NCBI GenBank assembly: GCA_963723235.1
Contig: CAVRPV010000019.1
Location: 84,064-148,063 of the forward strand
Direction of reading: 5' to 3'
Length of the DNA stretch: 64,000 nucleotides
From: an uncultured delta proteobacterium
Lineage (GTDB): Bacteria; Desulfobacterota; WTBG01; CAIYCZ01; CAIRTM01
Shown: positions 1 through 64,000 of the stretch, piece by piece
Layout: the number at the start of each line of letters is the position of its first letter
Position numbering within the stretch: position 1 is the first letter of the stretch
Made by a program: the position numbers and the translations under genes
Notes under the pieces: model-generated
Seen by the model: the letters and a program-made list of their open reading frames with translations, nothing else
The model's database searches: none
What the model was told of the DNA's origin: nothing

Positions 1-2
1 TA

Positions 3-1223
3 AAACTGTTTCCCAATTCAAAGGCTTTAATCGTCAGCGGCAAAGCCATTGACCGGGCCATGATCGCAAAAGGCAAGGCCATGACCATCGCGGCCAACGG
101 CCGATCATCCATTGTCATCCGCGGAGCCCTGCAGGCTGCCCAGCGGGCCAATGCCGCCATTATTATTGAAATCGCCAAATCAGAAGGCGGAGCCAGCTCC
201 TATTGCGCAACTACGTTCTGGAACATGGCCGCCCAGGTTGACCAGATCTGCAATGAACTGGGCATTACGGTTCCGGTTGCCATTCATGCCGACCATTACG
301 GCATCAAGGGCGACAAAGATATTCAGGCTGCCAAGACCGAGATACCCAGCATGTTTGAAGCCGGCATCACCTCCATTGCCATTGATGCCTCGCATCTGCC
401 GGATGAACAAAACCTGCTGGCGAATATCGAGCTTGCGCCGTTTGTTCCCGCCTGGGCCGGACTTGAAACCGAAGTCGGTGAAATCAAGGGCAAGGAAGGC
501 CTTTCAACCCCGGCTGAAGCGCTCTTTCTGATACAGGGCATGAACGCGCACGGCATCTTTGCCGACTGGATCGCGCTCAACAACGGCACCACCCACGGCA
601 TTGAAGCCAGTGATGCCGGCATTCAGGTGGAGCTGACCGCAGAGATTCACAAGGCGCTTGAAAAATACAGCGTTTCCGGGGCGCAGCACGGCACATCCGG
701 CAACAGTTCCGAGCGCCTGCGGGCCATTGCCTCCAAAACCCGCACCACCAAGGCCAATGTGGCTACCGCCCTGCAGATGATCTCCTGGGGGCTGGAAGTC
801 AATGATTACGGCAATGCCAGCATGGATGCTGATAAAAACTTCACCAAGGTCAAGAATGCCGGTGTAAGCGAAGAACTCTGGGCAGAGATGGTTGCGTATG
901 CGAGCGGCAAAGGCCTGAAGGCGGGTGATTATAAAAAGCTGAACCTGCCGTTTGAAAATAAAATTGTCAGCCAGAGCGCGCAAATCCGCGAGCGCATGGC
1001 CAAACGGGTAGCCGACTTTGTGTACACCATGCTTGTCGACGTTTTTAACGCAAAGGACACCGCACCGCTGGCAATTGATGCTCTTATCAAGGCCGGCTCC
1101 TATGATTTAGGGCCAAAAACCAAGCGCATTGAGGACCCGGCACAGTGGACTCCGGAAAAAATCAAAGCCCGGGGCGCCACGCTTGACGCTGATAAAGGAC
1201 CACAGGGCAATTTTGACGACTGA
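3..1223 (+). CDS. Class II fructose/ketose-bisphosphate aldolase family protein; 5' end truncated by the window edge
   Basis: The frame is open from the window start (..NSKALIVSGKAIDRAM IAKGK..). Class II aldolase motifs are present (HADHYG, ALNNGTTHG, AQHGTSG) and the length matches the long type. Confidence 0.8.
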   Translation, partial: KLFPNSKALIVSGKAIDRAMIAKGKAMTIAANGRSSIVIRGALQAAQRANAAIIIEIAKSEGGASSYCATTFWNMAAQVDQICNELGITVPVAIHADHYGIKGDKDIQAAKTEIPSMFEAGITSIAIDASHLPDEQNLLANIELAPFVPAWAGLETEVGEIKGKEGLSTPAEALFLIQGMNAHGIFADWIALNNGTTHGIEASDAGIQVELTAEIHKALEKYSVSGAQHGTSGNSSERLRAIASKTRTTKANVATALQMISWGLEVNDYGNASMDADKNFTKVKNAGVSEELWAEMVAYASGKGLKAGDYKKLNLPFENKIVSQSAQIRERMAKRVADFVYTMLVDVFNAKDTAPLAIDALIKAGSYDLGPKTKRIEDPAQWTPEKIKARGATLDADKGPQGNFDD

Positions 1224-1310
1224 TCGCCAGCCCGCCGAGCAGGTAAAGACACCCCGGCCTGATACAATGTTTTGAGAGCGGCGGGCTGACACCCGCCCTC
1301 ACTACCAATC

Positions 1311-1343
1311 AAAGCAGCCCCCCACACGGGGGCTGCTTTTTTT
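1311..1343 (+). terminator. Rho-independent terminator after the aldolase gene
   Basis: GC hairpin GCAGCCCCCCACACGGGGGCTGC followed by a T7 run. Confidence 0.75.
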
Positions 1344-1496
1344 AAGGCCATTTCATGCGCTATGCAGCTGCTATATCGTGCCTCACACACCATTTTCCTT
1401 TACATCCTGCGGGTTCTGGAATATGGTTTACACTGTAAAAACCAGCATATGCACAATCAAAAAACACCTTCAACCGGACGGAATCAAAAACAATAC

Positions 1497-2325
1497 ATGA
1501 ACACCAATCACCTCGACGGCCACACAAGCGCTGAGGCTCCGCAGCCTTTTTTCCCGCATGACACCTACAGCACTCAGCCCGGACGCGAGCGCCTGCTGCA
1601 TCGTCTGCTGCTCAGATCGCGTATCTACTATATAATCGGCTTTCTAAGGGTAATCCTGCGCTACCGCAAAGAGACCCTGAGCGGCCATTTCAACACGGCA
1701 ACCTGGTCACGGGCTGCCATGGATTGCTTCCGACCTGATGGAGTCCTGCGGAGGAATATTCCGCATTTCAGGACTGGACAACCCGCGCTCAGTTGACGGC
1801 CCCGTTGTTTTTATCGCCAATCACATGAGCACCATGGAAACCCTGATCCTGCCGGCCCTGGTTTTCCCTCAGAAAAATGCTATTTTTGTGGTCAAGCAGC
1901 AATTGCGCGATGTACCGCTGTTCGGTGGCTATGTGCAGGACTGCATTGCGGTTACCCGCAAAAACCCTGCCGATGACTTTAAGCAGGTTATGACACAGGG
2001 AGCCGAAAAAATAGCGCAGGGATTCAGCGTTATTATTTTCCCGCAAGCCACCCGCAGCACGGTGTTTGATCCTGAAAAATTCAACACTCTCGGCATAAAG
2101 CTCGCCCGGCGCGCAGGGGTACCGGTTATCCCGATCGCTCTTAAAACCGATTTTTGGGGCACGGGCACATTGATTAAGGACTTCGGGCCGATTAACAGCG
2201 GGCAGACTATTTATATTGAATGCGGCGAGCCCATTACCGTATCAGGCTCAGGAAAAAGCGAACATGTGCAGGTAGTCGCCTTTATCAAAAAACGGCTGTT
2301 GGGCTGGGGCGGGCAGTCGCATTGA
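1497..2325 (+). CDS. Lysophospholipid (1-acyl-glycerol-3-phosphate) acyltransferase, PlsC family; N-terminal part lies in a different frame (apparent frameshift near 1700-1740)
   Basis: ORF 1738-2325 has the acyltransferase core (DGPVVFIANHMSTMETLIL) and FPQATRS. The upstream frame-0 ORF supplies a plausible N-terminus. The start coordinate is uncertain. Confidence 0.65.
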
Positions 2326-2461
2326 AACACCATTTCCTGCCCGAAAGCAGCAAGTTTTTAAAAGAGCGCCCGTTTTCCCCAAAAAGGCTGATTTTGAGCT
2401 TGACAAAGCAATTTCTAAATACTATAGTTAGCGACTTAATTTTGCGAAAAAGGAGTACACC

Positions 2462-2900
2462 GTGAAAAGCTATTGTGCCAAACCAAACGAAGTCCAGCAG
2501 GACTGGCTGCTTGTCGATGCCGAGGGCCTAGACACTGGGACGACTTGCCGCACAGATCGCCCTTCGCCTGCGCGGAAAGCATAAACCCGTCTTTACCCCG
2601 CATGTTGATACCGGTGATTTCATCGTTGTCATTAATGCCGAGAAGGTTAAGCTGACCGGCAAAAAGATTGAAGACAAAAAATATTACCGGCATACCGGAT
2701 ATCCGGGTGGCATACGCGAAACCAATGCGGCGAAAATGCTGGCTACCAAGCCGACAGACATTCTTACCATCGCCGTGAAGGGAATGCTCCCCAAAAACAG
2801 TCTGGGCCGCAAAATGCTTTCCAAGCTGAAAGTATACACCGGCAGCGCGCATCCGCATCAGGCCCAGCAACCGCAACCCCTGGAATTGAAAGGCATCTAG
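2462..2900 (+). CDS. rplM: 50S ribosomal protein L13, interrupted by an apparent 1-nt insertion near 2527 that creates an in-frame TAG
   Basis: The stitched translation [22 protein letters not shown] / [59 protein letters not shown]...[25 protein letters not shown] is full-length L13. Removing the T in GAGGGCC-T-AGACACTGGGA restores EGQTLGRLA. Confidence 0.9.
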
Positions 2901-2907
2901 GTAGACA

Positions 2908-3304
2908 ATGGAAGGAAAAAAATTCTTTGCCACAGGGCGCAGAAAGACCTCGGTAGCACGCGTATGGATGGAGCCGGGCAACGGTGCCATCACCATCAAT
3001 ACCCGCTCAATAGACGATTTTTTCGGCGGCCTTGAGTTCAAAAAAGCCGAAGTACGGCAGCCTCTGGAACTGTGCGGTGTTGGTGATAAATACAATGTGC
3101 ATATCAATGTTCAGGGCGGCGGCATAACCGGACAGGCGCAGGCAATCCGGCACGGCATTGCCCGTACGCTCATCATCATTGACGAGGCAATGCGCGGCAC
3201 GCTTAAAGGAGCATATTCTGCTTACCCGCGATCCGCGCAAAGTAGAGCGTAAAAAATACGGCCTCAAAAAAGCCCGTAAGCGTTTCCAATTTTCAAAACG
3301 CTGA
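2908..3304 (+). CDS. rpsI: 30S ribosomal protein S9; the C-terminus is frameshifted near 3205-3215
   Basis: [10 protein letters not shown]...[19 protein letters not shown] is S9. The canonical tail ..[27 protein letters not shown] is encoded in the +1 frame after about 3210. Confidence 0.9.
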
Positions 3305-3343
3305 TCCGGTTACGGTTCGAACAACCAACGCAACGCATTTTAC

Positions 3344-3372
3344 GGGAAGGACCATGTCCTTCCCTTTTTTTT
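3344..3372 (+). terminator. Rho-independent terminator after rplM-rpsI
   Basis: Hairpin GGGAAGGACCATGTCCTTCCC followed by T9. Confidence 0.8.
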
Positions 3373-3385
3373 AGGGGAGAAAAAT

Positions 3386-4486
3386 ATGAAAATAGCCATT
3401 GCGGGTGCAACCGGGTATACGGGGCTGGAACTGATGCGGATTCTGTGCGCCCATCCGCACGTTACAATCAGCGCCCTGACCTCAGAGAGCTATGCCGGAC
3501 AGGAATTCTCCAGTGTCTATCCCGGCTATTTGCAGCGAACGCTTCCGCAGCTTGAGCCGCTTGTGCCGGAAAAAATCGCCGCCAAGGCTGATATTGTCTT
3601 TACGGCCCTGCCGCACAAGGAGGCCATGCGTGTCGTGCCGGCCCTGATGAAGAGCGGCAAGCGCGTTATCGACCTGAGTGCAGACTTCCGCTTCAAAAGC
3701 CAGAAAACCTACGAGCGCTGGTATCAGGAGCACAGCGCACCAGGCCTGCTGGGAAAGGCTGCATACGGATTGCCGGAACTGTATCGCTCAGCGATCAAAA
3801 AAGCCAAGCTTGTGGCCAACCCAGGCTGTTACCCGACCAGCATTATCCTGCCGCTCGCTCCGCTGCTTCGCCAGGGGCTGGTCAGCACCGCGTCCATCAT
3901 TGCCGATTCAAAATCAGGCGTGAGCGGTGCGGGCCGCAGTGCAAAAACCGCGTCGCTTTTTTGCGAGGTCAACGAAGGATTCAGGGCCTACGGCGTGTTT
4001 GAGCATCGCCATCAGCCTGAAATCGAAGAACAGCTTTCAGCAGTATCAGGCAGCACCATAAAAATCGCCTTTACTCCGCACCTGCTGCCCATGAGCCGTG
4101 GCATGCTGAGCAGCGTATATGTCCGGCTCAAAAAAAGCACCCGGCCACAGGACATCCAGGCACTGCTGGAAAATTTTTACAAAAAAGAGCCCTTCGTCCG
4201 CATCCTGCCGCAGGGGTCGCTGCCGAATACTGCCGCTGTGCGCGGCACAAATTTTTGCGACATCGGCTTCAAAATGCAGGAAAAGCAGCTGGTGCTGATT
4301 TCCTGTATCGACAATCTTGTCAAAGGCGCCTCGGGTCAAGCCGTGCAGAACATGAACATAATGCTCGGATGCCCGGAAACAACCGCGCTGGCATGGCACC
4401 GCTGTACCCATAACGCGCTGGCTGAATGTACATGCCCGAAACCGGATGCATACGTGCATATGGCTTGTCGCTATAACCTACCATAG
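3386..4486 (+). CDS. argC: N-acetyl-gamma-glutamyl-phosphate reductase
   Basis: MKIAIAGATGYTGLEL.., PGCYPTS, SGVSGAGR and NLVKGASGQAVQNMNIM are ArgC hallmarks. The last ~20 residues look like read-through, so the true stop may be earlier via a frameshift. Confidence 0.85.
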   Translation: MKIAIAGATGYTGLELMRILCAHPHVTISALTSESYAGQEFSSVYPGYLQRTLPQLEPLVPEKIAAKADIVFTALPHKEAMRVVPALMKSGKRVIDLSADFRFKSQKTYERWYQEHSAPGLLGKAAYGLPELYRSAIKKAKLVANPGCYPTSIILPLAPLLRQGLVSTASIIADSKSGVSGAGRSAKTASLFCEVNEGFRAYGVFEHRHQPEIEEQLSAVSGSTIKIAFTPHLLPMSRGMLSSVYVRLKKSTRPQDIQALLENFYKKEPFVRILPQGSLPNTAAVRGTNFCDIGFKMQEKQLVLISCIDNLVKGASGQAVQNMNIMLGCPETTALAWHRCTHNALAECTCPKPDAYVHMACRYNLP

Positions 4487-4497
4487 GAGGCTGCCAC

Positions 4498-4689
4498 ATG
4501 GAATGCAAGGCCGCTGAAAACAAACCACACTGCACCTGTACATACAGCTGCTCAAAAAAGGGCAACTGCTGCGCATGCGTCGCGTATCACCATTCCCGCA
4601 ATGAACTGCCCGGCTGCTTCTTTCCTCCTGCGGCCGAGCGCAGCTACGACCGCTCGCGGCAGGCGTTTATGCGGGCATGGAGTGCGTAA
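4498..4689 (+). CDS. Small cysteine-rich hypothetical protein (HCTCTYSCSKKGNCCACVAYHH), possibly metal-binding
   Basis: 63-aa ORF carrying 8 Cys in 25 residues, in a tight intergenic position after argC. No family recognised. Confidence 0.35.
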   Translation: MECKAAENKPHCTCTYSCSKKGNCCACVAYHHSRNELPGCFFPPAAERSYDRSRQAFMRAWSA

Positions 4690-4861
4690 GAACACCTTTT
4701 CCAGTATCCGGAAAGCATTGCATCAATGGCTGAAAACTGGTAAAATAATGATTTTGCGCAAATAAATTGCCACGTGTATATACCACGCACGGTCCCCTAA
4801 CGGCTCACGAAAGCCGACAGGTGCCCTGAAACATATTAACGCAATCCCGATTGGAGGAATC

Positions 4862-6251
4862 ATGAGCGAAGTATTACAGGAAATGCTTGAAAAGGCCCGC
4901 AAAGCGCAGGCAATTGTCGAACATTGGCCCCAGGACAAGGTTGATGAAATGGTCAAAGCTGCGGCTTGGGAAATGATCAAGCCGGAACACGCCGAAGAAT
5001 GTGCGAAGCTGGCAGCGCAGGAAACCAAAATGGGCGTGTATGAAGATAAGTACGCCAAGCACCGCAACAAAGTACTGGGCGCCCTGCGGGATATGGAAGG
5101 TGAGCAATCCACCGGCATCGTTGAAGAAAACAAAGAAAAGGGCATTTTCAAGGTCATTAAACCCATAGGCGTTATCTTCGCGCCGACGCCCTGCACGAAC
5201 CCGACGGCGACCCCGGCGGTTAAAAGCATATTCGCGCTGAAATCACGCAACGCCATTATCTTCGCGCCCCACATGCTTGCCCGGCGCTGCAGCGGCAAAA
5301 CGGTCGAGTTCGCCCGCGCCGGCCTCAAAAAAGTGGGCGCGCCCGAAGACCTGATCCAGATCATGGACAAACCCTATATTGAAGACATCCAGAAAATGAT
5401 GTCCATGTGCGACCTTGTCGTTTCCACCGGCGGAACCCAGTCGGTTATAGCCGCCTACTCCAGCGGCAAACCCGCTCTCGGCGTGGGCGCCGGCAACTCG
5501 GTTATGATCGTGGACGAAACCATTGATCCGGTCGTTGCCGCGACCAAGATCGTTGCCAGCAAGACCTTCGACAACGCCACGTCCTGCTCGGCTGAGAACA
5601 ACGTTGTCATCCAGGAGTCGGTTTATGACAGGTGCCTTGCCGCGCTGAAGGAAAAGGGCGGCTACCTGTGCAACGCCGAAGAGAAGGCAAAACTCAAAGC
5701 CGCCATGTGGCCTGACGGAGTACATATCGAGGCCAAAGTGGTCGCCCGCCCGGCAGTGCGTATCGCCAACAAAATAGCCGGTCTGAATGTTCCCGAAGAT
5801 ACGAAATTCATCATGGTACTCGGCGATGCTCCGGTTGAAAACGACAAATTTGCCGATGAAAAGCTCTCGCCGGTTATGACCGTCTGGAAATATAAGTGAG
5901 TTCAGCGATGCCATTGAGTATGTCAAGCGCATTCATGCCGTCAGGGGCCGCGGGCATTGCGCCGGCATTCATACAAACAGTGATGAGCGCGTCAGGGAAC
6001 TTGCCGAGCAGGCGCAGGTAAGCCGCCTGATGGTCAACCAGCCGCAATGCCTTGCCAACAGCGGCGCCTTCACCAACGGCATGCCCTACACCATGACCCT
6101 TGCCTGCGGCACCTGGGGCAACAACAGTTCCAACGATAACATAACCTGGCGCAACTGGGTTAACTACACATGGGTATCAAGCCCGATTCCGGAAAACAAG
6201 CCCGATGAGGAAAAACTGTTCGGCGCGCACTGGAATGCCCATGGCAAATAA
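4862..6251 (+). CDS. CoA-acylating aldehyde dehydrogenase (EutE/PduP/SucD-like), with an apparent frameshift near 5895
   Basis: ORF 4862-5899 has the ALDH fold (FAPTPCTNPTATP, SMCDLVVSTGGT). The same protein continues in another frame to 6251 (..IHTNSDERVRELAEQAQVSRLMVNQPQC..GTWGNN..), for a total of about 460 aa. Confidence 0.75.
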
Positions 6252-6289
6252 GCATTGTCACTAACGCTTTTGAACAAGGAGGCACATCA

Positions 6290-6529
6290 ATGGACAAACA
6301 GGAAATAATCGAAAAAGTATCCGGTTTTCTGCGCAAAGCAACCGCCAAGCCAGACCTTGAAATCGATCAGGATGCCAAGCTTGTTGATATGGGGCTGAAT
6401 TCCTCAGGCCGCCTCGAGCTGTTTTCCATGATCGAGGACGAGTGGGATCTGATGCTCAATGAAGACGACACCGATGAAGTTTCCACCTTCAACGATGTGA
6501 TCGCGCTGGTTGAAAAAGAACTCGGCTGA
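6290..6529 (+). CDS. Acyl carrier protein-like small protein
   Basis: 79 aa and acidic, with a DMGLNSSGRLELF Ser-containing phosphopantetheine-attachment-like motif. Confidence 0.6.
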   Translation: MDKQEIIEKVSGFLRKATAKPDLEIDQDAKLVDMGLNSSGRLELFSMIEDEWDLMLNEDDTDEVSTFNDVIALVEKELG

Positions 6530-6561
6530 GCTTAGACAGCCATTTATACATCCTGTATGCA

Positions 6562-6596
6562 AACGCCGACCCGGCATCCGGGTCGGCGTTTTTTTA
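6562..6596 (+). terminator. Rho-independent terminator after the ACP-like gene
   Basis: Hairpin AACGCCGACCCGGCATCCGGGTCGGCGTT followed by T8. Confidence 0.8.
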
Positions 6597-6757
6597 TGTT
6601 GGTAAAAAGACGCAATACATGATTGCTGCGCAATCGCAAAGGTTGGGTTTTTATGTAGTGGCAACAGTCGATTTTTTTTCGCTATACTTACGATGTATCA
6701 ATACTCCCATTGCCGACAGCATCGCACATATCCGCGCCAAAACCTCCACAAGGAGAA

Positions 6758-7996
6758 GCCATGAACTGGATCGGATTTGTCAGGCTGATGCGTTCCATCT
6801 ACGGCAGAGAACTGCCCGACCTGCAAAAAATTCAGGATCAGGGCCTGCTTGCGGTCAAAATCGCGCAGGTGTTCGCCCTGCGCATTGATTTTCTCAACCG
6901 CGAGAAATGCCAGCACCTGGCACGCCTGTACCGCCACACGGTTGAAATCCCCGCTGAAGACATGCACCGCCTGCTGCGCTACTATACGGATGATGACTTT
7001 GCCGGACACTTTGCCTCCATCGAAGACAATGCCCTGGCATCGGCATCGGTCGGACAGGTGCACCGCGCGCGCCTGAAAGGCGGTGAAGAGGTAATCATCA
7101 AGCTCATCAAAGCAGACTGCAAAAAACAGTTCGTGCGCGACGTGCGCTCCATCAAGCGCCTGTTTCAGCTGGCCATCATGTTCTACCCCAAGCTGCAGAA
7201 AGTGGCCGATCCGGTCGGCATCCTTGAAAACATCGAGGACTACACGCTGACCGAGCTCAATTTGCTCAACGAAATCAAAGGGCAGGATATTTTAAAGAAC
7301 ATCTACCTCGAAAACCGCGACCGCTTTGACCTCTCGCACCTCAAGTTTGCCGAGCTGTACCGGGAGCTTTCCAATGAAAATGTGCTGGTCGCTGAATTCA
7401 TTGAGGGCAAAACATTTGATGAGCTGCTTGAGGAAGGCCGCATGCCCTACGATCAGTTATTGGAGCTCTTTCACATTCACGGATTCTACATGTTCGTCAA
7501 CGGGACGTTCCACGGCGACATTCATCCCGGCAACATTATTCTCAATGACGGAAACATTTATTTTGTCGATACCAGCGCCATCAGCCACACGGGCCGAAAA
7601 TCAGACGCGGTCTTTTTGATTTTTTCACGGCGCCTGGCATACTGGGACTACGGCGAATGTGCCGCCTGCCTGAACACGATGGCCGAAACAGGCATTACGG
7701 GCAAACAGTTCGAGGTTTTCAGGGAAAAGTTCATTGCGCTCTATGCTGATTTCAAGGAAAGCACGGTATCAAAGGTCAGCCTGACGCAGAAAATGATGGA
7801 GACCATCAAGCTGGGCGTACACAGCGGCATGGTGTTTGAGCGGGGTATTTTCGCCATCATCAAGAGCCTGATGTATCTTGACGGCATGGTGCTGCGCTGT
7901 AATCCTGATGCGGTGCTGCTGCGCGACATGCGGGCATTTATAGGTGACACGCGAAAAATTATGGAAGAAGTCCTCGCAGCCGATCCACCCGTGTAA
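6758..7996 (+). CDS. ubiB: UbiB/ABC1 family atypical protein kinase
   Basis: ASASVGQVHRARLKGGEEVIIKL and FHGDIHPGNII motifs. The likely start is Met at 6758 within ORF 6710-7996. Confidence 0.8.
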   Translation, partial: AMNWIGFVRLMRSIYGRELPDLQKIQDQGLLAVKIAQVFALRIDFLNREKCQHLARLYRHTVEIPAEDMHRLLRYYTDDDFAGHFASIEDNALASASVGQVHRARLKGGEEVIIKLIKADCKKQFVRDVRSIKRLFQLAIMFYPKLQKVADPVGILENIEDYTLTELNLLNEIKGQDILKNIYLENRDRFDLSHLKFAELYRELSNENVLVAEFIEGKTFDELLEEGRMPYDQLLELFHIHGFYMFVNGTFHGDIHPGNIILNDGNIYFVDTSAISHTGRKSDAVFLIFSRRLAYWDYGECAACLNTMAETGITGKQFEVFREKFIALYADFKESTVSKVSLTQKMMETIKLGVHSGMVFERGIFAIIKSLMYLDGMVLRCNPDAVLLRDMRAFIGDTRKIMEEVLAADPPV

Positions 7997-8000
7997 GGGG

Positions 8001-8536
8001 TTACCGTGGCTTTGCAAGGCCTCGCACGAGTTCAACCACGGAGCCGACATTTTCATCCGGTATTTTCCCCGGCATCACATAGCGCACAACCCCGTCGCGG
8101 TCGATGATGATAACCGTGCTTGTACTTGACGCGGCCCCGTAGTCCTGAAACATCTTCCCGGACATATCAACATAGAGCTGCAGGTTCAACCTGCGCGCAT
8201 TGTCCTGCACCCCCCGAACACAAAATCCCTTAATAGGCCAGGGATATGCGAAACAGTCGATAACGGGCACCAGGGCAATGTTGCGGCGGAGGCGCTCATC
8301 GGGAGGGAAGGCCTTGAGCAGCGCATCCTTAAAGGGCTTGTTTAATTCTCTGGTCTCGCGTGACTCACAGGTTATGACAATAACGCTGCCCGCAAGATCT
8401 GATGAGCGCAGAACCTTTGAGTCGTCATAGCTCACCTCAAATGCCGGGGCGGGCTGGCCGGGCTCAAGCGCTTCGGCCCGCACAGGCAACAAGCACAGCA
8501 CACTAGCGCAACCAGTGCAAAACTATAGACATATTT
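8001..8536 (-). CDS. Secreted thiol-disulfide oxidoreductase / peroxiredoxin (redoxin family), with a frameshifted signal peptide
   Basis: PAPAFEV..GSVIVITCES is the redoxin fold. The signal peptide MKYVYSFALVALVCCACC is encoded in an adjacent frame at 8536-8480. Confidence 0.65.
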
Positions 8537-8564
8537 CATAATAGATTCCGGACAGGCGGCACCC

Positions 8565-10094
8565 CTATTGAAAATCAGCTTTTGTCGGCAGGGGGCCGGG
8601 CGGCGTAAAGGCCACGCCGTGTTTTTTGCACAGCATGTTCGCGGAAATGCGGGCCGATTCATAAATGGTCGGCAGGCCACTTCCCGGATGCGTGCCGCCG
8701 CCGGCGAGGTAGCAGTTGCTGAACTCCTCAAACCGGTTACGGGGCCTGAAGTACATCATCTGCAGCAGCTCATGGCCGATGTTGAACGTCGCGCCCTGGT
8801 AGACGTTGTAATCCTGCTCCCAGTTACAGGCGTTATCACCTTGCGCACCTCGATATGATCGCGAAGATCCTTAAGTTCCGTGCGCGCAACTACCTGATCA
8901 AGGATCTGTTCTGCGAAACGGTCTTTTTCAGCTTCCCAGTCAATACCGCTGCGATTGTTGGGCACGGGGGTGAGAATGTAGAGGGCTGATTTGCCCGCAG
9001 GCGCCAGGGTCGGATCGGTAACAGAGGCGTTCTGGACATAAAATGAATTATCGCGCGAAAGCTTCAGGCTGTTAAAAATCTCCTCGACATTTCTCTTGTA
9101 GTCTTTGAGCAAATACAATGGTGTGATGCGGCATGTCATACACCTTGTCAACACCCAGATACATCATAAAAATCGAGCAGGAATAGCTCATGGAATCGAA
9201 CTTTGCCTGCGTGTACTTTTTCAGTTCTCCCGGAGCGCATAAGTTGAGCATGGCGTGTGAAAAATCAGCGTTGATAATATAATCATCAGCGCTGCAGAGC
9301 TCGCCGCTCTCCAGTTCAACTGCCTTGATAGCACGCCCTCAATGACCAGACGCTTAACCGGAGTTGAGGTGCGGATGTGAACCCCCAGCTCTTCGCACAC
9401 CTTTTGCATGGCAAGCGATATGGCGTTCAGGCCGCCGATCACATGGTAAATGCCGTGCCCGTGCTCGATATAGGGCACCATGGTGAAGGCTGCCGGGCAG
9501 TCCCAGGCCGACATGCCCAGGTACTTGGCCTGGAAGGTAAAGGCAAGCTTAAGCTGATCGTTGTCAAAATAGCGGCCCAGTTGCCCGAACATGGATCTGC
9601 CCAATGACAGGTGCGGCAACGCACGCAGCAGGGCCGGGCTGAACAAATCAAAAAGTGAAGAATATGGTTTTTGCAAACAGGGGAACAGCATTTCAAAACG
9701 TTTCTTTTTCTGTCGCAAGGAAACGCTCATAGCCTCCCTCGTTGCCGGGAAACAACTCCGCGATCTGCTGCTGCATGTGCTGCCGATTGCTGGTCGGGAA
9801 AATATCAAAATCCGGAAAGCGCAGGCGGTACATCGGCTCAAGCTTCTTCACCGTCATGTAATCCTCAGCCTTGCGGCCGGCCTCCTCGAACATCTCCTTC
9901 AGGGTGAAATTCATCATCAGAAAGGTGGGGCCGGTATCGAACGTGTAACCGTCAAGGCGGATGGGCGCGTTTCTGCCGCCGACAACAGGCTCTTTTTCGA
10001 ACACGGTCACATCAAAACCGCGCTTGGCCAGGATCATGGCGGACGTCAGCCCGCCGGGTCCTGCCCCGATAACAATCACTTTCTTTCTGGCCAT
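8565..10094 (-). CDS. NAD(P)/FAD-dependent oxidoreductase of the phytoene desaturase (CrtI/HpnE-like) family, split over at least four frames
   Basis: N-terminus [38 protein letters not shown] (Rossmann fold). C-terminus [27 protein letters not shown]. The middle segments lie in ORFs 9221-9841 and 8756-9154. Confidence 0.7.
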
Positions 10095-10227
10095 GTCATA
10101 CCCTTTCCAGGATTTCCATACCGCACAGGATTGTTGAGTGTTTAAACAATTCTATAAGCCCGCAGGCCTGTTTGTCAAACAGTAAAACCTCGCCCGGCAT
10201 GCAGGCCTGGTCAATGGGTCGCGTGCG

Positions 10228-10558
10228 CTATTTCAGAATCCACTGGTGCACAAGCGCCGCGACCAGCCACACGCCGAAGCTCAGGCACAGGACGCTTGGA
10301 ATCGCGAACTGCTTTTTAAAACAGATAAAGGCCGTCAGAAAAAACAGGGTGCTCGGCAGCATGCCCCAGAGCGCCCCGTGTGAAGTTCTGCATGAGGACG
10401 GAATCGCCCCTGTTCTCAAGATACAGCCACACCAGGGCGAGCGCGCCCGTGAGCGGCATGACGGTGATCAGCCCGGCTGTTACAGGCACTTTCTTCCCGA
10501 GCGCCGTTACCGCAAGAATAATAATTACGATCAGGGATGTCTTGATAACAAGCTGCAT
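10228..10558 (-). CDS. Small integral membrane protein (2-3 TM segments), frameshifted
   Basis: Two overlapping hydrophobic ORFs (MQLVIKTSLIVIIILAVTALG.. and ..LFFLTAFICF..). Confidence 0.4.
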
Positions 10559-10697
10559 CGCTATTTCCGTTCTTGCTGAGCCGGATCGCTGTCCCCTGTG
10601 CAGGACCCGGTGATGGTGGGCATATGATGTCTGATTATAAACAGCTGCTGCTGCGACACCTGATCACTGTGCACGCAGCACGGGCGATATAGCCACC

Positions 10698-12483
10698 CTA
10701 TCCTGCAAAAGGCCAGATCAGCGGCGTGAGCGCCACGGTTACACAGCCGATCGTCAGGCCAAGCGGAATGCCGATGCGCAGATAGTCCCCGAACCGGTAG
10801 CCGCCGGGACCGTAGACCATGAGGTTGGTCTCATAGCCTATCGGCGTTGCAAAGCTCGCCGAGGCGGCCACCATGATACATATGACAAACGGCATGATGC
10901 TAACATCGAGTTGCTCGGCCGTGCGCATGGCAATGGGGAACACCAGCGCGGCAGCGGCGTTGTTCGTAATGACTTCAGTAGTTATGGCGGTGGCAAGGTA
11001 AACCAGCGCCAGCGTGAACCAGGGGTTCGAGCCGGCAAGGCTCAGCAGACTGCATGCCAGCGCCGCCGCAGCGCCCGTCTTCTCGAGAGCAAGCCCCAGC
11101 CCGAGCGCGGCGGCAATGGTCAGCAGCACATCCCATTCGATGCTGCGCCGCGCGCTTGCATGCGAGCAGCAGCCCGTCACAAGCATCAGGGCTGCGGCCA
11201 GCAGGGCGGCATTCAACATGCTCAGCCATCCAAGAGCCGCCAGCACCACCATGCCGATCAGAATCGCAAAAGCCACCGGAGACTTTTCAACGCAGCGGCG
11301 AGGAATCACCAACCTCGCTTACCAGATAAAAATCGCGGCTGTCCTTCTGACGCGGGATGAACGCGCTTCAACCAGCAGCGTGTCGCCCGGCCGCAGCACG
11401 ATATCGCCGAGCCTGCCCTGCAGGCGTTCGCCGTTGCGCGCGACCGCGACCACCACGGCATTGTATCGGTCCCGAAACCGGCCTTCACGGATGGATTGCC
11501 CATCAGCGGACAGGTGTTGGACACGACCGTCTCCACGAGGCAGCGCTCATGCCGCGGCGTGTCAAGCTTGAAAATCTGGTCAGATGCCGGGTGCAGGTCC
11601 TGGTAGCCATACAGGGTTTTGAGGGAATCGACATTGCCCACAAACACCAGGCGGTCGTTGGCCCGCAGCACTTCATCGGGTGCAACCGCGGTAATGATAC
11701 GGTTGCCCCGGATCACCTCGGCCAGAAACGCGCCCGGCAGCTGCCGCAGGCCGGCCGCTTCGATTGTTTTATTCTCGATTGATCCGCCCGGTGTAACCTC
11801 AAGCTCCAGGGTATATTCACGCGGGTCCGCCACGATTTCATCAAAGGCCCTGCGCGAGGGCAGCAGGCGCGAGAGCACAACCACAAACAATACCCCCACC
11901 ACGGCCACGGGCAGCCCTATTTGGTAATTTCAAACATGTTCAGCCCGGCGCTGTGATAGCGCGCCTGAAACATGCCGTTAACCACCAGGTTGGTGCTGGT
12001 GCCGATCAGGGTACACAGGCCGCCGAAAATCGCCGCATAACTGAGCGGAAGCAACAGCCGGGAGGACGGAATACGTATCCGGCGGCACCATTCGCTGACA
12101 ACCGGAATGAAAAAGGGCGACCACGGGAGTGTTGTTGAGAAAAGCACTCAGGCCGCACACCGGCAGCATCAGGCGCAGCGCCCTGCGATAGGTTTTCGGA
12201 CGGCCGAGAACATGCCGGGATATCCAGCTAAGACCGCCGGTAGGTATCTTTCAGTCCGGAAACGACGCATACAGAACGGGCTGTTGCCAACCCCCTGTGA
12301 ACTGAATCCGGAAAGAGCTTCAGCAGGATCAAGGATGCCTGAAATCAGCAATATGCCGAGACCTCCGAGAAAAACATAGTCGGAGGGAAGACGAGTGAAT
12401 ACGAGAACAATAACAATGGTAAGTATAATCCCCATCGTCATCCAGGCGTGCCATCCAAGCTCGGTCAGTGAAAGAGTATCCAT
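10698..12483 (-). CDS. SLC13/DASS-family anion permease with two central TrkA-C (RCK_C) domains, fragmented by frameshifts
   Basis: Transmembrane segments appear at both ends (ORFs 12169-12483, 11917-12147, 10698-11312). The central ORF 11306-11908 carries RCK_C-type segments. Confidence 0.7.
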
Positions 12484-12883
12484 GCTGCTGTCACATCTCC
12501 TTTACAACTGGACCCGAAGTTATTCCCCAAGAACTGCGGCATGGCAACGTAAACCGGCCAATGTTCGCAGCACACATTGTATCGTATTGGCTCATGTCAG
12601 GATAGTTTTTTTTGGGTGGAGTCGTTTGCCGGAAGTATTCCCCAATCGGTCAGAACAAACCGCCGGCAGCCAGGCGCACCTCCTTCCTGCCGATAGCCGG
12701 CCCGCCGGTATTTCCCCTCCCTTACACATAAATTAACGCAACAATTCTCTTGGATTAACAATAACGCTTTAAATTATAAGCAACAAAGCATGCTGAAATC
12801 AGGCATGTGCAAAAGCAATGATGTCAAAGAACGGTAAACAAACAATCGCCTGATAACAAAATTTATGGGAAAGGAAAATCGCC

Positions 12884-13105
12884 ATGGACAGCACAATTGA
12901 ATTAGTCATTATGCACCATGAAAACATGCGCGTACTCTATCCGGATGAAGAGTTGATGATTGTGTGCGAATGCGAAGGAGCCGTGTATGACATGCGGATA
13001 CTGGCCCTGAATGTACTTCGCTCATTCGACCGGAAGCACGAGACCTTATTTTTCAAGGGCTTGAGCATCAACCAGCTGCCGTCGCCGTTAGACAAATATA
13101 GATGA
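12884..13105 (+). CDS. Hypothetical protein in a lower-GC region
   Basis: ORF only. It may continue in another frame to about 13340. Confidence 0.25.
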   Translation: MDSTIELVIMHHENMRVLYPDEELMIVCECEGAVYDMRILALNVLRSFDRKHETLFFKGLSINQLPSPLDKYR

Positions 13106-13466
13106 TGTACTGACGGGCTGATTATTCCGATCGGTATCAGCACCGAAATAAACGCTGGTTTTCGCGGCACCGCTGGAACATGGCCGGAATATGGAACGCG
13201 CACCGTCCGCTGGCTAACGTCATGAAAGTGCTCAAAGGCCTGCAAATGCAGGAACAGGACACATTCGGCCTAAGCGCGGAGCGTGCAGGCAGAACTGACG
13301 AAGAGTTTATCTCAATCGTCAATACCCTCGGAAAAGATGTCGACATGCGCTTGACGTGAAATAATTTTTTTTGATGATGCCGTTGAAGACAAAAAGTCTG
13401 CTGAAAGAATATTCGAGCCTGCCGCCATTTTCAAAATAAAGGTTACCGCCTTATAGCCGTCATCGA

Positions 13467-13560
13467 CAACCGGATAGAGGCCGAACCCGCGCATATATTC
13501 TGTATTGATAGAGCCCTGGAGGTGATGCATCTGCAGGGGCGTGCGGTCAGGGAGATGACA
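13467..13560 (+). repeat. Copy A of an imperfect direct repeat of about 95 bp (core TTCTGTATTGATAGAGCC..GGAG.T.AT.CATCTGCAG)
   Basis: About 80% identical to 13988-14080. Both copies lie upstream of small ORFs or the PAP2 gene. Confidence 0.6.
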
Positions 13561-13987
13561 CGAATGGATATTGATCCCCGTATGCTTGCCAAACCCGATT
13601 TCATGCCCTGGGATCTGCTGAATACAAAAGCCCGCAATGAGATTGTACCCAGCTGCGCGTTTGCCAGGCATGACAATCTCAACGTTTTTCAGAATGCTTT
13701 AGCATGACGTGCTGCTCAACCAAACAAACCGGGTTACGCATGAACAGGTGCATAATTGCTACCAAACACCAAACCTGCAAGGAGAAACAATGCTATGAAC
13801 ACACACATTCGAAACACTTTCCTGTTCGTTCTGACTATAGCAGTTGCGTTTCAATTTGTTGTGGCTGCGTGTGCTTTCCGCAGCGCAATTCTGTTGTCGA
13901 CTACACTGCCCAGCGATTTCCAGTATTTGGCGATGCTTATTTTTTAACGGGTATGCTTTCGGGCTCCTGCCGGCCTGACTCGGCATT

Positions 13988-14080
13988 CGACAACCGGACA
14001 GAGCCTGAAACCGCACATATCTTCTGTATTGATAGAGCCATGGAGATAATTCATCTGCAGTCACGCGCGGTTCAGTGATT
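13988..14080 (+). repeat. Copy B of the 95-bp direct repeat, ending in TGATTTTTTT immediately upstream of the PAP2 gene
   Basis: See copy A. Confidence 0.6.
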
Positions 14081-14129
14081 TTTTTCCTGACACAGTACGA
14101 ATACGGATAACAGCCTGACAGGAGAGGAC

Positions 14130-14640
14130 CATGATACATGCATTGATTGGAAAAGTAACCGCCTGGGATATTGTCTTCTTTAGCTCTATCTGCAGAGAAC
14201 GGGAAATACGGCTGTTACGCGCTGCATGGGGGATTTTTCAGCCAGCGGAGACGGGTATTTCTATCCGCTGATTGCCGGGGTGCTGTTCTGCTGTGCGCCG
14301 GGAAGAGGCGATACATTTTGCCATTGCAGCCGGCCTGGCCTTTGCCATTGAACTGCCGGCATACCGCATCCTGAAGCAGAAAGTCAGGCGCAACCGCCCT
14401 TTTTGAGTCACTGCGCGGCATACGAAGCAGGGTTGTTCCTTCGGATCAGTTCAGCTTCCCCTCGGGTCATACGGCAGCAGCTTTTATCATGGCGGTGCTA
14501 CTGGCATATTTTTTCCCTGTAGCAGCAATACCCGTTTACCTCTGGGCTTCATGTGTCGGGCTGTAGCTCGCGCGTATTACCTGGCGTGCATTATCCCTCA
14601 GATATTCTGGCAGGCGTGGTGATGGGCTCGGCAAGTGCCC
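14130..14640 (+). CDS. PAP2-family lipid phosphatase; frameshifted and running directly into the poly-G tract
   Basis: All three PAP2 motifs are present across frames: KQKVRRNRPF, PSGH (PSDQFSFPSGHTAAAF) and SRAYYLGVHYPSDILAG. Confidence 0.7.
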
Positions 14641-14688
<48 letters not shown>

Positions 14689-14735
14689 TATCAGCGCCGT
14701 TGCATAACCTTTCGACCATAGGTGTAAACAACCAT

Positions 14736-15650
14736 GAACATCCTGTACGGCGTTCAGGCTACCGGAAACGGCCACATCAGCCGTTCGCGAGAAATCATTA
14801 CGGCTCTGAAAAAAGCCGGGCACTATGTGCAGACCATCGTGAGCGGACGCGAGCCCAGCTCACCTGTGGGACATGGATATATTTAAGCCCTACACCGTTT
14901 TTAAGGGCATGACGCTGCAGATTTTGAGCGTGGCAGGCTCCGGTGTTTCGAGACGGCCCACAACCTTGACATACGGCAATTCTACCGCGATATCCGGTCC
15001 TACCGTGCTCCGGTCGCCTTCGACGTCGCCCTTGTCGATTTTGAACCGGTGACCGCCCGCATTGCACGTCGCCTGCGTATTCCCAGCATCGGAATCGGCC
15101 ACCAGTACGCATTCAACTACGACGTTCCTGCCCCGAAACGCGATCCGGTTGCCCGATTGATTCTCAAATACTTTGCGCCGACCGACCACGCAATCGGCCT
15201 GCACTGGCATCATTTCGGCTATCCGATTCTGCCGCCCGTGGTTCCCGAGATCACGTGTAATGCAGACCTGCAGACACATAAAATTCTTGTGTACCTGCCG
15301 GTTGAGGAGCGCAGCGATGTGGTGCGCCTGCTGAGTCAGTTTAAGCAGCCACGACTTTTACTACTATACCGACGTCAGCGAAGCACATAACGAGGGCAAC
15401 GTGTACCTGCGGCCGTTTTCACGCAGCGGGTTTATCGATAACCTGAAAAACTGCAACGGCGTCATCTGCAATGCAGGTTTTGAACTGGCCAGCGAGGCGC
15501 TGCATGCAGGGAAGAAAATGCTGGTCAAACCGCTGGCAGGACAACTGGAGCAGCCTTCAAACGCACAGGCAATGCGGAAGCTCGGACTCGGAGATGTGAT
15601 GGAGCGCCTTGACGCGACGCAACCGGACCTGGCTCACGAAATATGCTCCA
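14736..15650 (+). CDS. Glycosyltransferase of the MJ1255/TIGR00661 (GT28-like) family, candidate glycolipid synthase; fragmented by frameshifts
   Basis: N-terminus MNILYGVQATGNGHISRSREI. Later segments HQYAFNYDVPAPKRDP and ICNAGFELASEALHAGKKMLVKPLAGQLEQPSNAQAM are typical of this family. Confidence 0.65.
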
Positions 15651-15836
15651 CCCCCTCAACACTATCCCGATGTTGCGCAGCTGATCGCGGACTGGGTCGC
15701 GCGCGGCGAATGGAAGGACACGGAGCGGCTTGTCGACCGGGCCTGGTCCGATCAAAACAACCGCATGAATCCATGCAGCTCCCCCTTGGAAAAAGTGTCC
15801 TGAATCGTCTGCGTAAGCTGTTGATCATATGTCTGC

Positions 15837-16269
15837 GTGCGGTATGCACTGGCACCCTATCCTGCAGTATGCCACGCTGAAGATCCCCCGGCTACGCCGG
15901 GCTGCGATGAAACGGTGCATTTCAGCCGGGTTGCGCAGGCCGATGCGCACATGGCGCTGCGGGCGTCATTCCTTGTACAGGGCGATGCCGACCTTGTTGA
16001 TGAAACTTTGCGCAATGCTGAAAAATTTCCCGAGTTTATGCCCAATACCGATGAGGTACAGGTGCTTGAACGCGCTGAAGATCACCAGATTGTATCATTT
16101 AAGGGCTCAAGCGGACTGTTCAAAAGCGAAGTTGTTTTGCGGCGCGTTGCCGACGACCGCAGCCGCCGCATATCATGGAGCCTTGTCCGTGGAAGCCTTG
16201 ACGTCAAGCGAAGGGTTCTGGGCGGTTGAACACGACACGATGTGCGGAGCTTCGCGTGTAACCTACTAA
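15837..16269 (+). CDS. SRPBCC (polyketide-cyclase/START-like) family protein; C-terminus frameshifted
   Basis: ..FLVQGDADLVDETLRNAEKFPEFMP..VVLRRVAD.. and a terminal ..GFWAVEHDTMCGASRVTY segment in the adjacent frame. Confidence 0.5.
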
Positions 16270-16629
16270 ACACAGTCGATGCAAAGCTGCCATTACCAGG
16301 CGCCTTGTCCGCTCGTTTTTGCGCACCAGCATTGAGGATACTGCCGTAAACCTGCGCAAGCGGGTTTCCAGCAACGGAACCTGGCAGAGCGAAGAATACC
16401 GCAAACGCCTGAAACATACGCGATAGAGCACGATAAAAGAATCCCTGCGCAATGCAAAAGCCCGAACCCGGGAAGCTCTACACGCGACAATCGCTGCAGC
16501 AGCAAAAACCGTGTCTCATCAGGATGCTCTGAGATGGTTAAGCTCGTGAGTACTTCAAGTATTACAGCGTTACAATGCTCTAACCGTCCAGCCAACCAGC
16601 TGACACTCTTTAATATTTAACCGGACACT

Positions 16630-16800
16630 GCTTAGGGCATGTATTCAATAAGCATCGGATAGCACGGATGATACACCGGATACAGTTCCAGCCTGTGCTG
16701 TTCGTTCTGAGCCGAACAGATGAATACCTGCATTGCAAACAGAGTTGTAAAAACAATATAGGCAAACATTGACAGCATTATTTTTAAAAGCATTTTCTTC
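16630..16800 (-). CDS. Small secreted hypothetical protein (56 aa) not present in the ORF track
   Basis: MKKMLLKIMLSMFAYIVFTTLFAMQVFICSAQNEQHRLELYPVYHPCYPMLIEYMP, found by translating the minus strand. Signal-peptide-like N-terminus. Confidence 0.3.
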
Positions 16801-17296
16801 ATATACAGCTTCCTCCTTTTTCTGGTTTTTCTGCCTGTCTTGGCAGCGCCCTGTTAAATATTTTCATCTCTGCCTACAATCTAACTCCGAAGAGTTAATC
16901 GGGTATAAGTGTACAGTTAAAAAGGAACGCACATGTATTGTGCAGGGTGTGCGTCTGCACTTTTTCACTCAGCACGCATAAGAACTATATGTGCAGGACG
17001 GCAAAGTTCTTCACAGGCATGATTTCTTACAGGACAACATTACTATGCGATATTTGTGCAGGAATGAATAAGCGTTTATTTTTGCGATAACCGGGGTTGC
17101 GAGATATTTCTCAAGCATAGCACCTCCGGCAAAGCCGGGGTTTACCTGTAAAAAAAGCAAGCGCAAGACAGCTACCGGCGATCGCCAGCGCGAAAAGCCA
17201 TTCACGGCGCATCAGGTCATGTTCGATTCCTTTGAAAAAAGGGAAAGGAGGGCTCCGGGGACCCAGCACTCTTTTCCATACACTTGAGGTGTACGT

Positions 17297-18857
17297 TTAT
17301 TTCATCACCGGCAGAGACGGCAGCCGCATGGCTGCGGCGATTGCCTTGGCAATGTCGGTATTATCGTAAAAACCGGTAAACCGCCAGGCACCTGCGCCCG
17401 CGGCATAGACCGGGATCGGAACGCCGGTATGGGAATAGGAGGTCCAGCCGATGCTGGCGCGCTCGTTCAGGATATGGGTGATCGTGACCACGATGGGCTC
17501 ATAGCCGCTATACAGAAAGGTATTTTCAGAAGCATTGTTGTTGTTTGAGCCGCACATGGACTTGTCATAGGCATCTTCAAGCTTTTCTTTCTGGTAATCA
17601 TTCAGATCCGCCCAGACAAGGCCGAACGTATCCTGCATAAGGGTCACAAACTCGGCATTGCTTGCCAGGTTTGTGGGGCTGGTATAGTCATAGCCGCTGG
17701 CATAGGCAGCCTTGTGGTCGGCCCACTGATTGTCGCCGAAATACTGGAAGCTGCAGTCCTGGGTCATGAGACGGTCATAATAGGCCGTATAGCCCGTTGT
17801 GGCATGGCCGACGGTCATGCCGCCGGTTTCATGGTCGCCGGTGACAATGATAAGAGTATCCTTGGGGTACTTTTTGTAAAATTCAAGAGCCACGCGCGAC
17901 GCTGTCGTCGAAATCGAGCATATCGCCGATCGTGGCGACGGCGTCATTGGCATGGCAGGCCCAGTCGATCTTACCGCCTTCAACCATCAGGAAGAAGCCC
18001 TCGTCTTTGCCCTTGCCTTTTTTGCCGTTATTGGACAGGCAGGCGATGGCGACTTCGGTCATTTCGGCAAGCGAAAGGTTGGTTAAGGGCCGATCAACAG
18101 CGTACGGCATGGCGCCGCTGTCCTGCAGCCAGGGATTAATACACACGACTTTGCTCTGCGGAGTGGTTTTGAGCGACATGATGGAAGCACGGTCGTTAAG
18201 CACGGTGTAACCGTTTGTGTCAAGCAGGTCCCAGATATTGTTGCCCGTGTCGCCAGCTGCGGGCCGGACCCGTGGGCGAAGCAAAGCCGCCGCCGCCGAA
18301 AAATTCATAGCCGGTCGCGGCAAGCTGGCTGGCAATATTGTTGTAGTAGCCCCGGTTCTCGGCGCTGGCATAGTAGGACGCGGGCGTTGCATGATCAAGC
18401 GATACGCTCGATAATGATGCCCACTTTCCGGCCACTTCATGGGCCAGCTGGGCCACGCTTTTTACGCTGTTGGTTTTGGTTTCATCCATGCCGACGGTGC
18501 CGCTGACGGTCTTGATGCCGCAGGCGAACGCCGTGCCCGATGAGGCCGAATCCGTCATCAGCGCGAATGCATCATAGGTGGTCTGCATGCCCTGTACCGG
18601 CAGCTTGCTCATGGTGAGCCGGTTTGCGGGCTTGAGCAGGTCCGTTGCCAGTTTTGCCGACCGCCGTTGAGCGTTGTCAGGTAGGCTTCAGCGGCCTGAA
18701 CCTGTGAGTTGGCCATTCCGTCACCGAGGAAAAAGAATACGTACTTGGGCCTGCCGACCAATGCGGCCTGCGCCTGAACGCTGACGGCGCAGACTGCAAA
18801 CGCGGCCATAATAGTCACTACTGCAATCACTTTCAGTTTTTTATGCATGCGATACAT
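17297..18857 (-). CDS. phoA: Alkaline phosphatase (PhoA family) with signal peptide, split over four frames
   Basis: Signal peptide MHKKLKVIAVVTIMAAFAVCAVSVQA. Other hallmarks include FFFLGDGM, DHATPASYYAS.., MVEGGKIDWACHAND and IIVTGDHETGG. Confidence 0.85.
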
Positions 18858-19026
18858 GGTGTCTCCTCCCTGCTGATGTGTTGTGTGTCGTTACGTGTCA
18901 GGTGCTGCAGCGTTATTGGTCATTGCGCCGAACGTTCACTGCTTCCACGCATCTGTTCAGTCCCGTGCCTCCTTTCTAACGATACGCAGCAATAGTCTCA
19001 ATACCTGCAAAGATAGCCGGGAGCTA

Positions 19027-19053
19027 TTAACCGGAGATTAAGTGCGGATTAAT
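19027..19053 (+). promoter_or_regulatory. Candidate Pho box upstream of phoA: TTAAC / TTAAG / TTAAT direct repeats at exact 11-bp spacing
   Basis: Repeats begin at 19027, 19038 and 19049, with the same architecture as the sites at 20995-21032 and 23506-23550. Confidence 0.45.
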
Positions 19054-19101
19054 TTTGAGGCGCGGCAGGACTGTTGAGCGATCCCGTCTGAAATCGCGGC
19101 A

Positions 19102-20938
19102 TCAGGCCGGGACAGCGGCCTGACGAACGTCAGCAGCGTGATGCGCCCTGAAGGCGGCAAGCCCCTGTTGCCCAAGAAAGCGCTGCAGAAGACGGCTGTC
19201 GGTTTTCAGCAGGTCGACAACAAGCAGGCCGTCGATTACCCCGGAAAAAGAAGGATCAACATTAAAGTCAACAATGGCGGCATGCAGCTTGAGGTAATGG
19301 CGCAGGAGCACGGGCATGCCCTTTCCGTCGTGCTCAATATCGGCAATCATCGCGGAGATGTTGTCGAAGGTCAGTTCATCGAAAATCTCCGGCCCTTTAA
19401 TAAAGGGGAAAGAGCGAACCGGGTTGCGCGGCCCGGACGCAGTGCGACAGGTCGGCATGCGGCCGGGTGCAGCGCAAAAAACTCAACATCAGGTCTTTCG
19501 ATACGCGGTGGTAATCATTGCTGATGCTGACCGGGCCAAAGAGCTTTGCGTAGTGGGGATTGCGCACAACGTACTGGCCGATGCCCTTCCACAAAGTTGC
19601 CAGCGTATTGTACTGCTTCTGGTAGTCCGGGCTGATGAACGAGCGCCCCAGTTCGAGGGCCGGCCCGAGATGACGAAAGAAGTCCCGCTTTATATCAAAC
19701 AGCGTTGACGTATAGAGACCGTTGCGGCCATGGCGCGACAGTATGTCGTCGCTGTGCCCGACACGGTAGGCGCCGGCGATCCTGCCAAGCGCGTCATCCC
19801 AGAGAAAAATATGCTGATAGTAGTCATCAAAGGCGTCAAGGTCACAGGATCTGCCCGTTCCTTCGCTGACGGCGCGGAAGGCCTCTTCCCGCAGGCGCCC
19901 GATTTCGCGCAGAACAGCGGGGCTGCCGGGTTTTTCGACGGCATAAACATGCATGTGCCCGTGCCGCAGCAGCAGCCGGTCCCCGGGCAGGTTGCCGATT
20001 TCAGCCTCAAGACTGTCCCGGGGAACAGCCGAAATCAGCGGCGCACAGCCGGCGGGCCGGCACCGCAGCACGGTGCGTTTAATGCCGGTGGTGCGCGCGG
20101 CGCCGGCGCTTCGTCGTCCCAGCAGGTAGGTATGCAGGCGCAAATAGCGCGTGACGGCGCTGCGTGAATCCATATGCTCAATGGCGGCATACGTGATCGG
20201 CCGGCCGATGGCGAGCGGGATATCAGAGGACTTTTTCTTCATCAGCTCACGCGGCAGCATGGCAGTTCTGAGCAGCGGATGCACCATGCCCATGAGCTGG
20301 AAAAACAGACTGTTACGCCCGCTGAAATAGACCGGCAGCGTCACGGCACGGGTATGCTGTATAAGCGCTGCCGCGTGCAGCGACCACGCTGGATCGGTTA
20401 TGCGGCGGACGGATGGGTCCCAGTGCGATACCTCGCCTGCGGGGAACATGCCGACGGCGCCGCCGCCGCGCAGCCAGGACAGTGCATTTTTCATGGGCGC
20501 CAGGTTGCGGATGGCGGCATTGTTTCCCTGGAACGGGTCAACCGGGATAATGCTGTGCTGTATTTCAGGTATCTGATGCAGGAAATAATTACCGATAATC
20601 TTTACATCATTTCGAACGCGGCTGAGCAGCCAGCCCAGAATGATGCCGTCAAGCGCGCCGAAGGGATGATTGCACACCACGACCAGCGGCCCGCTGCGGG
20701 GTATTCTTTCCAGATCACTGTCGTTGACCCGCACCGCCACATTCAGAAAATCAATACAGCGCCCAAAAAAAGTATCGGCCTGCTGATGCTGCAGGCATCT
20801 GTACATGTGATTGACTGCGCTCAGGCACAGCATCTTCTCAAGAGGCGCCTCGACCATCTGCACGAAACGCGCTGATGCCGGTTTCGCAATGTGGCGTTTA
20901 AGGTCGATAAGCTTGTCCACGGCGTGAGTGTCGGGCAT
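19102..20938 (-). CDS. Bifunctional aminolipid synthase-like acyltransferase (OlsF-like), with a frameshift near 19400-19460
   Basis: The N-terminal domain is PlsC-like with HX4D (VVCNHPFGALDGIILGW). The C-terminal domain is an OlsB-like GNAT N-acyltransferase (..LRHYLKLHAAIVDFNVDPSFSGVIDGLLVVDL). Confidence 0.65.
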
Positions 20939-20993
20939 GGTGCAGCCTCCTAAAAATAAATTTTCTGCTCTGTAAGAAGCGTATGCCGGAAGT

Positions 20994-21032
20994 ATTAACG
21001 GGTGATAAACGCCTCGTTATATTTCCATTAAG
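20994..21032 (+). promoter_or_regulatory. Candidate Pho box in the divergent olsF-like / PHP-gene promoter: ATTAAC, ATAAAC, GTTATA and ATTAAG at 11-bp periodicity
   Basis: Half-sites begin at 20995, 21006, 21017 and 21028, which is 57-95 bp upstream of the olsF-like start on the minus strand. Confidence 0.5.
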
Positions 21033-21203
21033 CTCAGGCTCACGCTATGCCGGCCAAAACAAGGGCAACACAAAAATAACAAGGCCGTTATCGGGCTTTA
21101 ACTCTTGACAGGTATTGAATAAAGAGAATCAATCAAGGCAGGCAGCCGGAAATCAGGCCTGCCGGTACAGCACACGGTTTTTCGTACAGGGGAGGAAACG
21201 CAT

Positions 21204-22900
21204 ATGGCAAAGGCGGATCTGCATGTTCATTCCTCATATTCGGCCCGGCCTTCGGAGTGGTTCCTGCAGCGGCTCGGCACGCGGGAGTCATACACGGACC
21301 CCGAAACCATCTACCGGGAAGCGCTGAAACAGGGGATGGATTTCGTAACCATCACCGACCATAACACCATCGAGGGCGCGCTGATCCTGAAGGAGCGCCA
21401 CCCGGAGCGTGTTTTTACCGGCGTTGAGGCGACAACCTATTTTCCGGAAACAGGCTGCAAGGTGCACCTGCTGGTCTACGGTTTTAATGAAGCGCAGTTT
21501 GCCATGATTAGACCGGCTGCGGCCCGATATTTACCAGCTGAGAGACTATGTGCGCGAGCAGGGCCTTGCGCATTCGGTCGCTCACGCAACCTATTCAATA
21601 AACAACCGCCTTACCTTTGAACAGATCGAAAAACTGCTGCTGCTGTTTGACTGATTTGAAGCCATCAACGGCAGCCGAAGCCGCTACGCCAACGAGGTTT
21701 TCCAGCGCTCGCTTGCCTCTCTGACGCCCGAGCGCATCGAGCGCCTCAGACGCAAACACGGCATTGAACCCTTCAGCGATACGGCTTGGCGCAAAGCGCT
21801 TACCGGCGGCACCGACGATCACGGCGGCCTGTTCATCGGCAGAACACATACTGAGGCACACGCGGACAATCCTCCGGAATTTCTGCAGGCGCTGCAGCGC
21901 AAAGAAACCATGGCAGCAGGCCGGCACAATGATTACCGCGGACTTGCCTTTTCACTGTATAAAATCGCCTATGACTTTTCCTGCTCGAACAGCATGGTCA
22001 TATCATCGCCCCTGCTCAGTGCAATCAACCGGCTGCTGTTTGACAAAAGTTCACTCACCGTTAAAAACCGCTTTGCGCTCAAAAAAGTTTCTTATTCCCG
22101 CTCCAGCGGTGAAATTGAGCGCCTCATCGCCGACCTTATCGACACGCTCCAGATAAAACAGACCCGCTCAATTGACGACACCCTCGAGTATGTCCACACC
22201 ACCGTGGCGCATCTGTGCGATGAACTGTTCCGGCAGGTTGCACACACGGTCGAAGAAAGCCTTTCCAGCGGCAGCATTACCGGGCTTATGCACTGCGTCT
22301 CAAGCGCGCTGCCCGGGCTGTTTCTTGCGCTGCCGTTTTTTTCATCCCTCAATATTCTTTTTGAATCGCGCGCGCTGGTGGAACAGTTAAATGCAGAATT
22401 TGCAGAGCATATACACCGGCATCCCATAAAAACGCTTGTACTCACCGATGCCGTATGCGCAGCCGATTGCGCTGACGATTTGTTTGAGCAGTACAGCCGC
22501 GCACGCGGATGTGCGGCGGTTGATGGCGCTGTCATTGCGTGCGGAGACCTTAAAAACAGCCCGCACAGCATCCTGCCCGCAATCCACGAATTTAGTCTTC
22601 CATTCGGAGCCCGATGCACACTACGCGTTCCCTCGGTGCTGAACGCCATCAGGCACATCAGCGAGCAGCATCCGGATGAAATTGTTGTGACATCTCCGGG
22701 GCCGATGGGCCTGCTCGGGCTGCTCATAGCACGGCTGCTGCATGTGCCCTGCGTGGGTGTGCGCGACCCGCGCATGGCAGCAGCCGCAGGCGGCGGCGAT
22801 GACGCCGTTCTCGGAGAGCGCTACTTCCGCTGGTTTTACTCCATGACGGATTGTGTCGTGGAAGGATTTCCGGCAGCCGCGCAGCTCAATCCCTTTATCC
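21204..22900 (+). CDS. PHP-domain phosphoesterase fused to a GT4-like (Glyco_trans_4 N-domain-like) module; frameshifted, 3' end uncertain
   Basis: N-terminus MAKADLHVHSSYS..FVTITDHNT (PHP motifs), then ..LTGGTDDHGGLF. The C-terminal region ..PDEIVVTSPGPMGLLGLLIARLLHVPCVGV resembles a GT-B N-domain. Confidence 0.55.
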
Positions 22901-23502
22901 CCGCACCAGATATTCCCGATTTTGATTACGAGATCCTGCATCCACTGCATGCCGCAGGGGCTGGCCGTTATGCAGGCAGCTCAGGCTGTCTAAAACATTG
23001 TAATGCTGAGATCGCTGTTATGCACTTAAAGTTGCACAATGCTCCAGTGGCCGTATTGCTTCTAATTTTGATGACACCGTAAAAAATCGTCGGCTGTCAC
23101 TTCGAACCCTTGTAACTGCGGCACGTCATCACTTCAGGATATGCACACGACTATCGCCTCCTGATTGCATGGACATAACCGTCCCAACCCTTGATTACAA
23201 AAACCAAGAATGTACTTTCAGCTTGTTCGGCAACGCTGAGGGAAACGGAGTTCCTCACCTTGCACTATTTCGTCTTTCTGCGTTGCGGACACATGCATCC
23301 TTTCCGGCAAATCCTGAATGCGCCGCTGCGAAGCAAGGGCACCTGTAAATTAATAAAATGTTTAAAATGCATTAACAATTAAGGCCTATAGTCTAAGCCG
23401 ATACACCTTAGACATAATCGCATTAACCGGCAGGTGTCTGGACAATGCCATGGAAGATAATAACTTTACCGAACATTAACCAGCAGGGCGGAAAGGGGGT
23501 AT

Positions 23503-23552
23503 TGTTAGCGAAAATTAACCGTAAATTAACACAAGTATCAGACTGAATTAAC
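23503..23552 (+). promoter_or_regulatory. Candidate Pho box array upstream of pstS: AAATTAAC-CGT-AAATTAAC ... GAATTAACAATTAAG
   Basis: TTAAC occurs at 23506, 23517 and 23539 (11-bp multiples). The 13-mer ATTAACAATTAAG occurs at 23540-23552 and again at 23362-23374. Confidence 0.5.
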
Positions 23553-23679
23553 AATTAAGCACTACATTTAAGCAAAGACGATAGTTTGATATGCGCACAT
23601 GACGGCTTGTATGCGCGGCTGATCACAACAATTTCACCACACCCTGACAAAACCAGACAGAAGAGAAAGGAAGGGAACC

Positions 23680-24519
23680 ATGAAAAAAATTTTTAAAAAT
23701 ATCACCAGCTTTGCAACAGCTGCTATTGCGGCAGCGGTAATGGTCGGAACGGTTTATGCCGGAGAGACCATTGTTATGGACGGTTCAACCACGGTCGGCC
23801 CGCTCGCCAAGGCATTTGCAGAATTCTACATGCGGCAGAACCCCGGCGTTAACATCACGGTCGGCGAGTCCGGCAGCGGCAACGGCGCCAAAAGCATGAT
23901 CAACAAAACCTGCCAGGTGGCTAACATGTCGCGCATGATGAAGGACACCGAATTCAAGGCTGCAGTCGACGCGGGGGTACTGCCGGTGACCCATGTTGTA
24001 GCCCTGGACGGCCTGCCCGTCCTGGTGCACCCCTCCAACCCGGTAACAAACCTGACGGTTGCCCAGGTAAAACAAATCTACACGGGCCAAATCACCAACT
24101 GGAAGCAGGTCGGTGGACCCGATCTGGGCATTGTCCGCGTCAGCCGGGATACCAACAGCGGTACCTATGAATGCTTCAACGAGCTGATCATGAACAAAGA
24201 GAAAATCAGCGATAGCGCCGAATACGTGGGCAGCAACGGCGCTATCCGCCAGCGCGTGCAGACCACCCCGGCAGCCATAGGCTATGCCGGTCTCGCCTTT
24301 GTGGATGATACGGTCAAAGCCCTGAGCATCAACGGCATAGCACCCACGGAAGCAACCGTGCGCAACGGCTCGTACCCGATCGCGCGCCCCCTGTTCATGT
24401 TCACGGACGGCTATCCCAAACTCGGCAGCCATCTGCAGCGCCTTGTCACCCTGTGCCTGACCGAAGAAGGCAACACCCTGATCAAAGAAACGGGTTTCAT
24501 TGCGACAACCGATTATTAA
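23680..24519 (+). CDS. pstS: Phosphate ABC transporter substrate-binding protein
   Basis: Signal peptide followed by ..VMDGSTTVGPL.. and SGSGNG..; PstS family. Confidence 0.9.
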   Translation: MKKIFKNITSFATAAIAAAVMVGTVYAGETIVMDGSTTVGPLAKAFAEFYMRQNPGVNITVGESGSGNGAKSMINKTCQVANMSRMMKDTEFKAAVDAGVLPVTHVVALDGLPVLVHPSNPVTNLTVAQVKQIYTGQITNWKQVGGPDLGIVRVSRDTNSGTYECFNELIMNKEKISDSAEYVGSNGAIRQRVQTTPAAIGYAGLAFVDDTVKALSINGIAPTEATVRNGSYPIARPLFMFTDGYPKLGSHLQRLVTLCLTEEGNTLIKETGFIATTDY

Positions 24520-24784
24520 TAAAATCCCTCCATGCCTGCAGAACGCCGGCGGTTCTGCGGGCATCTCCAAACAGAAAACGGGTACGCCGCGTCATGCCGC
24601 GCAGCGTACCCGTTGCACATAGACGCCGCCACAGATCGGCAGACATGCGGTACCTGCCGCACCATACAGAGCAAATAACCGCGCACAGGCATACAAGCAC
24701 CGGGACTATTAAAAACCATGACCGCAAGAACCGCGACGCAGCCGAGAAAACAATCCCTGATGATGAGCCGCCGTGCCGGCCGTA

Positions 24785-25896
24785 TGCAGCGCATAGGTCA
24801 GATGCTCGGCCAGACCTTCCTGCTCAGCATCACATCGCTTTCAGCAATAGCGGTTTTGTTCATTTTTTTCTTTATCACCCGCGATGCGATTCCTTTTTTT
24901 ATGCCTAAAACCGGCTCATTCAACTGGACAAATATACAGCAATTCTTTACGCAAACCGCCTGGTACCCATCGGCCCGGCCCGGCCAATTCGGCGCACTGA
25001 GCCTTTTCTACGGAACCGCCATGGTAACCCTGGGCGCCGTCATAGTGGCGGTACCGCTGGGCATATCCGCGGCAGTGTGTTTAAGCGATGTTCTGGCTTT
25101 TAACGTACGGCAAATCGTCAAGCCGGTTATTGAAATTCTGGCCGCGATTCCATCGGTTGCCTACGGATTTTTCGCCCTCGTCGTCTTTGCGCCAATGCTG
25201 CAGAACTACGGCGGCAGCGTGCTTGCTTTCGGTTTCTGGATCATTGCCCTGCCCGTGCTGGGAATTGCCTGCATTATCGCAGGCGAAACCGTTGCCGCGC
25301 AATTTCCGGAAAACAGACGCAAGGCCGCGGCAATGCTCTCAACAGCCGTGCTGGGCGCTCTGAGCCTGGTTGTGCTGTGGATGATCGGGCAGCGCCTGTC
25401 CGGCATGCCCATCAGCAGCGGCACCAACGCATTCAACGTATCAATTATACTGGGCATCATGGCCCTGCCGACCGTGGTAAGCGTATCCGAGGATGCTCTG
25501 CAGGCGGTCGGACGGGAGCTGCGCGAAGGCAGCTACGCCCTTGGCGCGACCCGCGCGGAAACGATTATAAAAACCGTCATGCCGGCCGCCCTCAGCGGCA
25601 TTTTGGCCGCCGTTATCCTGGGTGTGATGCGGGCTGTCGGCGAAACCATGGTGGTCTGGATGGCCTCGGGCAACGCGGCTCAGATCCCTGCGCCCTTTTA
25701 CAATTTTATGGAGCCGATACGCACCCTGACCGCAACAATAGCCGGCGACATGGGGGAGGCAGACCATGTGACCGGCAGCGACCGATACAGTGTGCTGTTT
25801 GCGCTGGCCCTGTGCCTGCTGGCGTTTTCATTCGTCATGAACCTTGTCAGCGAGACAATTGTGCGCCGCTCCCGCAAAAAACTGGGGAAATCATAG
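24785..25896 (+). CDS. pstC: Phosphate ABC transporter permease PstC
   Basis: Polytopic membrane protein with ..MPAALSGILAAVILGVMRAVGETM.. The start is probably an internal Met of ORF 24718-25896. Confidence 0.85.
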
Positions 25897-25899
25897 CCC

Positions 25900-27450
25900 A
25901 TGCAACCGCATACCAGAAAACTGCTTGACCGCTCATTCACCGCTACAGGGTTCTTCTCCATCCTGATGATGGCAAGCGCGCTGATACTGATTCTCTATCC
26001 GATTATCAGCCGGGGACTCGGTGCCTATATATTCCGGGCTACCTGTGAGCACCGGCGGGTGCAGTTTGAAGAATTCCAGGTCGGCTCAAAGCAGGACATC
26101 GAACGCGAAGCCGCTGAAATCGCCGCGGCGCGCCAGCCCGTTTTCAACATGATCGCCGCACACGAAAAAGATTTGAAGGCGGAGCTGCAGGAAGCCTTTG
26201 ATCAGGTCAGAGCCCTTGCTGTCGCAGAAGGCGGATTTCTGCAGCGCTCACTTGAGCGCAGGCTGAAACGCGCGCACGCTGATTCCTCGCTTGAAGAATA
26301 CCTGCTGGTGCTTACAGCTGTTCGTGAAACTCTGGAAGGGCAGTTTGAGCGCGAACGCTTCGCGGGTGTGATCGACCTGATCACTGAGCGCAAACAGCGC
26401 GTGGAGGAAGCGGCCGGGAAACTGGCTGACATGAAACATGCCCTGCGGGAACTTCTTGGCCCTCTGCCGGGCGACCGCACCACGGAGCTGCTGCGCAGCC
26501 ATTACGGGCAGACTCGCTGGGACCGCTGCCTGCACTATCTGGACAAATTCCTGTACAGGTACGACTGGGACTATTCCAATGCGACAAACAGCGGCGTCAA
26601 AACCCGGACACCCCGCGCGGATGAATTCAAGGGCACGGACCTTGAGCCGGCATTCGCCTATGTGCGCGACAATCTTGAAGCCATGATGCGGCCGCGCCTC
26701 ACGTTCTACTGGCGTTTTCTGACAACTGACTCGCGCGATGCCCATTTCTTCGGCGGCATCTGGCCGGAAGTGCTCGGCACGTTCTACCTGACGATCGGCG
26801 CCATGCTGTTTGCCATCCCCATCGGCATTATCGCCGCCATATACCTGTGCGAGTATGCCCGTCCGACCCGGACGGTGAGCCTGCTGCGCAGCTGCATCAG
26901 CACCCTGGCCGGGGTACCCAGCATCGTTTTCGGCCTTTTCGGCCTGGCGTTTTTTCTGAACACGATCAACGTTTCCAAATCAAAAAGTGTTCTGGCCGGC
27001 AGCCTGACACTGGCCCTGATGATCCTGCCAACCATTATCCGCGCCGCCGAAGAAGCCATCCTGGCGGTTCCATTCACCTATAAAGAAGCTGCGATGGGGC
27101 TGGGAGCCGGGCGCTGGCGAACGGTGCGCACGATTATTCTGCCGGCCGCGCTGCCGGGGATTTTAACCGGCATCGTCATCAGCATGGGCCGCGCGGCCGG
27201 TGAAACAGCGCCGATTATTTTCACAGCCGCAGTGAGCGTTGGCCTGGCCTTGAATCCGCTGCAGGCCCTTACCCACCCGACGCCCGCCCTGCCCTGGAAC
27301 ATCTACAACCTGTGCACCGAGCATGAAGCGGTTGATCAAATCCGCCATGTGCAGTTCGGCATGGTTTTTACCCTTGTCGCGCTGGTGCTCCTGCTCAACA
27401 TTATCGCCATTGCCCTTCGGGCGCGCATATCCCGAAAGTTACGAGGATAG
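25900..27450 (+). CDS. pstA: Phosphate ABC transporter permease PstA, long form with a ~230-aa hydrophilic insertion between TM1 and TM2
   Basis: 516 aa. The C-terminal half is a canonical PstA core (..GETAPIIFTAA..). The N-terminal insertion is charged and coiled-coil-like. Confidence 0.85.
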   Translation: MQPHTRKLLDRSFTATGFFSILMMASALILILYPIISRGLGAYIFRATCEHRRVQFEEFQVGSKQDIEREAAEIAAARQPVFNMIAAHEKDLKAELQEAFDQVRALAVAEGGFLQRSLERRLKRAHADSSLEEYLLVLTAVRETLEGQFERERFAGVIDLITERKQRVEEAAGKLADMKHALRELLGPLPGDRTTELLRSHYGQTRWDRCLHYLDKFLYRYDWDYSNATNSGVKTRTPRADEFKGTDLEPAFAYVRDNLEAMMRPRLTFYWRFLTTDSRDAHFFGGIWPEVLGTFYLTIGAMLFAIPIGIIAAIYLCEYARPTRTVSLLRSCISTLAGVPSIVFGLFGLAFFLNTINVSKSKSVLAGSLTLALMILPTIIRAAEEAILAVPFTYKEAAMGLGAGRWRTVRTIILPAALPGILTGIVISMGRAAGETAPIIFTAAVSVGLALNPLQALTHPTPALPWNIYNLCTEHEAVDQIRHVQFGMVFTLVALVLLLNIIAIALRARISRKLRG

Positions 27451-27547
27451 CATGAAAACTCTATCAGCAATTGAAACGCGAGGTTCAATATGGCCAGTGC
27501 AGTAGACGCCACAGTGGAAAAACCCGGTGAACCGCATGGCCTGCCAC

Positions 27548-28374
27548 AGGATGCCGGTATCACCATGCAGCGCATGAAATCCTTTGCCGGCCGCGATGAC
27601 CATACCGCTATTGAATCCCTGGCAACGCATGTACGGGCCAACGATTTTTCGATTTTTTACGGTGACAATGAGGCGGTACGCTCTTTGTCGATGACCATAC
27701 CACGAGGCAAAGTCACGGCAATTATCGGCCCCAGCGGATGCGGTAAGAGCACCTTCCTTCGGGCTATCAACCGCATGAATGATCTGATCCCGCGCTGTCG
27801 TGCGGCCGGAGACCTCATCTTTGATGATGAAAATGTTTATGACAAGCGGGTTGATGTCGTACAGCTGCGCCAGCGCATCGGCATGGTGTTTCAAAAACCC
27901 AACCCGTTTCCGAAATCAATCTTTGATAATGTAGCCTACGCCCCGCGCCTGCAGGGTGAGCGCAACCGCGGTCGCCTTGATGATATCGTTGAGCGCAGCC
28001 TGCGCGAAGCCGTGCTGTGGGATGAGGTCAAGGACCGCCTGCACGATAACGCTCTGGGACTGTCCGGCGGCCAGCAGCAGCGCATGTGCCTGGCCCGCGC
28101 ACTGGCGGTCAATCCCGAAATTCTGCTGATGGATGAGCCCACCTCTGCACTTGACCCGCGCTCGACCGCCAGCATCGAGGCGCTGATCGGGCAGCTGCGC
28201 GGCGATTACACCATCATTATCGTTACCCACAACATGCAGCAGGCGGCCCGTGTCTCTGATTTCACCGCGTTCATGTACGAGGGCCTGCTGATAGAATACG
28301 GCAACACGACCAAACTGTTCACTAATCCTGTCAACAAACAAACCGAAGACTATATTACCGGCAGATTCGGATAA
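27548..28374 (+). CDS. pstB: Phosphate ABC transporter ATP-binding protein
   Basis: Walker [10 protein letters not shown], signature LSGGQQQR and Walker [12 protein letters not shown]. Confidence 0.9.
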
Positions 28375-28506
28375 ACAAACCATATGAACATGTCAGCTGT
28401 CGTGAACACAACCGATTTCATCAACCATGCATGCGGCGCGCGCAAAGCCGTGCCGTAAGGCAGCTTCGCCGGCGGACTGCCGTACCGTCGACAGGGGAGT
28501 AACACC

Positions 28507-29178
28507 ATGGGAGTACATTTAATCACGGAGCTTGAACGGCTCAAAAACATGACTACCAAGCTGGCCCACATGGTGAGCCACGACCTTGAGGATGCCATTG
28601 AGGCGCTGCTCAAAGGCGACCGCGATCTGGCTCTTCAGGTAATTACCAACGACGACCTTATTGACAGGCTTGAAATAGATATTGAAGAGGAATGTCTTAA
28701 GGCGCTCGCACTCTTCCAGCCGGTTGCAGGAGATTTACGCTATATTGTCGCGATATTAAAACTCAACAGCGACCTGGAACGCATCGGTGATCTGGCAGTC
28801 AATATTGCCGAGGCCGTTCTTGTCTTAATTGAGAAAAACCTGGGGTACAGGGATCCCTTTGACGTCCGGCAAATGTGCGATAGCGTCCAAAAGATGGTAG
28901 AAAATGTCCTGCAGGCACTGGTTCATTCCCGGACCTCACAGGCCTACGAAGTTCTGGACATGGACAAAGCCGTCAACGAAATGCACCGCGCCAACTACCT
29001 GTTGGTCGAGGAGGCCATTAAGCAACATATGGACCGCGATATCGGTTTCTACCTCTATTATATAAGTATTTCGCGCTACCTTGAGCGCATCGGCGACCAT
29101 ACGAAAAATATTGCTGAAGATATCATCTACACCATGGAAGGCAAAATCGTGCGCCACTCCCCGAAAAACCGCGCATAA
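28507..29178 (+). CDS. phoU: Phosphate signalling complex protein PhoU
   Basis: Two PhoU repeats, each with a ..LERIGD.. segment. Confidence 0.85.
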   Translation: MGVHLITELERLKNMTTKLAHMVSHDLEDAIEALLKGDRDLALQVITNDDLIDRLEIDIEEECLKALALFQPVAGDLRYIVAILKLNSDLERIGDLAVNIAEAVLVLIEKNLGYRDPFDVRQMCDSVQKMVENVLQALVHSRTSQAYEVLDMDKAVNEMHRANYLLVEEAIKQHMDRDIGFYLYYISISRYLERIGDHTKNIAEDIIYTMEGKIVRHSPKNRA

Positions 29179-29295
29179 GATGCAGCGCCATGACGGAGCC
29201 AGGGTTAAAAAGGTTGAAAAAAAAGGCGAAAGGTGGTTTTACATGACAGATCCCTTTGCAGGAGCGAACATCAATACTACGCGGTACGCACTATG

Positions 29296-29973
29296 AAAAA
29301 AACCATCGCCCTGGTTGAAGACGAGCCCGATATTGTCGAACTGCTTGAAATTCATTTGCAAAAAGGCGGGTTTCAGGTCAGAAGCTTCAATAACGGCAAA
29401 AAATTTCTGGAATACCTTTCAAAAAACACGCCGGATGTCGTGATCCTCGACCTGATGCTGCCCGATATCGACGGTCTGGAAATCTGCAAACAGGTGCGCA
29501 CATCCAACTCCAGCGCTGATATCGCCATTATCATGCTGACGGCCAAAAGCGAGGAAATTGATAAAATCCTGGGCCTTGAACTGGGCGCCGATGATTATGT
29601 CACCAAGCCGTTTTCCCCCAAGGAACTGGTAGCCAGGGTCAAAGCGGTACTGCGCCGGCATGCACCGCGGCAGCAGACCCGCACTATCGAAATCGCCGGA
29701 GGCCTGCTGATTGACCTTGAAAAATACACGGTTACACTTAGGGGCGAAAAGATTCAACTGACGTCGACTGAATTTCGCATCCTGCAGCTGCTGGCATCGA
29801 AAAAGGGCTGGGTCTTCAGCCGGGAGAAAATACTTGATCATCTCTGGGGTGATGAAAAAGCGGTGATTGACCGCACAATTGACGTGCATATCAGGCATCT
29901 GCGCGAAAAACTGGGCACGGCGGCCGGCTGCGTTAAAAACCTGCGCGGAGTGGGGTACAAGCTCGAAGAATGA
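29296..29973 (+). CDS. phoB: OmpR-family response regulator PhoB
   Basis: REC domain (MKKTIALVEDEPDIV..DLMLPDIDG) plus a winged-helix output domain, located directly after pstSCAB-phoU. Confidence 0.85.
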   Translation, partial: KKTIALVEDEPDIVELLEIHLQKGGFQVRSFNNGKKFLEYLSKNTPDVVILDLMLPDIDGLEICKQVRTSNSSADIAIIMLTAKSEEIDKILGLELGADDYVTKPFSPKELVARVKAVLRRHAPRQQTRTIEIAGGLLIDLEKYTVTLRGEKIQLTSTEFRILQLLASKKGWVFSREKILDHLWGDEKAVIDRTIDVHIRHLREKLGTAAGCVKNLRGVGYKLEE

Positions 29974-31706
29974 GAAAAACAATTTTTATAAAAATTTTTA
30001 CGGGTTACGTGCTGATCATCGCCCTGATGACCGGCGGTGTTTCGTTTCTGTGCTACCGTATCGTAAAACATCACCACATCGAAACCCTCACGAGTCACCT
30101 TGAAAAGCTGGCCATCGTTACCGGCCTCAGCATACAGGAGCTCTACGCCCGGCGAGAACAAGCCAACCTGGACCGCATGATTAAGAAGCTCGGCCCGGAA
30201 ATCGGCACGAGAATAACGATTATCGACCAGAACGGCACTGTGCTGGCCGATTCTGAAGGCGATCCACTCAGCATGGAAAACCATAGTTCGCGCCAGGAGA
30301 TCACACAGGCCCTGGGCGGACAGATCGGCGTTTCACAGCGCTACAGCACGACACTGAAAAATGCCATGCTCTATGTTGCCGTGCCGCTCACGCAGGCTGG
30401 TTCGATTGATGGCGTCGTGCGCGTGAGTTGTCCTGCGAGCGATATACAGCACTGGCTGAGCCAGCTGAAGGTTCAGATCGTCCAGATAGCCCTGCTGGTT
30501 ATACTGCTGGCGGTTATATGCGCGCTTTTGGTTGCTCGAAAATTATCCGCGCCCATCGCGCAGCTTAGCCGGGCATCGCGCCAAATTGCAGCGGGCGATT
30601 TTAACGTACGCGTGTTTGTCGACAGCCGCGATGAAGTACAGGACTTCGCGGTGAGCTTTAACAACATGACCGAAAAAATCCGCAAACTCTTTGATGAAGT
30701 GTCTCTGCAGCAGGAGCAGTTGAAAAGCATCATACGCTCCCTGCATGAGGGACTTCTGGTGATTGACCATGCCGGCCGTGTGATGATGTGCAATGAAAGC
30801 CTGGCCCGGATGGCGGGCTTTGAGCCGGGCGAAGCCCCGGGAAAGTTTTACTGGGAGCTGCTGCGCGTGGTGCGGCTTGAGGATATTGTTGAAACGTCCC
30901 GGGCATCAGGGGGCAGCAGCCTGCATGAGGTCCGGCTTGAGGGCAAAACGTGTTTGGTAAACGTCTCGCTGATCACGGAACTGAACGCGCTCGTCATGAC
31001 CTTCCTTGACATTTCAGAAACAAAAAATGTTGAACGCATGAAGCGCGACTTCGTCGTCAACGTCTCTCACGAATTGCGCACTCCCCTTACGGCGATCAAG
31101 GGCTTTGTGGAAACCCTGCAGGAGGAATCCGCAAGCGCCGATCATCAGCACTACCTGGGAATAATCCGGCGCCATACCGACCGTTTGATCAACATCGTCA
31201 AAGACCTTATGGTGCTTTCAAGCCTGGAACACGAGCAGGAACTTGAACTGGAAGAGGTCAATATAAAGGGTATTGCCGAACAGGTAAAAAAAATATATGT
31301 CGACCGTTTGAAAGAGAAAAACCTCTACCTGAATATTGAAGCCGAAAACGGCAAGCTGAACGCACGGGTCGATCCGTTCAAGCTGGAGCAGGTTCTCATA
31401 AACCTGATCGACAATGCCATTAAATATACCGAAACCGGCGGCATTACCATGCGGATGGAGCGCTCGCAGTCCGGTCTGGTTATAAGCGTTGCCGATACCG
31501 GCATCGGCATTGCCGCAGCTCATCTGCCCAAGCTGTTTGAACGTTTTTACGTGGTTGACAAATCACGCTCGCGCAAGGTCGGCGGCACCGGCCTGGGACT
31601 CTCCATTGTCAAGCACATTGTCCTGCTGCACAACGGCACCATCACTGTCGCGAGCACGCCCGGCACCGGCACAACCTTCACCATCACACTTCCCCAAAAC
31701 AGCTGA
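29970..31706 (+). CDS. phoR: Sensor histidine kinase PhoR (TM-HAMP-PAS-HisKA-HATPase)
   Basis: HELRTPLTAIKGF H-box and GGTGLGLSIV G-box. Its start overlaps the phoB stop by 4 bp. Confidence 0.85.
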   Translation: MRKTIFIKIFTGYVLIIALMTGGVSFLCYRIVKHHHIETLTSHLEKLAIVTGLSIQELYARREQANLDRMIKKLGPEIGTRITIIDQNGTVLADSEGDPLSMENHSSRQEITQALGGQIGVSQRYSTTLKNAMLYVAVPLTQAGSIDGVVRVSCPASDIQHWLSQLKVQIVQIALLVILLAVICALLVARKLSAPIAQLSRASRQIAAGDFNVRVFVDSRDEVQDFAVSFNNMTEKIRKLFDEVSLQQEQLKSIIRSLHEGLLVIDHAGRVMMCNESLARMAGFEPGEAPGKFYWELLRVVRLEDIVETSRASGGSSLHEVRLEGKTCLVNVSLITELNALVMTFLDISETKNVERMKRDFVVNVSHELRTPLTAIKGFVETLQEESASADHQHYLGIIRRHTDRLINIVKDLMVLSSLEHEQELELEEVNIKGIAEQVKKIYVDRLKEKNLYLNIEAENGKLNARVDPFKLEQVLINLIDNAIKYTETGGITMRMERSQSGLVISVADTGIGIAAAHLPKLFERFYVVDKSRSRKVGGTGLGLSIVKHIVLLHNGTITVASTPGTGTTFTITLPQNS

Positions 31707-31917
31707 GCCCTCGCACCGGCATGCGATTTTTGCTGGCACCGGGGCTGCCTGATATGCTATCACTACTCAATGCCCGTGCATCGCATACTAATCCCATGAC
31801 TGTCGGTCGGCCTTCATGCAGGGGGCTTCCCGCTGCACATATTTTTCTGCGGGCATTGTACCGAAATATTTCTGTAACACAGAACCGTCACCTGTTTTGA
31901 ATAGAGACAGCACCAGC

Positions 31918-32865
31918 ATGAATTTTTACCTGAAAAGAATCCTCATGACCGTGCCGACCCTGCTGGGCATCAGCATTATCACCTTTGTGCTGCTGCAGGC
32001 CCTGCCGGGAGACCCGGTACAGGGCCTGGCCGGTGATCGGGCCGACCCGGCGGTGCTGGAGCGTATCAGGCGCGACATGGGCACTGACCGGCCAATTGCA
32101 CTGCAGTATGTCGGATACATGAAACTGCTCATAAAGGGAGAGCTGGGCCGCTCACACTATACCAACCGCAGCGTTCTGGGCGACATCGCCCAGAAACTGC
32201 CCAACACGATCCTGCTGGCCGCGACTGCCATGCTGTTTTCAACCTGTTTTGGTATTCTACTGGGCATATTCATGGCCGTACAGCAAGGCACAGTCTGGGA
32301 CCGCCTGGCCCTGATGCTGTCCACCGCCGGCATATCCCTGCCGGTTTTCTGGCTGGGACTGTTGCTGATATACCTGTTCTCGTTTAAGCTGCAGCTGCTG
32401 CCCCCGGCCGGCATGGGCAGCGGATTCGGCACACTTATGTTTCTGGCGCTGCCGGCTGCCACCCTGGGCCTGAGTTCAGCGGCGGCGCTGGCGCGCATAA
32501 CGCGTACCAGCATGCTGGAAGTACTCTCGCAGCCCTACATAACGACCGCGCGCGCAAAAGGGCTGAGCGCCCCTGTCGTCGTGTTCAAACACGCTTTTAA
32601 GAACACCCTGATTCCGGTAGTCACGCTCATCGGCCTCGATTTCGGCAGCTATTTGAACGGATCAATCCTGACGGAGACAATCTTCGGCTGGGATGGAATC
32701 GGACGCTATGCTGTTGAAGGAATTTTCCAACGCGACTATCCGGTAATCATGGGCTGCGTGCTTACGGGCGCGCTGCTGTTCGTGCTGGTCAACCTGTCGG
32801 TTGATCTGGTCTACGGCCTGCTTGATCCGCGCATTGCACATGCGCCGGAGGAATCACAGCCATGA
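31918..32865 (+). CDS. ABC transporter permease, DppB/OppB/NikB family
   Basis: MNFYLKRILMTVPTLLGISIITFVLLQALPGDP.. N-terminus and an EAA-like loop. Confidence 0.8.
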   Translation: MNFYLKRILMTVPTLLGISIITFVLLQALPGDPVQGLAGDRADPAVLERIRRDMGTDRPIALQYVGYMKLLIKGELGRSHYTNRSVLGDIAQKLPNTILLAATAMLFSTCFGILLGIFMAVQQGTVWDRLALMLSTAGISLPVFWLGLLLIYLFSFKLQLLPPAGMGSGFGTLMFLALPAATLGLSSAAALARITRTSMLEVLSQPYITTARAKGLSAPVVVFKHAFKNTLIPVVTLIGLDFGSYLNGSILTETIFGWDGIGRYAVEGIFQRDYPVIMGCVLTGALLFVLVNLSVDLVYGLLDPRIAHAPEESQP

Positions 32866-33692
32866 AACGAGTCTTTTATTTAATCCGGCATAACCCGGCC
32901 CTGTATGTATCAGGCCTGATGATCGCGTTGCTTGTCGGGGTGGCCCTGGCCGCTCCGCTGATCGCCCCTTTCGATCCTCTGGCCATCAACCTGAATATCG
33001 TCAAGCAGGCTCCCGGACCCGTGCACCTGTTCGGCACCGACACGCTGGGGCGCGACATCTTCAGCCGGGTCGTTTTCGGTGCACGCACATCGCTGCTGAT
33101 CGGACTGAGCGCAACCGCGCTGTCCCTGCTGCTTGGCCTGATTGCGGGCATGCTTGCCGGCTACATCGGCGGTGCAGCCGACACGTGTATCACCATTATC
33201 ACGGATATTTTCCTGGCGTTTCCCAGCCTGCTGCTGGCAATTGCAATATCCGTACTGCTGCCGCCGGGATTGCTGTCGGTTACGCTCGCGCTCTGTCTGG
33301 TTGGCTGGGCGTCATTTGCCCGTCTTTTCAGGGCCATGACTATTTCACTCAAGGAACGCAGTTTTGTTGAAGCAGCCCGTGCCATGGGCTGTTCGCACCT
33401 GCGCATTATGGCATGGCATCTGCTGCCGCACTGCCTGCCGATCGTCATGATTGCGGCCACTATCAAGGTAGGCGGCTTTATCCTGGCTGAGTCAGCTCTC
33501 AGTTTTCTGGGCCTCGGCATTCAACCGCCCGAGCCGACCTGGGGCGCGATGATCAGCCTGAACCGCAACTATTTGCCCTCAGCGCCCTGGATGATATTTT
33601 TCCCGGGCATCGCAATCGCGCTCACCGTGTTCGCCTTCAACATATTCGGTGACTGCCTGCGCGACAAGCTTGATCCCAACATGCGCCTATAG
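32862..33692 (+). CDS. ABC transporter permease, DppC/OppC/NikC family
   Basis: Overlaps the upstream permease by 4 bp, with the typical DppC topology. No SBP or ATPase gene is adjacent. Confidence 0.8.
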   Translation: MKRVFYLIRHNPALYVSGLMIALLVGVALAAPLIAPFDPLAINLNIVKQAPGPVHLFGTDTLGRDIFSRVVFGARTSLLIGLSATALSLLLGLIAGMLAGYIGGAADTCITIITDIFLAFPSLLLAIAISVLLPPGLLSVTLALCLVGWASFARLFRAMTISLKERSFVEAARAMGCSHLRIMAWHLLPHCLPIVMIAATIKVGGFILAESALSFLGLGIQPPEPTWGAMISLNRNYLPSAPWMIFFPGIAIALTVFAFNIFGDCLRDKLDPNMRL

Positions 33693-33813
33693 CCAGTCAC
33701 CCGTGCGAACCAGGCACGAACAAAGCTTTACCGGAAAGCATTCTGTTATCTAACGATTAGGATTGTGAATGCAAAAGGGAAAGGTACGGGGGCAATGCGC
33801 ATCAAACAACAAA

Positions 33814-34032
33814 CTACTTATTCTCCAGCCACTGACGAACTTTCTCCAGCTTCGGGTTTTTAAGCCACTCTTCAACCTCAGCCTCTTCCACTTCGGTCTG
33901 CTCGGCCGCCGTGAGCATATCAATATCATCCTTGTCCTCAAGCCAGTGAACAAGCTCATCAAGGGCTTCCATTCTCTCAATGAGGTCACGGTCCTTCATT
34001 CTCTGTGCACTCTCCATTGATATAACCCGCAT
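33814..34032 (-). CDS. Small acidic hypothetical protein
   Basis: 72-aa ORF only. Confidence 0.3.
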   Translation of the reverse strand: MRVISMESAQRMKDRDLIERMEALDELVHWLEDKDDIDMLTAAEQTEVEEAEVEEWLKNPKLEKVRQWLENK

Positions 34033-34532
34033 TACAATAATGCTCCTTTTGAATCCAGCGGCTTGTTTAATACATTTAGTTTATCGGTGTGCCACATCGA
34101 AAAATTAGCACTATTGTCAGCATATCTAAAAAAAATTTTTTATATAAATACTTGAAAAAACTTATCAATTTTGCTATTTTGCAAATATATGCAAATGTTA
34201 CCTGAGATGCGGCAGTGATTTGATTGTTGCAATAAATAAAATTTGCAAAATATGGCAAGAGTCTGCATAATTAACGTAGTTTATTATCAAATATCGCTTT
34301 ATAACTCTTTAAAAAAACATACTTGCAGGTCTCTATTATATGAATTTGTGTTCTTTTAAATTCAATCAAACCGCCAGAAGCCATGACGCCGCTTCCCGAT
34401 TCATTGAGCTGATAGCTCGCGAACAATGCCAACCCGGCGATCATCTCCCGTATAGTGCCCCCAGCCGGACACACATGATTACAAAAAGCACACTACAGCT
34501 GCAGGCTAATAAAGCCCGCCCCGGATACGCGC

Positions 34533-35138
34533 ATGGATATTGAAATTCGATTGAGCCAGTTTGAGGAGGCAATCTCCTGGACGGCAATTTTCGGCAATGC
34601 CAACCCGGTTACATGCGAAATCGGCAGCGGCAAAGGCCGCTTTCTCATCAGCAGCGCTGCCGCGAATTCTGAAATCAACTATCTCGGCATTGAGCGTGCG
34701 GCAAAATATCATCGCCTTATCCGCCAGAGAGTTGAGCGGCTGGGCCTCACAAATGTCCGTCTGCTCAATACTGATGCAGCTCATTTTGTGCAAACCTATG
34801 TCCCGTCTATGTCGGTGCACAGATATTACATTTTGTTCCCGGACCCGTGGCCCAAAAAGCGCCACCGCAAGCGGCGCCTTGTAACAGAGGCATTTCTTGA
34901 TCACCTGCTGTCGACGCTTGCACCCGGCGGAAGCATTCACTACAAAACCGATTATCTTGATTATTTTGAGCAGATGCTCAGCGTGTCCCGGGCACGCACT
35001 GATCTTCTTGAACTACAGTGCCGCACGATCACGCCTGATCAGGCCGACCCTGAAGCGGCAGACACAAACTTTGAGCGCAAGTACCTGATCCAGGGCCGTC
35101 TAATTTACGCTGCGGATTATCAAAAAATTTCTGCGTAA
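34533..35138 (+). CDS. trmB: tRNA (guanine46-N7)-methyltransferase
   Basis: FPDPWPKKRHRKRR plus SAM-binding motifs. Confidence 0.9.
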   Translation: MDIEIRLSQFEEAISWTAIFGNANPVTCEIGSGKGRFLISSAAANSEINYLGIERAAKYHRLIRQRVERLGLTNVRLLNTDAAHFVQTYVPSMSVHRYYILFPDPWPKKRHRKRRLVTEAFLDHLLSTLAPGGSIHYKTDYLDYFEQMLSVSRARTDLLELQCRTITPDQADPEAADTNFERKYLIQGRLIYAADYQKISA

Positions 35139-35383
35139 CGTCATTGCCTTTACCAACGCACCTTGAATCCGAACCGCCCTGTGTTGCACAAACGACGCCA
35201 CCTGTTTTCAACACTCCCACGCGCAAAACAAATCACCGGTTGTTTTATGGGGTAAATATTGCTATAGTTTTTCAGGCTGAACGCCTATAACACCACTACA
35301 AAAAAACCGCAGCGGCCGTGCAAAGGCCTGGGATATTTTTCAGTCGCCGGCTTTCAAAACCGCCGGACAGGGGAGCAACAGCT

Positions 35384-36364
35384 ATGATTCTTATAACCGG
35401 GGCATGCGGATTTATCGGCAGCGCGCTGGCCTGCGCACTCAACAGGAAAGGCGACAGTGATCTTGTGCTGTGCGACCGCTTCGGGCAGCATGAAAAATGG
35501 CAAAACCTGCTGGGGGTGTCTTTCCGCAGATTCATCCATTGCGACCAGCTGTTTGATTTCCTGGGAAGCGAGCATAATGCCCGGCAGCTGAGAGCCATTG
35601 TGCATCTGGGGGCCTGTTCTGACACAACGCAGACCGATATGGACTACCTGCTCGAAAACAACGTTAATTTTTCAATCAGGCTGTGCCAGTGGGCCCTTGA
35701 TAATGATGTGCGCTTTGTATACGCGTCCTCGGCCGCTACCTACGGTGACGGCAGCCAGGGGTTCAGCGATGCCGACGAGGTAACCCCGCAGCTCAGACCG
35801 CTCAACAAGTACGGGTTTTCCAAATGGCTTTTCGATATGTGGGTGCTGCAAAACGCCCATCAACACCGCATTGCCGGACTGCGCTATTTCAATGTATACG
35901 GGCCCAATGAATACCATAAAGGCGCCATGGCCAGCGTGATTTTTCGCACACTCCCGCAGGCCCTGAGCGACGGCAGGATCCGCTTGTTCGAATCACATCG
36001 CAGCGACTGTGCTCACGGTGAACAGGCCCGCGATTTTATCTACATTGACGAAATTATCGACATAACCTGCTTTGTGCTGCAAAACCGTCAGGCAAACGGC
36101 ATCTTCAACGCCGGCACCGGCCGGGCCCATACCTTTAACGAGCTGGCGCACGGTATTTTTGACGGGCTGGGCAAAAAACCGGTCATCGAATATTTCCCCA
36201 TGCCTGAGGAGCTGCGCGGACGCTATCAGTATTTTACCCGGGCGGACATGAACCGCCTGCAGCAGGCCGGGTACACGCCCGGGCCTGACCGCTTCCGGGA
36301 ATTCGTCGCCCGCTATGTCAGGGACTATCTTGTTCCGGGATGCAGGTATTACGCCCAGGTCTGA
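35384..36364 (+). CDS. hldD: ADP-L-glycero-D-manno-heptose 6-epimerase
   Basis: MILITGACGFIGS, YASSAATYG, YGFSK, FNVYGPNEYHKGAMAS. Confidence 0.85.
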   Translation: MILITGACGFIGSALACALNRKGDSDLVLCDRFGQHEKWQNLLGVSFRRFIHCDQLFDFLGSEHNARQLRAIVHLGACSDTTQTDMDYLLENNVNFSIRLCQWALDNDVRFVYASSAATYGDGSQGFSDADEVTPQLRPLNKYGFSKWLFDMWVLQNAHQHRIAGLRYFNVYGPNEYHKGAMASVIFRTLPQALSDGRIRLFESHRSDCAHGEQARDFIYIDEIIDITCFVLQNRQANGIFNAGTGRAHTFNELAHGIFDGLGKKPVIEYFPMPEELRGRYQYFTRADMNRLQQAGYTPGPDRFREFVARYVRDYLVPGCRYYAQV

Positions 36365-36457
36365 TCAGCAGAACACCGAAAAACCACATGGCGGCTTTAC
36401 AAAGCCGCCTTTTTTTAACAGGCCACACGGTCGTTGACCTGTGAACGGAGACACATC

Positions 36458-37282
36458 ATGGGACTAAACGTACAGGAAGCTAAAAAAATTTTCGACCGGG
36501 CTGTCGCCGAATCCGGTACGGCTGAAATAAACCTGTATGACCAGCTGATCAACTCCATCGGCACAGACGATACCCCTGAGCTGCAGGCACTGAGCGCCAA
36601 GGCACGCCTTAATAAAGGTATCAGCCTCGCGCAGCAGGGCAAGCTGCAGGATGCCCTCAATGTTTTTGAAGCCCTTCAGCGTTCATGCGCTGATTCGACG
36701 CAGCTCGCCATACGCTCGCTTGCGGCTGCGGCCATGGTTAACCGGGGCTTTGTGCTGGCCCTGCAGCAAAACACTTTGCAGGCCCTGGCCGCCTACGATG
36801 ACGTTGTTGACCGCTTCGGAGATGCTGATGAGATCGAGCTGCAGGAACAGGTTGCCAAGGCCCTGGTTAACAAGGCCTGCACGTTTGCGCGCAGCAACCG
36901 CAGCACTGAGGAATACGTTGTTTTTAATGACATCATGCGCCGCTTTGCAGACGCCGGAGACAACCGGCTGCGGCTGCTGGTTGCAAAAGCACAGCATAAC
37001 CGCGCACTGGCCCTTGATAAAATGGGCAGCACTGCAGAAGCGGATGCAATCCTGGAATCAATCGCTGAGCAGTTCTGGCAATCCGGGCAAAGCGAACTCA
37101 AGGAGCAGGTAATCCACGCCCTCGCACAGAAAGCAGCCCTGCAGGCCCGCCGCGGCAACCGCAACGAGGCCAATGACATCTATGACCGGATTTTAAACCA
37201 CTACGCAGATGACCCTGACCAGACACTCAAAGAACACCTTGACCGCGTCCGCTTCAACCGCGGTTTCAGTTATCACTTTTAA
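36458..37282 (+). CDS. Hypothetical helical-repeat (TPR-like) protein
   Basis: Repetitive Ala/Leu-rich helical pairs. No catalytic motif. Confidence 0.4.
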   Translation: MGLNVQEAKKIFDRAVAESGTAEINLYDQLINSIGTDDTPELQALSAKARLNKGISLAQQGKLQDALNVFEALQRSCADSTQLAIRSLAAAAMVNRGFVLALQQNTLQALAAYDDVVDRFGDADEIELQEQVAKALVNKACTFARSNRSTEEYVVFNDIMRRFADAGDNRLRLLVAKAQHNRALALDKMGSTAEADAILESIAEQFWQSGQSELKEQVIHALAQKAALQARRGNRNEANDIYDRILNHYADDPDQTLKEHLDRVRFNRGFSYHF

Positions 37283-37491
37283 CAGGCTGTCGAAAAGCTC
37301 TCATCTCCTGCTATTTTAAGAAATGAACTTGCTCTATCAGGGCCTTGAAAAGTCTTCTTCTAAAGGCTGTTTAAAAATGTGCAGATGCAGACGCGCGATT
37401 TCATGAGGAATGAGGCTACTTATCGTACGCCGCAGTGACGAATGATGAGTGAACGCAGCAGATGTCCTTTAACAGCCTGATAACACCTGCC

Positions 37492-38037
37492 CTATTGTTT
37501 AATCGGCCCGAACTGCGCGCGTATTCCATTGGCCGCGGCCATGAGATCCTTTGAAATCACGAACAGCGGGCTGCATTGACCGGTCGAGATTCCAAGGACC
37601 CCTGCGGTGGCGCTGAGACTTCCGCGCTGCCGGTACAAAAGATCAAGCATGGCTGCGCAAAAAAGCGCATAGCGCTCATTCTTAGGATTCATTCTTCTAA
37701 CAGAGGGTTTAAAATACGGCAGCAGTTCTTCCGGCAGATTCCAGCCGTGTTCAGGACTCACGCGCAGGCGCAGGGCCAGCAGGATTTTCAAACGGCGCAG
37801 GGCACGCGCGCGGTTTTCATGCTGCGAGCGGCTTTCTTCGGCAACAACAGACAGCCCGGTCGGCTTATGCGTTACGCGCACAGCGCTATAGGTCCGGTTG
37901 CGTTTCTGCCCGCCCGGGCCGGAGGCGGTATACGCATCAAAAGCGCATTGCTTCAGGAATTCAGGATCCGTTAATGTCAAAAACGGGTATGCACCCTGCT
38001 CGGTGATAATGGACACCTCGCCATAGGCAATTATCAC
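37492..38037 (-). CDS. RF-1-domain (GGQ-motif) peptidyl-tRNA hydrolase, ArfB/YaeJ-like
   Basis: [25 protein letters not shown] with a basic C-terminal tail. Confidence 0.7.
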
Positions 38038-38189
38038 AATCAGTGTAACAATAATCTTTCAGTCATGAGCACCTGGCACACTATACCATTAGCAATATCA
38101 GCGATCTTGCAAAAAACCCGACAAGCGGTCCGCTACAGTTTCGGACCCTTCTGGCAGGCATCTATAATACAATCATTTGCCTGCCTTTC

Positions 38190-38227
38190 CAAATAAAAAA
38201 AGGCAGGGCCGTGTGGGGGCCCTGCCT
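38190..38227 (-). terminator. Rho-independent terminator for the giant minus-strand gene
   Basis: Hairpin AGGCAGGGCC-GTGTGG-GGCCCTGCCT followed, on the minus strand, by T9. Confidence 0.7.
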
Positions 38228-38269
38228 TCTGTTGTTACCCGTTTATACTGCCTGGTATTACTGCCGGCT

Positions 38270-38960
38270 AACCTTAAAATAGTATATCCGGTGAGTACGT
38301 CCGCTGACCGGCGCAATCGGTTACAGCAAACCGGAAGTCATACGTCACGCCGTTCTGCAGGCTCTCTACCGGCAGATGTGCCCGGGCACTTCCCTTGGCC
38401 TCATTGACCGTAACGGCGAAGCGCTGTCCAGTTGCTCCCGCCAGCCACTTGGTACTCGGCACCGTGCGTACACAGCACCAGAACAGGATACATAATCATC
38501 GCTGAATGTCCACAGCACATCATAATTTACATCCAGTCAACGGCGCTTTCAGCCGATGGTCGGCAGCAGCGGCCAGACCCTGCTGCCAGAAACGGACCGG
38601 CGGTGATTACCGGCGGGGCATCAAGGCGCACACCTTGAAATAGTATGATGCCGGTGAGTTGTCCGCTGACCAGCGCAATCGGTTACTGCAAACCGGAAGG
38701 CATATGTGCCGTTCTGCAGGCTCCCTACCGGCAGCGTAACCCGGGCAGTGCCCTTGGCAACATTGACTGTAACACCAAGCGCTGTCCAGCTGCTGCCGCC
38801 GACTACCTGGTACTCGGCAACGTGCGTGCATGCTCCCGAACATGATGCAAAATCATCGCTGAAGGTCCACAGCACGTCATAATTTGCATCAAGATACAAG
38901 GGCGCTCTCAGGCGATGTCGGCAGCAGCGGCCACGCGCCTGCCGCCAGAAACGGACCGGC
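38270..38960 (+). repeat. Diverged tandem duplication of about 340 bp (2 copies) encoding the repeated C-terminal domain of the giant protein
   Basis: 38270-38600 and 38630-38960 align at about 75-80% identity. On the minus strand both encode ..YDVLWTFSDDF.SCSGAC..L(P)V.SLQNG.(T)Y.FRFAVTDCAGQRT. Confidence 0.75.
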
Positions 38961-41900
38961 GGTGACGCAGGGGGATTGTCTACTACAACCGGTACGCACG
39001 CACCATCCACGCACTCATAGCCTTCGGCACAGTTTTCATTGCCCAGACACGCAACGCACTGATCGTTGTCCTCGTTGCAGTATTCGCCCTCACCACAGGG
39101 CGATGAGCCCGCAACGCAGGCGCCTTCAACACACGTTTCTGCGCCGTTGCAGTACAGACCGTCCTCGCACTCGCTGTCAGCCTGACACAGGCGCTTCCAG
39201 ATAAACACCGAGCCCGAACTGTTGTTCTTGGCGAGCTGGTGTCATAAACAGTTGCCAGCGACCTCCAGTCTGCCATCATTGTCAAGATCATAGAGCTGCA
39301 CATCGGCTGACATGCTGGCCTGCATTATCCCACAGGGCAGCGCGCCTGAAGGTCAGGCAACCAGCTGGCTTCCTCCGCCTGATAATAATACACGGCCCCG
39401 CGCCCGTCACCGGCAACCACCATGTCGCTGAGCGACATCCCCGTTAATATCCCCCACCGCTGCAAAACCGGGAGAGCCCTGGCTGTACGGCCCGCCGGTG
39501 CGGTCGACTTTATAGGCATCGCCCGTGTCAATGGCCACCGGCGCCCAGTTCGCAGTGTCATAGGGATCATCGGGAATACTCAGGTAATACACGCCTGAAG
39601 GCCAGATCCGGTATTGCGCATACACGGGCGGGGTATTATCGGGACGTGTATGCAGGCTTATACTCCTGATGGTTATGGCTCGTAAAAATTATCTCATCTA
39701 TACCGTCATTGGTGATATCGGCAGGGAAAGCCAGAAAGCCTTTACCCATAGGATTGGGAGATGTGTACCAGTTGTCAATGGTATAGCGTTCCCAGGCCAT
39801 ATTCGGATCTGAAGCAAGCGCTGCCGGGCCGGGATTTTTGAACCACATCAGGCTGTCGCCATGCGGATTACTGCCATCGGGACTACCCTTGATGTCAGGG
39901 TACCGGGTTCGGTAATAAAAAACTGGGGCCCGAGTATATCAAGCAGCCCGTCGTCGTCAACGTCGGCCATGTCAAACAGAAATCCCGCGCCGTCACCAAT
40001 AGCATACGGGCCGGAGAAACCGGAAGGATACGCAACCCGGTCGGTTTCTGCCCTGAACCACTCGGTCCACTGGTACTGCCTGTCGTACAGCGGACTCGTG
40101 GACCTTGTGCTGCCAGATGTACATCGAAATGCTGCTTGTTACAAAATCTTCACGCCCGTCGCCGTCAAGATCAAGGAAATATGCCTGATGAAAGGATGCA
40201 ATTGCCTTGGCCCAGAGATATTCATTATCAGGCCGTGATCGTCCCAGGTCGTATCGCCTTCGTAAATCGTAATCTTCTGCCAGTTGGCCGGGTCGGTAAC
40301 ATCGCCGCCCAGGTTTTTGAGGTAAAAGACCCCTCCGGGGAAATTCGGTAAATGCGCCTGCCAGAAAATTATCAAATACCATGATGTCCACTTCACCGTC
40401 GCCGTCAACATCCCGAATCAGCATATCATTGGCCCAGGCAAAATCAGCGCGGATGACCGACTGCGTCCATGTGCTCAGATCCTCGCTGGTACGCTTAAAA
40501 ACAGCCACAGCTCCATCCTTTACCGCATAAGTTCCAGACGCTCCCGTGACCGATGTGACAACAATTTCCTTTGTTGCCATCCCCGTCCAGATCACCGGCT
40601 CTCAGGAATGAGGCCCCTATAAATCCCGGCAGGGTTGGGGTCAGGTCCGGGCAGCTCCGTTGTAATACCCGTTACTGTATAGCGCTGAAATTCGCCTGCA
40701 AGATCCTGATCCGCTGTGACGTTCACGCAGGGCTCTTCCGCCAGGCGAAAAATTTTTGCTCCGCCCAGCGACTGGGGTCGCGCTTGCTCCTTTGCTGCCG
40801 GACACGTACAGCGTGCCGCCGAAATCGGTAAAAGCCTCAAAGTTGATAATGTTGCTGTCACCAAACCCGTCAGCGGTCACCGGTGTCCAGGTCAGCCCAT
40901 TGGTGGTCCTCCAGATCTGGGCTCCCTTGAGCTGGCTTATATCAGCGGGAATATTGTATTCTGGTGCGTACTGGCTTATGGTTCCGCCATACAGCTTGTC
41001 CCTGAACGTGAACAGGTTGACCGCAAGGTTCTGGTAGCTGGTCGTGCCGGGATATTGATATGCATCGAACCCGTTGAGATAATTTGAGGTCCCAAGCGGA
41101 TCGGTATAGCCTGTGGCAACATTTCCTGTACCAACGCTGTAGAACCACCGGCCGTCACCATTCATATCCTTGACAATGGGAGTGCCGTCAGGCTTTTCAG
41201 GGAACAGATACGGTGCCCTGAGCACTCTGCAACCTTCACCGCTGACGCCCACCATGAGCTCATCATTGAAAGCTGCAAGGCTCCAGGGCATAAAATTGAT
41301 TTTTATTGGTGGTGCATGTAGATGGACTGCCGAATCCGTTTTCATTGGATCCGGTTGTGTTCGTTGTATCAGCAGCGTTGTCAACAATCAGCTCCCAGCC
41401 GCTTGCGGTGAGCCTGGCCATGCGCGCGCAGCCGCCCAGTTGCCGCGTAGCGCCGGTGCCGCCGGCATACAGCACCGGCGTTCCAGAAACGGAGAAACAA
41501 CCAGATCGGTAATACTGGTTGAAACCGGCTTCGATTGCCGGGGTAAGCTGTCGATGTATGAAAATTGCCGAAGCTGTGATTTGTATAGGGCTCTACCGTG
41601 TCGCGAATCGATCTGGTCACCTCCAGGTATCGCCGTCAGCGGTATACCAGATCTGACCGCCGTATTTATAATTAAGGCCGGTGCTGACATACAGTTTGCC
41701 TTCGAAAATACGCATGGCCGTAATGGTCTTATTCCAGGCTGGCCAAATCCGTTTTGCTGGTGCCCATGGCAACATCATAGCTGTCATCCGACCGCTAATC
41801 GCGCCAAGCGTATATGAATACATCGGGAAGGGGTTATCCCATGTTTCCGGCATCACAGACTCGTATAGATCATTCGGCGTATATGTCCAGCGTCTTCATT

Positions 41901-42604
41901 CTGCTGAATTGTAAGAGTCGTTGCCGTATTGCCTATAATGTCAAATTTACGAAATTTCCCGTTGCCTGAAGTTATCCGCAGAATACCGCCGGCCCATTCA
42001 TTAGCTGCCCAGTTCTTGGTGGTGTCGGTAAAAAAGGCCTGCGTATTACCGTCACCCCGCTGCGCAGCCTGCAATTGCGCTAATGGTTCCGGAATCGTCG
42101 GCAACACCAGGATTACTGTCGGAAATCACCGGCTCCCATGTTGTTCCGTCATAGCGCCAGATTTCGCAGCCGGTAGAACCGAGATAGTTGCCCTGCAGGC
42201 CGGAAGAAAACCCGAAATAGAGCTTGTCCTTAAAAACAATCATGCGGCCCCAGACATTGTTGATCCAGGTGTTGCCGTAAACGCCGTTAGTCGCGCCATC
42301 CGGAAACAGCACCTGCTCCCAGCCGCCGCTACCTCGTGCGCCAGACCTCCGTGCCCTCGACCTTGTTGCGGGTCATGGCATACAGGCTGCCCTGATACTC
42401 GGCCATCGCTACAACCGACATATTATTCGTGTTTTCAAACCCAGGTAGAGATACCTGCTCCCACACTGATCCGTCAGTCGCAATTATCTGGTCTTCGACT
42501 GCGTCAGGTATGTTCAGCTGAGCAGACGCCAAAGCGCCGCTAAAAAGCATAACAGCCATGCATACTGATGCTATTAACCCAACATGCTTCTTTCTGGCTT
42601 CCAT
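38274..42604 (-). CDS. Giant secreted surface protein(s) of about 1400 aa with a signal peptide, beta-propeller-like repeats, FG-GAP/VCBS repeats, an EGF-like Cys-rich stalk and a tandem pair of C-terminal beta-sandwich-like domains; at least 12 frame changes
   Basis: Signal peptide MEARKKHVGLIASVCMAVMLFSGALASA at 42604. Recurrent ..IWR(Y/T)..G..W.. units (41.4-42.5 kb). DxDGDG motifs (DVDGDGEVDIMVF, FLDLDGDGREDFV) at 39.4-40.6 kb. CEDGLYCNGAETCVEGAC..CVAC..CAEGYECVDGAC at about 39.0-39.2 kb. Whether this is one gene or two cannot be resolved. Confidence 0.55.
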
Positions 42605-42812
42605 TACCGCACCTCCTGTTTTGATTGTTGTATTTATGCAACACTATTTATATTTATTAACTATTCATACTTATTATTATGACATACTTTCTGACACACG
42701 GCAATAATTTGCAAAGTTATATTACAAAATACATGCCAAAAAATTAAATAAAATTTTCATTAGATTTTTCAACAAATTATGAATCAATGACCTAAAAACG
42801 AAAGATGGCTGT

Positions 42813-42834
42813 TGTGTAAACTTTAACTTACACA
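42813..42834 (+). promoter_or_regulatory. Perfect inverted repeat TGTGTAA-N8-TTACACA; candidate enhancer-binding-protein site
   Basis: Lies in the AT-rich 345-bp region between the sigma-54 response regulator gene and the giant gene start. Confidence 0.4.
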
Positions 42835-42893
42835 TTCAACATTAATTGAATGCAATTATTTGATTTAATTTATTTTTCCTAAAAATACGCGTT

Positions 42894-42911
42894 TTGCAAA
42901 CTTAAGTTTAC
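42894..42911 (+). promoter_or_regulatory. Near-perfect 18-bp palindrome TGCAAACTTAAGTTTACA
   Basis: Contains GTTTACAC, which is the reverse complement of GTGTAAAC in the upstream palindrome. Two related dyad sites about 80 bp apart is a typical arrangement for NtrC-type regulators. Confidence 0.4.
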
Positions 42912-43019
42912 ACCTGTCCTTCTTTCAGGCCATACCGCCTTATTTTTTTGTACAATGCCACCCTTGATATTTTCAAGGCCATTGCTGCCCGTGTATGGTT
43001 ATAATTATGCATTTAAAAC

Positions 43020-44400
43020 CCTGACGATGATATCGCTTTCAAACTCTCGCGCGAGCATCCCGAAGCGGGTCCTCCGAATCGAGCAACCCGGTAATATCAT
43101 CCGGAAGCATCAGATACAATGCGGTAAGTCGGACTGGTTTCGAGCTGCAGAGAATTCCTCAGTTCCGCCGCCCACCAGACATGTCCGCTCAAGCATATTC
43201 TGCAGTTCGCGCACATTGCCGGGATAGGCATATTGCAGAAAAAAAGTCATGTCTTTCTGGGAAAGACATGCGGGGCCGTATTATGCTTTTTGGCATATTC
43301 ATCCAGAAAATGCTCAATAAGCAGCGGAATGTCTTCGCGGCGCTTGCGCAGCGGGGGCAGATGGATAGGAATAATATGGATGCGAAAATACAGATCTTCT
43401 CTGAAATTACCGCTGAGCACCTCGTCCTTAAGATTTTTATTGGTGGCCACGATGATGCGTGCATCGACCCTGGAAACAGTCGAACTGCCAACCCGCATAA
43501 ACTCTCCGTGTTCAAGCACACGCAAAAGCTTGACCTGCATATGCAGGACGCATTTCACCGATTTCATCCAGAAACAGGGTGCCGCCGTCGGCTTCCTGAA
43601 AAAAGCCCCTGGCATCCCTCACCGCCCCGGTAAAAGCGCCTTTCACATGACCGAAAAACTCGCTTTCCATGAGAGCGGATGGAATCGCGCCGCAGTTAAC
43701 CGCCATAAACGGCCCCTGGCTGCGATTGCTGGCACTGTGAATCGCCCGGGCGACCAGCTCCTTGCCGGTCCCGGTTTCACCCGAAATCAAAACGTGGGAA
43801 TCGCTGTGCTTGATACTCTCAATTAACTGATATACCGCGCGCATGGCAGGGCTGTTGCCGACAATACTGCCGTAAATAGGCGTGCTGTTGAGCCTGCGCG
43901 TAAGCACAACAATCTCTTGTTTCTGCTGATCGGTTTGCCGTTGCAGTGTTTTCAGCCGCAGCACGGCTTTAACACGGGCCAGCAGTTCCAGGGAGTTGAA
44001 CGGCTTGGCGATATAATCATCAGCCCCGGCCTCAAGGCCCTCAACCCGCATGTCCACATCAGCCTTGGCAGTCAGAAAAATAAACGGAATCGTCCTCCAG
44101 CGCTCATTATTTTTAAGCTGCCGCAGCAGCTCATAACCGTCCATGTCCGGCATCATGATATCACTGATAATAAGCTCCGGGAGCATGCTGCTCCAGCAGG
44201 CGCAGTGCCTCCCGCCCGTTTTCAGCTGCCACATAGTCATATTCGGATCGCACGATGCCGGCAATGTAGCGCAGCACATCCCTGTTATCATCGACAATCA
44301 GCAGCAGCGGCCTGCTGCCGCTGATACTGCGAAGATCAGCATGTTCATCAGAGGCCAGCGCGGCTGTTTCAACATCGGCATTCAGTGTAAGTCCCTGCAT
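43020..44400 (-). CDS. Sigma-54-dependent response regulator (REC-AAA+-HTH, NtrC family), frameshifted
   Basis: REC domain (LLLIVDDN.., [12 protein letters not shown]), AAA+ domain ([30 protein letters not shown]) and a segment ..[22 protein letters not shown]... The 3' end is approximate. Confidence 0.8.
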
Positions 44401-45660
44401 GGGCAGGCCTCCGCATCAGCCACAGAAAGGCCGGCTTCGGGCTGCTCAAGCGGCAGATACACACAAAACTGCGATCCGGCTCCCGGCTCGCTTTTTACCG
44501 TTATGGTTCCGTGCATGCTTTCGATAAGCTCCCGGGTATGCGCCAGGCCGATACCGCTGCCGCCGCGCTCAAGAGCCAGGTTTTCACCGGACTGCTTAAA
44601 ACGCTCAAAAACCGTCCTGAGATGCTCGGGTTGAATCCCGATGCCGGTATCGCGTATACACAACCGGACATGGGTTTCAGGAGATAGAGTCTGCTCAACC
44701 GCACGGGTCACAACGGTTTCATCCCCCGGGATACTGGCGGGAGCCCGGGCAAGTTCGACACGTATCGTGCCGCCCTCCGGCGTAAACTTGAAAGCATTGC
44801 CGATCAGGTTAAAAAGCACCTTTTCAAACGACGGGGCGTCAACCGGCACTGCAGGCAGGGACGCTTCCGTCTCAACAACCACGGAAATTTTTTTCTTCGC
44901 GGCGATCACGCTGAAAGCATCAAGCACCGCGCTGGCAATGGCGCCCAGGTCCTTCTTTTCCCAAAACAGATTTGTACTGCCGGACTCAACCATGCTGAAA
45001 TCAAGCAACTGATTGACAAGCTTCAGCAGGTGACGCGAGTTGCGCAGGGCCACGGAAATCTGTTCCTGCATATCCGGGCCAATAGGGCCGAATTCCCCGC
45101 GCAACAAACCCTCCAACGGCCCGATTGCCAGTGTCAGGGGCGTGCGAAATTCATGCGTAATATTGGTAAAAAAACGACTGCGGAACCGATTGGCCTCAAC
45201 TGCTGCCTGGCGCGAAGCGCGCAGGGCTTCCTCAGTGCGCTTACGCTCAACCAGCTCCGCAGTCAGGCGCCTGCCCAAATCACGCAGCCGGCCCAGCGCC
45301 GCGCCTATCAGCAACAGGGCGATCATACCGGCAATTCCAGCGCCCCCAAGCAGCGCATCCGGGGCTTTCAGCCCCGAGATCATATACATGAAGGAAATTC
45401 AAGGGAAAAACCAGAAACGCGGTCAACACCCCGGGCACAAATCCAAAAAGCCAACTTACAGCCGCAACCAGCAGCACAATAGCTGTCGGCCCGCCTGTGC
45501 CGTAGATGTTTTCAAGAAAAATAAAACTGCTTACATATGCGCAGAAGGCAAAGACCACCAGAAGCAAACGGATCCTCACCCCGGCAAAACGGCCGCGCGC
45601 GCGCGGGCTGACAATCTCAGAGCCCGGCTTAGCAGAGATGTTATGTTGGACCTGTTCCAT
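44382..45660 (-). CDS. Membrane sensor histidine kinase (HisKA + HATPase_c) cognate to the sigma-54 response regulator
   Basis: H-box ITHEFRTPLT, N/G boxes (LIGNAFKFT, GGSGIGLAHT), and an N-terminal TM region in the adjacent frame. Overlaps the RR start. Confidence 0.8.
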
Positions 45661-45806
45661 ATCATATCCCGCGGATTTGCATTGGTTTCCCGGCCCTGCG
45701 GATGAACGTAATCCGCTGGAGGAGCAGCGATCATGGCCTTTCAGGCCGCTCTGCGCACAGAAACCACCAGACACATCAATGCTGTCAGCCCCTCAAACCA
45801 GCATAG

Positions 45807-46865
45807 CTATGCCGGTGGACCGGCGCTAAGAAAATGCAGCTTCTGCATGCAGACATTCATATGCCCTGTAATATCAGCGGTGTTAGCGCTATAGCGTTCA
45901 AGAGCGCTGCCTTCGCCGCGCAGAGCCTCGGACACAGCCGCTGCTGCCCGGTACCCGGAATCCATTGCAGCGCTGATACCTTCACCGTTGAGATAGATGA
46001 ATCCACCGGCCTCGCCGGCCAACAAAACACGCCCCCGGCCAAGGTTCGGCGGCGCCATGCGAATCACACAACCCTCATCGCGCTGCAGCGAACCGAAAAC
46101 CACCTTAAAATGACGGGCCAGAAACTCCTTAAAAGCCTGCGTGCTTTTCTTAAGATTGCGGCCCTTAAAACCACCCACACACAAAACCAGCGTGTCATCC
46201 TTTTGATGGACACAGCACAAGATATCACCAATTTCGGGCTGAAAGAAAACAGTCCACTGCCCTTCAGGAAGCGTCCCCCTGTCCTTGAAATAATTGTAGG
46301 TCTGGTAGACAAGTACTGTCGGGCTTTCCTTGACCCAGTTCGGATCAAGGGCCTTGCGCACCGTTGAGTTGCCTCCGTCCGCGCCGATCAGATACTCACA
46401 GGCAAGTTCACGTTCGCTCCCGTCACGGCGCACCATGATCCGCACCCCGTCGGGTTCGGTACGCATAGCGCTCAGACTGCACCCGTCGCGGAATTCGGCG
46501 CCGGATTGTCCTATAAGCCAGTGATCGAAATCAGCACGCCGGATATTGTAGTACTTGTCCGGAAACGTCTCACCGTCCTTGGCAATCTCCCAAACATATT
46601 GGCAAAACCCATCGGGGCTCCACTCCTGTATGGCGGTGGCATTGATGCCGCGATGCGCGCAGTACACTGAATCCGGCGGCATGCAGCCGAAATATTTTTG
46701 CAGCAGCACCTGTGTCTGCCCGAACAAAACCCCGGAGCAGGTCTTGTGCCGGGGAAACTTCTGGCGATCAATCACAAGCACATCGATTCCACGGTCCTGT
46801 AATGCTTTCGCGCAGGTCGCGCCCGCCGGGCCTGCGCCGACAATAATAACCTGATGTTTTTCCAC
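45807..46865 (-). CDS. FAD-dependent oxidoreductase of the geranylgeranyl reductase family
   Basis: MEKHQVIIVGAGPAGATCA.., DRQKFPRHKTCSGVL and ..GEAGGFI. Confidence 0.75.
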   Translation of the reverse strand: MEKHQVIIVGAGPAGATCAKALQDRGIDVLVIDRQKFPRHKTCSGVLFGQTQVLLQKYFGCMPPDSVYCAHRGINATAIQEWSPDGFCQYVWEIAKDGETFPDKYYNIRRADFDHWLIGQSGAEFRDGCSLSAMRTEPDGVRIMVRRDGSERELACEYLIGADGGNSTVRKALDPNWVKESPTVLVYQTYNYFKDRGTLPEGQWTVFFQPEIGDILCCVHQKDDTLVLCVGGFKGRNLKKSTQAFKEFLARHFKVVFGSLQRDEGCVIRMAPPNLGRGRVLLAGEAGGFIYLNGEGISAAMDSGYRAAAAVSEALRGEGSALERYSANTADITGHMNVCMQKLHFLSAGPPA

Positions 46866-47256
46866 GCGTACTATCCTTTCTCAATCAAACCGATAGTTTA
46901 AACACGATTTCCCTGACACTGCAGCGTGCCCGGACATATATATACTATCACATAAACGGTTTCAGCATACAACCCGAAAACCACCGCAAGGCTGCCCCCT
47001 TAACGTACAAACGGAAAGATCTTCTGCACGGTGCACTAACCGAACTGCAGCGCACGCACGCCGTATCAGCCTTACCCGCTCAAGCATAGCATGACGTCCA
47101 TATACCACCGCGTTTGAAAGGGAATTCCGGATTAACACCATTACAATTTTATTTGCCAAAATGCAATTTTACGGATACTATGCACCCACAGCTCGCCTGA
47201 ATTTTCCGTACCGTTTCCGCAATCCAGGCGGTCATGAGAGTGAGAGAGGAAATAGA

Positions 47257-47607
47257 ATGCCTAAAGTCCTGGTTATTGATGATTCGCGCTATACAAGGCT
47301 TGCTATTGTCAGGTTTCTTGCCGCCAACGGGTTCGAGGTGCTTGAAGCCGAAAACGGCATGCTCGGCCTGGCAGCCGTAAGCCTTGAAAAACCCGATGCT
47401 ATTATCACTGATTTGCTCATGCCTGAAATGGACGGCTATGAACTGCTTGAACGCCTGCGTACAGACGGCAATACCACACCGGTGATCGTGATAACAGCCG
47501 ATATTCAGGATTCCACCCGGGAAAAAATAATGCAACGGGGCGCACGAGCCGTGATGAACAAGCCGGCCGATCTTCCAAAACTGCTGGAACTGTTGTCATT
47601 CGCGTGA
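47257..47607 (+). CDS. CheY-like single-domain response regulator
   Basis: MPKVLVIDDS..DLLMPEMDGYELL.. Confidence 0.8.
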   Translation: MPKVLVIDDSRYTRLAIVRFLAANGFEVLEAENGMLGLAAVSLEKPDAIITDLLMPEMDGYELLERLRTDGNTTPVIVITADIQDSTREKIMQRGARAVMNKPADLPKLLELLSFA

Positions 47608-47632
47608 ACATGCACAGGGGAGATACTGCCGC

Positions 47633-48247
47633 ATGAAAGAACTCAGTCCTCTTGAAATAGACGCCCTGACTGAAATAATCAATATCGGCGTAGGCCGGGC
47701 TGCCAGTTCGCTCAACGACATTACCGGCGCGCATATACAACTCAAAGTCCCGCGCATTGAACTGTTCCCGCTGGAAAAACTGACCGAGCTGCTGGGCCGG
47801 CTTGGGCATACCAATGTGTCAACGGTCATACAGACTTTCAAGGGTGAGTTTACAGGATCTGCCGCGCTCCTTTTTCCGCCTGAGAGCACATTGCGCCTGA
47901 TGTCGGCCCTGACAAAGGAGACCGTGAAGTCTGCGGATCTTGACAGTGACAGCCGCGGCATCCTGATGGAAATCGGCAACATCGTCATCAACTGCATCCT
48001 GGGTACAATGGCCAATATCCTTGAATGCAGCATGGATTTTTCACTGCCCCAGTACCGAAATATCAAAAATACCGATGACCTTCTTGCGGGGTCCGGGTTG
48101 CATGAGCATGAGGCCGGATTTATTATCCTTGCGGAAGCCAATTTTTATATCAAGGCCATGGAGGTCACCGGCTACATCTTCGTGTTTTTTAAAATCGACA
48201 GCTTCGAAACGCTTACCAAAATGATCACCCGCGCCGTGTCACGCTGA
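47633..48247 (+). CDS. CheC/CheX-family CheY-P phosphatase-like protein
   Basis: ..LTEIINIGVGRAASSLNDITG.. and a second ..EIGNIVINCILG.. repeat. Confidence 0.65.
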   Translation: MKELSPLEIDALTEIINIGVGRAASSLNDITGAHIQLKVPRIELFPLEKLTELLGRLGHTNVSTVIQTFKGEFTGSAALLFPPESTLRLMSALTKETVKSADLDSDSRGILMEIGNIVINCILGTMANILECSMDFSLPQYRNIKNTDDLLAGSGLHEHEAGFIILAEANFYIKAMEVTGYIFVFFKIDSFETLTKMITRAVSR

Positions 48248-48273
48248 CATACGCGCATCACAAGCCCGGAGCG

Positions 48274-49608
48274 ATGGATTTCACGCTTTCTTCATACGGC
48301 AGTGCCTCAAGCAGACCCTCTCCGGTCAACAGCATGATGGACGCGTTTGCGGCGAATTTCCGCCCCGGATGCGACATCAACCTCGGGGTCGGCTATGTGA
48401 ATGAACGCACCATTCCGGCTGAGCTTATTGTCGATGCGCTAAAAAAAATCATAACCGATCCCGCCCGTTATAAAACACCCTTCAATTATGGCGGACCCAG
48501 GGGCTCAGCCACCCTCATACAGTCCATTTTTGATTTCATCATACGCAGCGCTCGCGGTGGGCTGACACGCGAACACTTGCGCAGCAGGGAAATCATCATA
48601 GGCGCCAGCGGGGTTAGCAGCCTGCTGGAGGCAATGGCACACGTGGTACAGCCCGGCATTGTTATAACCTCCGACCCCATGTATTATATTTACTGCAACG
48701 TTCTGGAGCGCATGGGCTTTGAAGTCCTGACGGTTGCCGAAGATGCATCCGGCATGCGTACCGATCTGCTGCAGGAGAGACTGAACCAGCTCGGTGAGCG
48801 ATGCAGGGAGATCAGTTTTTTCTATATTGTTTCCGTCAATAACCCGACTGCCACGATACTGTCCAACAAGCGGCGGCGTGAAATTGTTGAAACAGCAGCC
48901 AGGCTTTCACGCAACCAGCAGCGCAAAATTCCCGTGCTGTTCGACACTGCCTACGACGACATCATCCATGACCCGGGCTGTGAAAAACCCTGCTCGGCCA
49001 TGCTGTTTGACGAGCTTGGCCTTGTGTATGAAGTCGGCAGCCTTTCAAAAATCCTCTCGCCCGCCCTGCGCATCGGTTACCTGATCGGCAGTCCCGGGCC
49101 GCTGCTGAACGCGCTCGTGCAGAAAACCGGCGACACCGGTTTCAGCGCACCATTGTTCAGCCAGGAAATTGCGAGCTATCTGCTTGACCATCACATCGAA
49201 GACCAGATCGCACGAGTCAACCGCGGCTACCATGAGAAAGCATGCGCGGTCAGAGGCTGGATTGAGCGCGAGCTTGGTCCCTGGCTTGAGGACTGCACCG
49301 GCGGCAGCGCGGCGTTCTATTTTTACCTGACCTTTAAAAACATCGCCACCGATGAGGATTCACTGTTTTTTAAATTTCTGACCCGGACCACAGGCAACCC
49401 AAAAATCGACGGTCCTGACGCGGACAAGCATGCCCGGGTTCTGTACGTGCCGGGCTGCCACTGCGTCCATTCGCGCGGCACGCTTCACGAAACGGGCCGC
49501 CGCCAACTGCGCATATCTTATGGTTTTGAAGAGCTGGAGCGCATTGAGCAGGCCATCGTGCTCATGCGCAAAGCAGCCTCTTTCTGCTCAAACAACACGC
49601 TCGTATAA
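48274..49608 (+). CDS. PLP-dependent aminotransferase (class I/II fold)
   Basis: 444 aa with an aminotransferase I/II domain architecture. Confidence 0.6.
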   Translation: MDFTLSSYGSASSRPSPVNSMMDAFAANFRPGCDINLGVGYVNERTIPAELIVDALKKIITDPARYKTPFNYGGPRGSATLIQSIFDFIIRSARGGLTREHLRSREIIIGASGVSSLLEAMAHVVQPGIVITSDPMYYIYCNVLERMGFEVLTVAEDASGMRTDLLQERLNQLGERCREISFFYIVSVNNPTATILSNKRRREIVETAARLSRNQQRKIPVLFDTAYDDIIHDPGCEKPCSAMLFDELGLVYEVGSLSKILSPALRIGYLIGSPGPLLNALVQKTGDTGFSAPLFSQEIASYLLDHHIEDQIARVNRGYHEKACAVRGWIERELGPWLEDCTGGSAAFYFYLTFKNIATDEDSLFFKFLTRTTGNPKIDGPDADKHARVLYVPGCHCVHSRGTLHETGRRQLRISYGFEELERIEQAIVLMRKAASFCSNNTLV

Positions 49609-49668
49609 GGGCACAACACCGTGCGTGTATTTTGTTGCACGGGCAGTCCTTGTTGGGATTGCGTTTTC

Positions 49669-49707
49669 CCAAAAAGAAAGAGACCCTGCAGGGTCTCTTT
49701 CTTTTTC
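49669..49707. terminator. Bidirectional rho-independent terminator between convergent genes
   Basis: AAAGAGACCCTGCAGGGTCTCTTT flanked by A- and T-runs. Confidence 0.8.
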
Positions 49708-49726
49708 AAGGACTATAAACGTATTA

Positions 49727-51086
49727 TTAAAACTTGAAGAGCAGATCGGCTTGCAGGACATGTTCATCATCGCTGCGGCCCACATCCTGCTTACACATAT
49801 AATAGGCGCCTCCAAGCTCAACATTCTTCATCAATCCGTAGGCAGCTTTTACTACATACCCGTTCATATTGGTCTTGCCGCCATAGGCATCAGAATCCGG
49901 GAATATGTCAAGCCATGCATCTTTTTCCAGTTTCTCATAGTACGCTTGGACCTGCCATTGACGCGGCTCTTTAATCTTCTCGTGACCGAACTTGATCCCG
50001 GCGGTATACCCGGTATCTTCTTTAACGCTGCTTGCGGTATTCTTAACATATTCACCATACAGCGCGGCAAACGGCATCAGCGCAAGACCGGTATTTTTGG
50101 TGCCCAGCTCGCCTGATACTACGACCGGCTCGTAGTCATATGCCAGGGTTTTTCCATCCAGCGTGTTTGATTTGCTTGAATAGTCAAGCGTAGAACCCTT
50201 GACATTGCTGGCGTTGTAGTAGGCAAACGCGTTCTTGAAATACGCATTTTGTCCAAGTTTAATGTTGTACCCGGGCTGCAGAAAAAAGAAGCCCGGGTCG
50301 TTTGAACTCTCTTTGATCTCGTCGATAACCCAGTACCCGTTGGTCATGAACAGGTCAACGCTGCCCACTGTGCGATTCATAGACGCTGAAACACCTTGCG
50401 GCCTGATATCACTGTCCCAAATCCAGCCACTGGGCATCCAGAGCGGATTTTCAAACTGACCGCCGACAAGCCGCAGCCACTCAAAGGGCTTGTAGGATGC
50501 ATAGGCATAATCAAGCCGGATGTCAGGTGTTTCAAACGAATTACCAAAAGTCTGGTTGGTGCTGCGCGGATCAGCGTGCCGCTGGCCAGCCCGAAGCCTA
50601 CGTTGAATTTCTCGTTGACCTTCGTGACCATGCCAAGACGAAAACGGTAGCGGCCGCGGTTGCGTTCATCTTCACCGTCGTTGTCTTTGTTGCTATTCTC
50701 GTAGCGCAGCCGAAATCGCCCTTAAACTGGGTGTTTTTGATAAACTCCGGCATCGCCAATGACGAGATGATTTCCTTGTTCGTTTTGTCTTTTTCAGACT
50801 TTTGAACACTCAAAATGAGGTCGCCGTCCTTCTTGGTCAATACACCTTTGTCAACCAGCTTATCCACCAGCATGTCCATCTCGCCCGCCATGACAGGGGC
50901 CTGGCACAAAAGCAGGGCTATCATAACCATGATGCTGATAATTGTCCGTTTCTGCATGCTTTCCTCCTTTATGTTTGCATCAATATACCGGTTTACACAC
51001 CATTCATTTATTGCCTGCCAGCAAGGGCTGCAGAGCACATGTACGCTTTCGTTGTTACTGCCGTTGCCGCACATTCTTGCATGCAT
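49727..51086 (-). CDS. Putative outer-membrane porin, paralogue 1; frameshifted
   Basis: Signal peptide MQKRTIISIMVMIALLLCQAPVMA and N-terminal helical segment (LVDKLVDKGVLTKKDGDLIL). Beta-barrel-like alternating pattern, and a C-terminus ..LQADLLFKF ending in Phe. Confidence 0.55.
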
Positions 51087-51279
51087 TCCTCCTTTCTGTT
51101 TTCTGCGCTGCCGGTTAAGAAGACACTCCGATTACATTAATTTCTTGTAAGATCATACGGGCGCTCTTTTAATATTGAGATAGGCAAGCGGTTATTTTTC
51201 AGTTAAAACATCTCCGGCTTTCTCGCCGCAGATTGTTGAGCAAATCATTTCGGGCGGGGTGTTGTGCGGGCGTTTGCGC

Positions 51280-51314
51280 AAAAAAAAAGAGACCCTGAAG
51301 GGTCTCTTTTTTTC
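51280..51314. terminator. Rho-independent terminator, near-identical to the one at 49669-49707
   Basis: AAGAGACCCTGAAGGGTCTCTT flanked by A9 and T7. Confidence 0.8.
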
Positions 51315-51332
51315 AAAGGCTATGAAGATTTT

Positions 51333-52616
51333 CTAAAAGTTTACATTCAACTCGACCATCACGTTGTCCTCATTGTTATCTGAACCGGTTAGCGGCTTGC
51401 TGTGATAATAATTGGTTCCTATATTAATATTATCCATGAGCCCGTAGGCAACCTTCAGGATATAGGCCTCAACGTTGGTCTGCCCGCCGTACGTATCGGC
51501 ATCCGGGAAGATGTCAAGCCATGCATTGCGCTCCAGCCGGGTGAACTGCAACGCTCCCTGCCACTGGTGTTTCTTTGCAACCTTCTCGTGACCGAACTTG
51601 AAACCGACTGTTTGTCCGCTGTCACCCCTGCTGACGTCCCGGTTGTTGATGTATTCGCCGTACACCGCGGCAAACGGTATCAGCATAAGCCCGGTTTTGT
51701 ATCCGAGCTCGCCAGAGACCACGTACGAGTTGTAGTCATACTTCAGAGTATTGTCCTGATTCCGCGTGTTTGAATCGCTTGAATAGTCAAGCGAAGCGCC
51801 CTTGACATTCGAGAACTGATACACGGTCAGAGCGTTTTTGAAATAAGCTTGCTTGCCAAGGTTGACCTTGTAGCCGGGCTGAATGACCCACATGAGCGGA
51901 TCGTCCGAGATCATTGCGTATTCATCCAGGATCCAGAAGCCGCTGTTCATGAACAGTTCAACGCCGCCCACCGTGCGCTGCATAACCGCAGTAACACCCT
52001 CAGGCCTGATGTCGCTGTCCCACAGCCAGGAATCCCCGGGAAGCCAGAGCGGATTTTGAAACTTGCCGCCTATAAGCTTCAGCCAGTCAAATGGCTTGTA
52101 GGTGGCATAGGCCAGGTCAAGCCGGATTTCGGCCTTGTCGAATGAATTGTTCATGTCCTGCATGCCGCTGCGCGGATTAGCGCCGCCGGTTGCAATGCCG
52201 TAGCCCACATCGACTTTGTCGTTGATTTTCGTGACAGCGTTAAGGCGCAGCCGGTAACGGCCCCGGTTCCGGTCTTGTTCTGAATCGCCCCTGCGGTCGG
52301 TATACTGATAGCGCAGGCGAAAATCGCCTTTAATGGTGGTATTTCTGAACCACGCGGGAATTGCCTCGGCCAGCATAAACGGGGCATCCTTGCCGGTCAT
52401 AAGCGCTTCTTTTGTAGCCGCGATGGTTTCCGTGCGCTCTTTTGCGGCTTCAGCCTTGGTTTCCTTCAAAATGGCGTCGGCATCCTGCTGGTTCAATAGG
52501 CCCTTTTCAACCATCTTTCTTACCAGGATGTCAACTTCACCTGCCGTGGCAGGAGACTGCCACATGAGCAACAGCATCATAATTATTGTCAGTAGTGTTC
52601 CCTTTTTCATCTGCAT
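51333..52616 (-). CDS. Putative outer-membrane porin, paralogue 2 (intact, 427 aa)
   Basis: Signal peptide; LVRKMVEKGLLNQQDADAIL helical N-terminus; C-terminal ..VELNVNF. Confidence 0.55.
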   Translation of the reverse strand: MQMKKGTLLTIIMMLLLMWQSPATAGEVDILVRKMVEKGLLNQQDADAILKETKAEAAKERTETIAATKEALMTGKDAPFMLAEAIPAWFRNTTIKGDFRLRYQYTDRRGDSEQDRNRGRYRLRLNAVTKINDKVDVGYGIATGGANPRSGMQDMNNSFDKAEIRLDLAYATYKPFDWLKLIGGKFQNPLWLPGDSWLWDSDIRPEGVTAVMQRTVGGVELFMNSGFWILDEYAMISDDPLMWVIQPGYKVNLGKQAYFKNALTVYQFSNVKGASLDYSSDSNTRNQDNTLKYDYNSYVVSGELGYKTGLMLIPFAAVYGEYINNRDVSRGDSGQTVGFKFGHEKVAKKHQWQGALQFTRLERNAWLDIFPDADTYGGQTNVEAYILKVAYGLMDNINIGTNYYHSKPLTGSDNNEDNVMVELNVNF

Positions 52617-52997
52617 TCCTCCTGTGTGTTTGAATAGTGCCGGTTAATCAAATAGCTGAACGTTTTTAGTACCTGCTGTGGTTGTTCGTCACATGACACC
52701 GAACAACCCGACCCTGCAACTCAATCAGCAAACATTTTGCACAAAGAGTGCCACTCTTTGTTACGGTGCTTCAGAGATGCCGTTCTCCTGCAAAACTCCT
52801 TGTTTTCAGACTGTTTTTCTTTTGGCGATCAAGTCAAGCACTTAGGCACTGACTAAAAACAACAAATTTCAGCCATATGCGGCTCATTTTTTCAATCATA
52901 TTTGACTGAAAAAATGCATTTTAATGTTATGCGCCCATAGAAGTACATGAACCAATCACATGTTGTGCCAGCAAAAATATGTTAAAAAAAAATAACA

Positions 52998-53050
52998 GTC
53001 AAGTTAATTTTGTTACTTAAGTTATTTAAGGTAATTATTGGTTTTATTTG
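52998..53050 (+). promoter_or_regulatory. Conserved AT-rich element E3 (GTCAAG..TTATTGGT..TTTATTT), upstream of the tandem porin genes
   Basis: Related 55-60-bp elements occur at 57235-57295 and 62951-63010. Confidence 0.5.
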
Positions 53051-53177
53051 CAGCATTAGAAGAAATTGGGGTAGTGCATGCGCCTGTCCTGCAAGCCATG
53101 ACGCATGCTATACGATGAAAATGAAGGCTGCCAATCCGGCGTAGATATACTTTATAAAAATGAAGGTGGCTAAACAA

Positions 53178-53440
53178 TCAGGTTGCAGACAAAAGCTGTC
53201 CAGTGGCTGATGTGTCATAGCCGCCCATGGCATTGACCTTCTGCCTGAAGGACTCTGAACGCACCACCTGCAGCAGGGCATCAATCGGCCCTGCTGAGGT
53301 GCTCTGTTTGGAAATGATCAGGTCGAAGCGTTCTTTGGCAAGATGCACAAAATCAAGGCCCGGCATTTTTGCCGCGCTCAGAATGCCCATGGCCACATCC
53401 GCTGATCCCCCGAATACGGCAAGACATAGGTGGTCTGCAA
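53178..53440 (-). pseudogene. Orphan fragment: a duplicated 3' end (last ~85 codons) of the TunR-family regulator gene
   Basis: About 250 bp, roughly 85% identical to 57424-57670. Encodes ..MGILSAAKMPGLDFVHLAKERFDLIISKQSTSAGPIDALLQVVRSESF.. with no N-terminal HTH. Confidence 0.6.
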
Positions 53441-53515
53441 AAAAGGCAGGGTCATGTGCTGACCCTGCCTGTGTGGTTATTCAAATTTGCTTCCAGTGTT
53501 CTCGGCACTATAGTG

Positions 53516-55463
53516 TCAGAGAATAGATGCAGCCTTCATTGCAGCCTTTTCAGCTTTATGCCGATTCGAGAGATCGGTTTTTTCTGCTTTTTGCTCATCT
53601 GAAAGAGTATTTTTTTCAGATTTTTGCCGAACACTAAGAAGCTTGGCATCATCTTTATCAACGTCACAGTCACCGTCCAGGTCCCATTCCAGGCCGCATC
53701 CGGAAAAACCCATAGCAGCCTTCATTGCAGCCTTTTCGGCTTTATGCCGATTCGAGAGAGCGGTTTTTTCTACTTTTTGCTGAGTTGAGAGAGCAGTCTT
53801 TTCGTTCTTTTGCCGGAGCTTAAGAATACTGGAATCGTATTTATCAACGTCACAGTCACCGTCCAAGTCCCATTCTACATCGCAGATGCACTTGTCAATA
53901 CCCTCGTCGCAGGTTTCACCCGCTGAGCAGGGACCGGCTGCAAACCCGCACACCTCAGCCGTACAGACCGGCGCACCGGTGCAATACAGGCCGTCATCCG
54001 GGCAGTCACTGTCCTTCAGGCACTCTACATACTCCAGGCTGAACTCAACCGTCTGGTTATCGCCGTGGATCACGGTCACATCCTCGGTCTGGCTGCGGTA
54101 GTTTTCGGCAGATACCGTAAGGGTATAGCTTTTTTCATCATTTTCAGGGCCGGAAACCACGCCCCGCTAACATGAATTGGCCTTTGGTGTCGGTACGCGT
54201 TTCATAGCCGCCCATGCCGGTTTTCACCAGCGCATTTGCAATAGGCTTTTGCAGCACCCGCGAGACCACCGTACCCTTGATATTGCCATTGCGCAGATTG
54301 CCGTAAATAACTATCTTCTCGTCATTGAGCAGGCCCCAGCCCGCGTCGGTCTGGCTGTTTCTCCAGTCATATTCTGTTGTGCCTTCAGGCAGCGGATCGA
54401 CCCGGATGGCGGCGACACCGCGGGCTGAAAAGCCGGCATTATGGTCGGTATTGACCTCATTTTTATCATAGGGCCAGGGCTCAGCAGCAGGTGTTGCCGA
54501 GGTTGCCTGACGGTCGGGATAGCCGGGTCTCCACTGCGGGGGCACAGCCCGGAACGGGCCTTCGCCCACGAGCTTGTTCTGGGCGTCCTGGTAGGCAATG
54601 TCGAGATAGGCGCCGTTGGCCTTGTAGGCAAGCAGCAGCTTCAAACCACCAGCAACCGTTATGGTCTGGCCATGAGTCCTGCCGGTGCAGCCCGGCGCGC
54701 TGTAGTCGACCCAGCCGCCATTGGCTGAATCTGCTGTCGCATCATAAAAATATTGCGCCTGCGGATAGGTTCCCTCAATGGGGTAATTAGTGCCGGTGCT
54801 CGTGCGCGCATAGGTATAGCTGTAGCCGTCGGGTGCGGTAACGGTTATGCCGGAGCTGGCAGCGGTCCAGCCGGTTGCCTCAAGCAGCTCCTGCATAATG
54901 AAGCCGGTATACGTGGCATAATAGTCGAAGCCGCTTTCTCCGCCCCGGCTGGTGTTCATGAGCATAAACTGCGCATGGGGCGTCAACATGGATTCAAGCT
55001 CATCAAGGCTCAAAATAATATGCGGCGCCGGCACTTTTGCCGGCGTGTCGAGCGCGTCACCGGGATAGCGAATGGCATTGATTTCCGTTATATTGCTGTA
55101 GGTGTCATTGTCCGAATCAAGGCCCTCAATTGCTTCAAGGGCCGCCAGGCTTCTGCCCGCCGCATTATAATCTGTGCCGAAGGGGTTGAGTGTTTTGGCA
55201 ATATCGCCCGATCCATCATAACCATATACTGTGTGGCAATACTGGCACGCGCTCTCGGTGACCACGGCCCCCGATTTTGTCTTGTACGTATTGCCCTTGT
55301 GGCACGTGGCGCAATCGTCAAGCTTGGTGCCCGCCTTGTCGGGGTAGACCTTCAGAAATTTCGGGGCGTCTTGCTCATCCAGATGATGGTAGGCGCCAAA
55401 GGCCGTGCCTGAGAAAAGCGCAAGCACGGCAATCCCTAAACACAGTGTTCTCAGTCGTCTCAT
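53516..55463 (-). CDS. Secreted multidomain protein: diheme c-type cytochrome, unknown central domain, CarboxypepD_reg-like domain, EGF-like Cys-rich module, and Asp-rich tandem repeats; frameshift near 54150
   Basis: Signal peptide. Two CxxCH motifs (DCATCHK, CQYCH). ..NGNIKGTVVS..TDTKGQFML / SGPENDEKSYTLTVSAENY.. across the shift. CPDDGLYCTGAPVCTAEVCGFAAGPCSAG..; repeats CDVEWDLDGDCDVDK..KAEKAAMKAA x2. Confidence 0.55.
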
Positions 55464-55487
55464 ACAATTCCTCCTGTCCTGTTAAGA

Positions 55488-56997
55488 TTAAAATTCAAGC
55501 TGCAGGCGCGCCATCCACGCCTGCTCAATGTCCTCGTAATAGGCTGCGCCAGAGTCACTATAGCCTAGAAACAGCGGGTCTCCAAAGCGGGTGTAGCTGT
55601 AGTCAAGGGAAAACCTGACCATGGCATTGAGGTACCAGTTGATGGCTGCTGTCAGCGAATTGGCCTCGCGCACGCTCAACCCCTCATTGACAAGAGATTC
55701 ATAGGTGATTTTGTCCGCCTCGAACTGCTGATACATAAATCCAAGGCCCCAGGCACCCCAGGACCCGGTGCGGATATTAAAATCCTTGAGAGGCCGAATT
55801 TTTCCCAGGACACCCCCTTTCAGTTCAGGCCGCTCGCCGGTCAGCATAACCAACAGCCCCGCGTACCACGAGCGCAGGGAAAAATCGAAAAGCTCAGTGT
55901 CGGAGATTTTTACGCCGCCGTAGTCATTCTTGATATACTCAGCCATCAGCGCCACAGGCCCGAGCGTGTAGGCCAGTTCAAGGCCGTAGCGGTTCAGATC
56001 ATCGATTTCTTCGGTCATGTGGAATTTTGCATTTGGCTGGATAGTGTAAAACGTCGTGCGGGCCGGAGTTTTAACCTTTACATTGAAGTCCGATGTGTCG
56101 AGGCGGGCATAGGAGTAGGAGCCGCCAATCTGGAGCGATTTCAGAAAATCAGGGCCCCAGGTGCTGCAGCGGCTTAAACACCAGCCGGCCGGTCACCTGC
56201 TTATCGTCCTTCTGGCTGCGGCGGTTGGCATCGGTGCCGTCACCGTTGAAAACGCCAACGCCATACATGATCGCTTCATCATACAAACTGCCGTGCAGCA
56301 TGAGACCCACATCGCGACCGGGTGTGAGGTAAAAGCCAAAGGAGCGCTCGGTGAAAGCAAGATTTTTATCAGCCGTAAGCTGCTCGAAGCTGAAAGGCTC
56401 CTTGAACTGCCCCATGCGCACCTGCAGCCACGGCACGGCATCATAATTTATATAGGCATCGATCAGGTCGTCGCTGCTTGAGCCCTCCAGCTCGTACTCA
56501 AGGCGGTAGGAAAAATCGCGGTACAGGCGGCCTTCGACAAACAGGCGCGCCCGGCGTATATCAAAGTCATTGCTGATAGGATAGTTGGGCTGAAACATCA
56601 GGTAATCTGTCTGGATGAGCCCGCCGATGCGCATTTCAAAACTTTTGTCCTGCAGGCCGATCTTTAAGCCCTCGTCATAGCTGACCTTGACCTCCCTGGC
56701 CTCTTTTTCAGCCTTCAGCTGCAGGGCCTGTTTGTCTTCTTGATCAAGTGTTGCTTTTATTTCACGGGCCTGCGGCTCAGTAAGCGCGCCATTTGCTTTT
56801 AAGAAATCAAGCAGCTTCTGATCGGCAAGGGGGCCGGCAGAAGCTGCTGCGGGCAGCAGCAGGCACAGGCAGAAAAGAATAGTGCCGTATGTTTTGCTCA
56901 TTTTTCTTTTTCCTACGACGAAAAAAAGCCGGTTCCGTGCCAAAGCAGGGAACCGGCTTGCGCGCAGGCAACCGTATTCTCTCTCCTTCCCCAGCAC
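55488..56997 (-). CDS. Phosphate/anion-selective porin of the OprO/OprP (Porin_O_P) family; frameshift near 56020-56150
   Basis: Signal peptide MSKTYGTILFCLCLLLPAAASA. ..RIGGLIQTDYLMF.., ..DIRRARLFVEGRLYRDFSYRLEYELEG.., and ..LQVRMGQFKEPFSFEQLT... C-terminal ..ARLQLEF. Confidence 0.7.
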
Positions 56998-57234
56998 GGG
57001 AGGCATGGCCTTTTCAGACCATACCCTGTCGGCCGCGCTTCATAGGCTTTAAGCCCGTAGAGCTTCGCGGCTCGGAGATAAAATATCTTTCAGCAGAGCC
57101 CGTTTAGCTCTGCACTATCATTTTATTTAGAATACAGCCCCTTCCTGTGTGCCGCACCGTTCGCGGAATGCCGCATTTTTCTCAGGGGGCCATGTCGATG
57201 ATGCAATTACAGGATATAGAAAACAAAAGACTAT

Positions 57235-57295
57235 GTCAAGCCAAATTAGTCATTATTGGTAATATTAAGTTATTATAGGTTAGTTTAAATTCACA
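57235..57295 (+). promoter_or_regulatory. Conserved AT-rich element E2, in the promoter region of the porin-cytochrome operon
   Basis: GTCAAGCCAAATTAGTCATTATTGGTAATATTAAGTTATTATAGGTTAGTTTAAATTCAC; compare with E1. Confidence 0.5.
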
Positions 57296-57423
57296 AAATA
57301 GTTTTGCAGCCCAGGCGCAAAGATGCCGATACAGGGCCGTCTGCATGGTGGTTAGCACAGAAACTGATTGTGCAGTGGATCTCAGCTGCGGCGGAATTTG
57401 TTTGATGGAGAAATGACGCAGTA

Positions 57424-58342
57424 TTACGTTGCGGCTATGAGCTGACCAGTGGCCGATGTGTCATATCCGCCCATTTTATCGACCTTCATTTTGAAGACTT
57501 CAGACCGGACAACCTGAAGCAGGGCATCAATCGGCCCTGCTGAGATGCTCTGTTTGGGAATGATCAGGTCGAAGCGCTCTTTGGCAAGATACACAAAATC
57601 AAGGCCCAGCATTTTTGCCGCGGTCAGAATGCCCATGGCCGCGTCCGCTGATCCGCCGAAAACAGCAAGGGCCGCCTCATTATGAGTGGAAACCTCGTTC
57701 TCATAGCCGGTTATCTGCCCGGCATCAATGCCCAGCCGCTGCAGCTCGGCATCAAAAAACAGGCGCGTTCCCGAACCGCTCTGGCGGTTGATAATGCGCG
57801 CGCCGGAACCGGGCAATGTCGGCGACGTGTTGCTATGTTCAGAGGATTGCCGCGCTGCACAATCAAGCCCAGGTCGCGATACACAAGATTAATCACCACC
57901 ACTGCCGTGTCCGGCAGATACTTTGCCAGATACGGCACATTGTAGCTGCGGGTTGCCGGGTCGAACAGATGTGCGCAGGCCACATGGCAGATGCCGCTTT
58001 GCCAGGGCAATAAGCCCGCCGGCGCTGCCCACATTGTGAAACCGAAAGACTCAAGTCCGGGAATGCCTGTGGTCAGCTCATGGGACAGCAGCTCCATGCA
58101 GAAATCATGGCTGCCCATGGCCACGATATGGCGTGCCCGGCTGCGCCGCTTTACCCTTTCATCGACACATTTTCTTCAGCGTTTTTTATTATCCAGGCAT
58201 CGATCAGCTGTTTTGGAAATGTCCATTTGCCGGTAATGCGGGTTGCGGGTATTTTTTTATCCTGAATGAGCTTGTACACCTGCTTTTCATTGATATTGAG
58301 ATACTCAGCAAGCTCTTTGGTGTTCAGCATTTCTTTATTCAT
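57424..58342 (-). CDS. TunR-family (COG1910) transcriptional regulator: excisionase-type HTH plus a periplasmic-binding-protein-like oxyanion-binding domain; frameshifted
   Basis: N-terminus MNKEMLNTKELAEYLNINEKQVYKLIQDKKIPATRITGKWTFPKQLIDAWI. The C-terminal PBP-like domain lies in ORFs 57711-58124 and 57424-57816. Confidence 0.65.
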
Positions 58343-58507
58343 TGATGCGTTCCCCCGATGATGGAAAGCGTTGTTTGATCTCCTGCGAAAGCATACCCCA
58401 CATTGCAAAAAAAATAAAGGCTTCTGCAACCTCACGCAGCGCCGCCGCTTCCCGGAACGCAAGCTGTTTTTCTTACAAGAAATTCCAAGTTCCCCGCCCG
58501 AATGTGC

Positions 58508-58558
58508 TATAATGTTTATCGAAGAATGGATTCGGCCACGCCTGTTTGCAAAACAGGC
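58508..58558 (+). promoter_or_regulatory. Sigma-70-like -10 box (TATAAT, 58508-58513) followed by a perfect 19-bp palindrome GCCTGTTTGCAAAACAGGC (58540-58558)
   Basis: Located in the divergent region between the regulator gene and the small ORF / MoSto-like gene. Confidence 0.4.
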
Positions 58559-58647
58559 AGAGATGCCGCTTATTTTAAACGCAATAGTTTCCGGAAGACA
58601 GTGGAAGGAAAAAGAGGCCACCAACCTACTCAAGAAAGGAAAATACC

Positions 58648-58863
58648 ATGGCAGGAATAATGTTTTATCGTGAGCGCACCAAAATCGGCGAAGGCAAAAA
58701 GGCCCCTCGCTATGTAATGGTTGCGGTGAGCGGTGTAGATTTAAAGTTTTACGCCAAGCATGTGCGCAAGCAGGAGCTTGACCAGATCGCGACAGCGGTC
58801 AAGGCCAAACTGGTTGAGCTGAAGGTCGACAAACGAAAAAAGCAGGACAACGTCGAATGCTGA
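58648..58863 (+). CDS. Small basic hypothetical protein (71 aa)
   Basis: Good RBS (AAGGAAAATACCATGG). Sits immediately upstream of the MoSto-like gene. Confidence 0.4.
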   Translation: MAGIMFYRERTKIGEGKKAPRYVMVAVSGVDLKFYAKHVRKQELDQIATAVKAKLVELKVDKRKKQDNVEC

Positions 58864-58873
58864 AGCTGCAATG

Positions 58874-58907
58874 AGGCCCTCGCGCTCAGGCGGAGGGCCT
58901 TTTTTTC
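58874..58907 (+). terminator. Rho-independent terminator or attenuator
   Basis: AGGCCCTC-GCGCTCAGGCG-GAGGGCCT followed by T7. Confidence 0.7.
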
Positions 58908-58919
58908 CAGGGAGAGGTC

Positions 58920-59750
58920 ATGGCACTGGTGCGAGACAAAGACGGCAAGCGGCTGCACGTAAAAAGCAAGCTCATGGGTGAAAGCCTGGTGAGCAAAAAA
59001 TTTATCGACGGGCTGGACACGGCTCCGCAGCGCCGGCTGTTCCCTGACATTAATATCCTGAAGATCGGCGGTCAGTCAATTTGCGACCGGGGCGCCCATG
59101 TGCTGCCCGGCATCATAAAAGAAATTGCGGCCAATAAGAAGAAGCACAAGCTGCTCATCACCACCGGCGGCGGCACACGCAGCCGCCACATCTACGCCAT
59201 CGGCCTTGAGATGGGGATGCCTGTGGGCGTCATCGCCCGGTTCGGCAGCACCATTTCCGAACAAAACGCCCTGCTGGTCTCCATGCTGCTCGGCCCCTGG
59301 GGCGGCATCAAAATCACCCATGCCGATCTTGCTGAAGCTGCCCAACTATTACGTGCAGGGCTGCATCCCGGTCACGGCGGGCATGCCGCCCTATGACCTG
59401 TTTGCCCTGCCGCACGGCAAGAACCGCATCCCCCTGCACCGAACCGACGTGGGCACGCTGCTGCTTGCCGACCTCACCGGCGCCCGCAGCTGCATTTTCA
59501 TAAAAGATGAAGAGGGTCTCTACACCGAGGACCCAAAAAAAAACCGCCGCGCAAAACTTATCCCCGCATAAGCATCTCGGAACTTATAAAAAGGGATCAG
59601 GATGATCTCATTATCGAGCGGCCATGCCTTGAAATCATGCGCAACAGCGAAGTGATCCAGAAAATCCAGATCATTAACGGCATGAAAAAGGGCAATATAA
59701 CCGCAGCACTGAACGGCAAACATGTGGGAACGATTATTTTTAAGGATTGA
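58920..59750 (+). CDS. Molybdenum/tungsten storage protein (MoSto, MosA/MosB-like) homologue of the amino-acid-kinase family; two frameshifts (frame 0, then +1, then 0)
   Basis: KIGGQSICDRG; HKLLITTGGGTRSRHIYAIG; GMPVGVIARFGSTISEQNA; then GMPPYDLFALP..IPLHRTDVGTLLLADL..IFIKDEEGLYTEDPKKN; then ..VIQKIQIINGMKKGNITAALNGKHVGTIIFKD. This matches recalled Azotobacter MosB blocks; the match is from memory, not from a database search. Confidence 0.6.
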
Positions 59751-59825
59751 GCATAAACAAGTTATACAGAAACCCGCGCTGCCAAGAGCATCATGCGGCT
59801 CATAGGGTGAGGAAGCAGAAAACCC

Positions 59826-60912
59826 TTATGCATGCGCTATCATGTGCACGGCCGTTGCCTTGAAATGAAGCAACAACCGAACCGCCCTCTGCAAGGCCCA
59901 TTTCCTCCCGCGAGCGATGGGTAATATGCGTGGAAAGAAAAAATCCGCAGTCGAGCTGCACCTTGAAAAAATGGCCCATGGGAATAAGCCGGGTGATGGT
60001 GCCGGTGAAGCAGTTGCGGGCGCTGGTGCGTCATGGCGGCCGGGCAGGGCAAGGGTCACATTTTCCGGCCGTATGCACAGGATGACCGTCTGCCCGGCAG
60101 CTGCAGTCGCCCACGCATTCAATAAGCTGTATCTGCAACAGCGACGCTCACCGTGCCCTGACCGGCCTGCACAACACGGCCCTTCAGCACGGTGCCCATG
60201 CCGACAAAGGAGGCCACGAATTCATCAGCCGGAAAATTCATAACATCTGCCGGGGGCCCCATCTGCACCAGTCGGCCCTGCTGCATCACGGCCATGGTAT
60301 CGGCAAGCCTGAGCGCCTCTGCCTGATCATGCGATGACATGACCACAGCAATGCCGGTTTCCCGGAATATATGTGTCAAGATCATCGATAAGTGCTTCGC
60401 GCGTGGGCGGGTCAAGGGCTGAAAAAGGCTCATCGAGAAACAGGATTTCAGGCCGGGTGGCAAAGGCCCGGGCAAGGCTTGTGCGCTGGGCCTCGCCGCC
60501 CGAGAGCTTGCGCGCCGCGCGCCGGGCCAGATGGCCGATGCGGAAGCGCTCGAGGTTCTGCTCCACCCGCTGCCGGATCTCCTGCCGGGGCAGGCCCCTG
60601 ATTTTAAGCCCCGAGGCCACATTGTCATACACGGTCGTGTCAAACAGCAGGGGCTCCTGAAACACGGTTGCCGTGCTTCTGCGAAAGTCAAGTATTGAGC
60701 GCCCGGTCGGCTACCGGCTGGGATTTAAACAGAAGCTCGCCTGCCTGCCGCTCAAGCAGGCAGCACAGCGTCAGCAGCAGCGTTGATTTGCCCGAGCCAT
60801 TGGGCCCCACAAGGCACACAATTTCGCCCTGCCGCAGGCAAAACCCCGGCACATCAAGCACCCGGACCCCGCCGCGCCGGACATCGATATTTTTAATTTC
60901 AAGAATGTGGCT
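59826..60912 (-). CDS. tupC: Tungstate/molybdate ABC transporter ATP-binding protein with a C-terminal TOBE-like domain; frameshifted
   Basis: VGPNGSGKSTLL, LSGGEAQR and ILFLDEPFSALD. The post-ATPase ..FVGMGTVLKGRVVQAGQGTVSVAVAD.. / ..VILCIRPENVTLA is a TOBE-like fold. Confidence 0.7.
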
Positions 60913-60921
60913 GCTCGCTGT

Positions 60922-61621
60922 TCATCGGGGCCTGTCATGCTGCTGGATATGGGTAAGGATATAATTGACGGCAAAGGTCAGGACGAGCAGAATGATGCCA
61001 AGGGCAATGGCGATATCGAAATTGCCCTTGCTGGTTTCCATGACCGTGGCCGTGGTGAGCACGCGGGTATAGCCCTTGATATTGCCGCCCACCATGATCG
61101 ATGCGCCCACTTCGGAAATGACGCCGCCAAAGCCGGCCATAACAGCCGCAAGCAGGGGCAGGCGCGCTTCGCGCATAAGCAGCCAGATCATCTGCAGCCG
61201 CGTGGCCCCCAGCGCCAGTATCTGCAGCCGCAGGTTGCGGGGCAGATTCTGAATGGCCGCAACCGTAATGCCCGCCACAATGGGCGTTGCGATAACAGCC
61301 TGCGCCAGGATGATGGCCCCGGGCGTGTAGAGCATTTCAAGAAAACCCAGGGGCCCGTTGCGCCACAGGAAAATCGTCACAAACAGGCCCACCACAACGG
61401 GCGGCAGGCCCATGCCCGTGTTGATAAGGCTCACCACCAGATTCTTGCCCCGGAAGTCCGCCAGGGCAAGACAGATGCCGGCGCTCATGCCGATAAACAG
61501 GCTTACAAGCGTTGCCGCACCCGACACCTGCAGCGACAGAAGCGTTATGCTCCACGTCTCCGGGTCAAGCGTGACACAGCAGCACAACAGCCTGCCAGAT
61601 GCCTTCAAAAATCAGATCCAT
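60922..61621 (-). CDS. tupB: Tungstate/molybdate ABC transporter permease
   Basis: CysT/ModB-type permease with ..IMVGGNIKGYTRVLTTA.. Confidence 0.7.
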
Positions 61622-61814
61622 AGCTATAACAATGCCTTGCCGCATATTTCTCACGTATTGATCTGCGAGCTCGCATCATGCGGATTGACATCTGCCATGC
61701 TCAAGCACGAAGCCCCCGCTGTTCGGGCGGGGCTTTAGTGTTGAAATATTTTAAAAAAGATTGCAACTCATTGTGCCAGATACTAAGCACACCCGTCGAT
61801 ACGCCTGCCTCTTG

Positions 61815-62655
61815 TTACTTCCCGAGGCTTTCAACCGTTTTGCCCGCATCGGGGGTGAACAGGGCTGCGCCGAACTTTTCAACGCCGAAGGTGCCGATCA
61901 GCTTCTGCGTGGCCGGGGCGACCATAAAATCGGCAAATGCCTTTGCGCCCGCCGCGTTCACTTTGGGCCATTTCTGAGGGCTGACTTCAATAACATGGTA
62001 CATGTTCAGAAGGCTCTTATCGCCCTGGCACAGAACGGCAGGCCCAGATTTTTCTGCAGGGAAAGATAGGTTCCCCGGTCGGCAAGGGTATAGCCCTTTT
62101 TTCTCCGCGGCTACTGCCAGGGTCTGGCCCATGCCGAGGCCCGTCTGCTGATACCAGCTCTGGCCGTCCGGCTTTACCCCTGCGGCCTCCCAGATCTTCT
62201 TTTCTTTTGAATGCGTGCCTGAATTATCCCCCCTGGATATAAACAGGGCACTTTTTTCAGCAATCAGTTTAAAAGCCTCGGATGCGGTTTTTGCAGCCTT
62301 TACGCCCGCAGGGTCATCGGCCGGGCCGATGATGATGAAATCATTGTGCATCACAAGCTGGCGCCGCGATCCGTTGCCCTCGTCCATGAATTTCTTCTCA
62401 TCAGCAGGCGAGTGCACCAGCAGCACATCCGCCTCGCCCTTGGCGCCCATGGCAATGGCCTGGCCGGAGCCGACCGCTATGGTCTTCACAAAATAGCCGC
62501 GTCTGTTTTTCAAACACCGGCAGCAGCGCATCCAGAAGCCCCGAGTCCTGCGTGCTCGTCGTGGTGGCAAGAATGATATTTTTCGTTTCAGCAGCCGGGC
62601 TGTAGGCAGGCGCTGCCAGCAGAAAACCTATGCCCAGAAGCAGGGCGGCAGTCAT
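61815..62655 (-). CDS. tupA: Tungstate ABC transporter substrate-binding protein (TupA/WtpA-type); frameshift near 62490
   Basis: Signal peptide MTAALLLGIGFLLAAPAYS and the ILATTTSTQDSGLLD signature. Confidence 0.7.
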
Positions 62656-62950
62656 GGTGTACGCGTGCTTCTTCTCATGGTCATCTCCTTCTGTTCGGTT
62701 TGTCTGCACATGTTTCTTTACTGCCTCACGCGTAAAAACTCTTTTTTGATACGGAGCATATCATCTGACGGGGCGGCGGTCTGCCGCCGGCCTGCAATAG
62801 CCCCGTTTGCAATACAGCCATTGTATTACCCCTATCGGTTTGCGGCACTAAGGTCACCGTGTCAATAACAAGTTGTCCTGAAGTGAAAAACCCGCCATGA
62901 GCAACACCCGCTTCTCAGCGTGGAGCAACGATACATAAAAAAATATACGC

Positions 62951-63010
62951 GGTCAAGCCAATTGGTTACTATTGGTCATTTAAAGTAATTTTTGGTTCTA
63001 TTTATTCTAC
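62951..63010 (+). promoter_or_regulatory. Conserved AT-rich element E1, in the divergent tupA / phoU-like promoter region
   Basis: GTCAAGCCAATTGGTTACTATTGGTCATTTAAAGTAATTTTTGGTTCTATTTATTCTAC; compare with E2. Confidence 0.5.
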
Positions 63011-63208
63011 TCAAAAATAACAATTACCCGACATAGGCAGTACCGGCACAGGCTGCCGGGCAACAGGAAGCTTTTTAAGTCTTGATTTGCATACGATAAA
63101 AATGCTAAAAGTCTAATGCTAACTTACGTAAATACTTTAACAAGATTTAGCAGGCAGACAACTCCGCACATTGCATAACCGCACAGCCAACCCAGGGGGA
63201 ACCGGCGC

Positions 63209-63895
63209 ATGGATGGTCATATTTACAAGTCATTCGACAAAGAGCTTCATGATTTAAAAGAACGGCTTCTTGTGGTGGGCGGCTGCGTGGAACGCTCAAT
63301 CCGGGACGCAGTCCGGGCGCTTGAGGAGCGCAATTCCGAAGTCGCCCAGCGCATCATTGACGACGATGATACGGTTGACACCCAGGAGCTTGAAATCGAC
63401 GAGTTCTGCCTGCGCCTGCTTGCCCTGCGGCAGCCTGCGGCCCGCGACCTGCGCATCATCACGACAGCGATGAAGGTCAACTATGACCTTGAGCGCATCG
63501 GCGACATGGCCGTGAACATCGCCGAGCGGGTGCTGGAGCTCAACAAGGAACCCCAGCTCAAGCCCTACATAACCCTGCCGCAGATGGCCCTGTCCGTTCA
63601 GCAGATGCTGCGGGACAGCCTCAATGCCTTCATAAACGAAGACCCTGTCGCTGCCCGTGCCGTGATAAACGAAGACGAAAAGGTCGACCACGCCCTGAAA
63701 CAGATTTACCATGAGCTGGTAAACTACATGGCAAGTGACTACGGTTACGTGCCGCGGGCCACGCGGCTTCTGTTCATTTCCAAATACCTTGAGCGCATCG
63801 CCGACCATGCCGTCAACGTCGCCGAACTGGTGGTGTTCATGGTTGAGGGAAAAATCCTGCGGCACCACAAGCACCATGAGGCAGAAAAAGAATGA
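63209..63895 (+). CDS. PhoU-family protein (second paralogue)
   Basis: Two PhoU repeats with ..DLERIGDMAVNIAERV.. and ..YLERIADHAVNVAE.. Confidence 0.8.
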   Translation: MDGHIYKSFDKELHDLKERLLVVGGCVERSIRDAVRALEERNSEVAQRIIDDDDTVDTQELEIDEFCLRLLALRQPAARDLRIITTAMKVNYDLERIGDMAVNIAERVLELNKEPQLKPYITLPQMALSVQQMLRDSLNAFINEDPVAARAVINEDEKVDHALKQIYHELVNYMASDYGYVPRATRLLFISKYLERIADHAVNVAELVVFMVEGKILRHHKHHEAEKE

Positions 63896-63897
63896 TG

Positions 63898-64000
63898 CGC
63901 AAACTGGCACCAGTGCTGCTTGCCGGGCTGTGCCTGCTGACCGCAGGCTGTGGCGACGCTGCAGAAAAAGGACGCCTACGGCAAGCATGTCGTCAATGTA
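63898..64000 (+). CDS. Lipoprotein N-terminus (MMRKLAPVLLAGLCLLTAGCGD..), truncated by the window end
   Basis: Signal peptide with an LTAGC lipobox. The ORF runs off the window. Confidence 0.35.

Follow-up and report, generated by a model that had tools for sequence, protein, structure and literature searches.

The locus at 38267-45660, on the minus strand of the 64-kb stretch of DNA analysed here (the window), raises the question of whether a set of fragmented reading frames represents a working regulator and its secreted target and, if so, how the one might control the other. We report that it carries a regulator gene paired with a gene for a very large protein, in an uncultured bacterium of the sulfate-reducer type; the gene pair is real and has not been characterised previously. 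Our overall reading, which we consider probable, is that of a two-gene regulator-effector module of an uncultured Thermodesulfobacteriota (Desulfobacterota) member, biologically intact underneath approximately 39 single-base assembly errors and switched by sigma-54.

An earlier note on this DNA had placed a histidine kinase and an NtrC-type (sigma-54) response regulator in front of the big gene and in its orientation. Pfam profiles match the corresponding domains, and the regulator has the order four-TM module, HisKA, HATPase_c, REC, sigma-54 AAA+ and Fis-type HTH_8:

42909..45660, minus strand: hybrid regulator gene, approximately 915 aa (frameshift-aware alignment to intact P0146 and L002; Pfam)
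45272..45588, minus strand: four-helix N-terminal membrane sensor module, aa ~25-130 (hydropathy, alignment)
44447..45182, minus strand: kinase core, HisKA and HATPase_c (profile matches, E 1.8e-15 and 1.7e-24)
43973..44307, minus strand: receiver domain, REC (profile match, motifs)
43366..43868, minus strand: sigma-54 interaction AAA+ domain (Sigma54_activat, E 3.6e-44, motifs)
42922..43047, minus strand: HTH_8, Fis-type DNA-binding domain (alignment to the L002 ortholog)

What had been described as a dedicated sigma-54 two-component system is indeed a sigma-54 regulator adjoining a secreted gene, with motifs that recur in five of five loci (see below), but it is not a two-protein system. Kinase, receiver and activator are one membrane-anchored polypeptide, since the kinase-receiver junction is in one continuous reading frame after correction of one 1-bp indel and the intact relatives (P0146, P0144 and L002) are single ORFs; the locus does not encode a separate kinase and response regulator. 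Compared with intact P0146 (915 aa), 813 of 912 residues are identical (89%), with no stops and a common start, MEQVQHN, and the identity to the 922-aa protein of L002, in which every domain scores above the Pfam thresholds, is 79%. The stop codon is a TAA at 42911-42909.

The catalytic motifs are intact. Specifically, the kinase has its H-box, ITHEFRTP, at 45161-45138 and intact N, G1 and G2 boxes in HATPase_c, the receiver has retained its Asp (DD at 44307-44284; an 11-residue phospho-acceptor motif at 44168-44136), and the AAA+ domain carries Walker A, GETGTGKE (43781-43758), GAFTGA (43640-43623) and Walker B, LFLDEIGE (43577-43554). PF00158 is above threshold in two window fragments (150.8 and 72.7 bits) and in the L002 ortholog (233.8 bits), while PF02954 scores 36.5 bits in that ortholog, with which the window aligns through LKISRVALYKKI. 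Judged by its AAA+ domain, GAFTGA and Walker motifs and HTH, the regulator would be an NtrC-class bacterial enhancer-binding protein. By hydropathy and alignment, the loops of the sensor module are very short and a periplasmic domain is lacking; its identity to N-terminal parts of PAS-HisKA_3 kinases adjoining big-gene homologs in L003, L005 and L007 is 37-44%, and against profiles it showed at best a sub-threshold likeness to DUF4118.

The second gene spans about 4.3 kb, as had been noted before, and runs from the ATG at 42604, preceded by a ribosome-binding site (AGGAGG, 42617-42612), through 31 frame changes to an end at approximately 38267-38276:

38267..42604, minus strand: gene for a secreted multidomain protein, approximately 1445 aa, with 31 single-base frameshift errors (alignment to P0001 and L002)
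42518..42604, minus strand: Sec-type signal peptide, aa 1-29 (read from the sequence, conserved in homologs)
40745..42520, minus strand: N-module, approximately 590 aa, propeller-like and all-beta, with W-x-x-(D/T)-G-x-x-W blade motifs (AF2, Foldseek)
39215..40636, minus strand: FG-GAP/VCBS region with DxDxDG calcium-binding-type loops, integrin-alpha-like propeller (PF13517)
38969..39193, minus strand: Cys-rich stalk, approximately 75 aa with about 14 Cys (sequence)
38628..38957, minus strand: C-terminal beta-sandwich domain of about 110 aa, copy 1 (repeat comparison, Foldseek)
38267..38598, minus strand: C-terminal beta-sandwich domain of about 110 aa, copy 2 (repeat comparison)
38198..38230, minus strand: intrinsic terminator hairpin after the big gene (13-bp stem, 8 GC pairs, T-run)

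The 1445-aa product is predicted to be exported by its signal peptide, which had been noticed earlier and reads directly as MEARKKHVGLIASVCMAVMLFSGALASA with cleavage before Q and without a lipobox cysteine. The protein ends in YYFKVS and has no PEP-CTERM-like tail; as neither an anchor nor a sorting signal was seen on it, a surface location is only putative. For the N-module, the AlphaFold2 model of a homolog is all-beta and propeller-like (pLDDT >90), in agreement with the IWR..G..W propeller-like blades of the earlier note. No Pfam family was matched by window fragments or P0014, and no PDB sequence match was obtained; TIGR04534 reached 20.4 bits against a cutoff of 65, and weak TIGR04534 and BNR_6 signals occur both in this module and in its repeat relatives. 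The N-module appears to be a novel propeller-like module, and in paralogs it is fused with alpha/beta-hydrolases, TSP3 repeats and dockerin-like repeats.

The integrin-like FG-GAP/VCBS repeats also hold up, with seven DxDxDG-type loops and with PF13517 (FG-GAP_3) above its gathering cutoff (28.4 bits versus 26.9 at 39993-40595; 40.3-49.2 bits in P0001 and L002). The AF2 model of the FG-GAP/C-terminal part is of low confidence (mean pLDDT 59); its best Foldseek match is integrin alphaV (E 1e-8, TM 0.29), with fn3/Ig-pair matches for the C-terminal domains. The stalk is Cys-rich as described, but the EGF/disintegrin likeness is not supported, no such profile being matched in Pfam or NCBIfam (E<=0.1 or E<=0.01). 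Its sub-threshold matches are TraA (20 bits), TIGR04201 (17.6 bits) and Dumpy DPY (17.1 bits), and they include myxobacterial Cys-rich repeats. The module is also shared, as had been proposed, with the protein at 53.5-55.5 kb: 46% identity over 46 aa to the part encoded at 53516-54160, with the cysteines aligned. The two tandem C-terminal domains are visible as a duplication in the DNA (period approximately 358 bp, 83.5% nucleotide identity over 340 bp, 75% at the amino acid level). Orthologs likewise have two copies, those of the window being unusually alike, and the duplication is ancestral.

Between the regulator stop codon (42909-42911) and the ATG at 42604 the spacer measures 304 bp, not 345 bp as stated before, and it contains the two related dyads of the earlier note together with a candidate promoter:

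42895..42912, no strand assigned: dyad 1, proposed activator site, TGTAAACTTAAGTTTGCA in minus-strand reading (consensus in L002, L169, L009 and L010)
42815..42832, no strand assigned: dyad 2, proposed activator site, TGTAAGTTAAAGTTTACA, 80 bp from dyad 1 (conserved in relatives)
42724..42738, minus strand: candidate -24/-12 sigma-54 promoter, TGGCATGTATTTTGT (TGGCAT-N5-TTGT, GG-N10-GT; motif search)

A search of the 64 kb for TGTAAAC-N4-GTTTACA, with <=2 mismatches allowed, gives these two dyads and nothing else, where 0.15 matches are expected. Dyad 1 overlaps the regulator stop codon and is alike in position and consensus in L002, L169, L009 and L010. The earlier note had held that dyads missing from orthologous loci would hardly be functional; both are present in these four. 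It had also suggested a search for a -24/-12 element, and the one found at 42738-42724 follows dyad 2 after approximately 94 bp and precedes the ATG by approximately 120 bp; it is the only match to TGGCAY-N5-TTGY in the window and is kept in L002 (twice), L001 and L169. In sigma-54 promoters TGC at -12 is near-invariant, and TGT is tolerated in natural promoters. The window and the orthologs closest to it have TGT at -12 (the GG-N10-GT variant is likewise present in L002 and L001); in L009 and L010 the canonical GC is found, TGGCAT/TGGTAC-N5-TTGCA.

Moreover, the layout of one dyad, a second after 79-100 bp and, another 93-104 bp along, a -24/-12 element is common to the window, L002, L009 and L010, among which regulator identity goes down to 54% and the other spacer sequence has diverged. 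L169 repeats the pair of dyads at a distance of 83 bp, with TTGGCATGTA some 100 bp beyond; its contig stops short of the -12 position. Every one of the five loci in which a regulator of this clade stands ahead of a big-gene homolog has the two dyads and the -24/-12 element; the motifs are lacking where a big-gene homolog has a NarL-type or no adjacent regulator, and also beside paralogous hybrid regulators. Because the layout occurs with this clade and is absent with other regulators, the data support a dedicated sigma-54 regulator that would control the adjacent giant secreted gene. A point against is that in L006 and L001-type orthologs the big gene is present without this regulator directly upstream.

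The broken frames could mean that regulator and effector form a genuine pseudogene cluster, inactivated together and still gaining frameshifts, and the patch of indels (the first at ~38285, the last at ~45390) does closely match the module, with intact FAD-oxidoreductase and RF-1 genes on its flanks. All 39 or so lesions (31 affect the big gene; 8, near 45390, 44411, 44184, 43547, 43267, 43127, 43041 and 43013, affect the regulator) are however 1-bp indels, insertions and deletions being about equal in number and homopolymers not being the sites. The earlier note, which suspected sequence quality, took stops remaining after correction as the mark of a pseudogene; the corrected frames of both genes contain none, and the big gene then has 955 of 1402 residues identical to intact P0001, in agreement with the L002 ortholog. 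Family-invariant residues are retained at the normal family rate (46/48; near-invariant ones 114/123, family mean 117), and the regulator is intact in close relatives. The related L169 contig (Flye-style name, long-read-style, approximately 91% identical) is frameshifted at other codons and shares no lesion with the window. Codon-usage frame tracking shows the window to be a patchwork of clean and fragmented zones; four genes lying in the clean ones are free of indels, and seven indels of like kind break the gene for an unrelated transporter (10.7-12.5 kb). We therefore attribute the frameshifts to consensus errors and not to gene decay, since all are single-base, no stops occur, the invariant residues are kept, L169 is broken elsewhere and unrelated genes are broken alike; a decaying cluster appears very improbable.

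With the genes taken as intact, the dyads might still be a weak terminator or attenuator of the regulator gene, or sites for some other factor, with the big gene transcribed from a sigma-70 promoter. The position of dyad 1 over the stop codon is a possible terminator spot, a sigma-70-like match (9/12) lies on the gene strand at 42704-42676 and the -12 is non-canonical. Such sigma-70-like matches in the region are nevertheless only about twofold more frequent than in shuffled sequence (15 versus 8.3), the 7-bp stems are AT-rich and lack a T-run, and the dyad sequence itself, beyond its pairing potential, is conserved between loci, in two copies with enhancer-like spacing, only with this regulator clade and with a TGGCA(C/T) element conserved in position; we regard this explanation as unlikely. 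More room is left for an enzymatic reading, in which the big protein would be secreted to work on an extracellular polymer, as an enzyme itself or as the partner of one (a propeller that degrades or modifies glycans or is associated with an esterase), and would not be an adhesin or structural matrix protein. Foldseek matches the N-module to endosialidase, GH74 and sortilin folds with probability 1.0, the best being endosialidases, GH74 xyloglucanases and sialidases, with BT4663 also among the propeller matches; but with TM <=0.3 and an identity of about 10% they indicate a generic propeller only. The module is joined to alpha/beta-hydrolase domains (PF12695, PF12740, PF07224 and PF03403) in dozens of homologs, it is rich in invariant D, E, R, H and Y residues, and polysaccharide-synthesis genes lie near homologs, joined in L004 by a heparinase II/III-like gene. 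Against this, no glycoside hydrolase or sialidase profile is matched, no catalytic constellation was seen and the window protein has no hydrolase domain; we give an enzymatic role a lesser but appreciable probability.

For the sigma-54-switched module, the domains together with NtrC-type precedent suggest the following route. A signal in the envelope or membrane would lead to autophosphorylation on the H-box histidine, and the phosphoryl group would pass to the receiver aspartate within the same polypeptide. This would license oligomerisation of the AAA+ domain on the two TGTAAAC-N4-GTTTACA sites, at the regulator stop and 80 bp beyond, and ATP hydrolysis would then remodel sigma-54 RNA polymerase at TGGCAT-N5-TTGT, approximately 94 bp downstream. 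Sigma-54 activation by the regulator would in this way be ATP-dependent and would turn on the 4.3 kb gene. A difficulty is that a membrane-tethered AAA+ activator would have to reach DNA, for which the literature searched gave no precedent. The effector, comprising a Sec signal peptide, the novel propeller-like module, the FG-GAP propeller, the Cys-rich stalk and two beta-sandwich domains, would most likely bind, or possibly process, an extracellular polymer such as a cell-surface or matrix polysaccharide, and it may act as an adhesin, a lectin or an enzyme. Control of cell-exterior functions by sigma-54 is a known theme (PMC3162934).

Among known systems, the regulator resembles the NtrB/NtrC type (NtrC, AtoC, ZraR) in having REC, a GAFTGA AAA+ domain and a Fis-type HTH output, and its best NCBIfam similarities are to AtoC (402 bits) and NtrC (390 bits), all equivalog cut-offs being missed. 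The spacer is glnAp2-like, its two dyads lying approximately 100-190 bp ahead of the candidate -24/-12 promoter; glnAp2 itself has two dyad enhancers upstream of such a promoter. In contrast to NtrB/NtrC, kinase and activator are joined in one polypeptide, there is a four-TM anchor, the putative enhancer lies over the regulator's own stop codon and the -12 is TGT in the closest orthologs. As in the Bacteroides HTCS (BT4663), TM segments, HisKA/HATPase, REC and a DNA-binding output are combined in one membrane-spanning polypeptide with a sensor. HTCS control adjacent genes for the handling of extracellular polymers; they sense through a large periplasmic domain, and their AraC-type output works with sigma-70. 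The window regulator has neither the periplasmic domain nor the AraC output, its sigma-54 AAA+ output being of the kind that needs oligomerisation and ATP hydrolysis. A third likeness is to PrsK/PrsR (TIGR02915; 329.7 bits versus a cutoff of 502.6), where a sigma-54 response regulator is tied to exported proteins in an exopolysaccharide context, a PEP-CTERM/exopolysaccharide-associated system (PMC1569441); here, however, kinase and regulator are not separate and the PEP-CTERM-like tail is lacking.

For the effector, FG-GAP/VCBS integrin-alpha-like proteins share PF13517, the seven DxDxDG-type loops and the order of propeller then beta-sandwich, whereas the window protein is bacterial, secreted and without a TM anchor, and its FG-GAP region is preceded by the unrelated N-module. 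The BNR/Asp-box and ELWxxDGT propellers (sialidase, GH74 and sortilin-type; TIGR04534) have the same W-x-x-D-G-x-x-W blade motif, but the N-module reaches none of their profiles at threshold, no catalytic residues were identified in it and its blades have diverged to form a single, non-repetitive module with inserted subdomains. Finally, genes for glycosyltransferases, sulfotransferases and sugar epimerases are abundant in the neighbourhoods of big-gene homologs.

We report that the minus strand of the window between 38 and 46 kb carries a predicted sigma-54-dependent regulator-effector pair, with the whole signalling chain in one membrane protein. The stretch lacks any long ORF; short ORFs are chained in shifting frames, with an unbroken protein signal. 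The earlier note on this DNA had seen here a histidine kinase and a sigma-54 response regulator upstream of a large gene for a repeat-rich surface protein. These observations are confirmed with the corrections given below, and their interpretation as a signal-inducible adhesin or exoprotein system stands in part. The features are as follows.

46865-45807: intact FAD-dependent oxidoreductase gene, beyond the regulator fragments
45660-42909, minus strand: HisKA, HATPase_c, REC, Sigma54_activat and AAA_lid fragments (the regulator), upstream of and on the same strand as the large gene
42617-42612: AGGAGG ribosome-binding site of the large gene
42604, minus strand: ATG start of the large gene
~38267-38276, minus strand: end of the large gene
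38230-38198: strong terminator hairpin 3' of the large gene
38037-37492: intact RF-1-domain gene, after the large gene

The true stop of the large gene is probably that following YYFKV (GTT TAG), a T-run having been shortened by one T. The assembled frame terminates at a TAA (38276-38274) in a different frame (38267-38276, minus strand).

Intact homologs of the large protein (1225-1471 aa) were found with a rough stitched protein as query, the best of them, P0001, with 100% query coverage, and a frameshift-aware protein-to-DNA aligner was used since plain tblastn smeared across the frameshifts. Aligned with P0001, the large gene required 31 frame corrections, each of 1 base (~16 insertions and ~15 deletions) and outside homopolymers, and the corrected product of 1445 aa shares 68% identity with P0001 over the full length; with the ortholog on the related contig L002 as reference, the correction count was identical and the places nearly so. 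Eight single-base corrections restored the regulator. In-frame stops remaining after correction, which the earlier note had taken as the mark of a genuine pseudogene, number 0 in the large gene and 0 in the regulator. Moreover, 46 of the 48 family-invariant residues are present in the corrected large protein, the two exceptions being one at a patched position and one conservative I-to-V change, and of the 123 near-invariant residues 114 are kept (family mean 117, minimum 85).

A codon-usage frame tracker depicts the window as a mosaic of clean (~19.4-37.3 kb and 45.8-57 kb) and fragmented zones (~8-19 kb, 38.2-45.8 kb and 57.4-62.7 kb). The unrelated CitMHS/TrkA_C transporter gene at 12483-10701 (minus strand) has 7 single-base frameshifts and 0 stops, and is 82% identical to an intact ortholog, while frameshifts numbered 0 in all four genes checked in clean zones. 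A CrtI-like FAD oxidoreductase gene at ~10150-8570 (minus strand) also appears split. On the related contig L169 (contig_105517, a naming style of long-read assemblers) the regulator gene is ~91% identical to that of the window at the nucleotide level and likewise frameshifted, at codons 237, 306, 320 and 828 as compared to 90, 417, 492, 704, 798, 844, 871 and 881 in the window; the relative P0146 is an intact 915-aa regulator, 89% identical to that of the window. Gene decay would bring nonsense codons, eroded conserved residues and inherited lesions, none of which are seen, and a genuine pseudogene was therefore rejected. Programmed frameshifting, which would have to operate at 39 events that relatives lack, was likewise rejected. 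Judged by these sequence comparisons, the frameshifts in the regulator and the large gene are technical artefacts. As for why a patch of errors should match the regulator/large-gene module so closely, one may guess that long-read polishing is confused by the paralogs and strain variants of this locus. The case illustrates that a metagenome assembly with patches of 1-bp indel errors can mimic a pseudogenised operon, and that the two can be distinguished without the reads.

The kinase and the response regulator, which the earlier note correctly placed co-oriented upstream of the large gene, had been read as two genes; they form one ORF in L002 and in P0146. The syntenic L002 gene is a single 922-aa ORF whose matches to HisKA, HATPase_c, Response_reg, Sigma54_activat, AAA_lid_14 and HTH_8 each exceed the Pfam threshold, and in the window the frame is continuous across the kinase-receiver junction after correction of one indel. 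The start of the window regulator, MEQVQHN (ATG at 45660), is that of P0146 and coincides with the end coordinate in the earlier note. Its H-box His, N/G1/G2 boxes, receiver DD and phospho-Asp, Walker A, GAFTGA, Walker B and HTH are intact. Four hydrophobic helices joined by very short loops make up the N-terminus, which has no periplasmic domain and whose sole profile similarity is a sub-threshold match to DUF4118. The fused architecture occurs in ~60 clusters, nearly all from Desulfobacterota/Thermodesulfobacteriota metagenome bins; most members have extra PAS domains, there are several paralogs per genome, and the names are generic only. A scan of metagenome contigs with the window regulator returned only unrelated kinases at 30-39% identity, dominated by generic REC/kinase patterns (e.g. 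DIMMPDMD). No description of a fused membrane-anchored sigma-54 activator was found in full-text searches of the literature, which is absence of evidence only. Membership of PrsK/PrsR was rejected, as the score is below the cutoff and the large protein has no PEP-CTERM tail.

The spacer between the regulator stop (TAA, 42911-42909) and the ATG of the large gene is AT-rich, as the earlier note had it, and measures 304 bp rather than 345 bp. Two dyads of the form TGTAAAC-N4-GTTTACA, at 42895-42912 and 42815-42832, are the sole two matches in 64 kb (0.15 expected by chance). A search for a -24/-12 element, proposed in the earlier note, yielded TGGCATGTATTTTGT (42738-42724) ~94 bp downstream of dyad 2, which is the sole TGGCAY-N5-TTGY match in the window. 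A common order and spacing of dyad, dyad and promoter element is seen in the loci that have a regulator of this clade ahead of a large-gene homolog (the window, L002, L169, L009 and L010), so that the dyads noted earlier are present in the orthologous loci as well.

Dyads and promoter elements upstream of large-gene homologs (locus; dyad 1; dyad 2; spacing; promoter element)
Window; TGTAAACTTAAGTTTGCA; TGTAAGTTAAAGTTTACA; 80 bp; TGGCATGTATTTTGTA
L002; TGTAAACATTTGTTTACA; TGTAAACAAAAGTAGACA; 79 bp; TGGCATGTATTGTGTA
L169; TGTAAACTTAAGTTTGCA; TGTAAACAAAGGTTTACA; 83 bp; TTGGCATGTA, at contig end
L009; TGTAACCTTTAGTTGTCA; TGCAAACTTTTATTTACA; 88 bp; TGGCATATTGGTTGCA (canonical)
L010; TGTAAACTTTTGTTTACA; TGTTAACTAATATTTACA; 100 bp; TGGTACATGAATTGCA (canonical)

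The TGT variant of the -12 part is found in four independent assemblies and is therefore not an error. The upstream fragment of P0001 carries TGGCACGTATCGTGTA and an extra large-gene paralog of L002 carries TGGCATGTGTTTTGTT. In the window, L002 and L169, dyad 1 overlaps the regulator stop codon. Neither dyad nor promoter motifs were found upstream of family members that have a NarL-type or no adjacent regulator (L003, L004, L005, L006 and L007), and the dyad motif was not found beside the paralogous hybrid regulators of loci L011-L022. These are PAS-containing hybrid kinase/sigma-54 activators, several per genome in Thermodesulfobacteriota bins, and their neighbours include OYE-type flavin oxidoreductases, an FAD-linked oxidase and other secreted proteins; L012 and L015 have a TGGCAT-N5/6-TTGT-like element downstream, without the TGTAAAC dyad. 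That all hybrid kinase-activators of the family control large exoproteins was rejected on account of these neighbours and the missing dyad. Short-read contigs of three samples (L001, 1-138, and two others with P0001) all start 138-208 bp ahead of the P0001 gene, and assemblies repeatedly break within the AT-rich regulatory spacer.

The corrected large protein comprises, in order:

Signal peptide, aa 1-29, without lipobox
N-terminal propeller-like module (N-module), ~590 aa, no Pfam family
Linker between the N-module and the FG-GAP/VCBS region
FG-GAP/VCBS region with seven DxDxDG-type loops, PF13517 above threshold
Cys-rich stalk, after the FG-GAP/VCBS region
Two C-terminal domains of ~110 aa each

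The signal peptide and the FG-GAP repeats were thus read correctly from the sequence, while an EGF/disintegrin homology of the stalk was rejected since no EGF or disintegrin profile matches it. An AlphaFold2 model of an N-module homolog (58-sequence alignment) is all beta with pLDDT >90 over residues 30-620. Foldseek against the PDB returned only generic propellers (endosialidases, GH74, sortilin Vps10p, PLL lectins and sialidases; TM <=0.3, ~10% identity). The C-terminal half gave a weaker model (pLDDT 59), with the integrin alphaV ectodomain as best match and a tail resembling fn3/Ig pairs. Profile searches with both halves found no sequence relatives of either in the PDB. An exhaustive profile search with the N-module retrieved 3,847 proteins at E<=1e-3, of which 502 reached E<=1e-30. 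Matches over the full module are limited to a few dozen representatives at the 50%-identity level; all others match via 5-20 blade copies, and these blade-repeat relatives are mostly unannotated with weak DUF6242, BNR_6 and ELWxxDGT signals. Newly defined here is a ~590-aa extracellular propeller-like module without Pfam family or solved relative.

In ~90 homologs the N-module is joined to alpha/beta-hydrolase, thrombospondin type-3, CarboxypepD_reg-like or dockerin-like repeats or domains. Its combination with FG-GAP, esterase-type hydrolases, and thrombospondin-type and dockerin-like repeats makes it probably a part of the cell-surface or matrix toolkit of uncultured Desulfobacterota. Neighbourhoods of the large gene hold many glycosyltransferases, sulfotransferases and sugar epimerases, and also pga-like genes and a heparinase II/III-like gene. 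Lineages further removed have, as the adjacent regulator, a divergent PAS-HisKA_3 kinase together with a NarL-type regulator, and this kinase carries the four-helix membrane module of the sigma-54 hybrid (37-44% identity, common motifs). Sensor module and exoprotein family thus travel together while the output pathway differs. Taken together, domain combinations, neighbourhoods and sensor pairing point to the large protein being an inducible, exported, calcium-dependent binder or processor of a cell-surface or matrix polymer, a predicted role that fits the link of sigma-54 to the bacterial exterior (PMC3162934).

If the regulator-effector model holds, the hybrid two-component systems of Bacteroides would have in this locus a counterpart that works through sigma-54, and the question would arise of how a DNA-ring-forming AAA+ activator operates while tethered to the membrane. 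The proposed system is compact, with a single regulator, two defined enhancer sites and a single promoter and target gene. One tentative and rather unlikely reading is that of a membrane-anchored sigma-54 activator, sensor, kinase, receiver and activator in one polypeptide, that would act in cis on the adjoining gene. As the enhancer overlaps the regulator's own stop, membrane insertion of the nascent regulator may keep the locus at the membrane. On this reading, the four-helix sensor module lying beside the exoprotein family on two different output pathways suggests a conserved sensor-effector pair, with the sensor monitoring the exoprotein or the matrix on which it acts.

The tandem ~110-aa C-terminal domain reported earlier was recovered: in the window (38267-38957, minus strand) the copies share 75% aa and 83.5% nt identity. 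Two copies are present in the window, P0001, P0002 and the L002 ortholog, one in P0009 and P0062, and none was detected in other homologs; the duplication is therefore old, and a recent, window-specific origin was rejected. In P0001 the copies share 49.5% aa identity and no DNA similarity. The much closer resemblance of the window copies points to gene conversion or a renewed duplication in the lineage of the window.

L002 (2808-6686) and L169 (4843-8714) have an extra large-gene paralog, placed between the FAD oxidoreductase and regulator genes; it is missing from the window and from the P0146 contig, and is thus a presence/absence polymorphism. The L169 copy has a duplicated ~45-60 bp FAD 3' end on its two sides (repeats near 4681 and 8860), and the large gene of the window (42564-40001) is 88% nt identical to this upstream paralog.

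The order RF-1-domain (ArfB-like) gene, TPR protein and NAD-dependent sugar epimerase downstream of the large gene is kept in all close orthologous loci (window 35318-38037; L001, L002 and L006). Genes for a CheY-like receiver, a CheC/CheX phosphatase and an aminotransferase lie divergent from the FAD oxidoreductase gene in the window (47161-49608, plus strand), L169 (909-3254) and the P0146 contig. The Cys-rich module is, as claimed earlier, common to the large protein and the protein at 53516-54160 (46% identity over 46 aa, cysteines aligned). At 53516-55463 (minus strand), a frameshift near 54150 seems to have broken a single gene into two ORFs (439 and 214 aa). The product would have a signal peptide, two CXXCH haem motifs, a CarboxypepD_reg domain that spans the break and the shared Cys-rich module, as well as two dockerin/EF-hand-like DLDGDCDVDK repeats with Lys/Glu-rich segments between.

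Follow-up and report, generated by a model that had tools for sequence, protein, structure and literature searches.

The window, i.e., the whole stretch of 64 kb of DNA that we analysed, carries tupABC, a Porin_O_P gene followed by a gene for a GEGP-motif diheme protein, a tandem pair of Porin_5 genes and a regulator gene, all on the minus strand, together with an AA_kinase-family gene and a phoU paralogue on the plus strand (Table 1). Many genes of the locus are frameshifted, including the regulator gene, tupA, tupC and a porin gene; the frameshifts of the regulator gene may reflect errors of the assembly or its decay to a pseudogene. The AA_kinase-family gene accompanies TaoR-like genes in other loci and its product could have a role in Mo/W storage, as a MoSto-like kinase. 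An earlier note on this DNA had proposed that three intergenic regions share an AT-rich element. We located all three copies, E1, E2, and E3, each about 55 nt long and all on the same strand, and gene and domain annotation confirmed their context: E1 lies between tupA and the phoU paralogue, E2 between the regulator gene and the porin/GEGP operon, and E3 between a fragment of the regulator gene and the Porin_5 pair.

Table 1. Features of the locus in window coordinates.
Feature	Position	Strand	Basis or remark
Tandem Porin_5 genes (52616-51333 intact, 50957-49727 split), E3 target	49727..52616	-	
E3 promoter: -35 TTGACT, 17-nt spacer, -10 TATTTT; leader ~350 nt	52974..53002	-	
E3 four-unit array, one spacing 9 bp, upstream of tandem Porin_5 genes	52998..53050	-	
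Duplicated 3' fragment of regulator gene	53178..53423	-	copied along with E2-type promoter
Porin_O_P (56901-55488) and GEGP-motif diheme protein (55463-53516), E2 target	53516..56901	-	
Intrinsic terminator (expression platform) between aptamer and Porin_O_P start codon at 56901	56921..56959	-	
Moco/Tuco riboswitch aptamer RF01055 without P3 stem, E2 leader	56967..57089	-	covariance model
E2 promoter: -35 TTGACA, 17-nt spacer, -10 TATCCT	57211..57239	-	
E2 four-unit array (about -42 to -85), upstream of Porin_O_P/GEGP operon	57235..57295	-	
Regulator gene, assigned to TaoR family (HTH_17 + PBP_like), broken by 5-6 single-base insertions	57424..58342	-	
71-aa ORF and AA_kinase-family (UMP-kinase-like) gene	58648..59750	+	
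tupA (62673-61815), tupB (61620-60922), tupC (60924-59826), E1 target	59826..62673	-	
E1 promoter: -35 TTGACC (62956-62951), 17-nt spacer, -10 TATCGT (62933-62928)	62928..62956	-	
E1 array, four 10-bp GTNA units (about -44 to -85), abuts tupA promoter	62951..63010	-	pattern, unit reading, pairwise test
phoU paralogue, divergent from tupA	63209..63895	+	

The regulator and the duplication at its 3' end

Domain searches of the regulator detected Pfam PF12728 (HTH_17, excisionase-like) and PF12727 (PBP_like, COG1910) and no others. The protein also matched the NCBIfam excisionase domain and, through its PBP part, the C-terminal domain of the MoeA-type protein PRK14498. The literature describes the same combination of an excisionase-type HTH_17 and a PBP_like domain for TaoR (also named tupR/TupR, DVU3193), which responds to tungstate in vivo and gave its name to a family of tungstate-responsive regulators (Rajeev et al., 2019, Environ Microbiol 21:784). 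Based on domain architecture and gene context, we assign the regulator of the locus to this already known type. The regulator has 725 homologues with a length of about 303 aa. The HTH is nearly invariant in proteins that range from 40% to 89% in overall identity. For the predicted model of the HTH, 6AMA, a complex of BldC with DNA, was the best PDB match (rmsd 1.7 A); RdfS and Xis came next. The top matches of the full-length fold were LysR-type regulators; the PDB contained no sequence relative of the HTH domain and no TaoR-family structure.

The label "TunR-like" that the earlier note had attached to the protein did not hold. TunR combines sensor domains of the ModE-like TOBE/Mop type with a DNA-binding domain that resembles XerC/XerD, the architecture reportedly described for it in 2013. 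We rejected this family for the regulator, since only HTH_17 and PBP_like were found and neither a XerC/D-like nor a TOBE domain was detected.

The 3' end of the regulator gene is included in a segmental duplication, with 85% identity between 53177-53423 and 57423-57669. E2 and E3 lie within this old duplication and E1 lies outside it. About 120 nt separate the regulator fragment from the element, and these are not conserved between the duplicate copies. Some of the likeness between E2 and E3 stems from this duplication, a point that the earlier note did not make.

Three promoters with arrays of 10-bp units

Each element consists of four head-to-tail 10-bp units, TWRGTNAYTW on the plus strand, located at about -42 to -85, in which a G and a T are invariant at fixed 10-bp steps. 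The array ends 7-8 nt short of a conserved GTCAAG which, read on the minus strand, forms the -35 box CTTGAC, with a -10 box 17 nt further. Given this order of the two boxes on the minus strand, transcription would run leftward into tupABC from E1, into the porin/GEGP operon from E2 and into the Porin_5 pair from E3. The GTCAAG(CC)AA element described before is conserved as proposed, and to this we add that the elements represent promoters of the minus-strand genes, with GTCAAG as the -35 box. For E1, the predicted transcription start is near 62921, leaving a leader of ~248 nt to tupA, and in the stretch between E1 and the phoU paralogue no promoter was recognised. For E2 and E3, transcription is predicted to start near 57204 and 52967, respectively. 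The elements contain 75-83% A+T, and their A/T runs recur in 10-bp phase immediately upstream of the -35 boxes. The 10-bp periodicity rests on the recurrence of GTNA; a repeat finder did not report the degenerate units, and a search for an inverted repeat common to E1-E3 found none. All three promoters have near-consensus -35 boxes, an unusual property for promoters that depend on an activator.

The likeness of E1, E2, and E3 is far beyond chance. In the window, the pattern GTCAAGN{7,8}GTNAN{5,6}GTNANHWWWDGTNANHWWWDGT matched exactly E1-E3, and none of 100 dinucleotide shuffles contained a match. Similarly, a relaxed three-unit regular expression, run on both strands of the window, detected AT-rich arrays at E1-E3 only. 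A profile search of the 64 kb also returned these three sites alone (next best match at E>10), a result that is circular for E1-E3 because the profile was built from them. The pairwise shuffle test is free of this circularity: the local score was 29 for E1 against E3 and 26 for E1 against E2, neither of which was reached in 5000 shuffles (shuffle maxima of 24 and 20, respectively), and 17 for E2 against E3, a value reached by 41 of 5000 shuffles.

The leader downstream of E2 contains a second regulatory feature. It matched the Moco/Tuco riboswitch family RF01055 with 67.4 bits at a gathering score of 36, and the model positions 62-76, which correspond to P3, are deleted. This P3-less form is conserved in the orthologous leaders of three other loci (L001, L002, L007), and lack of P3 is a property that the aptamer shares with tungsten-associated RF01055 variants. 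The riboswitch thereby ties the porin operon to tungsten by an independent line of evidence. Searches of the E1 and E3 leaders returned neither a riboswitch nor any other Rfam family, even at E<=10.

Recurrence of the array beside molybdenum and tungsten genes

The element recurs at orthologous promoters of relatives (loci L001 and L002). The E2 promoter is conserved in five loci (L001, L002, L007, L028, L038), and an E3 orthologue is present in L001 at 9552-9617. The motif scan for further sites that the earlier note had proposed was run on genome and metagenome collections, in which the strict pattern matched 42 times. In 23-24 of these cases the match was a perfect simple tandem repeat in an unrelated contig, and these were set aside. 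A further 18 of the 42 adjoin TaoR-like or Mo/W genes, comprising Porin_O_P-GEGP, aor, yqeC with an XDH-type hydroxylase, modABC, tupABC and AA_kinase, although their loci stem from a few related clades and are not independent. All non-trivial matches lie beside Mo/W genes or regulator homologues. In metagenome contig L043, an AFOR_N/AFOR_C (aor) gene directly follows an array with the same geometry as at E1-E3. Furthermore, genes for distant TaoR-like regulators (60-67% identity) have the same units at or beside their own promoters. An nhmmer profile of E1-E3 missed the arrays in distant loci, which were found by reading intergenic DNA. At some regulator promoters (L014, L015), the orientation of the array is reversed. 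The TaoR-like genes of the collections themselves adjoin tupABC, modABC, and aor.

Generic AT-rich upstream DNA, be it an UP element, curved DNA or an IHF/Fis/H-NS site, would need no specific regulator, and both the A+T content and the 10-bp phasing of the A/T runs are compatible with it. However, such DNA would hardly keep G and T invariant at fixed intervals, and only three copies exist in 64 kb despite many promoters. A scatter over many unrelated promoters, which the earlier note had named as the mark of a generic site, was not seen either: two related delta-proteobacterial MAGs contain only two matches each, all in Mo/W or TaoR-like context. We consider this explanation improbable. To the same degree we doubt that the elements are bound by another Mo/W regulator, of the ModE or TunR type, encoded elsewhere in the genome. 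The Mo/W content of the regulon would suit such a protein, and the 64-kb window is the only part of the genome examined, but the window contains no ModE box with up to three mismatches, the elements have no palindrome in common, and the element co-occurs with TaoR-like genes, including their own promoters.

The OprO/P-type porins and the adjacent phoU paralogue could also suggest that the arrays are Pho boxes of the response regulator PhoB. A Pho box takes the place of the -35 box with two or more 7-bp direct repeats that recur every 11 bp, and is present at pstS. Like OmpR/PhoB sites, the arrays have direct repeats spaced by roughly a helical turn. The window encodes phoB and phoR, the porin family is labelled phosphate-selective, and a TAAC core is common to some units and to the repeats upstream of pstS (ATTAAC). 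Nevertheless, the element is absent from the canonical Pho promoter of the window (pstS, 23680), whose different repeat has the 11-bp period, whereas the arrays have a 10-bp period and lie upstream of an intact -35 box. As the element also goes with Mo/W and TaoR-like genes in the collections, and not with pst genes, control by PhoB is very unlikely. Least credible is a relic of segmental duplication devoid of present function: E2 and E3 agree in their position relative to the duplicated 3' end of the regulator gene and frameshifts abound in the locus, but E1, which lies outside the duplication, has the highest similarity to each of the other two copies, the element has not diverged as its flanks at E2 and E3 have, and distant loci show this architecture with other target genes.

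Proposed regulation and comparison with known systems

We favour the reading, at a probability of roughly 0.78, that each element unites a promoter of the sigma-70 type and a compound operator, to which the TaoR-family tungstate/molybdate regulator of the locus would bind. The suggestion that the element is the operator of this COG1910-type protein gains support from the orthologous promoters, the Mo/W context of the scan matches and the units at promoters of distant regulators. Likewise, the comparative evidence together with the Tuco-type riboswitch speaks for the proposed inclusion of the porin operons in a W/Mo-responsive regulon. Four regulator protomers would line up head-to-tail along a single DNA face, in the manner of BldC, Xis, and RdfS, which have the same fold, the PstS-like PBP domain would sense the oxyanion, and the bound filament would alter recruitment of RNA polymerase at the adjoining -35 box. 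At the E2 operon, riboswitch and terminator would add a second control that stops transcription when the cofactor is plentiful. E3 probably arose when an E2 promoter plus the regulator 3' end was copied in front of the Porin_5 genes.

With regard to the sign of regulation, we lean slightly to activation, because the arrays are placed ahead of the -35 box and do not cover it, the aor promoter of L043 shows the same geometry, and D. vulgaris without TaoR has the phenotype of a loss of aor. TaoR is said to repress tupABC in D. vulgaris, which conflicts with such a lean at E1.

To our knowledge, the passage of tungstate and molybdate across the outer membrane is largely unaddressed, and known regulation concerns the inner-membrane ABC systems. 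At this locus, two independent cis-elements, the candidate TaoR-type operator array and the Tuco-type riboswitch, would place anion-porin genes under W/Mo control, and the arrangement of porin, operator and riboswitch is conserved in several uncultured delta-proteobacterial lineages. The porin operons are thus concrete candidates for the outer-membrane step of W/Mo uptake. More speculatively, the OprO/P-like porin, the GEGP diheme protein and the Porin_5 paralogues might together give tungstate (or thiotungstate/molybdate) a dedicated path across the outer membrane, switched jointly by the TaoR operator and the tungsten-cofactor riboswitch. This is possible, although we rather doubt it; if true, it would be the first regulated oxyanion-specific outer-membrane step in W/Mo uptake, with a possible role of the secreted diheme protein in processing sulfidic metal forms. 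The four-unit array also represents a defined candidate operator, testable with one purified protein. Literature text searches on COG1910, TunR and DVU3193 brought up no information about the motif.

ModE and TunR have the same physiological role, the oxyanion-responsive control of mod/tup transport. The ModE box is the palindrome ATCGCTATATA-N6-TATATAACGAT (TATATA-N6-TATATA), and, unlike at ModE-controlled sites, this palindrome is absent at E1-E3. LysR-type regulators, with an N-terminal wHTH and a type-II PBP-fold effector domain, share the overall build of the regulator, but its HTH belongs to HTH_17 with no LysR Pfam match and its candidate operator consists of direct repeats, not of T-N11-A dyads.

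Judged from the predicted model, the DNA-binding domain shares its fold with BldC of Streptomyces and with the excisionase-type wHTH proteins Xis and RdfS, all of them small single-domain proteins without a ligand sensor, unlike the regulator described here. BldC occupies 2-4 AT-rich direct repeats in head-to-tail order, with one protomer on each repeat and a 4:1 stoichiometry. This number matches the four-unit arrays, and by analogy the regulator would contact DNA in a similar way; the BldC repeat is AATTNNNN(C) with ~9 bp, whereas the unit TWRGTNAYTW has 10 bp. In this picture, an excisionase-fold regulator may recognise its DNA by forming a head-to-tail filament along 10-bp repeats next to the -35 box. 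With respect to RF01055, the E2 copy differs in that it precedes a porin/diheme operon and not a transporter or cofactor gene, and in that it is paired with a candidate protein operator.

The closest counterpart is the TaoR family itself, with which the locus shares the HTH_17 and PBP_like domains, the tupABC/modABC/aor neighbourhood and a Mo/W regulon. The host, however, belongs to an uncultured delta-proteobacterial lineage, the predicted targets include OprO/P-type and Porin_5 porins as well as the GEGP diheme protein, and one target would also be under the control of a Tuco riboswitch. What is new here is the link to porins, within a regulator type that is already known.

Three related elements and their promoters

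The earlier note had described three like AT-rich elements of 55-60 bp, E1, E2 and E3, and this observation is confirmed, at the same coordinates and with all three sharing one orientation on the + strand. The degenerate pattern of positions common to them matched the window three times, only at these sites, and matched none of 100 dinucleotide shuffles. A search with a profile built from E1-E3 revealed no additional copy in the 64 kb, and a much looser three-unit regular expression detected no further AT-rich arrays on either strand of the window. In pairwise local alignments compared with 5000 shuffles, the sites not being reused for training, E1 scored 29 with E3 (shuffle maximum 24) and 26 with E2 (maximum 20), the shuffle mean being about 10 in both cases. 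E2 and E3 scored 17 with each other, a value that 41 of the 5000 shuffles reached; E1 is thus the copy nearest to both.

Read on the + strand, each element consists of GTCAAG, 7-8 nt and an array of four head-to-tail units with the consensus TWRGTNAYTW; successive GT-N-A motifs lie 10 bp apart, except for one 9-bp step in E3. GTCAAG corresponds to CTTGAC on the minus strand, and a consensus promoter scan independently listed a minus-strand promoter at each element, which puts the arrays upstream in leftward promoters, at about -42 to -85. We found no inverted repeat common to E1-E3 and no ModE-type palindrome in the window.

Features of the window, with genes downstream of each element
Feature	Position	Strand	Details
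E1	62951-63010	+	tupA-tupB-tupC; best NCBIfam matches TupA, TupB, WtpC, each below equivalog cut-off
E1 promoter	62956-62928	-	-35 TTGACC, spacer 17, -10 TATCGT
E2	57235-57295	+	Porin_O_P, then GEGP-motif diheme protein (NF041762, 440 bits vs cut-off 300)
E2 promoter	57239-57211	-	-35 TTGACA, spacer 17, -10 TATCCT
E3	52998-53050	+	two tandem Porin_5 genes
E3 promoter	53002-52974	-	-35 TTGACT, spacer 17, -10 TATTTT
Regulator gene	58342-57424		HTH_17 + PBP_like
Duplicated regulator 3' end	53177-53423; 57423-57669		85% identity
Conserved start of E2 leader	57130-57204	-	first ~75 nt
Moco RNA motif	57089-56967	-	RF01055, 67.4 bits vs gathering score 36
Intrinsic terminator	56959-56921	-	strong
Start codon	56901		preceded by ribosome-binding site
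Genes broken by single-base indels	49727-62673		regulator, tupA, tupC, Porin_O_P, GEGP, AA_kinase, one Porin_5
71-aa ORF	58648-58863	+	precedes AA_kinase-family gene
Terminator-hairpin-like sequences	49651-49704; 51260-51313		after each Porin_5 gene; near-identical
Tandem or near-tandem coding repeat	53529-53884		186-bp unit, GEGP protein C-terminus
Tandem or near-tandem coding repeat	38349-38893		units ~358 bp
Tandem or near-tandem coding repeat	13463-14071		spacing 524 bp
Candidate Pho boxes upstream of pstS	23345-23388; 23505-23564; 12728-12771		ATTAAC direct repeats, 11-bp period
phoB and phoR	29233-31706

The likeness of the elements could be a pure relic of duplication: the 3' end of the regulator gene is duplicated, with E2 and E3 in register relative to the two copies. 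However, the ~120 nt between this piece and the element cannot be aligned, so the element forms an island of conservation; moreover, E1 lies outside the duplication, and a relic would explain neither E1 nor the distant loci that carry the array. The regulator fragment is also present in L001, a syntenic contig, and the duplication is therefore older than the split of the two lineages. The copied ~250 nt, together with an E2-type promoter, now precede the Porin_5 genes. The hairpin-like sequences after both Porin_5 genes are consistent with tandem gene duplication.

The regulator and its putative operator

Compared with intact orthologues, the regulator gene in the window is broken by five or six single-base insertions. 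That all changes are insertions suggests assembly error rather than decay. Single-base indels also break many other genes of the locus, whereas phoU, one Porin_5 gene and the pst operon are intact. As for the small ORF ahead of the AA_kinase-family gene, ORFs of similar size (71-72 aa) stand in the corresponding place in L001 (3786-4001) and L013 (3961-4179).

The reconstructed protein has 725 homologues of ~303 aa, the best being 89% identical. Its PBP part gave a match to the C-terminal domain of a molybdopterin biosynthesis protein of the MoeA type; among solved structures, the nearest relatives of this part include PstS-like phosphate binders as well as PEB3, AcfC and sulfate-binding protein. 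TunR belongs to another family, with a XerC-like DNA-binding domain and TOBE domains. The earlier note's proposal that the elements are operators of the locus regulator is supported, but its TunR-like label does not hold, the HTH_17 + PBP_like build being that of TaoR. The literature describes TaoR as a characterised regulator of tungsten aldehyde oxidoreductase. Its action in vivo depends on tungstate, whereas tungstate has no effect on its binding to DNA in vitro. TaoR of D. vulgaris is DVU3193 (alias tupR), and DVU3193 mutants are chlorate-resistant, like aor and tupABC mutants.

The HTH domain is almost invariant among homologues only 40% identical overall, which fits a shared DNA unit. 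The best match of its model (pLDDT 86) is BldC in a four-repeat operator complex (6AMA, rmsd 1.7 A), followed by the RdfS and Xis excisionases. BldC binds head-to-tail on AT-rich direct repeats, each repeat taking one protomer, with a stoichiometry of 2:1 or 4:1. By analogy, four regulator protomers would line one DNA face beside the -35 box, and the oxyanion-binding domain would modulate their effect on RNA polymerase. As to sign, the evidence points both ways: activation is favoured by the upstream position of the array, the identical geometry at the aor promoter of locus L043 and the positive role of TaoR on AOR in D. vulgaris, and repression by the near-consensus -35 boxes and by TaoR's reported repression of tupABC in D. 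vulgaris.

A riboswitch in the E2 leader

A Moco RNA motif lies in the E2 leader and lacks the P3 stem of the RF01055 model; members without P3 have been described as the tungsten-cofactor class. A strong intrinsic terminator follows, and aptamer and terminator are both conserved upstream of the porin orthologues of three loci (L001, L002, L007). Riboswitch and terminator would add cofactor-level feedback to the porin operon. No Rfam family was detected in the E1 and E3 leaders, even at E<=10. Upstream of the aptamer, the start of the E2 leader (…CATGGCCCCCTGAGAAAAATGCG…CCGCGAACGGTGCGGCACACAGG…) is conserved in six orthologous loci.

Recurrence beyond the window

Two syntenic contigs carry orthologous elements: L001 (regulator 89% identical) has E2 and E3, and L002 (79%) has E2 and a weaker E1. 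A strict pattern gave eight matches in 596 Gb of genomes; two delta-proteobacterial MAGs account for four of them, with two matches each. These four stand either upstream of Porin_O_P-GEGP or between a TaoR-like gene and a divergently oriented operon that encodes secreted proteins and a FecCD-type importer. In metagenomes, 14 of 34 matches adjoin TaoR-like or Mo/W genes. Targets in the collections include Porin_O_P-GEGP, yqeC with an XDH-type molybdenum hydroxylase, yqeC...modABC...AA_kinase-taoR, tupABC and, at L043, aldehyde:ferredoxin oxidoreductase (AFOR_N/AFOR_C). Most remaining matches are perfect short tandem repeats in unrelated contigs, many of them low in GC.

Less similar regulators (60-67% identity) adjoin tupBC, Mop/TOBE, modABC, AA_kinase and aor genes. 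L013 shows GTCAAG plus array as in the window; in L014 and L015, the promoter of the regulator gene itself has four GTNA units directly against its -35 box, in the opposite orientation.

In the two delta-proteobacterial MAGs, the operon behind this array and promoter (L006 1411-7232, L010 1-3403, L008) encodes secreted TSP_3-repeat and BNR-like proteins and a FecCD-type ABC importer, and may represent an unrecognised W/Mo-linked uptake system. A Chloroflexia MAG (L009 6579-6622) has three perfect GGTTACAAAA repeats beside CTTGAC, followed ~170 bp further on by an AOR-family gene; no TaoR-like gene lies within the 8 kb examined. These repeats may be a related operator in another phylum.

A generic AT-rich upstream element would leave unexplained both the invariant GT every 10 bp and the restriction to few Mo/W promoters. 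Binding by PhoB is unlikely: the promoter of pstS carries ATTAAC repeats with an 11-bp period and not the element, and elsewhere the element accompanies Mo/W genes rather than pst genes. The sequence comparisons support E1-E3 as putative operators of the TaoR-family regulator.

TaoR-type regulators are already known. Possible novelty lies in the regulon content, with two outer-membrane porin classes and the GEGP diheme protein, and in the placing of one operon under both a putative operator and a Tuco-type riboswitch; the clear four-unit architecture of the predicted operator is possibly new as well.

Follow-up and report, generated by a model that had tools for sequence, protein, structure and literature searches.

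A porin and diheme cytochrome operon under a Moco/tungsten-cofactor riboswitch, a candidate outer-envelope arm of tungstate/molybdate acquisition in a Desulfobacterota bacterium

Phosphate and pyrophosphate, but not tungstate, are the known substrates of outer-membrane channels of the OprO/P type, and OprP is induced together with its cognate ABC uptake system when nutrients are limiting. Published targets of the Moco/tungsten-cofactor riboswitch RF01055 are ABC transporters for molybdate/tungstate, genes for making the cofactor and enzymes that use it; the riboswitch's E. coli representative is an OFF switch, and variants lacking P3 correlate with tungsten-cofactor metabolism (Regulski 2008, PMC2408646). 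PruR is a periplasmic pterin binder that does not use Moco and has no Mo cysteine (PMC11194511). The regulator TaoR combines the domains HTH_17 and PBP_like (PMC11980592). For NCBIfam family NF041762, the "GEGP motif-containing diheme protein", our literature and database searches returned no paper, experiment, function, regulation or partner for any member. The operon described here offers a first functional lead for this widespread, uncharacterised family.

The window is a 64,000-nucleotide stretch of a contig from an uncultured delta proteobacterium. It contains a two-gene unit, all on the minus strand, that runs from a promoter through a riboswitch with attenuator, a porin gene and a GEGP cytochrome gene to a terminator. 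The promoter (57211-57239) is sigma-70-like, with TTGACA, a 17-nt spacer and TATCCT; as a consensus match only, it is the top promoter-like site of the region (10 of 12 positions). The porin gene (55488-56901) encodes 470 amino acids and the cytochrome gene (53516-55463) 648, both once repaired, with 24 nt from the stop codon of the porin to the ATG of the cytochrome. An 11-bp stem with a T-run (53444-53470) ends the operon. Gene pair, co-orientation and domain order are as given in a preliminary description of this DNA. Its porin reading frame started at 57006, which falls within the riboswitch; the porin begins at 56901 (MSKTYG..., with a signal peptide).

Both genes are interrupted in the assembly. 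The cytochrome gene is split into reading frames at 54144-55463 and 53516-54160, as had been suspected from a frameshift near 54150, and removal of one G from GGGG at 54162-54165 restores one continuous protein rather than unrelated short genes. A second extra G, in GGGG at 56155-56158, had gone unnoticed and breaks the porin gene. Compared with the intact orthologues in the related locus L001, these two single-G insertions are the sole frame-breaking differences in both genes. Amino acid identity to L001 is 77-92% on either side of each break; its intact porin (469 aa) is 92% and 89% identical on the two sides of the frameshift. The best homologue of the cytochrome, P0001, covers the whole query (100%) with 87% identity. 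Because intact orthologues of 87-92% identity exist, we read the extra G in each gene as most likely an assembly error. Clear frame switches occur in five of the seven syntenic genes of the window, which argues for pervasive indel error. Alternatively, both frameshifts could be real, and the operon would then be dead in this strain.

The feature that we consider decisive, overlooked in the preliminary description, is the riboswitch in the leader. The aptamer (56967-57089) matches RF01055 over the full model length with 67.4 bits (gathering score 36; E 4.5e-14), with the P3 positions deleted. The minimum free energy fold of the leader gives the aptamer and, directly 3' of it, a hairpin AAGCCGGUUCC...GGAACCGGCUU followed by U7, an intrinsic terminator (56921-56959) that would serve as the expression platform. 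The stretch between the two porin starts (56902-57006) is leader RNA that carries part of the riboswitch and the attenuator. In Rfam searches the same riboswitch lies 5' of porin-GEGP in 12 related Desulfobacterota loci, and our custom model R1 adds a 13th. Riboswitch-bearing porin-GEGP loci are L003, L005, L007-L012, L014, L015, L017 and L018, some with tandem copies; the three copies in L018 were found by R1 only. In L013, a single riboswitch heads a tupA-porin-GEGP operon. In L010-L013, tupA also has this riboswitch in front of it, and the tupA and porin leaders of L011, both of which were read, each consist of aptamer and terminator. In all seven Actinomycetota loci, the riboswitch stands directly 5' of GEGP alone, with no porin and with unrelated neighbours. 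About 58 of the 80 GEGP loci gave no match with the custom model, and Rfam gave none in the 14 of these 58 that were tested.

The porin belongs to the phosphate-selective porin family, as first described: PF07396 (Porin_O_P) matches both reading frames of the broken gene, 56149-57006 with 73.5 bits and 55488-56018 with 44.7 bits (cut-off 20.9). The repaired protein has a signal peptide and a C-terminal Phe. In 57 of the 80 loci a porin gene lies immediately 5' of GEGP on the same strand (median gap about -32 nt), and where the upstream sequence extends to 1.6 kb or more, the two adjoin in 52 of 73 loci. This is the co-occurrence that the preliminary description proposed to check. Cultured carriers include Desulfatibacillum alkenivorans DSM 16219 and Desulfonema magnum.

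The cytochrome matches NF041762 over amino acids 24-390 with 438 bits (cut-off 300), so that its central domain, formerly called unassigned, has a curated family; more than 500 homologues were found, some of them so named by NCBI. A Sec signal is followed by two CxxCH sites, the GEGP domain of about 250 amino acids, a CarboxypepD_reg domain, a Cys-rich linker and two Asp-rich repeats. The diheme c-type module (55044-55394) has the mature N-terminus AYHH and holds CATCH (aa 51-55; 55299-55313) and CQYCH (aa 73-77; 55233-55247), both in frame, together with an Asp-rich, Ca-loop-like motif DSDNDTYSNITEI (55080-55118). No variation was seen among 51 homologues in either heme site or at Y25, H27, D116, D118, D120, N124 and E127, and the GEGP motif (GEGPFR at 54549-54566) is likewise invariant in the family. 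Signal peptides across the family are of the Sec type and lack a twin-arginine motif.

The central domain (54348-55046) was modelled by AlphaFold2 with a pLDDT of 93.2 and a pTM of 0.90. In Foldseek searches of the PDB, the best 23 matches were all proteins of the sulfite oxidase (SUOX) fold, headed by PruR, SorA, chicken sulfite oxidase and YedY, with PruR the best match in both models; the matches are remote (E about 1e-2 to 5e-4, TM 0.2-0.6). PF00174 weakly matched 24 of 51 family members, and a sequence-profile search against the PDB returned no match for this domain. The models thus support a SUOX-like fold closest to PruR, in line with the earlier guess of a sulfite-oxidase-like Moco fold. 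No position of the domain, that of the Mo ligand included, holds a conserved cysteine across the 51 homologues compared, and a weak hhalign alignment (probability 21%) sets T171/N170 opposite Cys102 of YedY.

Further downstream, the CarboxypepD_reg beta-sandwich (54032-54281, with the frameshift inside) passes the threshold of PF13620 once the frame is repaired (aa 395-477, 41.4 bits, cut-off 32.3, E 1.9e-10), as the preliminary description had anticipated. The Cys-rich linker (53882-54025; eight Cys in about 48 aa, read from the sequence) gave no significant family match in a profile search, and its former label as EGF-like finds no profile behind it. The two Asp-rich repeats (53529-53884) are indeed present, with a length of 62 rather than about 50 amino acids: two copies of 186 nt with 83% nucleotide identity (family D3, 170 nt aligned, spacing 186 nt), each with a Ca-loop-like motif EWDLDGDCDVDK and then a Lys/Glu-rich helical stretch. 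TSP3_bac weakly matches 15 of 51 family members.

The tungstate-uptake setting of the operon had also been missed: tupABC, a TunR/TaoR-type regulator and a MoSto-like gene. Synteny of the window with L001 covers PhoU, a TupA-like protein, TupB, TupC with a TOBE domain, the HTH_17 + PBP_like regulator, the porin and GEGP. A tupA gene adjoins in 13 of the 15 closest loci, and regulators or tup genes adjoin in more distant ones; a MoSto-beta-like gene occurs in the window and in L009. About 47 of the 80 loci, many on short contigs, had no W/Mo marker within 10 kb. The TupA-like proteins score 185-243 bits against an NCBIfam equivalog cut-off of 400, so that they may be specific for either tungstate or molybdate.

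The regulator gene (57424-58342, minus strand) has two frame breaks in the window and an intact 303-aa orthologue in L001. Immediately 5' of the -35 box of the operon lies a putative operator (57249-57280) of two 12-nt direct repeats, ACCTATAATAAC and ACCAATAATGAC, 20 nt apart from start to start. Six of the seven matches to the motif ACCWAWAATNAC in the window, including all four exact ones, are paired on the minus strand in three promoter regions, those of porin-GEGP, Porin_5 and tupA, and in L003 the motif is conserved 5' of both the porin and tupA. The repeats are presumably bound by the adjacent regulator. Beyond the operon terminator, a 5'-truncated copy of the regulator (53178-53432, minus strand) encodes the C-terminal 84 or so codons of the PBP_like domain, with about 80% amino acid identity to 57424-57678. 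At the nucleotide level, 53177-53423 matches 57423-57669 (247 nt, 85% identity). The duplicate of about 250 bp reported earlier thus exists, and its identity of 85% contradicts the recent rearrangement read into it. L001 synteny ends at 53439, coinciding with the fragment junction, and the fragment lies 5' of the Porin_5 promoter. It is an old truncated regulator paralogue that belongs to the neighbouring Porin_5 unit and not to the operon.

What the analysis establishes is how the two genes are built, the family and fold class of the cytochrome, the riboswitch, the conserved pairing and the genomic context. We favour, by somewhat more than an even chance, a reading in which the operon is the outer-envelope arm of tungstate/molybdate acquisition and part of the tungsten/molybdenum homeostasis regulon of this organism. 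When cofactor is plentiful, the pterin, probably in its tungsten form, would bind the P3-less aptamer, the terminator would form and transcription would stop; when it is scarce, the operon would be read through. The neighbour-encoded TunR/TaoR-type sensor, whose predicted ligand is an oxyanion, probably adds control through the operator common to tupA and Porin_5. The porin, with tungstate/molybdate as its proposed substrate, would give these oxyanions a selective path through the outer membrane to TupA and TupBC. GEGP, exported by Sec and provided with two c-type hemes, would act as a redox-active accessory outside the cytoplasm. Its cysteine-less pocket may bind a W/Mo species or a pterin without itself carrying Moco, and the protein may prepare or capture the metal before it is taken up, for instance through conversion of reduced or thio-forms of W/Mo into the transportable oxyanion. 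The preliminary suggestion of a metal-handling module coupled to an anion channel pointed in the right direction. Several points count against the uptake reading. Enzymes that use the cofactor are just as typical targets of this riboswitch (Regulski 2008, PMC2408646), and such control would also fit a cofactor-independent backup enzyme. Many loci gave no riboswitch match or W/Mo marker, the TupA-like proteins score below the equivalog cut-off, the SUOX-fold match is remote, tungstate is not a known substrate of OprO/P-type channels, and two hemes for oxyanion uptake are left without explanation.

Such a backup enzyme is unlikely, yet it is the alternative that survives best. In this reading, GEGP would have descended from a SUOX-type oxidoreductase, would work with heme and no Moco and would be made only when Moco/Wco is scarce, and the porin would deliver its oxyanion substrate. 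B12 riboswitches offer an analogy, as they repress B12-independent isoenzymes such as MetE. The cysteine-less fold with its two c-hemes, the OFF-type leader and the stand-alone riboswitch-GEGP units of Actinomycetota, which have no transporter nearby, all agree with this. However, the operon of L013, in which tupA shares one riboswitch with porin-GEGP, is more simply explained by uptake. A candidate substrate is not apparent, catalytic residues are not identifiable, and no periplasmic SUOX-type activity is known that these anaerobes would have to retain in Mo/W starvation.

We regard as more doubtful a PruR-like role in cofactor capture or sensing, in which the pocket binds free pterin, MPT or released Moco/Wco for salvage or signalling and the hemes keep the ligand reduced or report redox state. 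PruR is the closest structure, and it is common for a riboswitch to govern the genes that take up or salvage its ligand. Against this, a channel of the OprO/P type should be too narrow to let a pterin cofactor pass, and GEGP has neither a linked cofactor importer nor a signalling partner of the DcpA type next to it. The pterin-contacting residues of PruR also cannot be mapped onto GEGP.

It is improbable that GEGP is a true SUOX-type enzyme that depends on Moco or Wco and carries its cytochrome c partner in the same chain, a single-chain analogue of SorAB or SoxCD, with the riboswitch coupling expression to cofactor supply. The SUOX-like fold beside a diheme module resembles SorA with SorB and SoxC with SoxD, the weak PF00174 matches lean the same way, and the RNA has been found 5' of cofactor-using enzymes (Regulski 2008, PMC2408646). 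The lack of any conserved cysteine in the domain, the Thr/Asn at the position of the YedY cysteine and a leader architecture identical to that of the uptake gene tupA speak against it. So do the signal peptides: attachment of c-type heme needs Sec export of an unfolded chain, and a Sec rather than Tat signal with c-type hemes excludes cofactor insertion in the cytoplasm. An Mtr/Pcc-like conduit for extracellular electron transfer, suggested by the title "porin-cytochrome operon" in the preliminary description, by a porin and a secreted c-type cytochrome in one operon, by weak CxxCH-driven matches to MtrC/MtrF domains and by C-terminal modules of the cell-surface type, is hardly credible, as two hemes are too few to span the membrane, the porin is an OprO/P-type anion channel rather than an MtrB/OmbB type, the family stands by itself in monoderm Actinomycetota as well, and nothing connects a W/Mo-cofactor riboswitch with respiration.

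Compared with SorAB, SoxCD and sulfite oxidase (SUOX family, PF00174), which rank 3 to 23 among the structural matches, GEGP shares the SUOX-type fold and a heme electron-transfer module. It differs in lacking the Mo-ligand Cys, in its Sec rather than Tat signal, in c-type hemes on the same polypeptide and in a score below the Pfam threshold. PruR (PDB 7kos, 7kou, 7rkb; PMC11194511) is likewise Sec-exported and without a Mo-coordinating cysteine; in contrast to GEGP, it is a single domain of 150 amino acids paired with the sensor DcpA. The fold of GEGP is about 80 residues longer and fused to the diheme module, there is no DcpA neighbour, and identity is only 14-15%. Within NF041762, the operon member has the usual CxxCH sites and GEGP motif, and adds the CarboxypepD_reg domain, the Cys-rich linker and two TSP3-like repeats in a C-terminal region that varies widely across the family. 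The porin shares clear PF07396 membership, signal peptide and C-terminal Phe with OprP/OprO of Pseudomonas, and its predicted induction with a cognate ABC uptake system in nutrient limitation is like that of OprP. Unlike these porins, it is extended at the N-terminus by about 60 amino acids of helix and is linked to tupABC under a W/Mo-cofactor riboswitch instead of the Pho regulon. In its HTH_17 + PBP_like architecture, the adjacent regulator agrees exactly with the tungstate-responsive TunR/TaoR proteins; it differs from them in being frameshifted in the window, in an operator and ligand that are predicted, and in the second, 5'-truncated copy 3' of the operon. Although an outer-membrane porin and a secreted diheme SUOX-like protein are not among the published target classes of RF01055 (Regulski et al. 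2008), the locus resembles these regulons in its full-length P3-less aptamer above the gathering score, in the terminator that follows, and in the tup genes of related loci that bear the same element.

Across all 64 kb of the window, the sole Rfam match is a riboswitch of the Moco/tungsten-cofactor (Tuco) family RF01055 at 56967-57089 on the minus strand (67.4 bits; gathering score 36). It lies in the leader of a two-gene operon encoding an OprO/P-type porin (55488-56901) and a secreted diheme cytochrome c, hereafter GEGP (53516-55463); the minus strand carries all relevant genes. A sigma-70-like promoter (57239-57211) is located upstream of the aptamer, which ends 66 nt ahead of the porin start codon (ATG at 56901). 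Directly after the aptamer, a GC-rich hairpin with seven U constitutes a predicted terminator (56959-56921), and in the minimum-energy fold this hairpin and the aptamer form together. The terminator is therefore predicted to be the expression platform. The E. coli representative of RF01055 is an OFF switch, and porins and cytochromes are absent from the target classes described by Regulski et al. (PMC2408646). Variants that lack the P3 hairpin correlate with tungsten-cofactor metabolism (PMC2408646). The P3 positions are deleted in the window riboswitch, and this correlation suggests by analogy that a tungsten cofactor may be its ligand.

Both genes of the operon are interrupted in the assembly. 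PF07396 Porin_O_P matches the porin in two ORFs, 56149-57006 (73.5 bits) and 55488-56018 (44.7 bits), both above the gathering cut-off of 20.9; the porin family recognized in the preliminary description thus stands, but the ORF start at 57006 falls inside the riboswitch RNA. GEGP starts at 55463, 24 nt past the porin stop codon and behind an AGGAGG ribosome-binding site, and is broken into ORFs 54144-55463 and 53516-54160. Removal of one G from GGGG at 56155-56158 yields a continuous porin of 470 aa, with a signal peptide at its N-terminus (MSKTYGTILFCLCLLLPAAASA) and a C-terminal aromatic residue (LQLEF). Likewise, the frameshift suspected near 54150 proved to be an extra G in GGGG at 54162-54165, and its removal yields a continuous GEGP of 648 aa. 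The proposed fusion is upheld by this repair, as CATCH and CQYCH lie in frame within the continuous protein.

The frames were compared with those of a syntenic contig (L001, identical to L003; VGSH01000005.1), a lake-metagenome contig of a Deltaproteobacteria MAG. Its orthologues are intact, with a porin of 469 aa and a GEGP of 627 aa, and nothing but the two extra G bases breaks the frame of the two window genes relative to it. Around the porin break, amino-acid identity is 92% on one side and 89% on the other; around the GEGP break it is 91% and 77%. Clear frame switches were found in five of the seven genes syntenic with this contig (one in TupA, at least two in TupC, two in the regulator, and one each in porin and GEGP), while TupB, a sixth syntenic gene, could be aligned only from residue 12. 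Frame breaks also affect a second Porin_5 gene and a Mo-storage-like gene, and the pervasive breaks over 53400-64000 suggest an indel-prone assembly. Because the orthologues are intact, identity is kept past the breaks and the neighbours are broken too, we read the frameshifts in porin and GEGP as assembly indel errors, with some chance left, from one sequence, of a very recent real mutation. Real pseudogenes are disfavoured, since the neighbours are pervasively frame-broken and conservation is undiminished after each break.

We fetched 80 of the 278 loci encoding GEGP relatives found in GTDB species genomes, and clustered their neighbouring ORFs. In 57 of the 80 loci (median gap about -32 nt), and in 52 of the 73 loci with enough upstream sequence, GEGP directly follows a Porin_O_P gene of the same strand. 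The gene pair, whose occurrence in other genomes had been put up for checking, therefore recurs elsewhere. Loci without the porin include all seven from Actinomycetota (Coriobacteriia and Thermoleophilia), which have no outer membrane. Riboswitches were searched with a custom covariance model built from four Rfam hits, and matches were confirmed by Rfam at gathering level. Confirmed riboswitches precede the porin in L003, L005, L007-L012, L014, L015 and L017, and precede tupA, a putative tungstate-uptake gene, in L010-L013; L013 has a single riboswitch before a tupA-porin-GEGP operon, and in L011 the tupA and porin leaders share one aptamer-plus-terminator design. Conservation of the riboswitch before GEGP extends to a second phylum: in seven of seven Actinomycetota loci it lies directly upstream of GEGP (62-77 bits), next to unrelated neighbours. 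The leader of L042 consists of an aptamer, a terminator-like hairpin and a ribosome-binding site, followed by a Sec signal and AYHH. Fourteen other Desulfobacterota loci lack a riboswitch match (L006, L020, L025, L026, L027, L029, L030, L034, L063, L064, L067, L068, L071 and L072). At about a dozen loci, an HTH_17 plus PBP_like regulator or tup genes adjoin instead of a riboswitch. In total, roughly 33 of the 80 loci contain at least one explicit tungsten or molybdenum (W/Mo) marker within 10 kb.

Several loci show further features. Tandem riboswitches precede the porin in L008 (two copies, 8130-8492) and L009 (two copies, 7966-8356), and in L018 there are three copies at 8004-8521 by the custom model only. 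In L009, two DUF364/DUF4213 ('heavy-metal chelation') genes and tupBC are preceded by an extra riboswitch at 2755-2879. A secreted protein of about 130 aa with a terminal aromatic F-x-G-Y is encoded directly downstream of GEGP in L005 (3960-4355) and 12 others (L006-L018), often followed by tupA; it matches nothing in Pfam or NCBIfam, is lacking in both the window and L001, and may be a third operon component. On a Thermoleophilia MAG contig (L069, 17960-18059), Rfam reported PYLIS_2, a pyrrolysine insertion sequence of mtbB that is unrelated to GEGP.

The window is syntenic with L001 over 53.4-64 kb, in the order PhoU, TupA-like, TupB, TOBE-domain ATPase, HTH_17 plus PBP_like regulator, porin and GEGP. 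NF041772 is the only family match of the TupA-like proteins, at 185-243 bits against an equivalog cut-off of 400; the TTTS motif is present in the TupA-like protein of L011. The adjacent regulator (57424-58342, minus strand) has the same architecture as TaoR (PMC11980592). Paired copies of ACCWAWAATNAC lie just upstream of a TTGAC box at three promoters, those of porin-GEGP, tupA and the downstream Porin_5 gene. These promoters hold six of the seven window matches with at most one mismatch, including all four exact ones, and in L003 the porin and tupA promoters also carry the element. We infer that these pairs serve the adjacent regulator as a putative shared operator.

Between the regulator and tupC, a frameshift-split gene on the plus strand (58920 to about 59800) is nearest to the molybdenum storage protein beta subunit of Azotobacter (PDB 2ogx_B, E 3e-26). 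It is missing there in L001, and is preceded by a 71-aa ORF without family match (58648-58863); a similar AA_kinase gene occurs in L009 (7075-7905), between tupC and the riboswitch-porin unit. Downstream of the operon, at 49727-52616 on the minus strand, lie two tandem Porin_5 (PF16930) paralogues that share 70-86% nucleotide identity. The distal paralogue is frameshifted, and nearly the same terminator-like palindrome stands behind each of the two (49673-49706 and 51280-51313). The promoter region of the proximal copy (52617-53177) contains a ACCWAWAATNAC pair and a leader of about 370 nt without Rfam match. The Porin_5 pair may comprise further members of the W/Mo regulon. A helical segment follows the signal peptide, ahead of the barrel, in the porin (aa 24-90, LLDFLKANGALTEPQAREIK), and a similar one in Porin_5 (aa 26-60, LVRKMVEKGLLNQQDADAILK).

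The preliminary description also noted a duplicate of the regulator's 3' end. This duplicate exists (53177-53423 versus 57423-57669; 85% nucleotide and about 80% amino-acid identity), is in frame back to about 53432, and marks a rearrangement junction, but at 85% identity not a recent duplication. As the synteny with L001 also ends at 53439, just past the operon terminator (53470-53444), the fragment is, judged by its sequence, what remains of the 3' end of another, diverged regulator gene once ahead of the Porin_5 pair. A plasmid-collection search with the fragment gave no match and was uninformative.

GEGP belongs to the curated NCBIfam family NF041762, 'GEGP motif-containing diheme protein' (438.4 bits; cut-off 300; E 2.1e-131), whose defining features, two CxxCH motifs and a GEGP motif, are present. 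The match spans residues 24-390 and profile positions 1-358 of 359, so the central domain can no longer be called unassigned, though the family is named by motifs alone. From its N-terminus, the minus-strand-encoded protein consists of a Sec-type signal peptide, a conserved mature N-terminus AYHH, the heme motifs CATCH (aa 51-55) and CQYCH (aa 73-77), an Asp-rich loop (DSDNDTYSNITEI), the central domain of about 250 aa with GEGPFR at aa 300-305, a CarboxypepD_reg beta-sandwich (41.4 bits after repair; cut-off 32.3), a Cys-rich stretch with eight Cys in 48 aa, and two C-terminal repeats, each opening with EWDLDGDCDVDK. The CxxCH motifs predict two covalent c-type hemes. No profile supports the earlier EGF-like label for the Cys-rich stretch, which we dropped; the two Asp-rich repeats were seen correctly, but measure 62 aa rather than about 50 aa. 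An ATCUN-type metal site at AYHH was also dropped, as the invariant His is at position 4 past the likely cleavage site.

More than 500 homologues were found, the closest 87% identical over the full length; among 1.84 billion cluster representatives, 193 matched at E<=1e-30. The family comprises hundreds of 50%-identity clusters. The alignment of 51 homologues shows no variation in the two CxxCH heme motifs or the Asp loop, nor at Y25, H27, N170, W251, G302, P303, R305, Q310, D317, W330 and H341; outside CxxCH, it contains no invariant or nearly invariant Cys. Signal peptides are Sec-type throughout the family, with a K-rich n-region and AxA cleavage ahead of AYHH, and no twin-arginine (Tat) RR motif is conserved in the N-termini. 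C-termini differ: some homologues in L020, L034 and L064 end in DDGDSSSCFIK, or in DCFISS with a hydrophobic helix and GRKK, which resembles a sorting or anchoring signal, and the Actinomycetota homologues and L050 share a helical domain of about 110 aa instead.

The preliminary description proposed comparing the central domain with sulfite-oxidase-like Moco folds. AlphaFold2 models were obtained for aa 1-395 (pLDDT 86, pTM 0.83) and for aa 140-372 alone (pLDDT 93, pTM 0.90). With both models, Foldseek ranked the periplasmic pterin-binding protein PruR first in the PDB, followed by SorA, chicken sulfite oxidase, SorT, SoxCD, Thermus sulfite oxidase and YedY. The top 23 PDB matches of the domain model all have the sulfite oxidase (SUOX) fold, with probability up to 1.0, at remote similarity (E 5e-4 to about 1e-2; TM 0.26-0.59 over the domain-model matches and 0.5-0.6 on PruR length). 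Profile searches of PDB sequences with the full and the domain-only alignment gave no SUOX match, so the fold assignment rests on Foldseek and on weak Pfam matches. PF00174 Oxidored_molyb, the sole sequence-level backing, matches 24 of 51 relatives weakly (best E 1.4e-4); the window protein has no PF00174 entry up to E 10, and hence stays below the gathering score. Together, these models support a fold like the SUOX Moco domain. A weak hhalign alignment with YedY (21% probability; sequence checked against 1XDQ), used only to show that no Cys stands opposite the Mo ligand, places Thr171/Asn170 opposite Cys102. Attachment of c-type heme needs Sec export of an unfolded chain. This requirement and the missing Mo-ligand Cys argue against a conventional Moco enzyme.

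We infer that transcription of the operon would terminate at cofactor sufficiency, that the porin, predicted to be anion-selective from its PF07396 (OprO/OprP) membership, would admit tungstate or molybdate, and that GEGP outside the cytoplasm would bind or redox-convert a W/Mo species or pterin and thereby support uptake. Tentatively, and with more doubt than confidence, we propose that GEGP represents a new class of heme proteins that work outside the cytoplasm and use a sulfite-oxidase-like fold without its cofactor. They would be deployed at W/Mo-cofactor shortage, in diderms together with a dedicated anion porin, and would mobilise or capture either W/Mo (e.g., from thiolated or reduced forms in sulfidic water) or the pterin cofactor. 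The same regulation would fit a cofactor-independent backup oxidoreductase, by analogy with the control of MetE by B12 riboswitches. It is also compatible with pterin capture or sensing as by PruR, a Sec-exported SUOX fold without Mo-ligand Cys that binds a small pterin rather than Moco (PMC11194511). GEGP shares this fold and the absent Cys; however, PruR-type proteins are small and encoded upstream of a DcpA-type sensor, whereas GEGP has 648 aa with a diheme module and none of the 80 loci has a DcpA-like neighbour. Proteins of the PruR type contact the pterin through stacking Tyr/Trp and through Asn. A true Moco/Wco enzyme, although compatible with the regulation, is the least likely.

Sulfate reducers and syntrophs depend centrally on W/Mo enzymes such as formate dehydrogenases and aldehyde oxidoreductases. 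To our knowledge, all known W/Mo uptake begins at a periplasmic binding protein, and passage through the outer membrane is undescribed. Thiolated or reduced W/Mo species dominate sulfidic habitats, and we know of no description of how cells handle them. If our proposal of W/Mo or pterin capture is true, the operon would supply the first outer-envelope component dedicated to tungsten acquisition, as well as a new riboswitch target class. The protein family and the riboswitch class were already catalogued; new are the outer-envelope components in a W/Mo-cofactor regulon, which add a porin and a cytochrome to the Moco/Tuco riboswitch targets. Our literature search found nothing relevant on the family, its regulation, its porin partner, or a link between porin, tungstate and riboswitch. 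These findings connect a widespread family, named by its motifs, with tupABC, with a conserved anion porin and, in two phyla, with a riboswitch that senses the cofactor. The function of this family becomes directly testable, as cultured carriers include Desulfatibacillum alkenivorans DSM 16219, Desulfonema magnum and Desulforhopalus singaporensis.

Mtr/Pcc conduits combine cytochromes of at least eight hemes with a sheath porin of the MtrB/OmbB type, whereas the GEGP operon encodes two hemes and a PF07396 porin. We therefore reject the electron conduit implied by the earlier porin-cytochrome title, given that GEGP has only two CxxCH motifs, its partner is an OprO/P-type porin and monoderms also carry the family. 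An ExtI-type selenite/tellurite porin was also rejected for the window porin (33.7 bits; cut-off 150). Periplasmic members of the SUOX family carry a Tat signal and the Mo-ligand Cys, whereas GEGP has a Sec signal and no conserved Cys; after PruR, it would be another SUOX fold reused without molybdenum.

Follow-up and report, generated by a model that had tools for sequence, protein, structure and literature searches.

The molybdenum storage protein of Azotobacter vinelandii (MoSto; MosA/MosB; PDB 2OGX, 4F6T, 6RKD, 7ZSE) has an amino-acid-kinase fold and is encoded in classical loci, in a diazotroph context, by two adjacent paralogues. The MoSto-type cage uses ATP and holds ~100 metal atoms (PMC6448029), and the titles of entries 2OGX and 7ZSE indicate that MoSto itself can hold polyoxotungstates. 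Tub and Mop, TOBE-domain molbindins of unrelated fold, form the tungsten store of Eubacterium limosum, where the Tub hexamer binds eight oxyanions passively (PMC11980592). Hexameric UMP kinases (PyrH) share the MoSto fold, and homo-hexameric assembly is the presumed ancestral state of MoSto. TunR, the tungstate-responsive regulator of sulfate reducers, with a role in control of tungsten/molybdenum (W/Mo) transport in Deltaproteobacteria-type anaerobes, reportedly combines an XerC/XerD-like DNA-binding domain with ModE-like TOBE domains. TaoR, a W/Mo-responsive regulator of Desulfovibrio vulgaris, adjoins tupABC and, as cited in PMC11980592 (Rajeev et al. 2019), has an HTH_17 plus PBP_like architecture.

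Here, we analyzed a 64-kb stretch of DNA (the window) in which one MoSto-like gene lies beside a TaoR-like regulator and a tungstate importer. All genes listed in a preliminary description of this locus were present at the positions it gave (Table 1). We propose, at a probability of about one half, that the island serves acquisition and buffering of tungstate, and possibly also molybdate, in a Syntrophales-like anaerobe by means of a homo-oligomeric, ATP-driven store. The genome had been called sulfate-reducer-like; its lineage looks instead like that of a Syntrophales-type syntroph.

Table 1 Features of the island and its flanks in the window
Feature	Position	Strand	Remarks
OprO/P-type (phosphate-selective-porin family) outer-membrane porin	55488..57006	-	split by frameshifts
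Moco/tungsten-cofactor riboswitch aptamer RF01055	56967..57089	-	P3 stem missing
TaoR-family regulator, predicted W/Mo-responsive	57424..58342	-	HTH_17 + PBP_like; at least 2 frameshifts
19-bp perfect palindrome GCCTGTTTGCAAAACAGGC	58540..58558	.	regulator/small-ORF intergenic region; weak candidate operator
Small ORF	58648..58863	+	71-aa basic protein, pI 9.8; fold without known match
Hairpin + U7	58873..58908	+	GC-rich, intrinsic-terminator/attenuator-like; between small ORF and MoSto-like gene
MoSto-like gene	58920..59750	+	276-aa single-subunit MosB-like amino-acid-kinase-fold protein; two indels
tupC-like ABC ATPase	59826..60930	-	at least 3 frameshifts
tupB-like ABC permease	60922..61608	-	intact, 228 aa
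TupA-type tungstate-binding periplasmic protein	61815..62709	-	at least 3 frameshifts; TTTS motif
Second PhoU paralogue	63209..63895	+	intact, 228 aa; TIGR02135 224 bits (cutoff 130)

The single gene encodes a MoSto-family protein

Relative to three intact relatives, the MoSto-like gene carries exactly two 1-bp indels, +1 near 59331 and -1 near 59566, and runs through reading frames 2, 3 and 2. Once repaired, its product matched MosB in the PDB at E 1.7e-64 (221 bits) and MosA at E 4.9e-44 (154 bits), whereas UMP kinases in the PDB reached at most 28 bits (best E 7e-6), a marginal similarity of E ~1e-5. Identity was 43% to MosB, end to end, and 34-36% to MosA. An AF2 monomer model of moderate confidence (pLDDT 69) returned MoSto chains as all 15 of its top PDB fold matches, led by 2OGX_B (E 1e-22, TM 0.74-0.76); UMP kinases ranked below every MoSto chain by ~11 orders of magnitude in E-value. 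Chance cannot account for matches of this strength.

A housekeeping UMP kinase or another ordinary enzyme of the amino-acid-kinase family could be read from the Pfam result, a generic AA_kinase domain only, and from the name 'uridine kinase' that NCBI gives to several relatives. Against this stand the PDB bit scores, the fold ranking and the NCBIfam models pyrH_arch (54 bits, cutoff 158) and pyrH_bact (34 bits, cutoff 244), both far under their curated cutoffs, which together rule out such an enzyme and leave it a vanishingly small chance. The product is a true member of the MoSto family, as the preliminary description had held; its remark that MoSto is rare outside diazotrophs is misleading, since public data hold more than 2,500 MoSto-family proteins. 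Intact 276-aa homologues reach 97% identity to the protein studied here. Neither a second Mos paralogue nor a pyrH gene was found in the 64-kb window.

Every sequence block quoted in the preliminary description recurs in the repaired protein (KIGGQS, HKLLITTGGGTRSRHIY, GMPPY, IPLHRTDVGTLLLA, IFIKDEEGLYTEDPK and NGMKKGNITAALNGKHVGTII). Like MosB, it keeps the beta-type ATP-site motifs KIGGQS, GGGTR, RTDxG and KDExGLYTxDPK together with the GMPPY methionine, which aligns with beta-149 of MoSto; the N-terminal arm bears an alpha-like motif, RLHVKSKLMGESL. Beta-Lys42, beta-Met149 and the alpha N-terminal arm are all said to have roles in MoSto. At the alpha-subunit positions Glu129, His140 and His156, which we take to be the covalent cluster ligands of MoSto, the alignment shows Thr/Gly, Tyr and Asp/Gly, so any clusters would be held differently from those in MoSto. 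Judging by the titles of PDB entries (2OGX, 7ZSE, 6RIS, 6H6W), beta-K42 and alpha-H156 have been mutated by MoSto researchers.

Frameshifts most likely reflect assembly errors

Two frameshifts had been noted at ~59345 and ~59565. This holds for the MoSto-like gene itself, but the region contains about ten, between 55.5 and 62.7 kb. Were those in the regulator, MoSto-like gene, tupC, tupA and porin real, the island would be decaying and the system non-functional in this genome. Such decay would fit the clean reading frames of the pst-pho operon (23.7-31.7 kb), the location of both MoSto-like indels outside long homopolymers, and 231 bp left over from a second copy of the regulator (53194-53423), a sign of past rearrangement. 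However, dN/dS was 0.08-0.09 over the whole MoSto-like gene, its out-of-frame middle segment included, and the +1 and -1 indels cancel to restore the frame. No frame is broken in the small ORF, tupB or phoU, and switches of frame from one short coding segment to the next are seen elsewhere in the window too (8.8-12, 17.9-19.4 and 39.8-45.4 kb). Moreover, the nearest relatives stem from long-read MAG projects and contain 1-bp errors of this kind, as within an A-run of L003. Because dN/dS is ~0.08 and relatives are intact, we read the frameshifts as most likely long-read assembly errors and regard decay as quite improbable.

A small basic protein accompanies the single-subunit clade

Immediately upstream of the MoSto-like gene lies a small ORF, described previously as divergent and treated as incidental. 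It points away from the regulator but in the direction of the MoSto-like gene, and is far from incidental: in 29 of 30 genome loci (Syntrophales, Spirochaetota, Syntrophomonas) it directly precedes one MoSto-like gene, as it does in all three loci reached from the small protein itself. The lone exception is a Nitrospirota locus in which two paralogues stand in tandem and the small ORF is missing. Of 80 classical MosB-type loci, in contrast, 62 carry paralogues in tandem, which is 62 of the 62 that are testable, the remaining 18 being cut by contig ends; none of the 80 has the small ORF. The expectation of single-subunit encoding was thus borne out, and no partner of the single-subunit clade is more consistent than the small ORF.

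Proteins from loci with a single gene plus small ORF formed one clade (bootstrap support 92.5), which retains KIGGQS, GMPPY, VKDEDGLYT and a conserved N-terminal arm. Deep nodes of the MoSto-family tree lacked resolution, and orthology to MosB is therefore not established. A profile search found 2,348 relatives of the small protein, all unnamed and without Pfam domains. It had no match in Pfam, NCBIfam or PHROG or in a fold search, nor was it related to MoSto-family proteins. Both genes are under purifying selection (dN/dS 0.08-0.11) and constitute a two-gene unit. Their products are strongly basic (pI 9.7-9.8) and hence suited to polyanion binding.

The hairpin separating the two genes has an MFE of -24.7 kcal/mol (z -2.5), and none of 200 shuffles folded as well; its stem is kept in L004, L003 and L001, with both arms changed. 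In 18 of the 30 loci, the gene immediately upstream of the small ORF encodes a 245-aa protein that weakly resembles the N-terminal domain of TiaS, the part that uses ATP (E 4e-9 with the NCBIfam TiaS model). Neither the window nor the Syntrophomonas loci have this gene, and thus it is not essential to the unit.

Tungstate uptake and regulatory genes adjoin the pair

The repaired regulator comprises HTH_17 (E 5.5e-13) and PBP_like (PF12727, E 7.2e-53) domains, with breaks visible in its three-frame translation. The excisionase-type HTH and the PBP domain named in the preliminary description stood up, but its assignment to the TunR type did not: XerC/D-like and TOBE domains are absent. The architecture is that of TaoR. 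Homologues of the regulator with 37-40% identity adjoin tupA in relatives. In contrast to the TaoR system, the window yielded no aor gene. The intergenic palindrome may be an operator, though a weak candidate; a related motif, CCGTTTGCAATACAG, lies upstream of tupA at 62803, and the motif showed no conservation in other loci.

Convergent with the MoSto-like gene runs tupCBA. The sole NCBIfam match of TupA was the TupA model NF041772 (E 6.9e-74, 249 bits, under its cutoff of 400), and the TTTS-bearing stretch ILATTTSTQDSG is visible in its translation. TupB scored 270 bits with NF038017 ABC_perm1 (cutoff 100) and 159 bits with TupB NF041773 (under the cutoff of 320). In tupC, Walker A and ABC signature motifs are scattered over several frames of the three-frame translation, and the best NCBIfam match was the tungstate WtpC (202 bits, under cutoff).

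To the left, the W/Mo island reaches as far as a riboswitch and porin, which the preliminary description had overlooked. The full RF01055 model was matched by cmscan at 67.4 bits (gathering score 36; E 4.5e-14) with the columns of the P3 hairpin deleted, and P3-less representatives correlate with tungsten-cofactor use (PMC2408646). This element sits immediately 5' of the porin, whose 285-aa N-terminal ORF matches Pfam Porin_O_P (E 2.5e-20) and whose C-terminal part is the ORF at 55488-56018. From its sequence and position, this is probably an oxyanion (tungstate/molybdate) porin under riboswitch control. The adjacency of TaoR and Tup genes, the TupA-only NCBIfam match and the P3-less riboswitch link the island to tungsten.

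On the right, PhoU is indeed a second one: the first copy (28507-29178) belongs to a canonical pstSCAB-phoU-phoBR operon at 23680-31706. The second adjoins the W/Mo genes, with which it had been grouped, but is not part of any conserved module: no PhoU occurred near the pair in the 30 related loci.

The reported placement of the MoSto homologue beside a tungstate importer and an oxyanion-sensing regulator proved recurrent, with TaoR-like and tup genes adjoining the MoSto-like/small pair in at least 12 independent loci (the window; L006, 7, 9, 10, 11, 12, 15, 17, 30; L112/L113; P0385 contigs). Seven of them share the one-strand order tupA'-tupA-tupB-tupC-c2-small-MoStoL with gaps of ~6-20 bp. 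Tungstate-transport neighbours and strict-anaerobe hosts (Syntrophales, Syntrophomonas, Spirochaetota) set these loci apart from the diazotroph context of MoSto.

Tup or TaoR genes adjoin the pair in only about one third of loci, and the other two thirds or so have no W/Mo genes within 7-10 kb. Neither W/Mo genes nor a Moco riboswitch lay near the pair in Syntrophomonas, Spirochaetota and some Syntrophales loci, no such riboswitch was found near it in seven diverse relatives, and the closest relatives, L001-L004, have TonB-dependent receptor, FecCD and MFS genes in place of Tup/TaoR. This distribution would suit a pair that serves another oxyanion (vanadate, phosphate or arsenate) or small-molecule phosphorylation, the tupABC neighbourhood being only partly meaningful, as would the nearby PhoU paralogue and OprO/P-type porin and a fold whose kinase family acts on many substrates. 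We consider such a role unlikely: TaoR-like plus TupABC is the sole functional neighbourhood that recurs across independent lineages, sometimes as one tight co-directional cluster with the pair, the porin lies under a Moco/tungsten-cofactor riboswitch, and the sequence is far nearer MoSto than any kinase.

A proposed homo-oligomeric tungsten store

These sequences can plausibly be read as encoding a homo-oligomeric cage that would store tungsten at the expense of ATP. The tungsten-cofactor-class riboswitch would control the outer-membrane porin, and the TaoR-family regulator and TupABC would provide regulation and uptake. Between them, the 71-aa protein and then the MoSto-like subunit would form a storage unit. 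We infer that copies of the subunit form a homo-oligomer, a hexamer being most likely given those of UMP kinases and MoSto, and that each copy combines the two roles that MosA and MosB split in Azotobacter, with a beta-type ATP site (KIGG lysine, GMPPY methionine) and an alpha-like arm motif in one chain. Driven by ATP hydrolysis, tungstate or molybdate would enter an internal cavity and be kept there as polyoxometalate. The small protein may be an obligatory accessory, such as a cap, assembly factor or hand-off factor, and a leaky terminator hairpin between the genes may allow it to be made in excess. Cytoplasmic buffering of TupABC-delivered tungstate in a tungstoenzyme-using anaerobe would resemble Tub/Mop, to which the small partner is similar in size (~70 aa); it differs in having no TOBE domain or other Pfam match.

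Retention of the ATP-site motifs with loss of the alpha-type cluster ligands would also suit an ATP-dependent oxyanion-processing enzyme or chaperone, rather than a bulk store, that activates tungstate, hands it to cofactor-insertion machinery or discriminates W from Mo. Its partners would be the small protein and, often, the TiaS-like protein, whose frequent presence upstream suggests an ATP-dependent pathway of several steps; an operon shared with tupABC is compatible with either role. However, all characterised MoSto-family members are storage cages, the end-to-end identity to MosB includes the cage-wall regions, and the TiaS-like gene is missing here and in Syntrophomonas. We therefore regard a processing role as possible yet rather unlikely.

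As the preliminary description had supposed, the system appears undescribed: the literature searchable here held no account of a single-subunit MoSto-like protein with a small partner. If the storage reading is true, this two-gene unit may represent a novel means of tungsten hoarding in anaerobes.

A single-gene member of the MoSto family

The 276-aa amino-acid-kinase-fold protein encoded in the window (the MoSto-like protein) is, judged by its predicted fold and its specific similarity to MosA and MosB, the α and β subunits of Azotobacter MoSto, a member of the MoSto family. After repair of two indels, it matched A. vinelandii MosB with E = 1.7e-64 (221 bits) and MosA with E = 4.9e-44; its best UMP kinase match reached 7e-6 only. 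Every sequence block from which the preliminary description had recognized the family was found in the repaired protein. Pfam assigned it the generic AA_kinase domain and nothing else, and NCBIfam lacks a model for MoSto; its pyrH models scored far under their cutoffs (TIGR02076, 54.3 versus 158; TIGR02075, 34.2 versus 243.9). In a Foldseek search of the PDB with an AF2 model (pLDDT 69, pTM 0.73), the first 15 matches were all MoSto chains (E 1e-22 to 6e-21), headed by 2OGX_B (E 1e-22, TM 0.74–0.76, 43% identity), and UMP kinases followed at E 7e-12 to ~1e-11. Because the protein lies far nearer to MosA/MosB than to UMP kinase, the test by which the preliminary description would have overturned a MoSto assignment, clustering with PyrH, leaves that assignment standing, and we regard a PyrH identity as vanishingly improbable. 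In current databases, members of the MoSto-like family are labelled 'uridine kinase' and those of the small partner family 'hypothetical protein'.

The gene layout between 57.4 and 63.9 kb was read from the ORF listing together with a three-frame translation.

Features of the island, its left flank and an additional gene of related loci
Feature	Position	Strand	Remarks
Two paralogous outer-membrane porin-like genes	49727-52616	-	just left of the riboswitch-led run
214-aa protein	53516-54160	-	repeated DLDGDCDVDK motifs; beyond the porin
439-aa secreted protein	54144-55463	-	two CxxCH motifs; beyond the porin
Moco/tungsten-cofactor riboswitch RF01055	56967-57089	-	67.4 bits versus gathering score 36; P3 columns deleted
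Regulator (TaoR-family)	57424-58342	-	frameshifted several times
71-aa ORF (small ORF)	58648-58863	+
276-aa amino-acid-kinase-fold gene (MoSto-like gene)	58920-59750	+	three pieces, frames 2, 3, 2
tupC-like	59826-60930	-	frameshifted several times
tupB-like	60922-61608	-
tupA-like	61815-62709	-	frameshifted several times
phoU	63209-63895	+	TIGR02135, 223.9 bits versus cutoff 130.25
~245-aa protein (related loci)	L006:8929-9681, L014:7584-8321, L016:7945-8682, L001:4276-5019, 14 more loci

The frameshifts are probably assembly errors

Alignment to three intact relatives revealed exactly two 1-bp indels in the MoSto-like gene, an insertion at ~59331 and a deletion at ~59566, so that the +1 and -1 changes together restore the frame. 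The two frameshifts first noted in this gene are thus confirmed, and the regulator, tupC, tupA and porin genes proved to be frameshifted as well. Such a pattern might reflect real decay of a pseudogenised island, and the pstSCAB-phoU-phoBR operon of the same window (23680-31706, 23.7–31.7 kb) does read clean. We nevertheless consider decay improbable. Intact 276-aa homologues exist at up to 97% identity (P0001, from public data), and dN/dS between the window's MoSto-like gene and three relatives is 0.08–0.09 with the out-of-frame segment included; the small ORF gave 0.08–0.11. Besides the compensating indels, the nearest genome relatives are MAGs of long-read projects, one of which (L003) has likewise lost 1 bp, within an A-run of its small ORF. 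A codon-usage scan further located same-strand frame switches between short coding segments at 8.8–12, 17.9–19.4, 39.8–45.4 and 55.5–62.7 kb, and hence also outside the island. This uneven density along the window is consistent with context-dependent long-read errors.

One subunit gene and a small partner define a clade

MoSto consists of two subunits, paralogues whose genes are adjacent, which assemble into an (αβ)3 heterohexamer. A phmmer search of all six frames of the 64-kb window with MosA and MosB returned three fragments of one gene and nothing more, which bears out the proposed single-subunit encoding at the scale of the window. We then compared 30 related loci, of which 28 came from a genome scan with P0001 and two were ENA contigs, covering Thermodesulfobacteriota (Syntrophales, Syntrophaceae, Smithellaceae), Spirochaetota, Syntrophomonas (Firmicutes) and one Nitrospirota. 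In 29 of these loci, a single MoSto-like gene (±10 kb) was preceded directly by the 71-aa ORF, a count that, like all neighbour counts here, rests on tblastn with defined queries and on called genes, longest-ORF calling having produced antisense artefacts. The Nitrospirota locus has two tandem paralogues and lacks the small ORF. Among 80 two-subunit-type loci from a metagenome profile scan, tandem paralogues were present in 62, which are all of the testable ones, as the contigs of the other 18 end just past the first gene; the small ORF occurred at 0 of the 80. Conversely, three loci reached through the small protein all had a 276-aa AA_kinase gene immediately downstream. The number of MoSto-family matches (~2,500) is also close to that of small-protein relatives (2,348, from a profile search).

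Proteins of the single-plus-small type formed one clade in a neighbour-joining tree (bootstrap 92.5, 200 bootstraps), which fixes the clade only, its deep nodes placing it neither as MosB-orthologous nor as pre-duplication. Both Nitrospirota paralogues scored higher against MosB than against MosA, so "MosB-like" may simply mean that MosA is the divergent subunit. The single-subunit form may represent the ancestral MoSto, before duplication of the subunit gene. As for the host, which had been described as sulfate-reducer-like, the lineage resembles Syntrophales syntrophs instead.

The small protein is basic (pI 9.8) and had no match in Pfam, NCBIfam or PHROGs; among the matches listed (120 of 2,348), no relative has a Pfam domain and nearly all are named hypothetical. 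AF2 predicted, at moderate confidence (pLDDT 66), a β-hairpin, a helix and a strand, for which Foldseek found nothing in the PDB under E 0.6. Its C-terminal Cys is not conserved. We also asked whether the small protein is a degenerate leftover of the second subunit and rejected this, hhalign against MoSto profiles giving probabilities of <1%. Between the small ORF and the MoSto-like gene lies a GC-rich hairpin followed by U7 (58873-58908; MFE -24.7 kcal/mol). None of 200 shuffles folded as well, and the stem is kept in relatives, with both arms carrying changes. These features suggest a partial terminator that would lead to unequal expression of the small and MoSto-like products.

The conserved residues combine features of both MoSto subunits

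An alignment of the single-subunit clade showed that KIGGQS, whose Lys corresponds to β-42, and GMPPY, whose Met aligns with β-Met149 (numbering verified; MosA has Phe there), are kept throughout, together with a glycine-rich GGGTR loop, RTDxG and KDExGLYTxDPK. An N-terminal segment, RLHVKSKLMGESLVS, is strongly conserved in the clade and resembles the α N-terminal arm, IKHVISPLARQTL. According to work by Brunle and colleagues from 2019, the β-ATP site of MoSto is reportedly the catalytic one, with β-Met149 as a gate and the α arm locking over β-ATP. The conserved residues fit a single subunit in which the β pump site and an α-like arm would be combined. PDB titles name the MoSto variants β-K42S (6RIS, 'Kb42S variant'), α-H156A (6H6W, 'H156A') and β-L131H, and also describe polyoxotungstates held by MoSto; the 6RIS and 6H6W titles each corroborate the role of one residue, in β and in α, respectively. 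At the positions of α-Glu129, α-His140 and α-His156, which we take to be polyoxomolybdate-cluster ligands and whose identity as E/H residues was confirmed in the MosA sequence, the clade has Thr/Gly, Tyr and Asp/Gly, and only the His130 equivalent is kept. The α cluster ligands being absent, any clusters that do form must rest on a different internal chemistry. With the pump-site residues kept and these ligands replaced, the protein could also be an ATP-dependent oxyanion-processing or hand-off enzyme instead of a bulk store, a reading to which we give a minor but appreciable chance.

The pair is repeatedly linked to tungstate uptake

Pfam identified HTH_17 (5.5e-13) and PBP_like (7.2e-53) domains in the regulator and no integrase-like or TOBE domain. 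TunR, the type to which the regulator had previously been assigned, was reportedly described by Kazakov and colleagues in 2013 as combining a XerC/XerD-like DNA-binding domain with ModE-like TOBE sensor domains, all of which the window regulator lacks. Instead, it shares with TaoR the architecture of an excisionase-type HTH_17 plus PBP_like (PMC11980592), and TupABC adjoins it in the window and at least 11 relatives. Given these two domains and the lack of those reported for TunR, we place the regulator in the TaoR family. A perfect 19-bp palindrome, GCCTGTTTGCAAAACAGGC, is located ~100 bp upstream of the small ORF (58540-58558) and a related site, CCGTTTGCAATACAG, upstream of tupA (62803-62817); TTGCA(A/T)AA also occurs at 58399 and 63167. 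The palindrome motif was confined to the window genome, with no counterpart at equivalent places of other loci, and we offer these sites as no more than a weak lead to candidate TaoR-like operators.

TupA NF041772 was the sole NCBIfam match of the TupA-like protein in the window (E 6.9e-74), at 249 bits under its strict equivalog cutoff of 400, and the TTTS motif is present; the permease scored 159 against the TupB model NF041773 (cutoff 320). At least 12 independent loci have genes for a TaoR-like regulator and TupA/B/C beside the small ORF and MoSto-like gene (the pair), namely the window, L006, L007, L009, L010, L011, L012, L015, L017, L030, L112/L113 and the P0385 contigs. L112 has the convergent layout of the window, and in seven Syntrophaceae loci the order regulator-tupA'-tupA-tupB-tupC-c2-small ORF-MoSto-like gene runs on a single strand with very short gaps. 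The RF01055 riboswitch of the window, which is above the Rfam threshold and lacks P3, belongs to the class associated with the tungsten cofactor, P3-less representatives having been linked to its use (Regulski et al., PMC2408646). On the other side, about two-thirds of the loci have no W/Mo genes near the pair, and a Moco riboswitch was found near the pair in none of seven diverse relatives. In the closest relatives (L001:1108-9528 and L002:1530-9536; 86–90% identity), the pair stands behind a gene set other than tupABC, comprising a TonB-dependent receptor, TonB, a FecCD-type ABC importer with a Peripla_BP_2 binding protein and an MFS transporter, an arrangement in which metal taken up by way of metallophores may supply the small-ORF/MoSto-like unit. 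Weighing these loci against the tungstate-linked ones, we consider it unlikely that the substrate of the pair is something other than W or Mo.

Other genes near the pair

The riboswitch is followed directly, to the left of the island as originally delimited, by an OprO/P-type porin gene, itself frameshifted, and leads a co-directional minus-strand run (53516-57006) with two genes beyond the porin; the porin, 439-aa and 214-aa genes may constitute a riboswitch-controlled envelope operon. One of the two neighbouring porin-like paralogues is intact (51333-52616, 427 aa) and the other is split (49727-50437 and 50598-51086). A 231-bp fragment at 53194-53423 (-) matches the TaoR-like regulator gene at that gene's 3′ end with 87% identity and encodes its ~80 last residues; as a remnant of a second copy, it is a sign that DNA near the island was duplicated or rearranged in the past. 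PhoU is a genuine second copy, scoring above the TIGR02135 cutoff and having its counterpart in the pst-pho operon. It had also been grouped with the tungstate genes, and as it is missing from all related loci, we do not count it in the module.

In 18 of the 30 loci, a ~245-aa protein without a Pfam domain, absent from the window, is encoded directly upstream of the small ORF. It starts with (M)xVxxGxDDTD and contains IPYTSHNS, GSDPGLC and HGGTxxGIIGA. Its resemblance to TiaS, an enzyme of tRNA modification, is weak and in register and concerns the N-terminal kinase domain, which uses ATP (L016 copy against NCBIfam TiaS, E 4e-9); the top PDB matches of the protein were likewise TiaS, at E about 1. 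The module may include this protein as a third component. In the Syntrophomonas loci L019, L026 and L028, the opposite strand encodes a 406–411-aa protein ~0.9–6.6 kb downstream from the MoSto-like gene. In L026 and L028 the two genes converge directly, and in L019 the second lies ~4.5 kb further, past four other ORFs. By BLAST the protein groups with the AA_kinase family, and conserved genes of ~310 and ~430 aa follow it; this is probably an amino-acid biosynthesis operon of the aspartokinase type with no relation to the module.

Discussion

No ATP-driven cage other than MoSto is known to store metal in polyoxometalate form, and studies of MoSto have been confined to one aerobe. Syntrophic and other strictly anaerobic metabolism depends on formate dehydrogenases and aldehyde oxidoreductases, for which tungsten is essential. 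We read the region as a tungstate acquisition and buffering island, at a probability of roughly 0.5, in which the storage element would be a single-subunit MoSto relative forming a homo-oligomer driven by ATP, and the small basic protein would serve it as an accessory. A more specific proposal, which we hold tentatively and at somewhat less than even odds, is that strictly anaerobic Syntrophales, Syntrophomonas and some Spirochaetota possess a hitherto unrecognised cage-type metal store, in which a homo-oligomeric, ATP-driven one-subunit MoSto relative with a 7–8 kDa basic partner would be fed by TupABC and hold polyoxotungstate for W-dependent formate dehydrogenases and aldehyde oxidoreductases.

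In the literature we searched, neither single-subunit MoSto homologues nor the small partner are described. MoSto itself has been said to have "no known homologs" (PMC6448029), and Tub, a small TOBE protein reported in 2025, is the first tungsten store with a defined physiological function, none having been characterised earlier (PMC11980592). What is known here is the fold and the family; what is new is the architecture of a single subunit plus partner, together with the hosts that carry it and its connection to tungstate uptake. The single-subunit form is widespread (>2,000 sequences), under strong purifying selection, accompanied by a putatively obligatory small partner and repeatedly wired to tungstate uptake. 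It offers a simpler system for asking how a kinase fold turned into an oxyanion pump, a candidate for a tungsten store of high capacity in methanogenic consortia, and a testable function for two families now carried as 'uridine kinase' and 'hypothetical protein'.
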